DNA from: Nemertoderma westbladi | Lineage: Eukaryota > Animalia > Xenacoelomorpha | Assembly: GCA_032718475.1 (NCBI GenBank) | Contig: JAUCBJ010001639.1 | Location: forward strand, 1-64,000 | Length of the DNA stretch: 64,000 nt | Direction: 5' to 3' | Shown here: positions 1 through 64,000 of the stretch, piece after piece | Layout of the letters: each line of letters opens with the position of its first letter | How positions within the stretch are numbered: the stretch's first letter is position 1 | Program-made: the position numbers and the translations under genes | Notes under the pieces: model-generated | Seen by the model: only the letters and a program-made list of their open reading frames with translations | The model's database searches: none | Told to the model about the DNA's origin: nothing

Positions 1-5
1 AATAA

Positions 6-1736
6 TTAGGAGATACCGAACGAGTTTATAGAAGGTCCGTCTACGTGTGTTCTAGAACGCGCGCCTCTAACGGCAGAGCCCTGCACCGCTGATTGCACCT
101 CGTCCATGAAGCTACTAAGATTAAGGACGCTGGTTGCGCCCAACAGTACGCGAACCCCAGAGCCGGAATTATTAATCGAATGAACCAGCAAACTCTCCTC
201 GAACGTGCAGCCGCCTATTACGAATATAATGAGGTCCTGTGAGCGGTCGCGAGTCATTGCGTTACTAAGATATGGGTACACAGATTCCTTGAGCTTACCT
301 TTGACAGCGGAGTCTATCACCGTAGCGATCCAAGGTTTGTGCTGTGTATAAATATTCTCGACGCCTTTCAACCCTTTAAACAACCGTTTGGTTATGTGAA
401 TCGGGTTCTCTGTGCCGAATAGGTCCGAGGACCGCACCCGGTGACCGCCGTATTCCAACACCGAGGCCGTGAGTCTAACCAACCCGGACTCGGAACCGTG
501 GCGTCGCATCGCGTCTAACAAACCCGCGGAGTCGTTGTTAGTATGCCGCTCGTAACGCAGCTGGTACAGCGAAACGAGTCGGCAGAAATTCGCGTGGGAG
601 AGTTTATTAGCGGATATGAGCGCGCGTATCTTGTGGAGGGCAGCGGAATGGTCCCCGTGGCAGGCTAACTCCTGCTCAACCTCAGATACCTCTAAGAGAT
701 GGTTCTTCGCTATGAGTCGAGACAGTTCGCCCACTATGGTCACGTGTTTGGCCACTGTCCCGGACATCTTTTTGAACTGCGGGTAGGTCTCAAGGAATGC
801 TTTCATATCGCTTATAGATTCCACCTTCTGTTGGCTCTTCGATTTAACCTGGAATTCGTCCATAAGGGTTTTAATGTTCTGCGCGATTTCTCCGAAGTTT
901 CCGTACATGTTTGCGGCGTAGAAATCGTCCTGGTCCGGGGAGAGAACGACTTCTTTGAGCTCCTTGGATACACCGGGGACGTCGCTAAGGTCGACTCGAT
1001 TGTTACGGATACCAAGCAGCTCATGGACCATGGCCTGGTATGTCCACTGGTTGAGTAACGGAGTCACGACGTCCTCGCTGCGGTCCAACACTATGAGAAC
1101 CGGCTCGGTCTCCGAGCGACGGAAGTCGAACAAACTCGGCTCCTTGTTGATTAAACTGCGCAGCGATTCGGCTAGTCGTCTAGCAGTGTCCGAGGAGTTC
1201 TGGTAGCGGATGGCCGGACTGAGTTTTAGGGAGAGGAGAACCGCAGCGATTCCTTGCGTCGCCCGCAGCAACGCGGCTGACTGCCACTGACTTCGGCCGC
1301 GGTAGCATCCGACTAGATTCAACGAGAACAAATGAGGCGCTGCGGCGATGAAGTCGCAGAAATATTCCGATACTTCGGAAATAACTTCATTTTCATCGGC
1401 TTCCGCTAAGAATTTAAGTTCGGTTTTACTGATGACATTGCTGAAGTAAAGGAAGTAACTGCAATACCGCGGGCATTTAAGTTCATCCGCGAGGAGGTTT
1501 ACGTTCTCGTCGGTTGGTCGGACAAACACAACTGCTTTGAGGTGTTTCATCGAGTCTCGTGACCGGTTATCGAGTTTCTCGAATAGGTATATTTCTTTCT
1601 GCAGCATTTCGGACTGTGGGTAGACCATGCTGACGATACTGGTAGTTTCTGTGTCCATAAGCAGCACCTTCATCCCGGGTCCGGCCTCCCTAATCATTTT
1701 ACTTATGTACATACGGACCGCAGCCACCGCATCCAT
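6..1736 (-). CDS. VPS45: Vacuolar protein sorting-associated protein 45 (Sec1/Munc18 family), coding region without introns
   Basis: 576-aa uninterrupted ORF with VPS45-typical motifs: [17 protein letters not shown] at the N-terminus, [48 protein letters not shown] and [11 protein letters not shown]. Confidence 0.95.
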
Positions 1737-1857
1737 TATTCTAAATCAGCAACCAGGTAGGCCTAATGGTTCCTAATTCTGTAATTACGGAATTCTACAG
1801 ATTTGCAGAATTAGGCTAGGGTAAACTGGGGTAATTTGGGACAAAATCGTCCTTTAA

Positions 1858-4715
1858 CACTAATGCTAGCGCATGGACTACATTTGTAGTCAAGCCACTT
1901 TCAACAACTCTCCCCTCATCAACTTCTAATGCCTTGAAGGTGGTGCTTCATCTATCTGTAGGAAAACGCGTTTTCTATTGGATAATGCGTTTATATTATT
2001 GTATTTCCTGGCCAATGCCTGAGTTAAATGGTTAATTAATGTTGTTTAGCATATGGACTACATTTGTAGTCACAGTGTAGTATAAGGGATTTTGACAAAT
2101 TTAGTTAGTCATTGTCTTTATAAACCGTAGAGGCCCAGGGGCACCTGTCTGTATTCACTAAATATATTCATACAAATATGCAGAATTTAATTCTGGATAA
2201 TACTGTCTGACTGTAGGCCTAAATTATTACTTTCAGAATCAAATTTAGATACAGTACTGAGGTAGAGTTGCCGACCTGTTACTAACTAACCTGCCACATA
2301 TAGCCTGCTATAAGTGATACAAATACAATGACAAACTATAATCGGCTATTGTTTGAAAGCTATTTTCCTGATCAACGTGACCGTGATATTTTGGAGCAAG
2401 CTATTGAAACTATAAACGTACAGCACTGGCTTGATCTTGGTGATGAGACACCGGAACAAGATGAAGAAAATGGCACACAAAATGATGGAATCGAAAATAC
2501 AGTTGATATTTGTAATGTGGCAACGGGAACAGATATTAGAAATTCTGATGATGATGTTGAAAATGTGGTTGGTATCAGTGTCATTTTGGATGATGATGAG
2601 GCTGGTGATCTCAGCAGTGCTTCGGATTTTGACATGGAAACCACTCCATTTGACTGTAGTGATTTGAGCGACAGTGATACGAGTTCAGGTAATACTCTGC
2701 CTGCTGTCCACCCAATTTATGTGGCAAAGTCAGGTGCAGAATACACCACTGTGCAACCCCCACCATGCAAGCGTAGTAAACAAGATATTATCCGTTTCAG
2801 ACCAAGAGCCTTAGTCAATCCTGCAAGTGAAACTGAAAGTTTTGGCCTATACTTTACTGAAGAAATCCTTTATATTGTACTCCAAGAAACAAATAGACGA
2901 GGGAGGATATTGTTTTCAATAAAAAATCCCGGAGTGTCTGTCAGTAGATTCAAGGCTTTCTCATGCATAGAGCTTCGTGCAGGTATAGGTTTGCTGCTTC
3001 TAGCCGGTGTATACAAAAGTTCCCACCAACAGCTAACTGAGTTATGGAACCCGATTCACGGTCCTCCAATGTTTAGAGCCACCATGGGTTATAATCGTTT
3101 TGTTAGTCTCATTCAATGCCTACGTTTCGACAATAAAGCTACTCGAGGAGAACGTTTGAAAACTGATAAGTTTGCTGCTATACGAGATGTATGGAACATG
3201 TTTCAGGATACTTTGCTAAAGTACATCATACCTGAAGAGCAATTAACGATAGATGAACAGTTGCTTGGATATAGAGGACGAATGCCAGCGCGTACGTACA
3301 TGCCACGCAAACCAGGGAAATTCGGTTTGAAAAAAAATTGGATTGTAGAGGCAAAATCAGGATTTGCATTAAAGGGGTTGATATATAGTGGCAAAGATAC
3401 CGATGGAAAAGTTCATAAGGGGCTAGCAACCGAAATTGTGATGGAATTGAGTACCCCTTTCTATTACACTGGACGAGGGATAACAACCGATAACTATTTC
3501 ACTTCCTTTTCATTGGGGGTGAAACTCAAGGAGAAGGACTTGTCATTATTGGGAACACTCCGTGGTAACAGAAAGGAAATACCAAATGAAATAAAAAATA
3601 TTAAAGATCGCTCCCCTGATACATCGGTTTTCGTCCACAATTCAGCTGAAAAGATAACTCTTGTTTCATATGTCCCAAAAAAGAACAAAAATGTTATTCT
3701 ACTGAGCACGTCCCACGATCGATTTGAAGTAAACAAGGAAGGTAAGGCAATAATGATAGAGGATTATAATGAAACCAAGTATGGTGTTGATCTGCTGGAT
3801 ATGAGAATAGCTCACTTCTCTTGTAAAAGAAAAACAAATCGGTGGCCTCTGGCAGTCTTCTTCAACATTTTAGACATAGCTGGGTTGAACGCATTTCTAT
3901 TGATGGTGAAGAATGGTTACAGAAATGATCGTCGTGCTTTTATCAAGATACTGTCACTTTCATTGGTGGAAGCAAACATTAAGTTGAGATTATATTCACT
4001 GCAATTACCAAGATCATCGCGTTTGGCTGCATCTGTTTTGGGATATAAAAGTCTGCCAAATAGTAAAGTTCCTTCTGCGGGTCCCAGACGATGTAAGCTA
4101 TGTTTAGAAAGGTCAGATAGCAAGCAAACGAGAGTCCGGTGTGATAAATGCTTTGTACCAGTCTGCAAAGATCACCATATCGTTGTGAAAACATGTATTG
4201 AATGTTTGGGAGTCTAGACAAGTAACAACTATAGGCTTACCAGTGCTTCATAATAAACTATGCAATATTTAGAAAGGTTTAGCATGTTTAAAATTTAGAA
4301 ACGTCATATAGCAAGCAAACAAGAGTCCGGTGTGATAAATGCAAAGATAACCACAAACTTTTATTGACTGTTTGGGTATCTAAACAAACAACAACACAAC
4401 TGTAGTCTTCCTACTTTTTTTATATGAACTGAACTATGCAATACAATTTTATGTTGGAACTGAATATACAGATATACTTAAATAACCTAGAGCTCACACA
4501 TAATCATGTTGTTGTTATTGTATATGTTGTCCAACCCCCCCCCCCCCCCCCCCCAACCTAAAGTTTGGCATGAAAATGGTTCCAAACTATTTATTTTCTA
4601 TTTTTAAATAAAATTATTCAAAAAAATAACATTGTAAATAATGTTCAAATAATGTGACTACAAATGTAGTCCATACGCTAAACAACTTATATTGGAAACT
4701 GTGCTAGGATTAGTG
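1858..4715 (+). mobile_element. piggyBac transposon, full length
   Basis: TTAA at 1854-57 and 4716-19. TIR CACTAATGCTAGC / GCTAGGATTAGTG (1 mismatch). Palindromic subterminal repeat ATGGACTACATTTGTAGTCA at ~1873 and ~2053, inverted at ~4655. Encloses the transposase ORF. Confidence 0.93.
2328..4217 (+). CDS. piggyBac DDD transposase (PGBD-like)
   Basis: 629 aa. Catalytic motifs LTIDEQ, ITTDNYF and GVDLLD; YMPRKPGKFG; RKTNRWP; C-terminal cysteine-rich domain RRCKLC...CDKC.VPVCKDH...CIEC. Confidence 0.93.
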   Translation: MTNYNRLLFESYFPDQRDRDILEQAIETINVQHWLDLGDETPEQDEENGTQNDGIENTVDICNVATGTDIRNSDDDVENVVGISVILDDDEAGDLSSASDFDMETTPFDCSDLSDSDTSSGNTLPAVHPIYVAKSGAEYTTVQPPPCKRSKQDIIRFRPRALVNPASETESFGLYFTEEILYIVLQETNRRGRILFSIKNPGVSVSRFKAFSCIELRAGIGLLLLAGVYKSSHQQLTELWNPIHGPPMFRATMGYNRFVSLIQCLRFDNKATRGERLKTDKFAAIRDVWNMFQDTLLKYIIPEEQLTIDEQLLGYRGRMPARTYMPRKPGKFGLKKNWIVEAKSGFALKGLIYSGKDTDGKVHKGLATEIVMELSTPFYYTGRGITTDNYFTSFSLGVKLKEKDLSLLGTLRGNRKEIPNEIKNIKDRSPDTSVFVHNSAEKITLVSYVPKKNKNVILLSTSHDRFEVNKEGKAIMIEDYNETKYGVDLLDMRIAHFSCKRKTNRWPLAVFFNILDIAGLNAFLLMVKNGYRNDRRAFIKILSLSLVEANIKLRLYSLQLPRSSRLAASVLGYKSLPNSKVPSAGPRRCKLCLERSDSKQTRVRCDKCFVPVCKDHHIVVKTCIECLGV

Positions 4716-5029
4716 TTAAAGCTTTTTTCAGAATCTTAAAAACATTTTTTTGATAATCCGACCTTATCAAGTATGCACCATGTACCCATTCTATCAAACT
4801 AATTACTTAATTTTTATTTTCAAATAATTAATTACCTTTTTTTAATTAATATTCATCAGTGTCCCAAATTACCCCAGCATGGGGTAATTTGGGACAGTTG
4901 GGGGAATTTGGGACATAACATAAATCGAACAGTAGTAGCCCATTGTAATTGACACAAACTTTGTTGAGAAATTGTACAATGCATCAATAAGACCAAAAGT
5001 TGGGATTTTGGAGACTGTTCGACACCATC

Positions 5030-6190
5030 AGTACAACAGTCTCCCGCTAGAGGGCTACATGTCAAACATTAATAAATGTCCTCCCATCTGCCATCTCTCT
5101 GCATTTAATCCGACCAAAAGACAATGCTGAAACTTGTCATACTTGTATTAGACCGACCATATTAGCTCATAGCTGTCATGTGTCATTCAAAGGGGGCTAA
5201 TCTGCATGCAGTTCTTTAGTCTGCCGCTAGAGGGCCGAATATCTGAAAGTGAAATCCTTGACTCATTCCGTTATTTATGATCCGTTCAAGCTGAAACTTG
5301 TCAAAAATATGTTGTCTGTCTGTCTTTATGCCAGTATGTGCTCAGCCAGAATACATCATGCATCAATGTGCTGCTGCTGCTGTGTCTTGGAGGGGTCGGT
5401 AAGTGGTCTGCATTTCTTCAGTCTACCACTAGAGGGCAAAAAGTATGAAAGTGATAACCTTCCACTTCCCCTGTACCCATTCTGCCATTTACTTGATCTT
5501 AATCTGTTTAAGTTGAGTCTTGGAATATAGTACCAGATCACGACTACATGATGTGTCTTTTTGAGGAAGGTGATTCATCTGCAGTTCTCCAGTGTGCTCC
5601 TAGAGGGCGAAATGTCTGAAAGTGAAAACCTTCTCCCATTTCCGTGATTCTAATTCGATTACCTTTAGCTGAATGTTGGCATAGTATGTACTATAGGCCC
5701 TGCTACTGTACTATACCACATGTTGAATCTTTGGGAAGAAGGTTATCGGTCATCTGTTCTCCAGTCTGCCGCTAGAGGGCAAAAATGTCTGAAAGTGACA
5801 TCCTTGACTCATTCCTTTATTTATGATCTGTCCTAGCTGAAACTTGTCAAATATGTTGTCTGTCTGTCTGTAGTCATATGTATCAGTATGATCTCTCTTT
5901 AGAATACATCCTGCGTCAGTAGTGTGTCTTGCAGTCTTCAGGTCTTGGTGGGGTCGGTAATTGGTCTGCAGTTCTGTTCTCCAGTCTGCTCCTAGAGGGC
6001 AAAATGTATGAAAGTGATCTTCCGCTTACCCATGTCTTCATTTTCTTCATCTTAATCTGTTTAAGCTGAGTCTTGGAATATAAGTACCTGACCACGACTA
6101 CATGTTGTGTCTTTTTGATGAAGGTGATTAATCTGCTGCTGCTGCAGTTCTCCAGTCTGCTGCTAGAGGGCGAAATATCTGAAAGCGAAC
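5030..6190 (+). repeat. Diverged ~180-220-bp tandem repeat with one CTCF-like motif per unit
   Basis: Seven units with consensus TGCAGTTCTCCAGTCTGCCGCTAGAGGGCRAAATGTCTGAAAGTG; cores near 5044, 5224, 5426, 5598, 5769, 5990 and 6160. Confidence 0.75.
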
Positions 6191-6837
6191 ACCTTACACT
6201 TGCGACTTACCTGTGACGGCTAGTCTACAGCATTTAAAAGAGATAGAGAAAGTATGAAGCTAAGTGTAGGCCTATAATTTAAACAACCCACCAAACCCCA
6301 CTGCACTTACAGTTAAGAAAAGACTTGTCCCAAATTACCCCAACCTGTCCCAAATTCCCCCATGTCCCAAATTACCCCAGTTTACCCTATACCTATACCT
6401 ATACCAGTCAGTTAGGGTAGGTTTCTTAAATAGGAAGTTTTTTTTCTTCCTATATAGGAAATTTTTGCCATTTTTTTTTCTGAACATTTTCTTCGTTATC
6501 TTTTGAAATAAATTTTAGCGGCATATTTGAATATATACTACTACAATATATATACTACTACAATATATATACTACTACAATATATACTACTATACTACGT
6601 TTGTTGTGAAAACTAGAAAAAAAAACTATCTGTGCGTTCGCTTTCTATAGCCATTTTAAAAACGTTACCTTTTCCGAGAATTTCTTACATAGGAAATATT
6701 TTTTGGACTTCCTATTTAGGAGTTTAACTTATTTCTTATTTAAGATATTTTATGTCTTGATTTTTCTTAATTAAGAACAATTATGACTTGCCAGTTCAAT
6801 TTAAGACGATGTTTTTAATGTAGAGTGCGATAAATTA

Positions 6838-7859
6838 CGGTAAACTTCGGAGCGCGAACTTTATTCCTAAAATGTGAAAATGCGAATTGTGTTCCAATTC
6901 ACATCGAACTTTGTTCCTATTTTTGCGAATTTCGTTCCTATTTGAGTGAATTTTGTTCCTATGAAAATGAAATTTAATTAGTCAGTCTGTCTCGCAAATC
7001 TATTGCGAATTTTGTTCCTATGACAGCGAATTTTGTTCCTATGACAGCGAATTTTGTTCCACTCACAATTACAGTAGGCCTACTGCCTGACTGCAGTTGC
7101 AGTAGGTAGACTTGTGGTAGGCCTAGATGAAAAACAACAGGCATTCTGAAATTAACTTTCCCACGATTTCACATAATATTATTAGATTGAATAGGAAACT
7201 TTTACTTACTTCGAGAATCATTAACATAAATTAATTTTGCTTTATTAATTATCTTACCGCCAGTATTTTCAATTTCAACCCGCTATAGTGGCGCGCATTG
7301 AGCGCAAGTGAAATAATTTATAGTTTATTGTTTTGGTTAGAAAACACCGCCACTGTAACCTGCTCCTTTCCTTTAATGTTCTTAATTAAATGAAGCTAAA
7401 TCTCAAGTATTGGGCAAGTGTCCTAGCCTATTCGAAAACTGGCCTATTGGGCATATATAGATAGGCAGATAGGCCTACTGTAACAAATAATAATTGTTTG
7501 ATTTCGAATTTTTACATCCTATGCATATTGCATAGGCCTAGTTGGATTAATTGTAAACTACACATTAAGTAAGATAAACTAAATATAACTTAGTAATAAA
7601 TAATCCAATCCATAAACTGAAAGTAACTTACAGAGATTGGAACAAAGCTCGCAATAATAGGAACAAAGTTCGCATGATAGGTGATAGGAATAGGAACAAA
7701 GTTCGCAATAATTGGAACATAATTATCCTTGAAAATTCGATAGGAACATAGTTCGCAAGTAGAGGAACAAAGTTCGCTACGCGTTGGAACAAAATTCGCA
7801 AAAATGTAATAGGAACAAACAAAATTCGCGAAATATCAATAGGAACAAAATTCTCGCCG
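6838..7859. mobile_element. MITE with repetitive subterminal arrays (Mutator/Phantom-like, family uncertain)
   Basis: CGG...CCG ends. Tandem GCGAATTTTGTTCCTAT at 6855-7060 and inverted ATAGGAACAAAGTTCGC at 7640-7855. Confidence 0.6.
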
Positions 7860-7877
7860 CCAGTACAGTACAGTCAG

Positions 7878-8650
7878 TTTGCATAAATAATTATTAATTA
7901 TTAAAAAAAATATTATTGCATAAATAATTATTAATTATTAAAGAAAATATTATTGCATAAATAATTATTAATTATTGTAAAAATAATAGGCCCTATTGCA
8001 TAAATAATTATTAATTATTGTAAAAATAATATTGCATAAATAATTATTAATTGTTAATAAAAAATATTATTGCATAAATAATTACCGGTATTAATTATTA
8101 AAAAAAATATTATAGCATAAATAATTTATTAATTATTGTAAAAATATTATTGCATAAATAATTACCGGTATTAATTATTAAAAAAAATATTATTGCATAA
8201 ATAATTATCTGATTATTATATTAATTATTGTAAAAATATTATTGCATAAATAATTATCTGATTATTATATTAATTATTGTAAAAATATTATTGCATAAAT
8301 AATTAGGCCTATTAATTATTGTAAAAATAATATTGTATCAATAGTTAATAATTATTTTAAAATATTACTGCAAAGCAGCAAAGTAATTAGGCCTATTAAT
8401 TAAGCTTACTGGTCAGCCAGTCAGCTGGTATTGTAAAAATAATATTGCATGAATAATTATAACTGTATTAATCTGTTAATTATTACAATAATATTATTGT
8501 TTGATCCATAAATTATTAAATAATCATTAATCTGTTAATTATTATAAAAATAATAGGGCATATGCATTAGGCCTAATAATTATAAATTATTTTAAAAATA
8601 TTATTAATCAATAATTATTACTGAAATACGGTATATAATTATTGTAAAAA
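7878..8650. repeat. AT-rich minisatellite, ~36-48-bp unit TTGCATAAATAATTATTAATTATTGTAAAAATATTA
   Basis: More than 12 tandem copies visible, degrading towards the right. Confidence 0.85.
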
Positions 8651-9154
8651 ATATCCCTCTGTGTTGGAGGGATGTACTTTTATATTGCTGTATTATCTGA
8701 AACTGCAAAGTGCAAACCATATAGCCTAGACAGGATGACGGGGTAACTAACAGTATCCCAGCCCCAGCCCTATCAGGTCAGCTCAGTCTGTCAGTATCTG
8801 GAATGAACTGCTGGAATATATATATATTTTCTTATTTAACTGTTTAAGAAAAATATATACCGGTACATAAAATTGTTTAAATAAGAAATAAGTTAAACTC
8901 CTAAATAGGAAGTCCAAAAAATATTTCCTATAGGCCTAGGCCTATAAGAAATTCTCGGAAAAAGTAACGTTTTTAAAATGGCTATAGAAAGCGAACCAAC
9001 AGTCAGACAGTCTGAACGTAGTAAAGTAAAGATTAACCTGCAATAAGCAGGAATTCAAATATGCTGCTAAAATTTATTTCAAAAGATAACGAAGAAAATG
9101 TTCAGAAAAATGGCAAAAATTTCCTATATAGAAAGCACTTTTTCCTATACAGGA

Positions 9155-10914
9155 CAGTCAGTGATCTATGCCAAAATTGGCAGTTTTCAAAAATGGAAGT
9201 TTTTATTCCAATTTCGGCATTAATTCCAAAATTGGAACTAGTACTGATAGGCACCAGTCAGCCAGATATTAGATTAATAATGTATTTTGACAGTTTGAAC
9301 TAATCTATTTTCATGCAAATTTATTACCGTATAATGATGCATTTGCATTATATATATTTCGGTAAACGAACTTAGATCCTGCAGGGCGTGACTTTGACAG
9401 ACTTATAGATCCTATCCGGTAGTCCGGGGGAGCTTAGATCCTAACTACTGAACTAGGTGAACTTAGATCCCAGATTTATACAAATTCCTTAGCACACGCT
9501 AGACTGCTAGATGAGAGGCAAACTTAGATCCCACATCATATAGTGCTGGCCACGTTCAATTGATATTATAGTATTGTACTGTGTTACATTTTACATTAAG
9601 CATATAAAAGTACTTACAGACTTCTGGACTTATAATGATCTAATGCAAATAAGTCATACACTCAAAGTAGTTGCGATTAGTTAATCACCAACAAACTATA
9701 ATTTGCAAATTAATAGCTAATTCGGTGCAATGTATTATTTATTATTATTATGGTAGTAGGATCTACTGTAAGTTCGCTTCCCTTCAAGCGTGATAATATT
9801 TACAGTAAGGTCTGCTGGCCTATCTGCCTATGGCAGTATGGTGATGACGTTTTTACATTAACACAGCTATGGTACAGCAATATACTGAACTGATATATAC
9901 AGATATATGCAAGGTGGAATCTAAGTTCGTACTTTGAGGATCGAAGTTCATATGGGAAGGATCTAAGTTCGTATGGCAGTAGGGGAAGTATCTAAGAAAG
10001 TTCGCTTGGCTGCCTGGGAAGGATCTATGTTCAAATGGGAAGGATCTAAGTTCACCCAAGATCTAAGTTCGTTCAGGGTCTAAGGTGCTCTAGGATCTAA
10101 AGCGGTTACTTATGCAGTGGCACAAAGTCGGCATTTAATAAAACAAAAGGCACTGGTAATGAATGACCGCCTCTGGAAGTACTAACACTAACACAACAAC
10201 TGGAACTAAGTCTTCTTCAAGCTAAGCAGGTGATGGTGAATTCTTAAAAAAAGGTCAGAATGTATAGTTATACACAAACAGATACAAAGTATTGAAATTG
10301 ATAATGTGATCAAATCTTACATTGTTGTATGGCCCAGCGCAGGGCGTTTCTTATGTAGTTAAGAAGATATCATATCAAGGTTAACATTCACATTAAGGTA
10401 TTCGGATATTGGATAGTACAAGTACCGTACCTACTGTACGTACCCCATATACTACACACACAAGCACATGCAACTCACTACTGCACTAGAATGTATAACG
10501 TCACATCACAGCTGTCACAGCAGCACAGCATGACACTGACACATTTACAACAAAAGTTCGGTAATATACCAATATACTGATATACCAGTATACAGATATC
10601 TCTCTCTGCCAGTCTGCAGCTGCTCTTCCTCTATCAGAATAAAAAATGCCAAAAACGGCAGGTCAAAAACTTCCAATTTTGGAACTAGAGGTTACAGTAT
10701 CAAAATTTTAATCATAAAAAACCAAAAGCATGGTGAATTTTTTTTTATCTCGGTCAAAAGTTTCTAAATGCATCAAAATATAATTTTTTGCAAAATTTAG
10801 TTAACCCCAGCCAATATTGGCTGACCCTGGACAGAAAATATATCAAAAATTCCAATTTTGGCATGAAAACTTCCAATTTTGAAAAATGCCAATTTTGGCA
10901 TAGATCAGTGACTG
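9155..10914. mobile_element. Non-autonomous TIR element (CAGT termini, hAT-like)
   Basis: CAGTCAGTGATCTATGCCAAAATTGGCA...GGAAGTTTT at 9155 and its inverted copy ending at 10914. It interrupts the right arm of the 6413-10976 element. Confidence 0.65.
9360..10109. mobile_element. MITE with GAACTTAGATCC / GGATCTAAGTTC subterminal arrays
   Basis: AACTTAGATCC repeats at 9369-9531 and inverted GGATCTAAGTTC repeats at 9916-10100. A right end of the same family occurs at 56390-56549. Confidence 0.6.
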
Positions 10915-11079
10915 CAGGATATAGGACAGTAGGAAGAAAATAAAAATTCCTATTTAAGAAACCTACCGGTACCCTAACTACAGTGAACTGCCAGTCAGCC
11001 AGTATACAGCAATACAGCTAGGCTATATCACTGTATCAGTACCGGTATATGTAGGCCCCAGACTGCCAGACTGGAATCC

Positions 11080-11255
11080 ATAGACTTTGCGCCGGATTAA
11101 TCCGGCGCACTTTGCAATAAAAGCGCGCCAATGTGGCGCGTGGCGCGCTCGAAAATCGCAAAGCGCGCCGACTTTGGCGCGTGGTGCGCTCGAAAATCGT
11201 AAAGCGCGCCGGCTTTGGCCCGTGGCGCTCCCAAAAATAAAAACCTGCGCCGATT
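11080..11255. repeat. GC-rich 40-bp tandem repeat, probably a DNA-transposon terminus
   Basis: About 3 copies of AAAGCGCGCC..TTTGGCGCGTGGCGCGCTCGAAAATCG, preceded by the palindrome TGCGCCGGATTAATCCGGCGCA. Confidence 0.55.
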
Positions 11256-11657
11256 TGTTAGTTTACAGGTTTAAAAATTAGGCAGTTAGGCTATCAGTTA
11301 CTAGCAAAAATAAACTATCACCAGTCAGGATGTTTTTGTGTTATTGACTCTCATTTATTAGGGTATATTGGGTACGTACTAAAAGGTAGAACGATCTATA
11401 ACGGGCTATAACGGGTTATAACGATCTATAACGGGCTATAACTTCCTATAAACAAGCTATAACCACCTACTGTATAACGAGCTATAATATGAAAATTTAC
11501 ATTAGAAAAACGCCCCTTGGGTGTGTTTAACTTTTGGATTAACACGGTAGTCTGAAAAATACCGCAAGTTAAAAATTAAGGTAGGCCTATCTGCCTATGC
11601 CTAATTGATACTGATAAGATAAGTTGTTTTTATTGGCCTACAGTAGGGTCAGCCTAA

Positions 11658-11875
11658 TCACCCAACTACACCCAACTACACCCAACTTTCACCCAACTAC
11701 ACCCAACTTTCACCCAACTACCACCCAACTACACAGCTACACCCAACTTTCACCAACTACACCCAACTATACCACCCATCTACACCCAACTTTCACCCAA
11801 CTACACCCAACTTTCACCCAACTACACCCAACTTTCACCCAACTACCACCCAACTACACAGCTACACCCAACTAT
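11658..11875 (+). repeat. CACCCAACTA/CACCCAACTTT 10-11-bp minisatellite; inverted arrays at 13235-13425 and 15490-15626
   Basis: Direct tandem copies seen inside the arms of the foldback element. Confidence 0.85.
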
Positions 11876-13689
11876 ACTGTATGGCACCTATCTTCCACAA
11901 ATTACAATATGTACAGTGACAAACTCTGAACTTCTTTGAGGAATTGCTGAGATATGAACTTTTAAAAGTTGCATGTACTCGTGTTGTATTTTGCCATCAC
12001 TGCCCTGCAATTATGAAAATAACTAACTAACATTTTATTTTTATTGCAGGTTGATTCTAGAATAATTGATGAATTCAGCAATAAATATACAAAGGAGAGA
12101 CACAGAGACTATTGACGAACGATCCAGATACCTATAGATGTCTACACATACCACGCATCAAAACTCCAAACTAAGCTACAGTACAAACTAAACTGGTGCT
12201 GTGGGATTGCGGTGAAAATGAAAACGGTATTGATACACAGGAGGGTCACCGTCACAGCCGTAACGACGAAATCGCATTATTGGAAACTTCTGCTGTGGGA
12301 ATAGCAATGCAGATAATTCGTACAAAGTTAATGGACATAAGTTCTATATTATACAGTATGTTTAATGCAATTATAATAATGTAATTATCCTTTATGTATC
12401 ATAGAATACAAGAAAAAAAACTGTAACATTATTTTCAGCTTCTTTATCTTAAACTTTATGGCCTTTATACTGTATTAATTAATTTTTAACGAAACAACAG
12501 AAATAATTTTAGAACTTTTTACATTTCTCATTACATTTTACATGTCTCAAGTTTACACTCCATTTGGCTCCCTGATCCAATCTTAATGGTTAGCAAATAA
12601 AGTACTTTCTGTATAATATAGGCGAATAATAAATTTATCATGGAACCAAAATAATAAACGAAAGATAAGATCAAATTAATATAAAGGCCACGAAGTTTAG
12701 AATAAAACTGTTGAAAATAAAGACTATGTTACAATCTTTCTTGTAATATGATACATAAAGGATAATTATAATATTTTATTGTTAAATTTCTGAATTACTT
12801 AACGCTCGTCCTTGGACAAGCCGTAAATACAGTAGATAGATGGATTATTTGCGGCTCGTCCATAGACGAGCGTTAAGTAATCAAGAAATTTAACAATAAA
12901 ACAACGTATTATAGTGTATAATGTACTTTTATCTCACTTCGGTCCCTCGTTTCAATATTTCACTAACTCGAATATGATAATAACTCGAAATAAATTTTCC
13001 AGTATTTACTAATTATCATAGTGCGTTAAGGCTCGCCTTTACTACGTGGCTCGCATGTTCTCGCTGTTATGCCTCAGAACTAAACATTAGATATATTGTA
13101 CTGTATGTCCTACTCATCTTCACATCCAAAAAAGCGACGTAGATTAGGATTTGTATGGTTTTTGACAATTTTATAATTTGCTTTATAATTTTTTATTTTC
13201 AAAAATCCTGACCTGCGAGAAAGTGGTGAAAGGTAAGTGTAGTTGGGTGGAAGTGAGACAATGTTGAGTGTACTGTAGTTGGGTGATAGTTGGGTGGAGA
13301 ATTGGGTGTAGTTGGGTGAAAGTTGGGTGTTGTTGGGGGTAGTTGGGTGAAAGTTGGGTGTAGTTGGGTGGAAGTGGAGTGTAGTTGGGTGAAAGTGAGT
13401 CAAAGTTGAGTGTAGTTGGTTGGAGAGTTTGGTGTTCTGTGGGACGAGTCACGCAGTCAGGGCAAGCCTTAGCGCACAATTGCAATTAGTAAAAATAGGG
13501 CAAAATTTCATCTCCAGTCGGTCGTTCTGTCCGCTTGTCTGTCTGTAATGAAAAATTCATTCGTAAGTAACTTTTGAAGATTTTCGCCAACTGATCCACA
13601 TTAAAGCCCGATGAGAAACCCCACTTGGGATCCGACTATGTAGCAACATACCTAAAGTGTGTGACATATTATTCATTCACATGTGAGAA

Positions 13690-14235
13690 TTTAGCTTGGA
13701 AACCTCAATGTTGATCAGATAGACTTTGCTGATGACTTAGGAGTACTCTCAGAATCATTAGAGGGAGCCCAACGGCTCCTCAGCTCATTAGAACATTCTG
13801 CTTCTAGTGTTGGTCTTTTTATTACCTCCAGAAAGACCACAATTTTGACAGTTAACTTTGAAAGTCCTCAGCAAGTCTCTGATCGGATGAGCATAAGCTC
13901 AAAGGATGGTATGCTTGAGCATGTGGACAACTTCTGTTACCTGGGATCATGGATCCGGAAGTCAGGTGAGGACCTTCGAATACGTAAGGGAAAGGCATGG
14001 GCAGCCTTGAATAGGCTTTCCAGGATTTGGAAGTCACCGAGAATTAATCGGAAACTCAAGGTCCGATTATTTAGAGCAGCAGTAGTTCCAGTACTCCTCT
14101 ACGGGAGTCCATGCTGGGCTCTAACTGCTGAGGACACCAAATCTCTGGATGGCACATTCACAAGAATGCTACGCCGGGTTCATTGTGTCAAGTACAATGC
14201 ACACATTAGTTTGGAAACCTCAATGTTGATCACAT
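13690..14235 (+). pseudogene. RTE-clade non-LTR retrotransposon RT fragment
   Basis: Contains DFADD (gactttgctgatgac, ~13723), FCYLGSWI, IRKGKAWAA, KVRLFRAAVVPVLLYGS. Frameshifted and truncated. Confidence 0.8.
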
Positions 14236-14670
14236 GAGGATTTTCGAATGGGTGGAATGTCTGAAAGATTAAATACACTTCTCCCATTTCGTTGTTTGTA
14301 ATAAAATAAGCTGAATATTGTCATATCCTACTGTACATATACTGTACAGTATGTACTAGAGACCACAAGCCGCGTCTATATGATTACGTTGATCAACGTC
14401 TGCAATTCTCTACCCTAGTGTGATGAATTATTATTTCTACTACTGTAAGATCTGTAATGTATAACGATCTTATCGATTCTCATACTGTAGAGATCTTGTC
14501 CATTCTGGCATCGCCTGTATGTGAAGATCATAATAAGTTCCTTGCAGAAATTCCCTTGACCTGTACAGATCTTACCAGATCCCCTTTTAGTTTATCAAAA
14601 ATGTAAAATGTTCTAAAATTATTGCTGTTGTTTCGTTAAAAATTAATTAATATAAAGGCCATAAAGTTCG

Positions 14671-14869
14671 CCCATGTGAATAATACCAGGATTTCACTTT
14701 TCGGTCGACATTTTATTGGAATTTTATGTATGAAGATTTTTTATTTTTTTTAATTTATCTTTTTGATACGTTTCGTTTTGATACGGCTAAATTTCGTTTA
14801 TTGTTTTGGTTAGATTCAGCCCTTTTGTAACCTGTGATTTTAATGAAAACCTGGGATTCTTCACATGGG
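14671..14869. mobile_element. ~200-bp MITE with CCCATGTGAA termini (EnSpm/CACTA-like)
   Basis: CCCATGTGAA(T/G)AATACCAGG ... CCTGG.(A/G)TTCTTCACATGGG. A second copy lies in the opposite orientation at 58031-58253. Confidence 0.7.
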
Positions 14870-16299
14870 GGCAACTGCAAAGTGAAATATATAACGGCAG
14901 AAAGTGTTTACATGGGCCCAAGATTAAAATAAAGCTGCTGAAAATAATGTTACAGTTCTTTTTCTTGTATTCTATGATACATAAAGGATAATTACATTAT
15001 TATAATTGCATTAAACATACTGTATAATATAGAACTTATGTCCATTAACTTTGTACGAATTATCTGCATTGCTATTCCCATAACAGAAGTTTCCAATGCG
15101 ATTTCGTCGTTAAGGCTGTGACGGTGACCCCCCTGTGTATCAATACCGTTTTCATTTTCACCACAATCCCACAGCGCCAGTTTAGTTTTATACTGTAGCT
15201 TGGATCGTTCGTCAATAGTCTCTGCGTCTCTCCTTTGTATATTTATTGCTAAATTCATCAATTATTCTAGAACCAACCTGCAATAAATATAAAACGTTAG
15301 TTTGTTATTTTCATAATTGCTCAGCAGTGGGGGCAACATACAGTACATGAAACATTTAAAAGCTCATATCTCAGCAATTCCTCGAAGAGTTTGTTACTGT
15401 ACATATTGTAATTTGTGGAAGTTTGGTGCCATACAGTAGGTATAGTTTGGTGTAAGTTGGATGCAGAGTGGAAGTGGAAGTGCAGTGGAAGTTGGGTGTA
15501 GTGGGGTGGAACTGTGTGGGTGTAGTTGGCTGAAAGTTGGGTGTAGTTGGGTGAAAGTTGGGTGTAGTTGGGTGAAAGTTGGGTGTAGTTGGGTGTAGTT
15601 GGGTGAAAGTTGGGTGTAGTTGGGTGTTTAGGCTGACCGCCTACAGTATATTGCTCACTATATTCATGTATTCTATATCGACCAGAAGCTGACAGCGGAT
15701 AGCAGGATGGAGGATAGACAGAGAGATGGGAGACCTCTCCACACTGCTGCACTGTCTGATAGTCAGATAAATGCAGTAGTGGCATGCTGACTAATGCAGT
15801 AATGACTGATTTCGTGATACCACAAAGATGAAAAGCATTATGGACTAAAAAACCAAATTGCGTAATTAAATTACTGACTAGGAAAATAAATCCATTCTAA
15901 AATATGTTTTTTTATTGTAAATTTTCATATTATAGCTCGTTATAGGTGGTTATAGCTTGTTATATGAAGTTATTGCCCGTTATAGCCCGTTATATATCGT
16001 TCTACCTTTTAGTACGTACCGGTATATTGGCTGATTGGTCAGCCACTATAAGTATAACCTGTACCCCTTAACATTTCAGGATCTAAGGAATGACCATAGA
16101 CTGATAGAAGGACTTAATGATGCAGAACCATATATAAGTCATATTCAATGAGTTAGTTAAGTTGACGAAAATGGCAACAAACGGGATTATATACAGTAGT
16201 TGCCAAATCAGGCAATCAGAAATTTTGCCAGATTTTGCTTGGTTGCCAAATATGGCAATCACAATCATTGCCAGATTTGGCCATTGTACCTATAATTGA

Positions 16300-16768
16300 C
16301 TGTAACAGAGAATTTTCAATCCCTGGTTAAAATTCCCCGGTTAAAATTCCCAGTCAGCTAGTGTATTCTCACTCCCGAGGTGTATTTTCCCTAGTGTATT
16401 TTAACCCCCTCCAGTGAAATCTCACCCCTATTATCAATTTTCACACTGTGCAAATCCATCCCCGGTTAAATTCACCCAAATTTCCCTAGTGCATTTTCAA
16501 CCCCCCTGTATTTTCTATACAGTACCTTACTATATACTGTATAAATCTAGTATCTGTGGTCTTATCTGCAGCACTGCAGGCTTACTGAATATTGAATTTA
16601 AATTATATTGATATTTAAAATATCACGGTGCAAGAATACACTGAGGGGGGTTAAATTTCACTAAAAAATCACCTTGAGTTAGAGTAGTTTCACCCCCGGT
16701 TAAAATACCCTAGTGAATTTTAAATGGGGGTTGAATTTTTAGGGGGGTGGAAATTCTCTGCTACACCG
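16300..16768. mobile_element. MITE with CCCCGGTTAAAAT-type subterminal repeats
   Basis: TGTAACAGAGAATTT at the left and AAATTCTCTGCTACACCGG at the right, with internal inverted short repeats. Confidence 0.55.
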
Positions 16769-17022
16769 GGAAGAGTAAATCCACGAAAAGGTCACCCCCA
16801 ACTACCAAAATTTGACATGATTCAACTATACATATCACAATATGATGGGTGTTAAGTAATCCAGATATCCCAAATTGTTGGAAAAACACACACTACCGTA
16901 CTAACCCCAATAAATTTATGTAACTTCAAAAAAATTTGGACTGAATATGAAGTAAGTACAGTATATTCAATAAATCATATAGAAAATTCATTCAAATATT
17001 TTTGCATAATGCATTTTGCATA

Positions 17023-17500
17023 TTACAGTCGGGGTCTCTTCAATTCATGCCAGACTAATTCTATAGGATTTAAGTCTGGCGATTCCGGGGGCCAGAATGA
17101 ACAATCGTAGTTTAGTTTCTTCGAGTCTATGAATTTCTGAGTAATACCGCTTGTATGGCAAGGTGCAGAATCGGATTGCAGGACATACTCATTATTCCTG
17201 TACGTCTCCTTTACGAAAGGAAATATAATTTCCTTCACCATTGAACAATAGACTTTGCTGTCGATTCGAATGTCACCATTCAGCATTGCTAGTGCAGTCT
17301 GACCTTCGTTCGAAATTCCACCATAAATGTGGAACTTGACAGGGTGTTTACTGTAGCTCTTGAGCGCAGCCGCATGAACGCATCGTCTTTCTTTATATAG
17401 AAACGTTTCCTGCAATTATCCAGTTGGACGCAACACTCATCAGTGAAAACCATATTTTGTGTAGCGTTGGGATGAATTTTCAAGTTTTTACAAAAGCTAA
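17023..17500 (-). pseudogene. Tc1/mariner (DD34E-like) transposase fragment, frameshifted
   Basis: MVFTDEC in ORF 17289-17483; LQSDSAPCH and WPPESPDLNPIELVW in ORF 17023-17415. Confidence 0.85.
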
Positions 17501-18479
17501 TTGGCTTTACTATTTGGCAGTATTTTGCATTTGCCGGTATCCAGCCTAGATTTTTTTGGTGATTTTGGTCATTTTTGCCGCCAAAAGGACCAAGTTAATG
17601 TTTATTGGGATTGGGACTGTATTTCGCTGGGATCCCGGTTTGATGGGATCGGGATCCCATTTAAACATTACAGTAGTGCACTGTTGAAGCCGGAAGTCTT
17701 CACAATGTTTTCATATAAAATCAGATTTAACTAAAAAAATCTGATTTAAATAAAAAAAATATGATTTAAATAAAAAAATATGATTTTTTTGATATTTTTT
17801 TAAAAAATCATGATTTTTATATACCCTGTACAGTACACAAAAAAACTACTGAGTAATAACCAACAGGTTTTTAAAAAGGTAAACAACAATAGAGTTTCCG
17901 AAATCATTGAGTGAGTATACGCGCGCAACTTGTGGGCAACTAGGGGTTGACCTTACGACACTGGCAGCCCTAACTTACTGTACCCAACTGCACACTGGTG
18001 GATAAATAACCTCTATGGTGGTTTTTATTTCAAAACCAGAAGCTAATCAATCAATAATTCAGCCTACGCAATGCTACTTTAATAACCTGAGCAGGCTTAC
18101 ACCTTCTGCTTAATATAAGCTTACAGAAAAAACAGAGTGGGCAGAAATAAGTAAACCAAAGTAAGAAACCAGGTCTACAGTCTCTGAACCCCTACTCGGA
18201 CTTACTGGTATACATAAAGTCACAATAGAAATTAATACTGAAGTACCATACCGGTACCTCCAGCGTGAACTAAATAAGTTATTGTTCCACAGGAACAGTA
18301 TAATATAGTTAATTAATGTTCGAGCTTTTAGAAAACTTAGATAATTTTCACCATGAAATTTTATTATCACAAATGGATTGGATTGGATTTAGTGCAATTC
18401 TACCAGTTGCTTAAAAGATTGGATTATAATGTATAGACTACAGTACCGCTTTCAAATACTACTACTAGGATCGGCATGC

Positions 18480-19030
18480 TGCATTGCAGCTGCATTTTAA
18501 GAATGCTGTGCCGGCTTGTCAACAAAATTGCACCGCCACAACTCCCTATCACCCATGACATTTGCTAGATCATCCGCATCTTTAAGGCCAGTGTCCTTTA
18601 AGATGCGTCTCAAGAAAGTCATGGGCTGTCCACCATGCTTATTCACTCCATGAGGCTGCCAAAGTACAAGATTATGCACTGGCTGGTCCTCACGACGAAA
18701 GCAATGTCCTGCAAAGCGGAGGCGATTTTGTTCTAGTGTCAAGCTTGGAGGAACCAATGAGACACCTCCAATGTTATATAGTGTCTGGTTGGAGATGTGT
18801 GCATTGTACTTGACACAATGAACCCGGCGTAGCATTCTTGTGAATGTGCCATCCAGAGATTTGGTGTCCTCAGCAGTTAGAGCCCAGCATGGACTCCCGT
18901 AGAGGAGTACTGGAACTACTGCTGCTCTAAATAATCGGACCTTAAGTTTCCGATTAATTCTCGGTGACTTCCAAATCCTGGAAAGCCTATTCAAGGCTGC
19001 CCATGCCTTACCCTTTCGTATTCGAAGGTA
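18480..19030 (-). pseudogene. 5'-truncated RTE-clade LINE, 3' end (same family as 13690-14235)
   Basis: Nearly identical to the 13975-14205 segment and continues through RLRFAGHC.R ... DRELWR to the stop at 18497. Confidence 0.85.
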
Positions 19031-20312
19031 TTCGAAGGCTTTCAAATAACGTCGTATTGGATCCTAATAGGATCCTATTGTGAAAAACTGTCTGCAGATT
19101 TAATTACTCCGACAATTGGAAGGGAGTTTCGCGTCCGCCAGTTAACCGATATCATATAGAACTGTTCAAGGAGTCCAAGGACAAAGGCCGATCTGAAATT
19201 ATTTGAGAAAATATAATACACTCAAGCGAGGGTAATGCGGTGGAGTACTTAGGAACAAAACCGAGGGAAAGGTACTACCTCATGACTGCTAAGGGGGGGG
19301 GGGGGGGGGGGGGGGGGATGATTATAAGATGGATGATTATGAATGATATTGACAACAATTACTGATATATATACAGTATAACTACTGTATAGGTAAAGTC
19401 CTAGAGTTAGTATCGGAAGCAAGATTCTAAAGAACCACATAACTTCTTCTAAACTCTTGTATCACCATGAGTCTGTCTCAACTTGTTTTTCTTTTGTGGA
19501 TGCGGTAATGGAGAAACAGCAGGCAGTTTGTATGCCCTCAGTTGATCTTCCGTTTCAGAGAGTCAATAAACCTTTGTATAGAGAGTAGAAAAGTCACGAG
19601 TGAAGTGGAAGGCTCATCTTTCAACGTTATTTTTCAACAATGCTCCACCATTTTCGGTATATTTGAGGAGTCATCAGTTACACCATGTTGACTATTTTAC
19701 GAGGTGACCTTCACACGACTAATGAGAAATTTCCAATAGTGACAAAGATATTCCGGCGGGGATTTGCTATGGGGATCTTTGAATATGTCGAATATATAGT
19801 GGGGGTGAGGGCGGCTGGTGAACCCCTCGATGTCCCTACATCAACCTCTATAACCAAAAACTCCCCACGCACAATGACACGAGTTCCAGCAACCATCACC
19901 AGAACCCCGGATGGGTACAAATCTAGTCTGGGACCAAATATCTATTGGTAGACAGGATTATGCGTCATCCGTTAACACAAGAATAACTTTTGGCTAATTA
20001 ATAAATAATAAATTATAAAATAATAAATTATTCCTATCGATCTGTTTTGAAATAAAGCAAGATTGAAATTTTCACAAGCATATTGAAAATTAAAACTCAT
20101 AATGGCTAAGCGTCCCATCATGGTTCCGACTCTCAAGATGCTATAGTGGTGAATTTTAACACCAACTAGCAGACTGTGCAATAACTTTACCCTCGATCTT
20201 GTTAGTGACAAGTACTGGAGACATAAAAAAAAACTAAAACTAAATACTGTCTAACAACACACTCACTTATCAAATAAACACTCACAGTTTATGCTGCTTT
20301 AATGAATAGCTA

Positions 20313-22467
20313 TGATAAACAACCGCGACCTCTATACTAACAGCAGAACTGTTGAACAGACAAATACTGGTATACTTCTCTGCCAACCTAATAAGTTCCC
20401 GCCTAACCAATAAGACACAAAGACTGCTCTACTGTTAAGTAAAGGGGATCAGGAGCGTGCTATTACTAAATTGTAAGGGTTGCTAAATACAAAACCGCTA
20501 CTTACCGTTAGATGGCGCTAATCTGCCGTCCACTAATATATTTTACTAATTTTACACAACTCCTGCAAAATCGCTTGTTCCTTTCTCTACCGATTGCTCG
20601 ATAGAGAGCTAACTGTTCGAATCTATGAGCCACGCGGGAGTAACCAAAACAATAAACCCGAGTCGGCTCCCTAAGCTTACTTAAGACGAGTGCGAGAGGC
20701 CTTGCACTCAGAGTATTCTTACGCCTAATTTTATCACTTATTAAAGCACGCTATTACCTACGTCTTTCTAATCGCGAATACTGGAGGTTCCCTAACGTAA
20801 TGTGTGAATGCGAGAATATTTAAAATATCAAAATGGTACAGTATCTGTTTCTACGTGGATAATACCACCCCGGGTCTAAAACTGCCCGCGACTGGCTTTA
20901 GGCCAGCAAAATTACTAGCGTATCGTGCGTACCGAATAGTGCGTTCTAGCTGATTGCCCGCTAATGCAAATAACCGCTCAGCGTGAATAGTTTACAGTAC
21001 ACTAATTATTACCTTAGCTACTCTCCGCTATGCTGCGTACTAATTCTTAATTTTTTACTAATTAATTACAGTCACGAATATTTAACAGCGTACTAATTAC
21101 TAAGAGTTCCAGAATACGTAATTCTAATTTATCACGCAACAGGTTTCGATAGTAATAGCCTAATTTGCCGTATTACTTTGACCTAATCAATAACTAATCA
21201 TTGTAACTAAGAAATAGAAATCAATCAAAAGAAAAGAGCGCCTATCTAAGCATTCGTGATCTTAGGCACACTTCAATAACACACCAATCAGCGTTAGAAA
21301 TCACAGTTTACAATTGTGCAATTCACTACTCGTACTCCACACTCAACGTTTTAATACGCGCAGGCCTCTCCCGGGTACATCTAGGACTCCTAACTAACCC
21401 AATTCCTGCCCCCCTAATACTAAATAGAGACAAAATCTGGATCATCAGCCCCCTAATTACTGTACCGGCGATCGGTCTGCGTGCCGCAGTGCAAGTTACC
21501 CGCCCGCAACGGTGACCCTGGCCAGCGTTGCTCGCTTTGAATCCTCCGCTCTCTCCTAGTCGCTCAACCCCCCGATGCGCCCACCGCCCACTGGCACCTT
21601 AGCTCTCCATGATGCTAATAGCTACCGTAGCGGCGCATGCAAATCACAAAGTCTGACAGTCTCAGAATCCCTTAGGATTATTGCGCAGAAAGAATCACAT
21701 AGAACCATTAATCAAAGGTAGAAATCATAGTTCAATTGTAATTAGCAGCAATCAAAGGAATTATTGAGAAACACAAGCAAGTAATCGCACTAGCAAATCA
21801 TTTCACGAAAATTAATCAAATTAGCAAATTGCAGAAAATATCCAGAAAAAACAGCAAGACAGGTGCTAGGGCTAGGTGTCATGTGATGAGTAGAGTTGTT
21901 GTGAGGCTCTACCGGCACACCGCCAATTTATAGGTGATCCGGATGGGGTGATGCAATAGGGTGACTCAATCGCTTTCTTATTGGCTCTCCAGTCCGTGCT
22001 AGCACTAGACCAACCTGGAAGCAGCTAGTCCAATAAGGAGGCCGGATTGTAGCCCTATTTGCTTCCCTTCCTCGAATTATTACCATATATGGTAATGGTT
22101 CACGTCTCTGGCTGCTGAATGGCCAGGACAGCGTCCCTATATGCTAGCCCTACTAAAGCTAATATCAGCAAGCACTGAATCCAGGGTCCGAATAAACTTA
22201 CCCTGGAACTATCTACATATAACCTAATACAAAATTACGTAGGTAGGGCTACATACTATACAAAATGGATGGTTTCAAATATATGGGCGTTTTGATTTCC
22301 CTACCTAAATACCACTGCGTTATTATGCCTTATCTAAAATATCATGCTGCACAACGGACTAATATTACGTACAGTATAACGGACTAATATTGCATACTGC
22401 ATAACGGACTAATATTGCATACTGCATGATGACTAATATTATGGATACAGCGCCATATACCGTAACA
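20313..22467 (-). repeat. 3' LTR (2155 bp)
   Basis: Direct repeat of 37098-39252. I found only one difference by eye (G20783 vs A37568). A 25-bp tandem repeat ACGGACTAATATTGCATACTGCATA lies at 22354-22441. Confidence 0.96.
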
Positions 22468-22701
22468 CCGCTCCAAGGGAAATCATATAATGTTTCCCTC
22501 CAATTGTAGAAGAGTATAAGGTGATGTATACAAAACAAAATAAATTTCTTCCAACCAATCTAAATAACATAATAATTCTACTATTTACAAATATTGCCAT
22601 AGATATTGCATAATGAGTTACATACAAATTAAATTTACAAAATATTGTTTCTCGTTCATTCTTACTACATAATGATTACTACATACAAAATCAAATATAA
22701 A

Positions 22702-22893
22702 ATTTGCTAGGGCAAGTGAAAGGAGTAAGCCAAACCCGCAGGTTTGTCTCCCCAATCACTTCCTTCGCCTCTTTCAATAAACTTTAGAGCAAATAAAGTC
22801 ATATACACAAATCAAATATAGTATTTGCTGGGGCAAGTGAAAGGAGTAAGCCAAACCCGCAGGTTTGTCTCCCCAATCACTTCCTTCGCCTCT
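22702..22893 (-). repeat. Two ~70-bp direct repeats in the element's 3' UTR, each folding into a long stem-loop
   Basis: TTTGCT(A/G)GGGCAAGTGAAAGGAGTAAGCCAAACCCGCAGGTTTGTCTCCCCAATCACTTCCTTCGCCTCT at ~22703 and ~22824. Confidence 0.9.
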
Positions 22894-23026
22894 CTCATAA
22901 TATAAATTCAAAATAATTATGCAACTAGTGTATATGAGTCTAGTCGAAGATTTTCAAATGCTACAATATACATCAGAGCGACGATGATGTATATATCTAG
23001 AGTCTGTCGCCCTGTGCCATAATGTA

Positions 23027-25645
23027 TTATCGACCCGCTCCTGGGTTCTTTGGGCTCGCTCCTCTCTTTCGCCCCCTTCCCAGATACACCAGTCGTCCTC
23101 CAGTCGACTCCGTTGACGGCGTCCGTGAGGCGTCACTCCCCGGAACCGACGACGACGTTCCCTGAGCCCCGACAGATTCTCGGCTCGAACTTCTCCCTCG
23201 GCCTCGTCCCAATTGTCGCGCTCCCGTGGTCGCTTCCGCCAATTCTTCCTTCTGCAGTTGCACACGCGCTTTCTCAGACGCCCCCTGCGCCTTGCGCTGC
23301 AACCGCTGCGCTTCTATAATAGAGTGGTAGTGGTCGTCCTTGACTTGACGCTTGTCTTGGACCCCTCCTCCTGGTTCTTTCCGCGAGCCTTGAGCTCCAG
23401 CGGTCGTTGCTGTGGTCGCTGCGATCCTTTGTTCCTGTATCCTCTCAGCGGTCAATGAACCCACTGGCACATGAGTCAACAAGAATTCGTTGCGGTATTG
23501 TATAGCCGCCATCCTCCAATCACCTCGCGCGCGTACCACTTTTCTAGTCTCCGTAAATACACCCTTCGTGATGCGATCGCAAATAGCAACGAAGTTCCAT
23601 GTGTACTTATTGTCCATGTTCAATTGTCTGAAGTACTCTCGGACTACGATAACTCCAGTGTTTTGTGGAAGGTCTTGAGCAGTTAGGATGTGCTCCTGAT
23701 ATTGGGGTAGCGATTGAAGATATGGCTCGTACGCAACATGCGATGGGTCTACCGCCCAAAACCCATACCCCGCTTTAAATGGTAACCAACGCATCTGCGC
23801 TTGGATATGGTAATCCGCCACACTCTCCCACTTATCTAACATCTCCCGAAGTAGGTTAGCGCTATGGTTTTGAAAGGAATCATCTCGCAGCTGACATCTC
23901 GCGCTACGGTGTCCTTTTACTCCACAATATCCACATTGAGAAATGAAGACGGTGCACGTGTGAAACGAATGGTCGGTCTCATTACACCAACGGCAGACCT
24001 TATGCGCCGCCTCTATTACCGCGTCGCACGACTTTAGATTGTGCCTTGTGCTGCCGCACAATTTGCACCTACGCGCTTGTGGAAACCAGGCCCTCTCGTA
24101 TATGAGGTCTCCAATCGGTTTCGCACTTCCTTCCTTCCCAATGTCTAATACGATGTCGTCCTCTCCGGTCAACGGTTGTCGATCCGGAACAAAGTAAACA
24201 TCCTCGCCCTTGTCCTCTATCTCCAATATTTCCTCCCGTGTTCGTTTCGGATATGTCTTCTCCACCGGAAGATCTACTCCGAACACCTCTACTAAAGTCT
24301 CCGGCCAGCCCTCCTTAACAGGTCTATCAGCCTCCGAGTGGAAGGGAGTACCAAACCCGCGGGTTTGATTCCCGAACCACTTCTCCAAAGCTTCTGGCGT
24401 CGGATATTCCATCGACGGTCGGTCTCCCAAATCTCCGATATTCTGTCGATATATTCCTTCGAATATCGCTAATCCTCTCCTCACCATCGACGTATTCTCT
24501 AACGATTGGTTGAAGAACGGGGTTAAGAAACGCTTCATCACGTCGGATTGGATTCCCCCTTTCGAGCGAACGTATTGATCTCCTCCGAATACCAATGGAT
24601 GACGCTTCAAAACTCGCGCAACGATATCCGCTAATAAACAAGTCACCGTGTTCGACTCAAGCACCAAATAATATTGTAGTGACGCACGGGGTGGCGCGCA
24701 AATGTTCCAATACACTAACGCTTGCTGCTTGAAGTGGGATTTGAACTCCGCTCCCGGTGGCGTGTTGTATTCGCCATACGCCTCCTCATACTTCTTTTGC
24801 GTCTTCAACTTAAAGTCCCAATTATACAACAAGTGTGCTATAAAGCCCATACCAGTCTTGGCAGAGTTGGGATACTCCCTATAAATTCCAATATCCTGTG
24901 CCCATAGCAACAATAGCTTGGTGTCGACAAACGGTCTCGGCAATCTATCTTCCAGATCAGTCATGGCGTTGAAGTCGCTCTCTAAATCGCTCTGGACTCC
25001 CGATCCCACCTTGACGTAATCTTGGTTGAGAATAGCCTCTCTAACTTTCTTTGGTAACATCCTGGCGTCGATACGCTCTGCTCCGTGCATACCTCCTCGC
25101 CTGCATACCTCCAAAATCTGTTCCCTAGGATCCTTCCCCTTCCGATATTGTGTCGTTATGATGGGCTCCGGTCTCTCTCGATCCGCCCTCACACGCATAA
25201 ACACATGAGTCACACCATCGGCCGCACGAATTTGAATACACTTGCTGGTCAAGCATTCCTGATGGGACCCTCCTTCATTGTCGTAGAACATCACTCTCCA
25301 ATCCTGCAGTGATTCCTCCGTTTTCCTCCACTGACGCTGAATCTCATCTGATGGGGTCCACATGCGCTCGATCGCCTTGTGGTCATCATATCGGGTATAA
25401 GAACCCTTCCTCCTCAGCCACGTCTGGTCTACCTCCTCGTCATCTGGGAATGTAGCCACCGCGACCCATACCTTGATGTACTTATCCAACCATCCGAATA
25501 GCTTACTCTCCTTTCCCGGAGCTCCAATCTTGTCCAACGTGTCATAATCTGTGATCTGCATTGGGACATCACGCAAGAACTTCGCGCATAAAACTTCCCG
25601 TAAACAGTCAACGTTCCAATGGTCCGCCATTCTTACCATCGGCAA
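23027..25645 (-). CDS. Accessory protein: DEDDy-type 3'-5' exonuclease domain, 3 CCHC zinc knuckles and a basic RG-rich disordered tail
   Basis: ExoI VMFYDNEG, then CIQIRAADGVTHVF. ExoII LPKKVREAILNQDYVKVGSGVQSD, then FVDT. ExoIII-like W...PPRASLQYYLVLE. Knuckles CKLCGSTRHNLKSC, CRWCNETDHSFHTC and CGYCGVKGHRSARC. The track start is TTG; the first ATG is at 25639. Confidence 0.8.
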   Translation of the reverse strand: MPMVRMADHWNVDCLREVLCAKFLRDVPMQITDYDTLDKIGAPGKESKLFGWLDKYIKVWVAVATFPDDEEVDQTWLRRKGSYTRYDDHKAIERMWTPSDEIQRQWRKTEESLQDWRVMFYDNEGGSHQECLTSKCIQIRAADGVTHVFMRVRADRERPEPIITTQYRKGKDPREQILEVCRRGGMHGAERIDARMLPKKVREAILNQDYVKVGSGVQSDLESDFNAMTDLEDRLPRPFVDTKLLLLWAQDIGIYREYPNSAKTGMGFIAHLLYNWDFKLKTQKKYEEAYGEYNTPPGAEFKSHFKQQALVYWNICAPPRASLQYYLVLESNTVTCLLADIVARVLKRHPLVFGGDQYVRSKGGIQSDVMKRFLTPFFNQSLENTSMVRRGLAIFEGIYRQNIGDLGDRPSMEYPTPEALEKWFGNQTRGFGTPFHSEADRPVKEGWPETLVEVFGVDLPVEKTYPKRTREEILEIEDKGEDVYFVPDRQPLTGEDDIVLDIGKEGSAKPIGDLIYERAWFPQARRCKLCGSTRHNLKSCDAVIEAAHKVCRWCNETDHSFHTCTVFISQCGYCGVKGHRSARCQLRDDSFQNHSANLLREMLDKWESVADYHIQAQMRWLPFKAGYGFWAVDPSHVAYEPYLQSLPQYQEHILTAQDLPQNTGVIVVREYFRQLNMDNKYTWNFVAICDRITKGVFTETRKVVRARGDWRMAAIQYRNEFLLTHVPVGSLTAERIQEQRIAATTATTAGAQGSRKEPGGGVQDKRQVKDDHYHSIIEAQRLQRKAQGASEKARVQLQKEELAEATTGARQLGRGRGRSSSRESVGAQGTSSSVPGSDASRTPSTESTGGRLVYLGRGRKRGASPKNPGAGR

Positions 25646-25711
25646 GAATCGTATCGCTTCTCGCGACTCCGGATGATCTACTAATATCGCAGGTTCGGTG
25701 CCGTCGGAATA

Positions 25712-26734
25712 TTACACCGGTCTGGGTTGAGATACGACCTGTGGAACAAATCCGGTCACTCTCCTCGTCTCCTCTTGATGTCTATCCGCGGTCTTATTAT
25801 ACTCCGCTATCCTGTTCTCAAATAATTCCTTCGCCTTCGCCGCTCGCTCCTCCTGCCGCAACGCGTCTATGTCGTCCTGATGCTCAGGCGTGAGGCTTCT
25901 CACTCGGTGAGGTGAAGTAAACGCAGTCCAGGGACTCGAGAGCTCCAAACCCGCGGGTTTGGTACCCGAGTCCCGCGCCGCTTCGCGCCGCGCCTCTAGA
26001 TCCTTATAGGCTCGGTACAGCGAAATGGCCGCTGCCGTCTCTATCAAACTGGGTGTCGAACAGGGTTTAATCTCCGTATACGGATCTAATGTCGTAACGG
26101 TCGGCGTAATGGGTCTCGGAGGTCGCTTTCCGCTGAAGTCGATACTGATCATCGGGTTGCTCATCGGGTAACCTCCCTCGTTATATCTAAGGAATTGGTG
26201 AGCTGGACATCGCGTTAATATCGGTTCCGGATGTTGCTCGTCTAGTCGGTCGGGAATCGCCACGTCCTGTTTATTCATGCATTCACCACACTTGTAGAAG
26301 AGCTTGTATACGCTGAAGACTTTCGGCGTCTCCTGATCCTCGCCTCGAGTCCTCCGATACAGGTGCATTCCGTCGAACTGGTCTCGGACTGCAGGTAGAG
26401 GCTCCTCGTGTCGTAAATACATATTCATATGGTATAGTCGTGCGATTTCCTCGTCCGGATCTGCGCTAATGTCGCACACGTCCAAAGCAAAGTCGTAGGG
26501 ATACCGCGTGCGATACTCTTTCCGCAAGACTTCCATCCGGTCCCCCAACGCTCTCATTCTTTCTCTCCGTAATTCTTTATCATAACTTGGTTTATACTTT
26601 CCATTCAGCTCCATCACGGACTGCCCATGGTAGTAAACGTTCGAATCTTTACATCCCGGTCGCGCGAATGGTAGCTCCGCCTCCTCTCTGGCAGTAAATC
26701 CTCTGCGCGGTTGCGCTCTAATATCCCTCTCCAT
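25712..26734 (-). CDS. Accessory ORF of unknown function, in frame with the exonuclease ORF across one TAA
   Basis: 340 aa from ATG 26734 (the track starts at an upstream TTG, 26767). Has a CGEC...CPAH putative metal site and the same coding-like GC content as gag-pol. Confidence 0.7.
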   Translation of the reverse strand: MERDIRAQPRRGFTAREEAELPFARPGCKDSNVYYHGQSVMELNGKYKPSYDKELRRERMRALGDRMEVLRKEYRTRYPYDFALDVCDISADPDEEIARLYHMNMYLRHEEPLPAVRDQFDGMHLYRRTRGEDQETPKVFSVYKLFYKCGECMNKQDVAIPDRLDEQHPEPILTRCPAHQFLRYNEGGYPMSNPMISIDFSGKRPPRPITPTVTTLDPYTEIKPCSTPSLIETAAAISLYRAYKDLEARREAARDSGTKPAGLELSSPWTAFTSPHRVRSLTPEHQDDIDALRQEERAAKAKELFENRIAEYNKTADRHQEETRRVTGFVPQVVSQPRPV

Positions 26735-27491
26735 TATGTTACGCGTATATACATATATATATCCCAATAAGTGCCGTTACGTAACCAACTACACTGTGGG
26801 TAAATCAGTTAGATGCCGCCGAAAGACAGACCTCCCGAACCCCCCCGCCTTCCAGCAGTTCAGGTTCGACTCTCTAGATCCCGTCTCTTCCTAACTAACT
26901 ATCCTCTAACCTATTCCCATGCATAGCGCAAAAACTTTGGAGATAAACTGGCCGTGACCAACTCACTTTTTGATGCCCAAACTACTCCCATTACTCTTAC
27001 TAAACTACAGTAGTTAGAAAGGACCATAGCCACAATACTCGACTATACCAAACCCACAGGTTTGATAATCGAACATCACACATCCTGCAAACTACTGAGT
27101 GGGGTCCATGCACGCCTCTGGTGCTACTAACCTCTAGCACCTTAGTTGCACTGTTGGCACCAATCTGTGGAAGTTGCTAAACTCAATTTACACTCCTACG
27201 TAATATAGCCGTCACCATGGTTTCTAAATGCTATTTTCCAGGCTTCACGACTTTTCAAATTACTGTTTATCTATAGACGAATTCTAAAACGCGTCTATAC
27301 ACAGCGTCTGGAATTGTCTTGGGTTCACTTCTAATTTTTAAAATTTTCTAATTTTCCAAAAATTTTGAAAATAAAATTTTGTTTTTGATACCCACTAGAC
27401 AAAACTCAACGCAAATCACCACAACCCCGCTCCTATGCATTTCCTTGTATTTGCACACGAGGAATGCATACGAAGTGAGTTGCGTCCAACA

Positions 27492-30400
27492 CTAACTCTG
27501 TTTTGAGGCAGGAGACAAATTATAATCTCCCGTCTCGATACGTGTCTCCTCTAATAACACAATATCTTGGACCGGTCGGTCCAAGGTGTGTAAACCATTA
27601 GTTTTACACTTTTTTGGGTGCGGACACTTGCACCTAATTTTCACAGTGACTGTGCGCACTATGTTTTGCACGTCTGGGTGTGTGTGCAAGATCACTCCAG
27701 TCTCCCAATACTTTCTCTTGACAATAGGTTCGGTTATCAGTACGTAATCTCCCCTTTGGAGACTCCGAACCGTCTTGTACCACTTTGTTCTGGTAGATAT
27801 GGTGGGAAGATAGTATTCCCGCCAATATTCCCAGAATGTGTACGCCACAAATTGAGTTACTTTCCAGCTTTTACGACTATATAGGTCGGCACTAATGGGT
27901 TCTGATGCCGGCACAAGAAATGCTGGACTCTGCATTAGCAAATGATTCGGCGTTAATGCAACACCGTCTGGCAACATAGCTATCGGCCTCGAGTTTAGGG
28001 TATGCTCGATTTCAATGAAAGCTGTAACCAGTTCGTCGTCGGTAAGTTGTTTATTTACAGGCAATGTTTTGGCAATGGCCTGCTTCACAGAGCGAACCAA
28101 ACGCTCCCAACTTCCTCCTCTCCAAGGACTCTCTGGAGTATTAAATCTCCATTCTACTCTTTGCGGCAAAAGTGCTGCAGAAATTTCCTTATTCTGTGCT
28201 GCTTTATGAGCCGCGTTCAACTCGCTATTCCCTCCGACAAAGTTTGTACCCTTATCGGAGTAGAACGCCTTTACTAGTCCTCTCCTGGCCATAAATCTCT
28301 TTAAGGCCAGGAGCAGAGATTTGGTCGACATGTCTGCCACACGCTCAATGAGTATGGCTCTACTCGCCATACATGTCAGTAGCAGACCCCATCGCTTGTG
28401 GGTCAGCCGTCCACTCTTTGCTTCAATCGGACCAAAACAATCCACCCCTGTGTTCGTAAAGGGTGGGTCATATGCCTGCACTCTCGCTTCCGGGAGTTCA
28501 GCCATCTCCTGTTCCAATACTCTGGCGTTCACCCTCTTGCAAACCAGACAGGCGTCGTACATAGTGCCTACTGCCCTGCTTGGCTGCAATAGAATGAATC
28601 GCTGTCTCGCTGCCGACAGACAGTGTAACTTTCCCGCGTGATGCAACCTCTTGTGTATATCCCATAGAATCGCTCTTTGCAATTCTATTGGGTGACTAGG
28701 GATTATCACTGGGAACCGAAACTGTGAGTTTATGTCGACAGTCTGGATTCTCGATCTATGACAAATTAAACCCTTATGGATTAATGGACTCCATTTTCTA
28801 AGGGGTTTATAGAGAACTGGTCGTTGAGCCGATAATAGATGGAATTCTTTGGGGAAGGCACACATTTGATAATGCTTCAAATGCTTTAATTCCGCTTGAT
28901 CAATCTCATCCTCTGTCAGAGGTTGTTTCAATTTCCGAATTCGCTCACTATTGGTGCTCAATGGTTCTCTCAAATGTTTCGAATGTTTTAAACGAAGGTA
29001 CAAAATATATCGGCTTAACCACGCAGTTCTTTTACAAATTGTCAGCCAAGAGGCAGACGAATTTAGTAATTTGTCATAAACACTGCATGACTCTAATGCC
29101 AGCGACGGTTGTCCGCTAACCAATGGAAGTTTCGAATCCAAACCCGCAGGTTTGGAAACCAAGGGATCCATTGTGTCGGTCATTTTCTGTCCGTCACTTA
29201 CTAACTGTGACTGTCGTCTAGTCTGTAAGGGTGGTTTTATGTCATAACTTACCCTTCCGGACCTAGTAGTCACGTAAGTCTGTTGGTCTGACAGGTCTCC
29301 AGGCCGCTCCAATGACTCTTCAGGCCGCTCCAATGACTCTTCAGGCCGCTCCAATGACTTAAGTTTGGCTTTAGACTTTGACTTAGAGACTTTCTCCACT
29401 TTGACTTCTGCATCTTCAGGCATCGGATTGGTCACAATCTTTAGTCGCTCTGGCCAATGTTCCTGTGTCCTCGTTAGAAAATCAGGTCCGTGCAACCAAA
29501 ACTCCTGCGACTCTTCCTGACAGAATTCCGCCGGCATTGCACCTCTCGAAGTTATGTCGGCCGGGTTTAACACTCCCGGACAATGTCTCCATTGTTCCTT
29601 CGTCGAAAAATCAACGATCTGAGCGCGTCTATTGGCCACAAATGTCTTTAGTGCAATATTGTCGGCCGCAATGTATACTAACACCAAGGATGCGTCCGTC
29701 CAATAGAATAAGGTCAATGTCGTGTCTAACTCCTCAATTATTTGCTTACTTACCTCAACTGAAACTACTGCCGCCTGTAACTCTGCACGAGGGACAGTCA
29801 TGTATTTGACCGGCATTGTCTTTGATCTAGAAGTCACAAAGGCCGTCTCAAATTTGTCCTGACTTACCTCTCGGCGAAGGTAGGCTACCATACCAAAGCC
29901 GGTGTCACTTGCGTCACTGAATAAATGGAGTTCGAGATCAGCTGGAAATACCAGCTGATTCGGAAAGTAGGATCGGGGTACATCTATATTTTTCAATAGA
30001 TGCAACTCGGCTTCCCACTCTCTCCACTGCTTTGCATGTATAGGAGATATTGGTTCGTCCCACTCTAAGTCGGACAACCAAATTTTCCTCATGCACGCTC
30101 GTGCCTGTAATATAACCGGACTGATAAAGTTCATCGGGTCAAATAGTCTACTCAATGTCGATAAGCAAATTCTCTTAGTCAAAATTTTGTCTGGGCTACT
30201 GGGCTCAAATCTAACTCTTACCTGGAACTTGTCTGAGTTCGGGTTCCAAGCGAGTCCCAGTACTCGCGCCATTGGGATTGGTTCTACCCCCAATTCAATG
30301 TCTCCGCTCCCGCGATCCTTTACCGGGAACGATTCTAATAGGGCCTCCGAGTTCGTAGTGAACTTGGTTAGAGGAAAACCCCCTGTAGCCAAGCACTCCT

Positions 30401-33400
30401 GTAGGCCGTGAGCCACTTCTATGGCTTGTTCCGCCGTGTCCTTGGACACCAATCCGTCGTCCATGTAGAAGTTTCTCAAGATGGACTCGATCACTTCTAC
30501 TGGATACTTACCAATCTGGGCTGTTGCCGTTTTCTTTAGAACAAACAGCGTGCCGTTTGGACTATCGCGGGCGCCAAATATCCTAACGTACATCTGGTAT
30601 GTAACCACTGGGCCGGATAAGTCTTCATTCTCATACCAGAGAAAGCGAAGGCTATCCTGGTCTGCCTTACAGGCTCTTACCTGGTGGAACATCGCCTCGA
30701 TGTCACAAGTAAATGCGAATCGCCGCTGTCTAAAACGCAACAGTATTCCAATCAAATAGTTGTTCAGGTTGGGACCATCCATCAACTCTGAATTCAGGGA
30801 CATACCTCTATAGACTGCTGCGCAGTCGTTGACTACTCGGACTTTGTCTGGCTTGTCAGGGTGAGTCACATAGTGGTGTGGAAGGTAATAAGTCTGGTCT
30901 GTCACTAAGTCAGGGTCCTCTACCTTCCCAGCAAATCCCTTGGCGAAATAGTTGTTGATCTGGGCGCAATACTTCTCCCTAATGCCTGGATTCTTCAACA
31001 ACCGAGCCCTTACTCCGTTTAATCTTTTCAAGGCTAAGTTGTAGTTGTTTTCCAACTTAGGTGGTTGTCGACGCCACAACATTCCAACTTCAAAATGTCC
31101 AGTCGGTAGTAGACGTATGGTGTCTTCCATCATCTCCAGCGACCGTTTTTCATCAGTAGACATGGCTAGGTCATATCCACCGGGTTCCATTGCGTCCCTA
31201 TCCAGCCATTCGACGGTTCTGGCTCCTGTCTCGAGGTCCTGGCGTATCAATTCCTTCTGTAATTCCTCCTCACTGTACTGGAAAATGTCTAGGTCTCGAT
31301 ATTTAGCCACCTGACCCTCCACTATGTCTGTATAAGTCAAAACGTTAGTCAAATAGGTAGCGTGGGCCGCTGAACCAGACCCACGGGTCTGATAACAGTA
31401 GTCCTCGGGTTCACTATCTGTCCGGTCGTTGTGAAGTGGTTCCGACAACCTAACATTATCGGGAATCAACTCCTCGTCCGACTCGCTAAAGTCACTATAG
31501 TGGTCAATACAGGTTCTCCTAAACTCGTCTATGTCTGGTGGTTCTACTAACGGTGGTTGAGTTATAGGCTGTAATTCATCGTATCTGTCCATTGGCTTGC
31601 CGCCACCTGTAAACTCATAAGACATGGGTACTCTTGTATACCAACCTAATATAGTCCTATGGGCATGTGGTCCATTAACATGCGGCTCAGCTGGTCTCGT
31701 TTCCCATATCTGGTGTGCGATCAGCTGTTCTGCACCAATCAACATAGAAACATTCCTATAACCTACCTGGTGTCTGGGTATCCTGAGCTTGTCAAAATAC
31801 TCCTGTGCTATGGGACTCATCGGCGGCACCTTACCTAACTGCCTGCCGAATCCCTTCATAGCTAGACACTTAAATCCGTCCAATGGCAAAGCTTTCCGTT
31901 CTTGTCGAGTATGTTGGTCTCTCGGAAGTAGGGAATCTAGTTCTACCGAAATTCTGTGTCCCTTGAGGTCACCTACTCCATGCATAGACTTCAACTCTAT
32001 TTGGATCTCCTCGGCGTCCTGGAAGCTAGAAACAGCTCTCGCCACTTCCTCGTCGATATACGATAATGTGGACGCAGTGTCCAACATCACATATATTCGT
32101 TTCGATCCCTTATCTCCAGTGAGTTTCACCGGAATCACGCTAAATATTTCCGACGTGGCCGATGATAAATACGTCCGCGCGCTGGTCGATGAACTATCCG
32201 CGGTGAAACCTTGGCAGGTCACTTCTCTCGCGCTCGACTCGCCATCTTCGTCCGACGAACCTGGTTGGTAACCATCGTCCTGAATGCTGGTGTACGTATT
32301 CCTCCTTATCGATACGGGTTCTTTGCTCCCCTTCCTTTGAGGATTTCGCTGTAAGTAACGGTCCGTTGGGGTGTGGAAATCCGCATGTAGCAACTTGTGA
32401 TGTAGTCTGCCGCATTCCATGCATCCGTCCTTGCTGTTCGGGCACTGCCGCCGTACATGGCCTGGCGCAAGACATGCCCAACAGGTGTCCAACGTCCGCA
32501 CTTGAACTCTTCTCTGTTCCGAATTTAATTCTTTGAACCGTCTGCAACTATCTAACTTATGGTCGTCAGATCTTACCTCCTTTAGTAAACAGTATTGGCA
32601 ACCTACAAATCCATCCGGCAACTCCTGTTGCTTTAACCTAGGTCTATCTAACCGCTCACCTGACCATACTCGCGAGTCTGATCTAAAGGCTGGGGTACTC
32701 GAATTATATCTGTCTACTGAGTTAAATGTCACAGTGGTCCTGTCATCGTCAAAACTTACCATAGACTTACCGGTAACAGGTTTAGACTCTCTCATATTCT
32801 CTTCTGAGAAGTTTGATTTCATCTCTGCTACTGCGTCTGTGGCTATCATGTCATGAATATGCTGAAGTGTCAATACTTTACCTTGGCCCTCCAACTTATT
32901 CTCTAATTTGCGCCATTTCTGTCGGTAACGCATGTTTAGACGTCTTATTACGCTTTTCAAAACCTCGGCGTGATCACCATGATGAGGTAGATTCACCATC
33001 CTCAAGATGTCCAATGCGTTCGAAATAGCGTTCGCTAAGTTCAACAGCTCTAACGGAGTTGTAATCCTTCCGCCCTTACCCAAGTCTTCTACTATCGACT
33101 GCGCCATCTTGGTTTTATTCCCGTAGATGTCACTAAGCGTCTTCATCGCTAACTCAAACGCTCTCTCGTTGCCGACGAAGTTATCAGCAATGGCTCTAGG
33201 TTCTCGATGGAGCATTTGAAGCAAATAGTTGAACTTCTCGTTGGGAGTAAAGGTGCTGTTGGTTAGCTGCTCGTCGACATAGGTTTTGAAGGTCCTCCAG
33301 TGCTTATGGTTGCCCATAAACTTCTGGGGTTGTTGCGTCGGCAGTCCTTGCCTAGCAGCAAACTTACCTATGTCCCTAAGGGTTGCGTCGTTCCGGGTTA

Positions 33401-33797
33401 ACAAATGGTTTAGTTCCGCAGGGTTGTTAAGTCTGGTCCTTTCCCGGTGGTTCCAACTTACCTGCTCCGCGTCCGTCCTTCTTTCCTTATAGTTTCGGGA
33501 CTTCTGACGTCTCATGTCTTCCTCTTCATTGCTTGACTCGGTGTCAGTCCTTAGCGCTCGCGATGGTTTGCGCGCCGAGGCCCTGACCCAAGCCTCCTCA
33601 ATAAATTTCTCGGCCGAATTTTCGAAATTGGGATTATGGATATTCGGGACAGGCGTCCTTACCTGAGGTCTATGTGGTATAGTCTCCTCCGATATGCGTA
33701 CTCGTTGACTAGGCTGGACTTTATCTAACTCAGGCCTGCTAGGATTAGAATTACTTCTTACCTGGGCTGCTTCCTTTAACCGTAGGTTGCTAAGCAT
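27492..33797 (-). CDS. BEL/Pao Gag core-Pol polyprotein (Gag/DUF1759-like, zinc knuckles, aspartic protease, RT, RNase H, integrase)
   Basis: KFMG...W..F (gag); CQYC..H..C, CWAC..H..C, CMEC..HH..LH; MLDTAS (protease); YYLPHH.V..PDK..KVRVV.D, DIEAMFHQV, FYMDD (RT); LHLFSDAS, VPRAELQAA, NPADI.SRG (RNase H); GVDCFGP, SDKGTNF, PWRGGSWERLV (integrase). The frame stays open upstream to the TGA at 33975. Confidence 0.97.
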   Translation of the reverse strand: MLSNLRLKEAAQVRSNSNPSRPELDKVQPSQRVRISEETIPHRPQVRTPVPNIHNPNFENSAEKFIEEAWVRASARKPSRALRTDTESSNEEEDMRRQKSRNYKERRTDAEQVSWNHRERTRLNNPAELNHLLTRNDATLRDIGKFAARQGLPTQQPQKFMGNHKHWRTFKTYVDEQLTNSTFTPNEKFNYLLQMLHREPRAIADNFVGNERAFELAMKTLSDIYGNKTKMAQSIVEDLGKGGRITTPLELLNLANAISNALDILRMVNLPHHGDHAEVLKSVIRRLNMRYRQKWRKLENKLEGQGKVLTLQHIHDMIATDAVAEMKSNFSEENMRESKPVTGKSMVSFDDDRTTVTFNSVDRYNSSTPAFRSDSRVWSGERLDRPRLKQQELPDGFVGCQYCLLKEVRSDDHKLDSCRRFKELNSEQRRVQVRTLDTCWACLAPGHVRRQCPNSKDGCMECGRLHHKLLHADFHTPTDRYLQRNPQRKGSKEPVSIRRNTYTSIQDDGYQPGSSDEDGESSAREVTCQGFTADSSSTSARTYLSSATSEIFSVIPVKLTGDKGSKRIYVMLDTASTLSYIDEEVARAVSSFQDAEEIQIELKSMHGVGDLKGHRISVELDSLLPRDQHTRQERKALPLDGFKCLAMKGFGRQLGKVPPMSPIAQEYFDKLRIPRHQVGYRNVSMLIGAEQLIAHQIWETRPAEPHVNGPHAHRTILGWYTRVPMSYEFTGGGKPMDRYDELQPITQPPLVEPPDIDEFRRTCIDHYSDFSESDEELIPDNVRLSEPLHNDRTDSEPEDYCYQTRGSGSAAHATYLTNVLTYTDIVEGQVAKYRDLDIFQYSEEELQKELIRQDLETGARTVEWLDRDAMEPGGYDLAMSTDEKRSLEMMEDTIRLLPTGHFEVGMLWRRQPPKLENNYNLALKRLNGVRARLLKNPGIREKYCAQINNYFAKGFAGKVEDPDLVTDQTYYLPHHYVTHPDKPDKVRVVNDCAAVYRGMSLNSELMDGPNLNNYLIGILLRFRQRRFAFTCDIEAMFHQVRACKADQDSLRFLWYENEDLSGPVVTYQMYVRIFGARDSPNGTLFVLKKTATAQIGKYPVEVIESILRNFYMDDGLVSKDTAEQAIEVAHGLQECLATGGFPLTKFTTNSEALLESFPVKDRGSGDIELGVEPIPMARVLGLAWNPNSDKFQVRVRFEPSSPDKILTKRICLSTLSRLFDPMNFISPVILQARACMRKIWLSDLEWDEPISPIHAKQWREWEAELHLLKNIDVPRSYFPNQLVFPADLELHLFSDASDTGFGMVAYLRREVSQDKFETAFVTSRSKTMPVKYMTVPRAELQAAVVSVEVSKQIIEELDTTLTLFYWTDASLVLVYIAADNIALKTFVANRRAQIVDFSTKEQWRHCPGVLNPADITSRGAMPAEFCQEESQEFWLHGPDFLTRTQEHWPERLKIVTNPMPEDAEVKVEKVSKSKSKAKLKSLERPEESLERPEESLERPGDLSDQQTYVTTRSGRVSYDIKPPLQTRRQSQLVSDGQKMTDTMDPLVSKPAGLDSKLPLVSGQPSLALESCSVYDKLLNSSASWLTICKRTAWLSRYILYLRLKHSKHLREPLSTNSERIRKLKQPLTEDEIDQAELKHLKHYQMCAFPKEFHLLSAQRPVLYKPLRKWSPLIHKGLICHRSRIQTVDINSQFRFPVIIPSHPIELQRAILWDIHKRLHHAGKLHCLSAARQRFILLQPSRAVGTMYDACLVCKRVNARVLEQEMAELPEARVQAYDPPFTNTGVDCFGPIEAKSGRLTHKRWGLLLTCMASRAILIERVADMSTKSLLLALKRFMARRGLVKAFYSDKGTNFVGGNSELNAAHKAAQNKEISAALLPQRVEWRFNTPESPWRGGSWERLVRSVKQAIAKTLPVNKQLTDDELVTAFIEIEHTLNSRPIAMLPDGVALTPNHLLMQSPAFLVPASEPISADLYSRKSWKVTQFVAYTFWEYWREYYLPTISTRTKWYKTVRSLQRGDYVLITEPIVKRKYWETGVILHTHPDVQNIVRTVTVKIRCKCPHPKKCKTNGLHTLDRPVQDIVLLEETRIETGDYNLSPASKQS

Positions 33798-33974
33798 GTC
33801 CGTTATAGGTTGGATGTGCGGCGATATAGCTTGCGCTAAACTAGCACTTAACTCATCCCTCGTAATAAATTCCTGGCTAGGGTTCTGTTGTATAGTCGGC
33901 TCTATCTGAGTAATCCGCTGTCTCTCATATGATCCCTCTTCCGGTTTAACCCGGAAGTTCTCCGTCGAACTGGG

Positions 33975-35801
33975 TCAGCGCTCCGTCCGCGTATTCCAAA
34001 CCCGCGGGTTCGGTTCGCCAAGTACTCGTCCCGTCGGAGTTTCTCTAAACTCTTCATCGTCGTGTTCGGTGTGTAGTGGTGCGATGTTCCGATGACGTGG
34101 ATTCTGCGCGATGGGTGAAGCACTAATACCAACTGGCGTGCGATATGTAGAGAACGGTTTAGCGATCCGTGTACTCGTAATAGCTGGACCGGGTATAGGA
34201 ATTCTGGTCGTCGTCGACTCGCGTATGGTCGGAGTTCTCGCTTCCTGTTCGGCCTTCTGCAGTGCGAACAGTTCTCGCAACTCAGTACCTACACTCGCCC
34301 CACATTCTTCGATCATTCGCATCCCCTTCTCGGCGATTTCGTTCGCCTTCCTAGTCCGTTCTTCGCTTTCTAAACTTAATCTCGCACTTTCCAACTGCGC
34401 CAGTTTACGTTCTTCTTCTTCCCTCGCTCGTCTCGCTGCGCCCTCTTCTTCTACACGCGCCTTCTCTTCATACAACGCCCGTCGCTCCCTCTCGCGCTCA
34501 AGTTCGCGCTCCTTGCGCACGCGTTCGAGTTGGAGTTCGTATTCCTTTTGTTCGCGTTCCTTCTGTTCGCGTTCGAGCTGGAGTTCGCGTTCCTTCTGTT
34601 CGCGTTCGAGCTGGAGTTCGCGTTCCTTGCGTTCGCGTTCCGCTTGCTCGCGCTTACCTTTCTCTTCCAACTCTCGCAACTTTGCGTCTAACTTACGTGT
34701 TCGCTCCCGTTCCCACTCGGCTTCCTTCCGTGCTTCCGATGCACGCAAAACTTCCGCCTGCTGTTCGTCTAGTCGGCGTCTTCTCTCCTCTGCCGAGTTG
34801 TGAGAAACAAGGGATCTAGCACATATTACCTTACCTCGCGCGTGACTAACCTGGGAATCGCCGCTGTCTCTAGATGCATCATCGGGTGGAGTCAACGTCC
34901 TCTGTTGGATGTTCTCCGTCGTCGGTAGCACCTGGCCCGGCACCACCACTCCATTCTGCATCAGCCAGCTAGTAACTTCCCTTTGATACCTGCGCTCCTC
35001 CTTGTCTTGGATCTCTTCTCGCTCCACTAACTCTCTCAGCTCTGCGTCACTCACTTGAGTCGCCTGCGCTTGTGATGTCCATAGCAGCCAGTTCTCCGTC
35101 CTAACTCGTCGGAATCGCTCCGATAACTCGCGGTGCTCTAACAAGGCTGCTAAAACCCTGTCGTAAATCCTCGTTGCTACGTCGCTCGACTGAGACTCTA
35201 CTGCCTTCTTCGCTAGGACTGCAAGCTCCTCCGTCTGCTTGAATAACGCTGAGTTATATCCTCTTCTAATCTCTACTAACTCTACCCTCCCGATGTTCGC
35301 TGAGTCAGCTAACATCTTCCTTACCTTGTCCGCCGTCCGGGTTATATGTCCGGCGTGCGCGCGAAGTTTCTTCTTTATCGCGATATCAAGTTCTCTCTCG
35401 CTTACCTGACTCACACTCGGTGGACTTGAAGGATTATTTCGGGAACTACGGGTACTCCTTACAGCCGTCGGGACCACGGCACTTACCATACCCACAGGTC
35501 TGGAAACCGGGCTCCGGGCTCTCGCTTCTGCTACACTACCCTCCCTATCACTCACCTCTGTCCGGGCTGCCGTACAGTCCTTCCTTACAGTAGCGGTAGG
35601 GGATCCTAATACTATTACCTGAGGTTGTTGTTCTTCCTCACTAGTCACTGTCTCGTCCTCCTGTTCACTTACGTCAGCGTCGCTCGCTGCGTCGTCATAG
35701 TCGGCATTGTCGTCAACAGTAATATTGACGCTATCGTCAGTCGGCGGTCCAGCCGCCGTCTCGTAGCTGTCCTCTAGTGCCTCCTTGTCTGAGACACTCA
35801 T
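33975..35801 (-). CDS. N-terminal Gag-like region (acidic N-terminus, long E/R-rich coiled coil), in frame with pol across one TGA
   Basis: 608-aa first ORF after the 5' leader, with ERELQLEREQK repeats. Same frame as 27492-33797, with 59 sense codons between them. Confidence 0.8.
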   Translation of the reverse strand: MSVSDKEALEDSYETAAGPPTDDSVNITVDDNADYDDAASDADVSEQEDETVTSEEEQQPQVIVLGSPTATVRKDCTAARTEVSDREGSVAEARARSPVSRPVGMVSAVVPTAVRSTRSSRNNPSSPPSVSQVSERELDIAIKKKLRAHAGHITRTADKVRKMLADSANIGRVELVEIRRGYNSALFKQTEELAVLAKKAVESQSSDVATRIYDRVLAALLEHRELSERFRRVRTENWLLWTSQAQATQVSDAELRELVEREEIQDKEERRYQREVTSWLMQNGVVVPGQVLPTTENIQQRTLTPPDDASRDSGDSQVSHARGKVICARSLVSHNSAEERRRRLDEQQAEVLRASEARKEAEWERERTRKLDAKLRELEEKGKREQAERERKERELQLEREQKERELQLEREQKEREQKEYELQLERVRKERELERERERRALYEEKARVEEEGAARRAREEEERKLAQLESARLSLESEERTRKANEIAEKGMRMIEECGASVGTELRELFALQKAEQEARTPTIRESTTTRIPIPGPAITSTRIAKPFSTYRTPVGISASPIAQNPRHRNIAPLHTEHDDEEFRETPTGRVLGEPNPRVWNTRTER

Positions 35802-37097
35802 AGTCTAAATAATATTTGCCTTCCGGCAAAATATCTCGCAAAAGTTCGAGATATTATTATAATTTAACCGAAATACGGTCAAATTATTTGTCAAATAATC
35901 AGTTGGTCCAAAATGTCAAATAAATTCACAATGCAATATTGTGAATTTAATGGGGTATATAGTTATAGCAAATACTAGCACAATATTTAAACAAAAATAT
36001 TATTATATAGCTATTATATAGCATTAAATACCGGTATAGCACAAAATAACCTTGAATCTAATACAAAATATTCAAAATATACTTGCCGCCCGAATATTTC
36101 TAATTTTATATATATATAGCTCTAATCAACGTAATTTTAATTTCAAATATTATTATGTATCCACTAGCGCGTGGCTACATCTTCGGGTTGCGACTCTCTC
36201 TAACTCTCTCTCTAACTTGAGCGATTCAAAAAACCATGGCCGGCTAAACCTAAATATCCTAACTAATAAATTGAGTTCAGCTTCGCAGTTAAACAACCGG
36301 TAATTTTTTACTGCTTCCACAAACAGTATGGTGCCAACAGAACAACTAACCTTGTTTGCTGTGAGATTCCACGTCCGCGTCCAAAGATTCAGGCCCTTCG
36401 CTGATTGCAAACCGAACCCGCAGACCCACACGAACCCCAAACTCAGAAGTTCCGTCTTGCCATGTATCTCCAGATGGTATAAAATAACTAAGCGGTTACC
36501 TAACATACCGGTACAAAACTCTAGAATTTTACAAAATAATTTTGACCGAAACTGAATTCTCGCAAACCTAGCTAATAATTTTCAAAAAACTTACTAATTA
36601 CAATTTGCCCTAAGGCCTAAGGAACTGCTGTATTCGCAATTAGCAAAACGCACTACTGTACATCCACTGTATGCAGTACAGTAAGTAAAACAGTACACCA
36701 ACCTAACAGCCTAATGATACTGTGTATGGTACGGCAAAACAAATGTCCTTCTACCGTACGCAGTAATAACAATCAGCCTAATGTACTACTGTACTAGTGT
36801 ACGCAGCCAGTGAATACAGTAATCTAAACTAACAACCTAATAGAATAACCAATGTCTTACTGTACGCTAGCCTATAGCCTACAGCAGACGATCACGTGCT
36901 CCAATTTATTGCCTAATACTATGATACTCTAATCAGCCTAAGAACACTCTATTGACCGCTGCAAGCAACAGCCAATAGCGCGTATTACTGATACGAAGTA
37001 TCAGTAATCTAAACTAACAGTAGTCTAAACTAACAGCCTAAGAATACTCTATCTGCCTTACTGTACGCAGTGCAGCAAAGCAATATACGCGTATTAC

Positions 37098-39252
37098 TGA
37101 TAAACAACCGCGACCTCTATACTAACAGCAGAACTGTTGAACAGACAAATACTGGTATACTTCTCTGCCAACCTAATAAGTTCCCGCCTAACCAATAAGA
37201 CACAAAGACTGCTCTACTGTTAAGTAAAGGGGATCAGGAGCGTGCTATTACTAAATTGTAAGGGTTGCTAAATACAAAACCGCTACTTACCGTTAGATGG
37301 CGCTAATCTGCCGTCCACTAATATATTTTACTAATTTTACACAACTCCTGCAAAATCGCTTGTTCCTTTCTCTACCGATTGCTCGATAGAGAGCTAACTG
37401 TTCGAATCTATGAGCCACGCGGGAGTAACCAAAACAATAAACCCGAGTCGGCTCCCTAAGCTTACTTAAGACGAGTGCGAGAGGCCTTGCACTCAGAGTA
37501 TTCTTACGCCTAATTTTATCACTTATTAAAGCACGCTATTACCTACGTCTTTCTAATCGCGAATACTAGAGGTTCCCTAACGTAATGTGTGAATGCGAGA
37601 ATATTTAAAATATCAAAATGGTACAGTATCTGTTTCTACGTGGATAATACCACCCCGGGTCTAAAACTGCCCGCGACTGGCTTTAGGCCAGCAAAATTAC
37701 TAGCGTATCGTGCGTACCGAATAGTGCGTTCTAGCTGATTGCCCGCTAATGCAAATAACCGCTCAGCGTGAATAGTTTACAGTACACTAATTATTACCTT
37801 AGCTACTCTCCGCTATGCTGCGTACTAATTCTTAATTTTTTACTAATTAATTACAGTCACGAATATTTAACAGCGTACTAATTACTAAGAGTTCCAGAAT
37901 ACGTAATTCTAATTTATCACGCAACAGGTTTCGATAGTAATAGCCTAATTTGCCGTATTACTTTGACCTAATCAATAACTAATCATTGTAACTAAGAAAT
38001 AGAAATCAATCAAAAGAAAAGAGCGCCTATCTAAGCATTCGTGATCTTAGGCACACTTCAATAACACACCAATCAGCGTTAGAAATCACAGTTTACAATT
38101 GTGCAATTCACTACTCGTACTCCACACTCAACGTTTTAATACGCGCAGGCCTCTCCCGGGTACATCTAGGACTCCTAACTAACCCAATTCCTGCCCCCCT
38201 AATACTAAATAGAGACAAAATCTGGATCATCAGCCCCCTAATTACTGTACCGGCGATCGGTCTGCGTGCCGCAGTGCAAGTTACCCGCCCGCAACGGTGA
38301 CCCTGGCCAGCGTTGCTCGCTTTGAATCCTCCGCTCTCTCCTAGTCGCTCAACCCCCCGATGCGCCCACCGCCCACTGGCACCTTAGCTCTCCATGATGC
38401 TAATAGCTACCGTAGCGGCGCATGCAAATCACAAAGTCTGACAGTCTCAGAATCCCTTAGGATTATTGCGCAGAAAGAATCACATAGAACCATTAATCAA
38501 AGGTAGAAATCATAGTTCAATTGTAATTAGCAGCAATCAAAGGAATTATTGAGAAACACAAGCAAGTAATCGCACTAGCAAATCATTTCACGAAAATTAA
38601 TCAAATTAGCAAATTGCAGAAAATATCCAGAAAAAACAGCAAGACAGGTGCTAGGGCTAGGTGTCATGTGATGAGTAGAGTTGTTGTGAGGCTCTACCGG
38701 CACACCGCCAATTTATAGGTGATCCGGATGGGGTGATGCAATAGGGTGACTCAATCGCTTTCTTATTGGCTCTCCAGTCCGTGCTAGCACTAGACCAACC
38801 TGGAAGCAGCTAGTCCAATAAGGAGGCCGGATTGTAGCCCTATTTGCTTCCCTTCCTCGAATTATTACCATATATGGTAATGGTTCACGTCTCTGGCTGC
38901 TGAATGGCCAGGACAGCGTCCCTATATGCTAGCCCTACTAAAGCTAATATCAGCAAGCACTGAATCCAGGGTCCGAATAAACTTACCCTGGAACTATCTA
39001 CATATAACCTAATACAAAATTACGTAGGTAGGGCTACATACTATACAAAATGGATGGTTTCAAATATATGGGCGTTTTGATTTCCCTACCTAAATACCAC
39101 TGCGTTATTATGCCTTATCTAAAATATCATGCTGCACAACGGACTAATATTACGTACAGTATAACGGACTAATATTGCATACTGCATAACGGACTAATAT
39201 TGCATACTGCATGATGACTAATATTATGGATACAGCGCCATATACCGTAACA
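37098..39252 (-). repeat. 5' LTR (2155 bp)
   Basis: Direct repeat of 20313-22467, with TG...CA ends, followed by the TSD AGCTA. Confidence 0.96.
38680..38885 (-). promoter_or_regulatory. Putative Pol II promoter in the LTR U3
   Basis: Minus-strand TATAAA at 38717-38712. Upstream: TGATGCAAT (C/EBP-ATF, 38734-42), TGACTCA (AP-1, 38747-53), CCAAT boxes (~38765, ~38815) and a CArG box CCATATATGG (38868-77). Motif matches only. Confidence 0.55.
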
Positions 39253-41194
39253 AGCTACAAAACGAGTTGTAATAGCAACTGTGCAGTACAGTACGTAGTT
39301 GTACTTTCTTATTAAGATACTTATTTTCCTAAATAATTTTCTACTTTTAACAAATTAATTGCACAAAATGTAATAAAATTAAAAATTCACTAAAGAATTC
39401 CGACGTTAATTTTGATACCTATCTATCAAATATCCTAAATGATATTTTGATATGGATGGTAAAGATTCCTCCTTAAAATTATAAAGGAATTCTACTGTAC
39501 AATGATGTTGTTCCCACTAGGGGCAACAGCATTAATGATTCTAATACAATTTCCCGTTTGATCTTATGAAACGAGTTTTGAGTTTTGTCTTGTGGCGGGT
39601 CTTTGTGCCGCTTCCTTGATTTTAGGAAGTTTATTACTACATTTCTCCGCTTCCTTAGTCATACTCCGTGTTTGGCGAGGCTCGAATTTTATTTCATCTC
39701 GCTGATAATGTTGACCATAATCATCACTTTCCTCCCTGGCTATTTCAAGGAGACAGAGCCTCTGAATTGGTCGTTGTAACTCGCTCCCATTTATTGTCTT
39801 CACATTTACTGAGCGCACTAACCCATCTTGAGATGAGTTAATTTTAGTTACAACTACAGTCAGCCAATGTTGACGACTGACATTTTCATTTTCAAGGAGA
39901 ACTAAATCTCCTAATTTGAGATTATCTTTTTTGGCAAACCATTTCTTCCTTATCATAATGGAGGGAAGATAAAATCTAATCCAGTTTTCCAAAAAAGTTG
40001 GGACAAGTACTGCATAACCTTCCAAGTACGTCAGGAAGTTAAATCACTCTCTTCAATTTCTGAGACAGGCAATAATACAGCAGGTCTCAGAAACAGGAAG
40101 TGCGCAGGGGTAAGGACTTCAGATCCGAAGTCATGCGAGTCAGAGGTCGTGAGTTTAGTACTGCTTCGATTCGATTTCAACCAATAAAGTATTAAGGGTT
40201 ATAAGGGTTTGATCAGTAAGATAAACCCTAACTGGTAGAACTTTATAAATAGCTGCTTTGATACTTTTAATAAGGCGTTCAAAAGCTCCCCCACGCCAAG
40301 GTGCTTTAGGGGTGTTAAACCTCCACTCCAGATAATGAGACTTAACTGTCTCAATGATCTGAGTTTCATTCCAGTCTTCAATCTGTCTTTTTAATTCTGT
40401 TCCACTCGCAATAAAATTTCCTCCACAGTCAGATCTGATAACTGCGGGAGTGCCTCTTCTAGCAAAAAAGCGACGCAGACATAATATGAAACTATCCATT
40501 GTGGCATCATTTACATAGTCTAAATGTACAGCCCTGCAACTAAAGCAGGTAAAAATCACAGCCCAGCGTTTAACATAGCTACGGGCTTTTTTAACCATAA
40601 AAGGCCCCATCAAATCGCATCCAGTCTGACGGAAAGCAGGTTCAAAGGCAGCCAGCCAGCCTCTCTGGTGGCAAATTCCCTTGAAGTTGATTAACAGGTC
40701 TAGCATGGACTTTAAGACAAGTATGGCAGTTTGCTAGCATAGCTTGGACTGTTTTCCATGGATTGATGAAGTAATTCCGTAAGATATTCATAATATGATC
40801 GAAACCAGAATGGTATGTCATAATAATATGCACATCCAGGAACAGGTTTCTCATATTGTGAGAATGACTTATTAGAAAAGGGAACTTAGAGTCTATACTG
40901 ATAGGAGCATACAGTATGTTAACCTACCTCCTACTCTAAGAAAGCCATCTAGCATTACAGTAGAGTATTTATCAGGAATAAATTCCACTTCGCTACTAAG
41001 TAAAGAACTATATTCCTTAGGATGTTGTTCCCTTTGAGTCAAACGAATCAATTGATTCTCTGTCTGAGCTGATTCACTTTGAGTCAGATTAATGAACAAA
41101 TCAGGATTAGATTTCTTATTAGGTGATTTTAAACCCAAATTTTTGTTATGAAGTTTATATAGGTGAAAATGATATAATATTTTCCACCAAGTCA

Positions 41195-42467
41195 CTAGAA
41201 AGGCATTTCCTAAAGGAAATGCAACCACGAAGCTAAGGAAAATTAAACAAACGGCCACAATTTGGTTCGTTGCTTAGCCTAGTTTAGTAGCATTTGCCAA
41301 TAAATAACTTCTATTCCCATGGAAACTAGAGTTCTCTGGAACTGTTGGTTTTACCTTTGAAAAAAGATTCAGTCCAGATTGTTTTTCAGATAACACATCG
41401 AGTTTCAGAAAATATTGTAGTTTATGTCCAAATTACAGATTTTCTATCAAAATGCATCTGTTTGCAGTGGTTGTCATGGAAACTGAAAAATAGAACAATG
41501 TAATTCGGATGCAGAATAAGTCATATAGTGGGGGTAGGTGTTGGTCCCAAGTCATAATACTATTAAATTGTGCTTCAAATTATCATTTTATTAATTTTAA
41601 CATCTGTTTACTCTTGTTGCTATGGTAAATAGATTTTCTAATTAACTTCGAACGGCTTGTATATGGATATGGACCTTATAGATGAGTTGCAAAACCCCAA
41701 GTTTATATATATTACAGTTTTTCTCCAAATAGAGTTATGATTATAGACTTGAATGATATATAACTTTAAAAAAACTACAGTTACCATGGTAACTAGATAT
41801 TTCTGGAATGTTTTGAGTTTCACTAAAAGTTCCAACTAGTGGTCCAGATAACACATACCTAGTTTCGTAAAATTTTATCGTGAAGTCTATGTACAAATGA
41901 ATAATTTTCGTATAAAAACATCTGTTTTCAGCGGTTGTCAAGGTAACTGCAAAATAGAACAATCAAATTCGGACGCAGAATAAGTTATATAGTGGGGGTA
42001 GGGATTGGTCCCAAGTCATCAAACCTTAACCTTAGGCTTCAAATTAACATTTTAAAAATTTTAACATCTGTTTAGCCCGGTTGCCAAGGTAACTGGATTT
42101 TCTATTTAACCTCAATCGGCTCTGCTATGGACCTTATAGTTGTGTTGAGAAACCCCTAGTTTATATGTATTATAGTTTTCCTACAAATAGAGTTACAAAT
42201 ATTGACTTGAAATACATAGACTTTTTTCTAAGTCCGTTGCCATGGAAACCAGATTTTTCCTGGAGATGAGACCCATCCCACACGACGCGCCTTGATGAGT
42301 TGTATATACATGCAAAATTTCAGGGTACTTTTAAAGGCTAGTTTTTTCCCCGACCAAAAAACCCCAAATCTGCCCCATACAAGTAAAATAGCCCACTATA
42401 AATACACCATCTCAGCTAAGGAAAATCTTTCTTAGCGAAAGTAGTTGATTTTCCTTAGCTTCGTGGA
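41195..42467 (-). mobile_element. Non-autonomous Helitron/Helentron-like element, copy 1
   Basis: The minus strand begins TCCACGAAGCTAAGGAAAA. It ends with the inverted copy of that sequence, the hairpin GCATTTCC-TTTA-GGAAATGC and CTTTCTAG followed by T. Confidence 0.75.
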
Positions 42468-42610
42468 CAATGCGATTTAAATGTTCTATTGTCCTAGTTG
42501 ATTTCATAATGTGTACTAAGTGAATTTCAACACCATTACTTAGGTCAGGAGGGTTTGAATCTTTAGGGGAAATATCTTCCTTGTTAAACCCCGAATTAAG
42601 AAAATTAATA

Positions 42611-43555
42611 CGAGAAAGGCATTTCCTAAAGGAAATGCAACCACGAAGCTAAGGAAAATTAAACAAACGGCCACACTTTGGTTCGTTGCTTGCTTAGCCT
42701 CGTTTAGTAGCAATTGTCAATAATTAACTTCTATTCCCATGGAAACTAGAGTTCGCTGGAACTGTTGCTTTAACCTTTGAAAAAAAATTCAGTACAGATT
42801 GTGGTTCAGATAACACATGTACTGAGTTTTAGAAAATATTGTAGTTTATGTCCAAATTACCGATTTTCTATCAAAATGCATCTGTTTGTAGTGGTTGTCA
42901 TGGAAACTGAAAAATAGAACAATGTAATTCGGATGCAGAATAAGTCATATAGTGGGGGTAGGTGTTGGTCCCAAGTCATAATACTATTAACTTGTGCTTC
43001 AAATTATCATTTTATAAATTTTAATATCTGTTTAGTCTTGTTGCTATGGTGACTGGAATTTCTAATTAACCTCGAACGGCTTGGATATGAACCTTATAGT
43101 TGAGTTGAGAAATTCAGGCTTAGGCTTCAAATTAACATTTTATAAATTTTAACATCTGTTTATCCCGGTTGCCAAGGTAACTGGATTTTCTACTTAGCCT
43201 CAATCGGATCTGCTATGGACCTTATAGTTGTGTTGCGAAACCCCAAGTTTATATCTATTATAGTTTTCCTACAAATAGAGTTATAAATATTGACTTGAAA
43301 TACATAGACTTTTTTTGAAGTCCGTTGCCATGGAAACCAGATTTTTCCTGGATATGAGACCCGGCCCAAAAGATGCGCCTCGTCGAGTAGTATATACATG
43401 CAAAATTTCAGGGTACTTTTAAAGGCTAGTTTTTTCGCCTATCAAAAAACCCCAAATCTGCCTCACACAAGTAAAATAGCCCACTATGAATAGACCATCT
43501 CAGCTAAGGAAAATCTTTCTTAGCGAAAGTAGTTGATTTTCCTTAGCTTCGTGGA
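42611..43555 (-). mobile_element. Non-autonomous Helitron/Helentron-like element, copy 2 (internally deleted)
   Basis: Same termini and internal sequence as copy 1; 3' end CTCG variant; A|TC 5' junction. Confidence 0.75.
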
Positions 43556-43663
43556 TTTTCTGATGCGATTTTCCATTTAGATTTGATTATTGGAGATTTT
43601 AATACTAACTTAGATTTTCCCTGTTTAGGAACAATAACCTCTGCCTCTTTCCCTAGGTGCTTA

Positions 43664-44917
43664 CTAGAAAGGCATTTCCTAAAGGAAATGCAACCACGAA
43701 GCTAAGGAAAATTAAACACTCTTTGACTCATCAGTTCATTGATTTACCGAGTTAAAAGAACTCCCGGTATTGCCATGGTAACTGGACTTCTCTAGAACTG
43801 CTGAGTTTTACATTAAGATCTAGTTTGTGGTTCCAGTTGACACATCGACTTCAAGTAAGCTTCATTGAGTAGTTTATGTGCAAAATTAATTATTAATTTG
43901 TTAAAAAGTCTGTTTGCGGTGGTTGTCATGGTAACTGGCAAATAGAACAACGTAGATTGGATGCAGAATAAGTGATATTATGGTGGTAGGGGTTGGTCCC
44001 AAGTCATAATGCCTTTAACTTGTGTTTCTAATTATAATTTTTTAAATTATAACATCTGTTTAGCCTGGTTACCAAGGTAACTGGATTTTCTAATTATCCA
44101 CCAGCGTCTCCTCTGAGGACCTTCCTTATAGTTGAGTTGGGAAACCCAATATTTATATCTAATACAGTTTTTCTACAAACAAGAGTTAAAAATATAGACT
44201 TGAATGATATTGACTTTAATAAGCTCCAGTTACCATGGTAACTAGATATTTCTGGAATGTTTTGAGTTTCACTAAAAGTTCCAACTAGTGGTCCAGATAA
44301 CACATACCCAGTTTTGTAAAATTTGATCGTGAAGTCTATGTCCAAATGAATAATTTTTGTATAAAAACATCTGTTTTCAGCGGTTGTCATGGTAACTGCA
44401 AAATAGAATAATCAAATTCGGACGCAGAATAAGTTATATAGTGGCGGGTAGGGATTGGTCCCAAGTCATCACACCTTAACCTTAGGCTTCAAATTAACAT
44501 TTAAAAAATTTTAACATCTGTTTAGCCCGGTTGCCAAGGTAACTGGATTTTCTATTTAACCTCAATCGGCTCTGCTATGGACCTTATAGTTGTGTTGAGA
44601 AACCCCAAGTTTATATGTATTATAGTTTTCCTACAAATAGAGTTATAAATATTGACTTGATATACATAGACTTTTTTCTAAGTCCGTTACCATGGAAACC
44701 AGATTTTTCCTGGATATGACACCCGGCCCAAAAGATGCGCCTCGACGAGTAGTATATACATGCAAAATTTCAGGGTACCTTTAAAGGCTAGTTTTTTCAC
44801 CTATCAAAAAACCCCAAATCTGCCTCATACAAGTAAAATAGCCCACTATGAATAGACCATCTCAGCTAAGGAAAATCTTTCTTAGCGAAAGTAGTTGATT
44901 TTCCTTAGCTTCGTGGA
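43664..44917 (-). mobile_element. Non-autonomous Helitron/Helentron-like element, copy 3
   Basis: Same termini (A|TC...CTAG|T); the 3' internal units are more diverged. Confidence 0.75.
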
Positions 44918-45439
44918 TCCTGGAGGGGTTCTGGCTAATTTTCCTCTGAGGAAGTGAGAAATTCTGGACCAGTGAACCATGAATACATTATTAATTCAGC
45001 TGCTGTTGCACCCCGAGAAGCAATGTCAGCAGGATTCTGCACTGGCTTCCATTGATCTACTGTAGAAGAGTGTAAAATCTCTGTAATACGATTACGCACG
45101 AAATCCTTAAAGGTGCATCTGTTGTTGTGAAGTTATTGCAGCACCAATGAGGCATCTGTCCAGAAGATGGTAGAGTTAATGGGGATCTCGATTTGAGTTT
45201 TGATTAGATTAGCGAGTTGGACAGCATAAACAGCTGCCTGAAGTTCTGCTCGTGGAATGGTAACTATTTTTGGAGGAAGAGTTTTGGACTTACTTGATAT
45301 TAATGCAGTCTTGATCTCTCATGAACCACTTTCAGATTTAGCACGAAGGTATGCCACTACTCCAATGCCATGGTTACTGGCATCTGCGAAAACATGGAGG
45401 GCGAATATACGTCCAGAATTCTCCTTGAAATACTGACGG

Positions 45440-46142
45440 GGAATTTCATAAGTAAGTTTCATAAAAACTTCAATGACTATCAACTTCTTCTTGTAGAATT
45501 GCTTCTGAAACTCAGCCAACCTAGAAACCCAACATATCGAATATCTCAACAGCATTCCTTGGAAAAAATTCCACCCACTTCTACTCGACCACGGCCAAGT
45601 CGACCTTGCAAGTGGTGCCGAAGTCAAGTTCCAAGTGGCACTCGCACTAGGGTTTCGGAATCACGTTATCAGTGTGGCAGTTGTCCTGACAAAAAACCTA
45701 CATTACATATGGGTGCTTGTTTCGAGAATTACCCTAAGTACCTTTAGGATTGTTTTATAATAAAATGGACTATTCTGTAAAATGGTCTATACATCGTATT
45801 ATTTATACGTTTGATAAACCATCTGTTAAATATACAAATATGACATATCATTGATTTTTATACAATTAAAATAAAAATTAAATTTCGAAAATGAAAAAAA
45901 ATATAAAATGAAAATTTAAAAAAAAATTTTTTTATAAAATAAATATAAACTCATTAATTAGTAAATGAGTTAATGATTTAGTTAAAATTGTTAATTTATA
46001 AATAATTTATTACATTATTATAGTTCATTTTAATAATACAGTGTAATAATTTGATTTCTAACACGTTCTAAATTATAGCTCATTTTTATAAAATCTGCCG
46101 GATTTGAGATCAATGCAAGTTTATTAAGCCGTGTGCAAAGGG
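45440..46142 (+). mobile_element. 3' remnant of a second piggyBac family
   Basis: FQLLLVELLLK...RPCKWC...SRYQCGSCPDKKPTLH..ACFENY (PGBD cysteine-rich domain). Ends CCGTGTGCAAAGGG followed by TTAA (46143-46). Confidence 0.75.
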
Positions 46143-47561
46143 TTAATAACAACAGTTAAATTAAAAGCTTTCTCGCATCAGGGCTACTTCGGGTAATTAC
46201 TGTAATAAAAATGCATACAAACAGATCTCGCTAATCAATTTTCAGATTTGAAATCCTCTTTTCCTTTGTAACACTGGGCCCTATACATACTGTATGTGTG
46301 AATTACGGCCTTTTTATATTGAATATCTTGAGAACTATTGTAGATACGGTCTTCTCGATTATACCATTAGATAGAGCGCATTTTTTAGACCCAGACAAAG
46401 TGGATTTTTGAAAAATGCGACTTACGGTCTTATCACATTGCACGGCAGATATGTCCTACTAGATCCACCCCCCACTACTGACGAGGTATGTCCAACTAAC
46501 CACCCTTCCCCCAGTGTTGAGGTACAGTACTACCGAATACCCCCCCCCCCCCCCCCCCCCCCCCCCACGGATAATATTATGTTATCATGAAACATTTTGC
46601 TATTACGTCTATAGGATATCCCATTTTTACCCTAGAAATCAAAAAATAAATTTGGATAACCCCACATTAGGATGGGTAAAATTTATAGCTAGGGACTATA
46701 GCCCCCCCCCCCCCCCCCCACAATTACAATGGTAACTTTGTTCTCTAAGAAAAGAGCTTTCGAATGAGCCTAAAACGAACTTCGTACGACCACTAGAACT
46801 GGAGATTATACATTTTGAAGATCTCCGATGACCGATAAGTCTATTCCGTGTAATCCCGCAAAGACCGCAGAGTCGCTTATTCGAGTCCCGTCTTCATTCC
46901 GGAGACTTGAAGTTGTCTTATAAACTGACAAGTAGGTCCAATAATCATAAAAAAATACATTCTCAATTAAAATTTTATGCTCTTTCGCGTGGAGACATCC
47001 AATTGGCACCACTGAGCACAGAAAATGGCAGAAATTGAATGCAAACCCCAAACTTCATCACCTTTACCGATATCGTGATATATCGGAGCCAGTATCTTCT
47101 ATCCCAGATATCTCGAAAACTAAGCAAGATATGGGAAAACGGTTTCCATATTTGGATTCAGCATGAAATTCTGCATCAGATAGGATATGTTTCAAAAATT
47201 CGTCTTTTTGGTCAGAAAATGCGCTACCCCCCCCCCCCCCCCCCACCCTTACGTAGATACCTCATAATCCTATGTAACCTACCTAATCCAATTATACCAT
47301 TAAGTATGTAGACACATGACCACTCCTGGGATTTCCCTATCAACTTCTCCCAATCTTATAACCCAACCTGCAACCCTATATTTGTACTTTAGATTGACAG
47401 CTTACAACTAACTCGGTGTATTTTCCCTATCACAATTACCTTACGTTAGTTATACAGTACATACATATACGTTAACCTTTCTGGGATTCACCTATCAGGT
47501 ATTCCCCTTTAAAACTTATATATATATATATAGACCCCCACCTTTTCCTGTTAGTTGCCAG

Positions 47562-47608
47562 TACATAGTCTGATGCAGACCGGTAGGTCGAAAACGTTTA
47601 CTATTGTA
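47562..47608 (+). ncRNA. Variant minimal type I hammerhead ribozyme motif (Penelope-like)
   Basis: ATAGT-CTGATGCA-GACC GGTA GGTC-GAAA ACGT TT-ACTAT. Stems I and II pair, but the core deviates from CUGANGA. Confidence 0.5.
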
Positions 47609-47620
47609 TCTTTATCTAAT

Positions 47621-49298
47621 ACTAGAAAGCCCGTGGCCTTCGGCCACGGCTTTCTAGTTCACAAGCTTCTATACAATCAATCAATCAATGGACAATATCA
47701 AACATAAATAAATAAATTAATTAACTTAACAAAACTTTACATACGACTAACAGACTGATCCCGTTTTAGTTGCAGCTACATACAATAATAAACATAAGGC
47801 TTTATGTTGTAGTAGATACCTTCCAAGTAACACCTCCAATGGATTACAAATAATAAAATGTGAAAAGGTTTAAACTGTGTGTAATATTTTCCCCTTAGTG
47901 GAAAACTGTATAACTGCAGAGTAGTGGTTAGCGTCCTCGCAAACATAATCTATAGTGCAGTAGGTCACTGCAGCAACTCTATCGTATTAAAATGGAAGGT
48001 TTTAATTTCATACATTTCGCCCCCTAGTGGCAGACTGCATAATTATGCACTGGTTAGCGTCCTCCCCAAACATGACGACTATGGTGTAGTAGTCCTCTGC
48101 CAAGTGCCAAGTATCAGCAAAAAAGCATTCATAAACAACAAAATTGTAGGTTTCCTCATTCAGACATTTCATCCCCTAATAGCGGCAGACTGGGGAACTG
48201 TAGATTAGTCATCGTCTCCCCAAGCCCAAATACACACCCTACGGTGTAGTATACTCTGCTTGGTATCAGCAAAAAACATTATAAACATATTGTGTAAAGG
48301 ACCTAAGTCTCAGCTAAAAATCATTATTAATAACAAAATAGGATAAGATTTTCACTTTCAGACATTTTGCCTCCCAGTGGCAGACTGAAGAACCGCAAAC
48401 TGGTCGGCGTCCTCCCAACACGCAGCTATGGTCAGGTAGAATTTATTCTGCAAAGTGTCAGCAGAGTGGTTACGATGATGCAATAACTGCTGTTATAATT
48501 TCCTGCTTGCTGATCAGTAATTTCTCCGATAACAAAACAACTGCAGAATAATGCAATTTTACCTCAAAGACGCATTCATGCAAGTATCAAGTAAATGTGT
48601 AAAAAATCAGCCTCGAGATTGCCTTTACAATTCATGTTCACGGGCTGAGGATGGTCTGCATTATATAGGTGCACGCACATGGTAGAGTCAAGATCCAACT
48701 TGTAGGATGACGGACTGACGACCTGCTAGGCCTACCTCGCTAGCACCCATCCGGTACATTGCAAAAATGAATAATTGAATCATTTTGTGTTTATGATTAT
48801 AAACAATATGTGAACTGAAAAAAGCTAATCTAAGATTTACTGCTTGTTCTTACCAATGTAAGTCAAGAACCAATCACAGTAGATCCACTCCACTCTCCTG
48901 CTGGGTCCTATTTATTGAGATTACTACTTAACCAACCCAGCCTGCTGCAGGCCACCTATGATTGGTCTGCAAGTAGCTAGCTGCCTTGCTAACTAACTCT
49001 CAGCTTTGCCAGGCCTGTACTGCCAAAAGGAATATTTGAATCACTTTGAGATTTTATCACACAACATGTTGCAGCGAATACAAAATACGCATTCACGCAA
49101 GCATACGCGTAAAATAAGCCTCGAGATAGCGATAGTTTACGTGCTCGGGACGAGAGCTTTCGATCGATGTATCATTCGCTCAGATTGGTGCTCGTGTGTC
49201 GGAGCGTATAGCTTGGACAGACTCACAGACTCATAGACTCACAGACTCATAGACTCACAGACTCACAGACAGACAGAGACAGATAGATAGATAATATA
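47621..49298 (-). mobile_element. Helitron-like non-autonomous element with CTCF-motif repeat and microsatellite end
   Basis: Hairpin CCGTGGCC-TTC-GGCCACGG flanked by CTAG at 47621-58. Inverted copies of the 5030-6190 repeat at 47880-48400. (AGACTCAC/AGAT)n microsatellite at 49217-49292. Boundaries approximate. Confidence 0.5.
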
Positions 49299-49689
49299 AC
49301 CAGCTAAAGACCCTCAATACTTTATTTTTTCTATCATCTTTACACTATGCTGCCGCTGGTGAATGCCTACCACTTCATCCGTTCGATTAGAATAGACACC
49401 AGGCTCCGTTCCCTCGCCAGTATTAGTTTGTGTACTTAGTATCTGTTTATTTAGACACCCTGGACTGGGATTTGTTGTCAGATACTGTACGAGACCGTAT
49501 ACACTGCTGGATTCTACAGTAAGGTACATCGTTACTAGGATCTGGTAGGCGGTATACTACTGGACTTATCAGTAATATTGAAGATAAACTGTAATATGGA
49601 ATGCTATATTTTACTGAAACACACAGGTTCCGTATTTAAACATAACACCCACAAAGCACATTACACTCTCCGAGCAGATTCCGCAACAT

Positions 49690-52180
49690 AATAATATAAT
49701 AATAATAATAATAAATTATTTTTATTCAAAAACTCCGCAACAAGTTTTATAAGAAAAAAACCGCACAGAGGCAGCCTAACAGATAGATATCGTTATGGCT
49801 GATAATTATTGAATAAAGCGTCATTACCTAACTTTAATATATCTATATTTATTAATAATAATGTACTAAATGTATCTATCTATATGATCTACTCTACACT
49901 ACTTAGTACTGGGTAAGCACAATTAACATAATACTATCAATCATCAAGTTAACCAGCAGTCTCTGGTATTTTTGTAGTTTGTTTGCTATTTCGTTTAAGT
50001 TATTTCCTCACGGGCGTACATTTTGCTGAAATGGCTCCTAATTTTAGTTATAAATTCTTTGTATGACTTGAACTCACGGATATTTTTATCTAAGGAATTC
50101 CACAGTCGGGTGCTGCTTACCATTACGCTGTTGTACCCAAAAAGTGTATTTGTTTTTGGAATTTTAATACAAGAAGTTCTCGTATTTATATTATCGTTCT
50201 TTATTCCATAGTTTTGTAGGAAAGGTAAGCTAAGATTTTTAAACGGTGTCGATAGATCGTAAAAGTATTTATAATAGTATTTTAATGCATAGTAATTCCT
50301 AAGTGCTTGTAAATGTGGTAATTTTGCATGTGAACGTAGTTCTGTCCCTGTAGCGTCTCTAATTTTTTTGCAGTAAACGGTGCGTAATCCGTAATTTTGT
50401 ATTTTATCTAGCTCGTATAGTATGTTCTTGTACCCATGTGTTTCGTGAAGTGGAGCGATAATTTCACAGCAGTAGTTATGTAATGGCAGAACAGTTGCTT
50501 TAAATACAGTAAGTTTTGTGCTTGTTGGCAATTGGCCCTTTATTAGTCTTAGACAGGATACTGCGTGGGTCATTTTTTCTGTGATTGATTTAATTTGTGG
50601 TTTCCAATTTAGTTTGTTATCAATCAATACTCCTAAGTATTTGAATTGCGAACTTTGTTGTATTATTGTTTTTCCTAATTGTAGGTTAATTTCATTGATT
50701 TCAGTGGTTCTAGAATTAGGTGTTATTAAGATGAACTCGTTTTTTCCGGATTTACTTGCATTTTTAGAGTTAGAAATTGTCGTTCTATTTTTGTTATACG
50801 TTCCGCTAGTATTTTAGTGGCTGTTATCGGATCTGGCCCTGTAGCAAAGATAAGGGTATCGTCAGCGTATTGAATGATGTTAAGATTCTCAGATTCCGAT
50901 ATTTCATTGACGTATATGAGGAACATAAGTGGGCCTAGAAGCGTTCCTTGTGGAATTCCCCGTTCCGTCTGTTCCCAGCTAGAGTAGTCCCCATTTATTT
51001 TGACCCTTTGTTTACGATTGGTAAGGTAGTTGCGCATGAAAGTAACAGCAGTTGAGTGGAGTCCGATTTCTTTCAGTTTAAGGAGAAGTATACTGTGGTT
51101 CGGAGAGTCAAAAGCCTTACTTAAGTCAAGAGCTGCTACAGCAACATGGTTTCCTACGTCAAGTTTTGATCTCCAGTTCTCTGTTGCGTAAATTATAGCG
51201 TCCTTTGTAGAATATGATTTCCTAAATCCGAACTGTTTGGTTGGGAGTAGTTTATTTTTAGTTATATAATTTATTAATTGGATATAAATGACACGTTCAT
51301 ATATTTTTGCGAAATATGAAGAAGTTACTGATATTGGCCTATAATTATCTGCTTGTTCCTTGTCGCCTTTTTTGTATACTGGAGTTACATCTGCTAACTT
51401 AAGCCTACTGGGGAATTCTGATTTAGTTATTGATTGGTTAATTAAATAAGTCAAGACAAATACTATATAAGGTGCTATTAATTTTATTATTTTGGGTGGA
51501 ACTTTTGAGGGACCCTGTGATTTATTTTCATTTAGTTTTGAAATTATATCACAAACTGCAATTGCATCAATGTGTCTAAAACTGAAATTATTATTCTTAA
51601 CTTTTCGATTCATACATGATTTATACTTAATGTCCTCAAGTCCAAGAAAGTTTCCCAAATTTAGGTATGTTTTATTGAACAATGTTGCAATTGCTGTTGG
51701 TTTACTTATTACTTTTTTAATTTGTTTGTCTCGTAAGAAGTGAATTTTACAGGTTGTGCTCTGTTTGTTCAGAATATTGTTTACTATTTTCCATTTCTTA
51801 CGAGATGATTTTTCATTTGCGTATTTTGTTTTAATATATTTGTTTTTTGCAGCTCGATTCGCGGTGTTAAATTTATTTCTATCAATTTTGAATATTAAAA
51901 AGTCCGAATCTAGTTTTGATCTGCGCCAGTTAACCAATGATTGCGATCTTTTATTTTGTAGTGTTTGCAGATAATCGTCCCACCATGGTCGATTAGAGTT
52001 TATTTTATTATGGTTACTGGTATTTTTTATTAGTTTTCTTTTAGTCGGGGCATGCTTGTCTAGAATTTTTACAAATTCATCTTCAAAATTATTAAACGCT
52101 GTATCGATATCCGCAAGTTGATAGACACCCGTCCAATCAATGTTTTGTATATCTGCCAGAAATTTTTTTTCCGAGAAACC
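49690..52180 (-). mobile_element. 5'-truncated CR1/L2-group LINE (RT frameshifted)
   Basis: NYRPIS, QFGFRK, LDLSKAFD, GIPQGTLLGPLMFLIYVN and QYADDT in 50726-51937. The C-terminal part is in another frame (49995-50627, YLGV.ID.KLNW). (ATT)n tail at ~49690-49712. Confidence 0.88.
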
Positions 52181-52542
52181 ATTAATTTTAATTACATGTT
52201 ACAATCCGTATCGCTACCACTACGAAAAATAACTGACATAACATCATACAAGAATTAACAGACCCTTATAAGTTTAGTGGCGGTTTGTAACAAACTTAAC
52301 CTCTTGGCATAATGATATTAACACTTTCGGTACCTAACTGGAAATTATTCAAATCCCCAAATGCCCAATTCTATTAATTATAAATTATATTTATTATACC
52401 ATGGAAATGGTAAAATTGCCAGATCTAAAAAGTTCGCACAATAATTTAAATAAAATTATAAAAAGTTTGACGTCCGAATATAATCCATCAGATTACGCCT
52501 TAGCAGCCCAACTACTTGTTGAGGCTCGCTCAACGTGTTGGC

Positions 52543-52672
52543 GGGGTGTTCGGACACTTCCCCCCCGGACTCTTCCCCCCCGGACAGTTCCCTCCCGCTC
52601 AAGTAGGACACTCCCCCCCGGACACTTCCCCCCAGACACTTCCCCCCCGCGGACACTTCCCCCCGACTGTTC
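52543..52672. repeat. CGGACACTTCCCCCC array, DNA-transposon terminus
   Basis: About 7 tandem 15-16-bp units. A different array (GACGTTTCGGCC) marks another terminus at 53382-53480. Confidence 0.6.
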
Positions 52673-55600
52673 TTAACTTCGGGTAAGGTAAACGGACCGC
52701 TTGTATCCAGATAAGTTGTATCCAATTTTCCTTTCGTAGCTCAGAAAGTGATCTTTTGCATCCCGATTTTACATTTTATATCCAAGTTTTATTTATGGGT
52801 TTTATCAATGCAATTACATCGTATTGTTTGCTAATCTTTAAACAATTAATTATATTAGATGACCTATAAATTCCATCCCCGGAATGATATACTGTGTTTA
52901 TTAACTATAGAATTATAATAATTAATTGTTTTAATTATAGGTATTATTATGTAATAGTCTTCTTCAAATTGTAGCAGATGGGGATGAATATTATTGTTGC
53001 AATCAAAATTATACCTCTCTAGGGTAAAATCGACATGCGTCGACCTGTATTGTGTTCAGCATTACAGATGGATATACATACATATTACTACTATACATAC
53101 TATATAGATATTATACACACTATATATTAAATTTCCTGGTTACTTGCAATATTTTTAATAGGATTTTGTTGAATGATATAATATTGGTAGTAATTTATAT
53201 ATTAAATTGGTTAAAATTCAATACAGCTCCTACTTTAGGCTTAGTCAATTTATTATCTGATGATACAAACATGAATTAATTATTTCAAAGTGGTCTTAAG
53301 TCTTTCACGACGGGCACTCAGGGAAGTGCCGGGGTTTGGGGGCGGTAGCCCCCAACAAAAGAAGCGGGGGTTTGGGGGCGGCGGGTAACAGACGTTTCGG
53401 TCTAAGACGTTTTGGCCTAGGACGTTTCGGCCCAATTAATGAAATACAAGATTTGCTTGTCGGACGTTTTGGCCCAAAGATTCACTTTACTCTATTAGCT
53501 ATTAATAATAAGTTATTCAATATATTTGTTTTGTAGTTGTTACGTTCGTTACAAGAGGAGTTGTCAGTAGGAACTGCTCCGACACCTGTTTGAAAGTCGT
53601 CAAGATCGAAGTTCTACATTATATTTATAAATAATAACTAATGTAATATTATTATTATTATTTATTAATATAAATATACACCATACTGTAACTTAGAACA
53701 AAGATAACATATGCTGACAAATTAACTTTAGTATTATGATGATGGGGTTTCCCCCATAAAAAAACATACGTATTTTAAAATGTGAGTCAATAAATTAAGT
53801 ACATTAAAATAAACCGAATTAAAATTATTACTGTATTTTAATGTTGGTCTTAAAAATATAATAGATAAGAAATATTCCATTATAGGAGCATTGCCAATAA
53901 TTAAGAGACAGACAGGATGTCATATGGAATGAGATAAAATATATGCGTATTAAATTTAAATTTAGATGAAATGTATGCGTATTAAATTTAAATTTAGATG
54001 AAATGTATGCGCATTAAAAGGACCAGAGTGGATGTGAAGTGAAATAAAATATGTATTAATAAAAGGCTCTCTTTACTACATTCAGCTATCCCTGGAGGTT
54101 GATTGACAGACACTTCTAAGCTTTGATATTTAGCCGCTCTAGGTAGACTTACATTAGGCAAATTCCAAGTGACTTCCTAAAGGTTATTTATTTCCATTAT
54201 GTTCCTATTAGGATCCTATTAGGATCTATTAGGACGTTATTTGAAAGCGTTACTGTATAATAAATAATAATAATATATAGACTATACTGTAGATAGACTG
54301 ATTAATACGGAATACACATTTCAGAGTCATTGAATATTTATTCTAAACCTTTTTCAAATTGATTTAAATTACAGTATGTTTTCGCAATATTTGTTAATGA
54401 AATGATGAAATTATTATTATAAATGGGATTCGGAGGAGTATAGTGACGTCACGACCAATCACAGAGCGTTTTCAAATTTTGAATAATTTTTAAACTGAAA
54501 ACACCAATATCTCGGCTATTTTAGCATCTTATTGAATTCTGTAAACGCCATTGTGTTTCTGTGATATTATTGCATCTAATTAATCTGGTTTTGAATTTGA
54601 TTCGTGAACTCAATTAAAGTATAATAAATAAATAGTTATAATTATATACTGTACTGTAAATACGGCACACTGCCGCCTTTATATAATTATAACTTAACCC
54701 CCAGGGCGGCAGAGTGCTGCCTTTACATATCCGTGCCCCTTCCGTGCAATGCCGCTGTCATTACCTCCTGGTACAGAAGGTGAACGGTAACTTCCTCCTT
54801 GTCTATTCTCGATGTGTTTCCTGGTTGATATTAAAGAAAGCCCATCGGAATTCCTGGGCCTTCATCCTCTGCCTAGTCTAGTCATGTCACCTATGTCGGC
54901 CCATATGCCAGCCTTCTTGAACTGTTTCTCCACCATTCCGGTTTCTCTCTCACCAAACTGGTGGTGGCGCCTTTGGAAAGGCTCAGTACGGTAAGAGACA
55001 ACTAATTTTAACTCCAATCAACGTTAACATCTGAGATGGATTACACTTCTCTCCTTTATTCTACAATTATTTTGAGTTACGTGTTAAATGTTTCCTTAAT
55101 TTCCAGTTCCCATCCGTCGCATCAATACTCATCTGATTTATCCCATTGATCGGGACCTCCCTAGCACACTCTTATCTATGGGGTTGGTACAGTATATTAG
55201 TACCATTCTAAAGCTAAATTCCCAAATTACACTCTATCTATGGGGTGGTACTTTTATATACCCTTCTAATCTCCTAAGTATGGTCCCATTGACCCGGCAT
55301 TGGTACGTAATTATGTATGTTAGTATGTATGTAGGCCTACTCATCAGACGTACATAATTTCACTATGCACTCTTGTAATCCTATATGTATGGTCCCATTG
55401 ACCCAGCAATAGTGCGTATTATGTATTAGTATGGGTCCCATTGACCTGGCATTAGTACCTAATTATTTACGTTAGCACATATATACAGTAGTGCTTAACG
55501 GACACGTCGGCGCGTGTGGTATCTTGGAAATACTGATTCATTTATTAATATCACCTGGCAGCAATACTCGAGCTGAATATTTATTTATTTGTACTTCCCT

Positions 55601-55723
55601 CCTGTTTCACTCTAACATACTTGAGGCCGGTAGGTTCGCTGTTAGAGATAGGATATGCAACTTAAGACTGCCTGTTCAATAGAAGTGGATTAAGTGAGAG
55701 AGTGAATGTCAGAGACAAGTGGC

Positions 55724-55785
55724 TGAACTGGTTAGCGCTACTGATGAGGCCTGCTAGGCTGAAACGTACGTATAGCGCTGGTTCA
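55724..55785 (+). ncRNA. Canonical minimal type I hammerhead ribozyme
   Basis: Stem I AGCGCTA/TAGCGCT, core CTGATGA (55741), stem II GGCCT-GCT-AGGCT, GAAA, palindromic stem III ACGTACGT. Predicted cleavage after GUA at 55772. Confidence 0.85.
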
Positions 55786-56389
55786 ACCCCCGGTGACACG
55801 CTTTCTCATTTTTTCCATTTCTGAACAAAACCATAATATTAAATACTGAAGTACATAGTAAGGAAATACTGAAGGCAGTAGGCCGGTTGAAACAAATAGT
55901 TAATAATGTAGTTTATCGTTGTTAATAATAGCTTTCAATATTACCAGTAAATGAATACAGCTCAATCCGTATAATAATCCTACGGACGATGGTGAGAAAC
56001 TGTGCGACACTGTACAAGAATAATAGCCAACTGAACTAACTAGTCACATGATGACAATATATATATATATGGAAAATTGGGGGAATTAAATTACACAGCA
56101 CCAACACGTAAATCTACCAACCAATCGATACACTCTCACCACCACCTGTGCTCCTCCCATTGGCCGGTTTATTCCATTACTATTAATTTTCCATTAAGTT
56201 TCTATATCCCCTTTGCCCTACATATGTTAGCCCCTTTCCCCTGAGATGGGTATTAAACCATCTCCCGACTAACATTGCTTCCTACATTCTCTGGTATGCA
56301 ATATTGCTTCTGAACTGATTCGTAAATCAGTCCACCTCCCCATTCTCCCGGTAGGTGGCGAGTAGCGGGATGGATCCGCTTACAATTTG

Positions 56390-56549
56390 GGAAGGATCTA
56401 AGTTCGTATGGCAATGATCTAAGTTCGTATGAGGAGGATCTAAGTTCGTGTGGGACGGATCTAATTTCGTATGGGAAGGATCTATGTTCACCCAAGGTCT
56501 GAGATCGTTCAGGATCTAAGGTGCTCTAGGATCTAAAGCCGGGGAACCA
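56390..56549. mobile_element. Right terminus of the GGATCTAAGTTC MITE family
   Basis: Matches 9950-10105, including GTTCAGG.TCTAAGGTGCTCTAGGATCTAAAGC. Confidence 0.65.
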
Positions 56550-57419
56550 TTTGGGGTATATTTAATTGCATTTATACTCTTTTTCCTAAGTTTTACCGTA
56601 AGGCCTAAGCAATTAAAATGTTTCGCACTTCCCGCAAACTAAATGCATTTATTACATTATGTAATATATTATCTCACATCATCGCTTTCAAAAACTAATG
56701 TACAGTGGACAGTTACAAATATTATACAGTATTATTTTAACGAGTTATAGTTTAATTGGTGGTAGTGCAAACTAAACAGTGGCCATTACTACAGTAAGCC
56801 CCCTGTCTGGGTAAAATCCTATGGAAGCCTGTAGATCCAAAATGTATTTTATGTGTATGCAGGCCCCTATACTGTACCGCGCATATTACCAATTGGGGTG
56901 TCGATTCAGCCTATTTTAACATCAACTTAATTTCGCGAATATTTAATTTCGATATTCACCATTTAATGTACCTTTTAAAGGAAGGTAACATGTTATAATG
57001 ACAGGCTTTTCTAACCAAAACAATAAAATAAATTTAGGAACACAGTTTACAGTAAAATTTTTACTTCTAGGCACTAATTTTTCAATATTATTCACTAGAG
57101 CAAGTCGTGAAGCAAGTCGTAGAAGACAGTACGAATCAAGTAAAAGCTTTTTGTTTTGTCTGATAATAAATTAGTTCGAGGGTAGTCCCGGTGGTGTAGG
57201 CCTACGAGAAATTTTCTAGACAACTTCAAACTATAATTATTATGTTGTATCATGTAATGAATTATAAAAGCTGTTGTCATTATAGAAGATAGAGAGCAGT
57301 TAGCGAAATGATTATTTTGTTCTATCGACTAAATCCACTTCGGAAACTCCCACCATTTATGAAATTTTATTGGAACTGCGACATTTCCCAGTTGAATCAT
57401 TTGATGTAAGTTCAGACAC

Positions 57420-57703
57420 TATTTCATTCATAAACGGCGCACCAGAATCTTCAACTCGGCCAAAGTTTGCTTGAGCAGGTGTTTGAAAAGGATTTATTTT
57501 CTAGCAATGTCTGCTTCGGTAAGTCCATCTCTAATAAAGCGAAACTCGATCCAAAAAAGGTAGCTTGGGTGAAGAGAGTAATATTTAAGTGACGGGGGAT
57601 TGGTTGTGATGAGGACGCAAAGAAAGTGTGGGCTGAAATTCAAAATACTGTTAATGTGCAATTCCGCAAACGAAATCTAGACAATTTAAAGAAGTCACAA
57701 TAA
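57420..57703 (+). pseudogene. BEN-domain gene relic
   Basis: Manual translation gives STRPKFA / frameshift / LLEQVFEKDLFSSNVCFGKSISNKAKLDPKKVAWVKRVIFK*RGIGCDEDAKKVWAEIQNTVNVQFRKR. This fits the BEN pattern FA..LL..VF...G...K..LDP.K...W..I...N...R. Confidence 0.65.
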
Positions 57704-58030
57704 AGCCGAAAAATACTGTATGATTAAGTTACTTTATTTTAATGTCGCGTATTTTTCGCTAATGTTTAACTTTAACGTTTCTAATTATCTGTTAGTATTA
57801 CATCGTCAATACTCAATGCTATTGAATACTAATGTTTAATATGTTTAATTCGCAATTATATCGTCAACACAATTATTCGCAATACATCCGGGTGTGGGTA
57901 TACCGGGCAAAGGGGCCAGAGGTAACCTCTGTAATTATAGACAGATATTATAACCATATTTATGGGAGGGGGGGGGGGGGGGGGGGGGGGGGGGCTAATG
58001 ATTATTAATTAACCATTATATTTTTGTACC

Positions 58031-58253
58031 CCCATGTGAAGAATACCAGGTTTTCACCAAAAACACAGGTTACAGAAGGGCCGAATCTAACCAAACCAAT
58101 AAACGAATTAGTATATGTACTGTACAGGTTTATAAGACAGAAATAAGCGCTATAAAACACTTAATAAAGATAAATAAAAATAAAAAATCTTCATATATAA
58201 AATTCCAATAAAAGGTCGACCGAAAAGTGAAATCCTGGTGTTCTTCACATGGG
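58031..58253. mobile_element. Second copy of the CCCATGTGAA MITE
   Basis: TIR CCCATGTGAAGAA(T/C)ACCAGG with a 2-bp CC on both flanks; reverse-complement homologue of 14671-14869. Confidence 0.75.
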
Positions 58254-60847
58254 CCATATTTTTAAACTGATTTGTCTTTTAAGGCACCAATGGACATCAA
58301 ACAGACAACAGAGCACCAATTTCCCCCAACAATATTCGCCGAATTAAAACTTTCTCTACAAACAGACGGAGCCAGTGTGGTTTAGTTAACAACATACGTT
58401 TAGTAAAGCCCACAAATGAACTGCGTGATTGGTATGTCTAATATGAGACACACCACAAGCCGGCCTGCCCAGCTTATGTAATTCAACCCATTAACTCAAG
58501 AGCCCAAGGAGCAGACAGAGCCCACTTCCCCATGTGGTGTCTCACTCAAACAGATTAATTATCCATCCCGTCCCAGGTACAGAAATGCTGAGTATGGCAC
58601 AGTTAGAAGTCAACCTAACTCAAACCGACGCCAGACTCTAGTTTGAGTTAGATTGAGCTGGCTGCATCTTTCTGATTTCTCAACTGTTACCCCAGTCTTA
58701 CCTACTGAAAATATCCATTGACTATCATTAGTAAGAGGTTTGAGAAACGATACCCAGTTTGAGAAATGATATTCAGAATGAGATAGGGACTGTAGAGTAG
58801 TCAGAGAGAGGAGTCGATGAGGTGTTAATTGATTAATAATAATAACAGCAGTTGTCATGAATTCAATACAATCGCGCACAAGAAGTGATAAGACAAATTC
58901 GTTCTTATTTTTGTAATAAATAAAACAAATGGAGATGTTTCAATATAAACTGCGATTAACAATTTACAATGTTCAATGCAATCCACGATATTAATTAAAT
59001 ACAACAATTATATTATTATTATAACAGATTTTTATATTTCAAACTATATAATATTAGCCTTATGGAGAATCATTATGAGGCTGAGTAAACATTCAGTCTA
59101 ATAAGCATACAGCCTCCACAGTATTAATGTTGGCACAAAGATTTCAAAATAAAACAATAATTAGATGAGAGCAATCAATAGTAGCCAACACACTGTGTAA
59201 CTTACAGTCATTTAGTTTGGATGCCAATTAATTAACATTGGGAAGAGTTATTCAGCTGAGACTGTACTAGCCAGCTAAACCAGTTAATGTTTGCTTACTG
59301 TCTGGGTTGTAGAGTAGAGTGATATTACTATGCACAGAAAGTACTTCTTTGTTAGTTGGCCCTTCCTATTGAATGCATTACTTACTAGGCCACCGCTATA
59401 CATTTTTCATGAGTGCCAGCTGGTGTTTTTATCATTGCGCCTAAGGCAATGATCGTGTTTTGGGGCTATTTTTCGAAATAAAACAAGTTGAGATGTTTCA
59501 ATTTAAACCGCGATTACACAAATACCCATAGAAATCTATTTTCATGGTTCATGCAAATTTTCATTAAAATAGTTAGCGCCGTTTTTGCTCTAGATAGGTC
59601 AGTAGCCAGTGGCCAGTAGTCAGTAGCCAGTAGCTTTTTTTTTTACAGTAATCAAGTCTAACGACTTGCTAATTAGTTATTTTTTCAACCCTACCCTATG
59701 AGAGGGCTGAAACGACACCCCAATTGGCTTTTTGCATACAGTATTGTAGTTTTATAATTTATTTTGTATCGTTTCTGTACAGTATGTCCAGCATTATTGA
59801 GGCGGGCATAGCCACACTCTCGGTAAAGTTGTACGTAGGGCAGATTATTTACGTTTTACATTAGTACGGGGCAGTTTTCTAATATTGTAATTAATTATAC
59901 TGCAGGTAATGATAATATACGACGCTTTTATTCGACATTGAAGAAGAAGTACATACTAAAAATGTTACATACAGTAGGTATTAATTTATGCATTGCATGT
60001 AGTGAGTGGTCTTTAGAGCTAGCGTTTCCACACAAAACCAATATACGCATGAGTTGGATTGTCTCCAGTATATTTCAGAGCTGATTGTAAGAGTGCCGCA
60101 GCGAAACGCCAAATACCAGTCATAAGGAACAATCTCATAAAGGTTAAGCTCGCCATCTCGCTGGGTAATCAATCGCCTGGATTATTGCTGATGAAGAGGC
60201 CATTTTATTTACACAAAACCAGAGTTAGCAGAAGAAAGTCCTGGTGTGGTAAATGTGGCTCAGTCGCAGGATATCTTCTGTAGAGGCAAATATTGGCTTC
60301 CTATAGCATGAAGCAGGGTAAACAACTGCCAGCCAGAGAAGTTGCAGAGTCCATCGAGGTTATTAAAAGGTTAAGCTTAGATGCAAGTCGCTTTCAAGTC
60401 GGAGTCGGACTTTTGTGGAGGTGACCATAATGACCCGAAGAACCGTTCTTTGTCTAAAGTACTGTACAAAGCCGAGGTACAATACTATAGTTACAGTAAA
60501 AGAGTTAACAAACTCTTAGAGCGTGAAAGCAACCACCACGTCTACAGTAAATTTTACTACCTTTGTTTTAGAGATATTTACTGTCAGCTTGTTGCTTTTC
60601 AGTTACCTAAATAACCAGGTAAGTAAAATATAGGACATCTTTGCAATTAAGCTGCAATGATTTAGAGGTAATCCTATGTGTTTTGATGTACAATACCTAC
60701 CGGGACATTATATACATTGTTTGTGTGTATTGTTATTACTTTTTACATAATATATAAGTACAGTACATACAGTATACAGAATACTGTATATACAGTACAG
60801 TATCACCAAATAAACAGGATTACTTATTCTAAATTTTGTTTAATTCA

Positions 60848-63800
60848 GATAAAATTAATTGGAAACTGCGCCTAAACCATCATTACTTCATAAAGTTAAT
60901 TTGAATAGTGCGCCTAAACCATCATTCCTTCATAAAAGTAATTGGAATAGTGCGCATAAACCCTCACTTCATAAAATTAATTGGAATAGTGCGCCTAAAC
61001 CATCATTACTTCATCAAATTTATTGGAATAGTGCGCATAAACCCTCACTTCATAAAATTAATTGGAGTAGTGCGCGTAAACCCTCACTTCATAAAGTTAA
61101 TTGAATAGTGCGCGTGAACCCTCACTTCATAAAATTAATTGGAATAGTGTGCCTAAACCATCATTACTTCATAAAATTAATTGGAATTGTGCGCATAAAC
61201 CCTCACTTCATAAAATTAATTGGAATAGTGCGCATAAACCCTCACTTCATAAAATTAATTGGAATAGTGCGCCTAAACCATCATTACTTCATCAAATTTA
61301 TTGGAATAGTGCGCATAAACCCTCACTTCATAAAATTAATTGGAGTAGTGCGTGTAAACCCTCACTTCATAAAATTATTTGGAATAGTGCGCGTAAAACC
61401 CATTTCATAAAATTAATTGGAATAGGGCGCGTAAACCCTCACTTCATAAAATTTATTGGAATAGTGTGCATAAACCCTCATTTCATAAAGTTAATTTGAA
61501 TAGTGCGCATAAACCCTCATTTTATTAAATTAATTTAAATAGTGCGCCTAAACCATCATTACTTCATAAAATTAATTGGAATAGTGCGCGTAAACCCTCA
61601 CTTCATAAAATTAATTGGAATAGTGTACCTAAACCATCATTACATCATAAAATTAAATGGAAAAGTGCGCGGAAACCCTCACTTCATAAAATCCATTGGA
61701 AGAGTGCACGTAAACCCCCAATTCATAAAATTAAATGGAATAGTATGTGTAAACCCTTACTTCATAAAATTAATTTGAATAGTGCGCCTAAACCATCATT
61801 ACTCATAAAATTAATTGGAATAGTGCAAGTAAACCCTCACTTCATAAAATTTATTGGAATAGTGCGCGTAAACGCTCACTTCATAAAGTTAATTTGAATA
61901 GTGCGCGTAAACGCTCACTTCAGAAAATTAATTGGAATAGTATGCCTAAACCATCATTATTTCATAAAATTAATGGGAAAAGTGCCCATAAACCCACTTC
62001 AAAATATTAATTGGAATAGTGCGAGTAAACCCTCACTTCATAAAATTTATTGGAATAGTGCGTGTAAACCCATTTAATAAAATTAACTGGAATAGGGCGC
62101 GTAAACCCTCACTTCATAAAGTTAATTTGAATAGTGCGCATAAACCCCCACTTCATAAAATTAATTGGAATAGTGCGCATAAACCCTCACTTCATAAAAT
62201 TAATTGGAATAGTGCGCGTAAACCCTCACTTCATAAAATGAATTGGAATAGTGCGCCTAAACCATCATTACTTAATTAAATTAATGGGAAAAGTGCGCGT
62301 AAACCCACTTTATAAAATTAATTGGAATAATGTGCATAAAGCCTCATTTCATAAAATTAATTGGAATAGTGCGCGTAAACCCTCACTTCATAAAATTGAT
62401 TCGAATAGTGCGCCTAGACCATCATTACTTCATAAAATTAATTGGAAGAGTGCACGTAAACCCCCACTTCATAAAATTAATTGGAATACTGCGCGTAAAC
62501 CCTCACGTCATAAAATTAATTGGAATTGTGCGCGTAAACCTTCACTTCATAAAATTGACTCGAATAGTGCGCCTAAACCATCATTACTTCATAAAATTAA
62601 TTGGAATAGTGCACATAAACCCTCACTTCATAAAATTAATTGGAATAGTGCGCGTAAACCCTCACTTCATAAAATTAATTGGAATAGTGCGCGTAAACCC
62701 TCACTTCATAAAGTTAATTTGAATAGTGCGCGTAAACCCTCACTTCATAAAATGAATTGGAATATTGCGCCTAAACCATCATTACTTAATTAAATTAATG
62801 GGAAAAGTGCGCGTAAACCCACTTTATAAAATTAATTGGAATAATGTGCGTAAACCCTCATTTCATAAAATTAATTGGAATAGTGCGCGTAAACCCTCAC
62901 TTCATAAAATTGATTCGAATAGTGCGCCTAGACCATCATTACTTCATAAAATTAATTGGAATAGTGCACGTAAACCCCCACTTCATAAAATTAATTGGAA
63001 TACTGCGCGTAAACCCTCACTTCATAAAATTAATTGGAATTGTGCGCGTAAACCCTCACTTCATAAAATTGATTTGAATAGTGCGCCTAAACCATCATGA
63101 CTTCATAAAATAAATTGGAATAGTGCGCGTAAACCCTCATTTCATAAAATTAATAGGAATAGTGCGCGTAAACCCTCACTTCATAAAATTGATTCGAATA
63201 GTGCGCCTAGACCATCATTACTTCATAAAATTAATTGGAATAGTGCACGTAAACCCCCACTTCATAAAATTAATTGGAATACTGCGCGTAAACCCTCACT
63301 TCATAAAATTAATTGGAATTGTGCGCGTAAACCCTCACTTCATAAAATTGATTTGAATAGTGCGCCTAAACCATCATGACTTCATAAAATAAATTGGAAT
63401 AATGCGCATAAACCCTCACTTCATAAAATTAATTGGAATAGTACGCATAAACCCTCACTTCATAAAATTGATTCGAATAGTGCAAATAAACCACCATTAC
63501 TTCATTAAAATAATGGAAAAAGTGTGCGTATACCCACTTTATAAAATTAATTGGAATAGTGCACGTAAACCCTCACTTCATAAAATTAATTGGAATAGTG
63601 CGCGTAAACCCCCACTTCATAAAATTAATTGGAATACTGCACGTAAACCCTCACTTCATAAAATTAATTGGAATTGTGCGCCTAAAGCCCCACTTCATAA
63701 AATTAATTGGAATAGTGCGCGTAAACCCTCACTTCATAAAATTAATGGGAAAAGTGTGCGTAAACCACTTCATAAAATTAATTGGAATAGTGTGCGCAAA

Positions 63801-64000
63801 CCCTCTCTTCATAAAATTAATTGGAATAGTGCGCATAAACCCTCACTTCATAAAATTAATTGGAATAGTGCGCGTAAATCCTTACTTCATAAAATTAATT
63901 GGAATAGTGCGCGTAAACCCTCACTTCATAAAATTAATTTGAATAATGCGCCTAAACCATCATTACTTCATAAAAGTAATTGGAATAATGCGCGTAAACC
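60848..64000. repeat. Satellite of 39-bp and 42-bp monomers, running off the end of the window
   Basis: AAACCCTCACTTCATAAAATTAATTGGAATAGTGCGCGT (39 bp) interspersed with AAACCATCATTACTTCATAAAATTAATTGGAATAGTGCGC.T (42 bp); about 80 units. Confidence 0.95.

Follow-up and report, generated by a model that had tools for sequence, protein, structure and literature searches.

Ten copies of a predicted RNA hairpin along a BEL/Pao LTR retrotransposon and the candidate readers of the array

The element, its reading frames and its hairpins

A young, full-length BEL/Pao LTR retrotransposon of ~19 kb occupies positions 20313-39252 on the minus strand of the window, by which we mean the whole 64-kb stretch of DNA that was analysed, and this element bears the hairpins described here. 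BEL/Pao elements have LTRs with TG...CA ends, a short target duplication, a three-knuckle Gag and a single gag-pol ORF. All of these traits were found: the two LTRs are 99.95% identical to each other, and the element is flanked by the 5-bp target duplication AGCTA. The gag-pol frame encodes, in order, a coiled-coil extension, a DUF1759 Gag, three knuckles (32385-32600), PR, RT, RNase H and IN. Pao-type domains were matched (PF03564, PF05380 at E 4e-39, PF17921 and PF18701), the motif order Gag-PR-RT-RH-IN was confirmed, and the protein search returned 1449 homologues at E ≤ 1e-50. Because the in-frame stops in gag-pol and in ORF3 (Table 1) are both private to this copy, the family arrangement is a single gag-pol ORF plus a single ORF3; the gag-pol stop is missing from essentially all other contigs compared. 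The 'end of ORF1' and the 'accessory N-terminal ORF' named in a preliminary description of this DNA are artefacts of these two stops.

ORF3 consists of an N-terminal part, a DEDDy exonuclease fold with its motifs between 25285 and 24653, three Lin28-like CCHC knuckles of the form CX2CX4HX4C (23894-24067) and a conserved C-terminal motif. The acidic residues of the fold are kept as D-E-D-Y-E, the last acid being Glu in ORF3 and in two of eight homologues. The ORF3 profile matched EXD2 (E 6.8e-4), and a Foldseek search gave E 1.6e-4. Structural comparison gave a match to Nibbler (VIA) with Z 12.4, rmsd 3.8 and 196 aligned positions for a model with a mean pLDDT of 51, and diDNase, apPol and RNase D tied with Nibbler within 1 Z; a single-sequence fold reached a pLDDT of just 32. 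These profile and model matches confirm ORF3 as a DEDDy-fold protein of the RNase D/EXD2/Nibbler type and a predicted exonuclease, which bears out the accessory triple-knuckle protein proposed earlier. An Atlas match to PF01612 (0.91, 158 shared features) was taken as a lead only. A full HMMER scan identified the eight ORF3 relatives, and word-indexed protein searches, run with ORF3 itself and with the alignment, gave no match. Two of the eight homologues were sought in viral contigs and no locus was found; a pol search there returned none.

Two further roles were considered and set aside. ORF3 as a mimic of Egalitarian is unsupported, the Egl match having Z 10.3 and rank 12. Programmed readthrough or a SECIS role was suggested by the two in-frame stops, one of which comes 12 nt after a hairpin, and was rejected because both stops are private to this copy. 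SECIS and readthrough signals involve a programmed in-frame stop common to the family and a RUGA/GA quartet; no such quartet was found in the sequence, and the SECIS check gave no Rfam match.

The element contains ten copies of the hairpin. The seven claimed in the preliminary description are all real and are present at the positions reported, and new copies were found at 31376, 32665 and 35487. The pattern CAAACCYGYGGGTTTGG (minus strand, ≤3 mismatches) gave 16 matches, spread over nine places, where 0.24 were expected; 0/100 shuffles reached that many. A covariance model trained on eight copies, with copy 3 outside the training set, recovered these places and, weakly, a tenth copy at 32654-32693 (15 bits, E 0.049). 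In a weight-matrix score this tenth copy reached 16.3, compared with 12.4 for the top site outside the element. Confinement of the hairpin to the element was assessed within the 64-kb window, where, as had been claimed, the motif was not seen outside: the top outside match of the covariance model has E 0.75, and the other 45 kb, including a host gene and other transposons, contain no copy. No Rfam family matched the element at E 1. The exact 17-mer of the motif was found in 32 viral contigs, a single time in each, which is close to the number estimated by chance, and peptide traces of the motif gave one weak match among 229,597 residues of 129 proteins.

Table 1. Coordinates of the element's features within the window
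Feature	Position	Strand	Remarks
3' LTR	20313..22467	-	2155 bp; TG...CA ends; 0 hairpin copies
5' LTR	37098..39252	-	2155 bp
gag-pol reading frame	27492..35801	-	broken here by a single private in-frame stop near 33975
ORF3	23027..26734	-	broken here by one private in-frame stop near 25712
Hairpin copy 1 (new)	35478..35509	-	Gag N-terminal extension; loop UGUG; one G-A mismatch; frame 3
Hairpin copy 2	33988..34019	-	Gag N-terminal extension; loop CGCG; G-U in core; frame 2
Hairpin copy 3 (new, weakest)	32656..32687	-	Gag, directly before knuckles; loop CGCG; closing pair U-A; frame 2
Hairpin copy 4 (new)	31367..31398	-	protease-RT linker; loop CGUG; core compensatory A-U to G-C; frame 1
Hairpin copy 5	29130..29161	-	RNase H-integrase linker; loop UGCG; frame 3; outer stem in other register
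Hairpin copy 6	27040..27071	-	pol-ORF3 spacer; loop UGUG
Hairpin copy 7	25937..25968	-	ORF3 N-terminal part; loop CGCG; frame 3
Hairpin copy 8	24343..24374	-	ORF3 exonuclease-knuckle linker; loop CGCG; frame 1
Hairpin copy 9	22843..22874	-	3' UTR; loop UGCG
Hairpin copy 10	22722..22753	-	3' UTR; loop UGCG; tandem duplicate of copy 9
Leader arm of predicted long-range RNA duplex	36310..36365	-	overlies sole strong splice-donor-like site in leader (36350)
Spacer arm of predicted long-range RNA duplex	27130..27185	-	upstream of acceptor-like sites 27000 and 26794

Predicted fold and distribution along the transcript

In the motif, a YGYG loop caps a 6-bp core stem, and beyond a 2-nt 3' bulge lies a lower stem that varies in sequence yet still pairs. 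Twelve of the 18 core positions are invariant, G2 and G4 of the loop are present in 10/10 copies, and the loop is closed by C-G in 9/10. The three loops listed in the preliminary description are present (CGCG in four copies, UGCG in three and UGUG in two), and a fourth, CGUG, occurs in one. Being nearly a perfect palindrome, the core matches on either strand, and several cores fold equally well on either strand.

The pairing of the lower stem was evaluated across copies. With the register fixed at +2, 29 of 40 cells pair, compared with 20.6 ± 3.0 when flanks are swapped among copies (scan-corrected p 0.005; p 0.007-0.02 for four other copy sets), and RNAalifold recovers the identical lower stem unprompted. 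Seven of the 13 pairs have changed on both sides, and the 12 double-change cells were reached by 0/500 shuffles; double substitutions are present at the copies at 31376 and 32665. Counted over nine copies, the wobble pairs are 13 G-U and 0 A-C on the sense RNA (background share 0.52, p 2e-4), these G-U cells being not fully independent because several derive from one invariant G. Shuffling the flanks copy by copy on the minus strand gave significance in just 2/9 copies; the lower-stem signal comes from the register common to the copies. Pairing of the outer stems, also claimed earlier, is seen in the folds and is strong in six copies (z -4.1 to -4.7), two of which are the 3' UTR duplicates, while the outer stems of the four weaker copies are not above shuffles (z -0.7 to -1.6). 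In a 256-nt context, the probability of the fixed-register lower stem exceeds 0.5 in just 3/10 copies, and the prediction joins the two 3' UTR copies to each other in an extended duplex. Under span-limited folding the 3' UTR copies fold singly, but the copy at 33997 then fails to. The register-fixed covariation and the wobble bias support the view, put forward in the preliminary description, that the hairpins fold as RNA on the sense transcript, a fold we infer to form in vivo.

All copies have one orientation within the element. They recur about every 1.5 kb, with gaps of 1103-2237 nt (CV 0.23, p 2.2e-4; p 1e-5 when sites are drawn from unconstrained positions only), and except for the one duplicate they lie more than 1 kb apart. 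Seven of the ten are coding and these occupy all three frames, six of the seven sitting in unconserved linkers to which ≤11% of homologues align. The covariance model found no full copy between 35510 and 39252, and there is none in the 5' leader or the LTRs. The flanks of the copies are unrelated to one another (≤16/32 identical). Family-level constraint on the hairpins, measured against all flanks, gave p 0.23, and none of the 40 listed variable places, of 1237, falls in a hairpin, which is uninformative because the expected number was below one. That the spacing is so even implies selection on how the signal is distributed along the RNA, beyond its mere presence.

Splicing was considered through the predicted long-range duplex (Table 1), which would mask the splice donor and therefore makes regulated splicing plausible. 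Rev/RRE-type export elements are confined to the intron of the unspliced RNA. The comparison with Rev/RRE drawn earlier is weakened because the predicted splicing would leave 4/10 copies in the ORF3 RNA, the predicted intron holding 6/10.

Candidate readers of the hairpins

The preliminary reading is supported as regards RNA structure, and the identity of the binder is a matter of candidates: Gag, ORF3 or a host protein. We tentatively favour, at a probability of about 0.45, the reading in which the ten hairpins are dispersed docking sites for the zinc knuckles of the element's own Gag. The Gag knuckles would dock on the hairpins, thereby coating and compacting the 17-kb RNA and selecting it for particle assembly. 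The invariant loop G2 would sit in the knuckle pocket, like G218 in the UGCG loop of RSV. Specificity would be increased by the 3' bulge and by the constant sequence of the upper stem, and the copy number, ten in the full-length RNA compared with four after the predicted splicing, would tilt selection in favour of the genome. In knuckle 2 of Gag the aromatic position is Trp, and this knuckle matches retroviral NC, RSV NC 2IHX among them (E 0.003-0.03). The aromatic is a weak discriminator because it is conserved in neither family, being present in 31/109 Gag-type and 5/23 ORF3-family knuckles. According to excerpts of the RSV literature, an NC knuckle holds the second G of the UGCG loop and changing UGCG to GAGA causes a ~10,000-fold loss of NC binding (PMC5035970, PMC8833184, PMC7599994).

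Several points count against docking by Gag. Excerpts of the RSV literature also report that mutation of the loop left the specificity of full Gag in vitro unreduced and that a GC-to-UU change was without effect on packaging. In part of one account, internal sequence of Ty1 and Ty3 was dispensable in helper assays (PMC4974528), and in part of another the dispersed signals proposed for STNV lacked a discernible role in vivo (PMC6475782). The 5' leader and LTRs, to which the packaging signals of retroviruses and Ty1 map, contain no hairpins, and four of the ten would persist in the predicted spliced ORF3 RNA. In addition, 19 distant BEL/Pao loci with an ordinary Gag show no hairpin array. The 256-nt fold results and the partial dependence of the G-U cells were also counted against this reading.

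It is doubtful, though well worth weighing, that the hairpins are instead self-tags read by ORF3, whose knuckles and C-terminal motif would tether the DEDDy exonuclease about every 1.5 kb. The tags would serve to shield the RNA from small-RNA silencing, for example by trimming of bound guides, or in a Rev-like feedback on splicing or export. The element has both the unusual ORF3 and the array and the 19 distant loci show neither, a co-absence that is weak because these loci are partial contigs with an identity of 34-44%. In ORF3 an RNase D/EXD2/Nibbler-type fold, its acidic residues kept, is combined with Lin28-like knuckles, even spacing fits a protective tag per length better than a nucleation site, and the duplex over the splice donor fits regulated splicing. 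Against this, 0/3 ORF3 knuckles have an aromatic at the canonical position, and the Nibbler match is the tied one, from the model with pLDDT 51. In a broader form that we hold to be rather unlikely, the element would stamp its transcript every ~1.5 kb in free linkers and frames, and ORF3 would read the tags as a silencing shield or, through the donor-masking duplex, as a switch between spliced and genomic RNA.

Recruitment of a host RNA-binding protein for export, stability, localisation or splicing, by which the long intron-poor transcript would pass as self, seems unlikely to us. A signal per length would fit the even spacing, and bulged stem-loops with a 3' bulge have the shape read by Egalitarian, including in I-factor RNA, in the available part of PMC13186709; SF3A1 and PTBP1 read UNCG-capped stems on U1 SL4 in that of PMC8833184. 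However, Egl targets share shape and little sequence, whereas 12 of 18 core positions are invariant here, and both the empty Rfam result and the lack of copies in the window's other 45 kb, host gene and other transposons included, speak against a host reader.

A very improbable reading is that the near-palindromic cores swap partners and form RNA-RNA duplexes that join two genomes or compact one, with no specific protein reader. The 3' UTR copies are predicted to cross-pair and CGCG loops are self-complementary, but UGUG and CGUG loops cannot kiss, same-site pairing with a second genome needs no common loop or stem sequence across sites, and the conserved register of the 3' bulge is left unexplained. 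We give just as little credence to a palindromic dsDNA site (CAAACC-N4-GGTTTG) bound by a DNA-binding protein of the element or the host in the manner of VANC/VANDAL. The palindromic core and its equal folding on either strand are compatible with such a site, and orientation alone does not exclude it because VANC motifs, likewise family-specific, are also arrayed in one orientation in the available part of PMC5735166. A dsDNA site nevertheless leaves unexplained the pairing of unrelated flanks at a shifted register, the 13:0 wobble bias and the double substitutions at 31376 and 32665, and no DNA-binding domain other than the knuckles was found in ORF3. The least credible idea of all, already disfavoured, is that template switching duplicated a small palindrome whose copies have no function and are tolerated in linkers alone. 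The recent tandem duplication in the 3' UTR and the family-level p of 0.23 lend it something; against it stand cores kept amid unrelated flanks, spacing far more even than random even inside tolerant regions, and long LTRs that are empty.

Comparison with known systems

Selection of their own RNA by LTR retrotransposons is poorly defined even for Ty1 and Ty3, whose packaging sequences 'have not been precisely defined' in the available part of PMC4974528, and nothing was found in the literature on own-RNA selection in BEL/Pao. No description of a hairpin array of such layout in LTR retrotransposons was found in open-licence full text, supplements aside; the even spacing and the use of all three frames in linkers are new observations. 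A short, conserved hairpin in ten copies is a ready ligand for binding and CLIP tests, and it could give the DEDDy ORF3s of retroelements their first candidate function.

The array resembles VANC/VANDAL, as excerpted in PMC5735166, in having a short family-specific motif repeated in one orientation and an element-encoded accessory protein. This analogy, made in the preliminary description, breaks down at the motifs, which in VANC/VANDAL are high-density non-coding tandem repeats, and probably at binding too: VANC binds dsDNA, whereas the covariation and wobble bias here argue for RNA structure, mostly inside coding sequence. Egalitarian signals, including the I-factor ILS, resemble the predicted fold in their upper and lower helices split by a 3'-strand bulge, and their reader has a DEDD-fold domain. 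According to excerpts of PMC13186709, however, what Egl recognises is shape together with U-A pairs, in targets of little sequence identity. Such signals have two helices of at least 6 bp, a 3' bulge and U-A pairs at two sites; here the 3' bulge is predicted and an unbroken lower helix of at least 6 bp is present in some copies only. The bdelloid LTR retrotransposons Juno and Vesta likewise carry, downstream of pol, an additional ORF that encodes an RNase D-like DEDDy domain, a likeness by description. They differ from the element here, which is BEL/Pao and has an ORF3 with three knuckles and a conserved C-terminal motif, and the available part of the Juno/Vesta account mentions no repeated RNA motif (PMC5408684).

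As in the dispersed packaging signals of MS2, STNV and HBV (PMC6281560), the array has many stem-loops with a common recognition motif on the packaged strand, in stronger and weaker copies. Those signals are degenerate, numerous and, in excerpts of PMC6475782, contested in vivo, whereas the hairpins here are few, highly conserved, evenly spaced and in an LTR retrotransposon. Reading of the loop by a knuckle, as proposed earlier, is plausible, with SL-C of RSV and its UGCG loop a better precedent than the HIV SL2/SL3 first cited. By analogy, the closest precedent is this RSV loop, whose second G, read by a nucleocapsid knuckle, is invariant here. Like SL-C (PDB 2IHX) of the RSV muPsi packaging signal, which binds NC with high affinity, the hairpins have a UGCG-type tetraloop with a predicted exposed second G, and the element encodes CCHC knuckles. 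Unlike the RSV signal, which is one copy at a three-way junction in the 5' leader, the hairpins here number ten, are bulged and stand alone, with seven inside ORFs and the leader free of them.

Hairpin copies and their spacing

The hairpin array is a real feature of the element. The seven stem-loops of the preliminary description were confirmed as described, and a relaxed pattern matches at nine places against 0.24 expected. The covariance model proposed for these copies was run and gained one further weak copy, 32665 (E 0.049), which lay outside the training set; this copy and those at 31376 and 35487 are additional to the original seven. On the sense strand the copies read Y-CARACY-YGYG-RGTNTG-G, with G as the second core base in one of them; of the 9 independent copies, 8 have a pyrimidine directly before the core. 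Neither LTR contains a copy, and none was found in the leader or in the remaining 45 kb of the window, in keeping with the claim that the motif is confined to the element. The leader at 36410-36445 (minus) holds tandem 3' half-copies lacking the 5' arm, two of which match YGYGGGTYYG; they are predicted to fold into a long leader stem (z -1.6). A degenerate repeat of the sequence following the 5' LTR (37040-37097) lies ~120 nt further downstream; inspection by eye did not reveal which tRNA would be the primer.

Pfam and homologue searches identify the element as BEL/Pao, its nearest proteins being only ~40% identical, with the named ones mostly from echinoderms, hemichordates and cnidarians. 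The LTRs (2155 bp each) differ at one base and are flanked by a 5-bp target duplication, indicating a young insertion. In public sequencing runs the summed depth of the family is very high, which fits many copies and is not a copy number. Rfam gave no match for the element.

Features of the window
Feature	Position	Strand	Remarks
LTR retrotransposon	20313-39252	minus	full length; contains the hairpins
ORF3 protein family	23027-26734	minus	proteins P0121-P0128; main domain without Pfam match
Predicted long-range RNA duplex	36310-36365 with 27130-27185	minus	leader paired with pol-ORF3 spacer
Sec1-family gene	6-1745	minus	intron-free, 579 aa; presumably VPS45-like
piggyBac-type transposase ORF	2304-4217	plus	intact; PF13843
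LINE-type RT fragment	50726-52198	minus	
Dispersed repeat cluster	41200-45000		~460 nt, palindromic units
Satellite	60849-64000		39-nt unit, about 80 copies

With the tandem 3' UTR pair (22731 and 22852) counted once, the gaps between copies are 1500, 1594, 1103, 2090, 2237, 1292, 1329 and 1490 nt. This spacing is even (CV 0.23, p 2.2e-4), with p 0.0015 without the tenth copy, 0.006 with the duplicate counted, and 1e-5 when sites are drawn only from the 8,954 of 14,630 positions unconstrained by protein homology. Both gaps longer than 2 kb fall on RT-RNase H and integrase, in which the protein offers no space for a copy. Of the seven coding copies, six lie in stretches with no homologue or with at most 11% of homologues aligning, and all three frames are used (2, 2 and 3 copies); the conserved thing is therefore not peptide, and the motif is indeed kept across different peptide contexts.

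Covariation and family variation

The duplicate 22731 was left out of the covariation tests, leaving 8 training copies. At a +2 offset, 29 of the 40 cells of their flank positions 3-7 are paired, compared with 20.6 +/- 3.0 for flanks swapped among copies and 14.8 +/- 3.1 at random sites, in line with the observation that the outer stems differ in sequence and still pair. Corrected for the offsets and windows scanned, the flank-swap p is 0.005; it is 0.007-0.02 when the tenth copy is added or either 22852 or 24352 is dropped. In a 13-pair structure, derived from the same copies on which it was scored, pairing holds in 84.6% of cells and both partners change at 7 of the pairs; its 12 double-change cells were reached by 0 of 500 shuffles. 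RNAalifold independently proposes an identical lower stem. The core substitutions of 31376 and 32665 compensate each other, and the change in 33997 still permits a wobble pair. A G-A mismatch is common to 35487 and 32665. Speaking against a uniform fold, the outer register of 29139 is unlike that of the others, four copies fold no more stably than shuffles, and in long-context folding the fixed lower stem dominates in just 3 of 10 copies, with the two 3' UTR copies pairing with each other.

Family contigs from four runs, with the private stop excluded, show 15 variable sites in the 111 nt 5' of the hairpin at 33997, none in the 32-nt hairpin itself and none in the 97 nt 3' of it (Fisher p 0.023 versus the 5' side, 0.23 versus both). 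In four contigs of greater divergence (81-85% alike) the alignment is limited to the stretch between 33925 or 33946 and 34019 and stops at the outer edge of this hairpin, which hints that sister families keep the region. The ~100 nt directly 3' (33890-33987, minus) are invariant in the family and include a second hairpin of 7 bp near 33937-33956; this stretch and the 33997 hairpin possibly form a larger RNA element. Neither the motif, nor a repeated hairpin family larger than two, nor ORF3 was present in 19 distant, partial BEL/Pao loci totalling 117 kb at 34-44% identity.

Reading frames and the ORF3 protein

The element's four long ORFs in the window are two in-frame pairs. Both separating stops are missing from essentially all other family contigs of the four runs and are thus lesions of the present copy, and by this comparison gag-pol is a single frame in the family, as is ORF3, the reading frame after pol. 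Each long ORF carries one private nonsense change (regions 33975 and 25712) despite the near-identical LTRs. Together these suggest that a non-autonomous RNA, with all hairpins intact, was likely mobilised in trans.

No Pfam match was found for ORF3. Its eight distant relatives share an identical layout of an exonuclease-like domain, three CCHC knuckles, as expected of the triple-knuckle accessory protein first described, and a conserved C-terminal motif of the FAD-G...R...GFF type; P0121, one of these proteins, has the knuckle module twice. A profile of the relatives matches EXD2 (E 6.8e-4) and Lin28 knuckles, and a modest structure model (pLDDT 51) resembles DEDDy nucleases in two structure searches, in which no single DEDDy subfamily stood out. 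ORF3 is thus a predicted DEDDy-fold exonuclease with a triple CCHC knuckle, and in this it resembles bdelloid LTR elements, already known to carry DEDDy ORF3s according to passages of PMC5408684 and also PMC6338049.

A 27-nt inverted repeat joins the leader to the pol-ORF3 spacer 9 kb away. The best duplex (-55.8 kcal/mol versus -35.8 +/- 2.2 for 20 shuffles) is predicted to loop out the whole of gag-pol. The leader has only one strong site resembling a splice donor, which this predicted duplex covers, and acceptor-like sites with branch motifs lie downstream at 27000 and 26794. ORF3 is probably expressed by splicing, and the predicted spliced RNA would retain four hairpins.

Candidate readers and known systems

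Since loop and stem letters are fixed on a variable yet paired scaffold, we infer that the hairpin is a protein-read RNA site. Our leading, tentative reading (probability roughly 0.45), by analogy with retroviral packaging, is that the copies are dispersed docking sites for Gag, whose knuckles would dock at the predicted hairpins along the element RNA. A self-tag read by ORF3 is unlikely. That protein has three knuckles of its own; the aromatic residue present in Gag knuckle 2 is missing from them, although it is variable in both families. Binding by a host factor, which the likeness in shape to Egalitarian targets (excerpts of PMC13186709) would suit, appears somewhat more doubtful again. RNA-RNA zipping through the hairpins, which the cross-pairing of the 3' UTR copies in long-context folding would suit, is improbable by a wide margin. 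The core is nearly palindromic, so the hairpin had to be distinguished from a DNA site; since VANC motifs, too, share one orientation (parts of PMC5735166), orientation cannot decide this by itself. Among the non-Watson-Crick cells, the sense strand has 13 G-U pairs and lacks A-C (p 2e-4, several cells sharing one invariant G), upholding the bias toward sense RNA noted in the preliminary description, and a dsDNA site is about as improbable as zipping. That the hairpins have no function is the least credible explanation.

Position 2 is normally free in UNCG-type loops. In the solved RSV muPsi, an NC knuckle holds the position-2 G of a UGCG loop, whose part in packaging is disputed (portions of PMC8833184, PMC5035970 and PMC7599994); position 2 is likewise always G in the hairpin copies. 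Packaging of Ty1 relies on signals mapped to the 5' end and that of Ty3 on UTRs or POL (a section of PMC4974528). Searches of open full text, main articles only, turned up no array of evenly spaced hairpins in LTR retrotransposons. The array falls outside both the leader-psi class and VANC/VANDAL, the latter a system to which it had first been likened. It resembles the dispersed packaging signals described in the available text of PMC6281560, whose in vivo relevance is contested (likewise PMC6475782), built here from an RSV-like loop.
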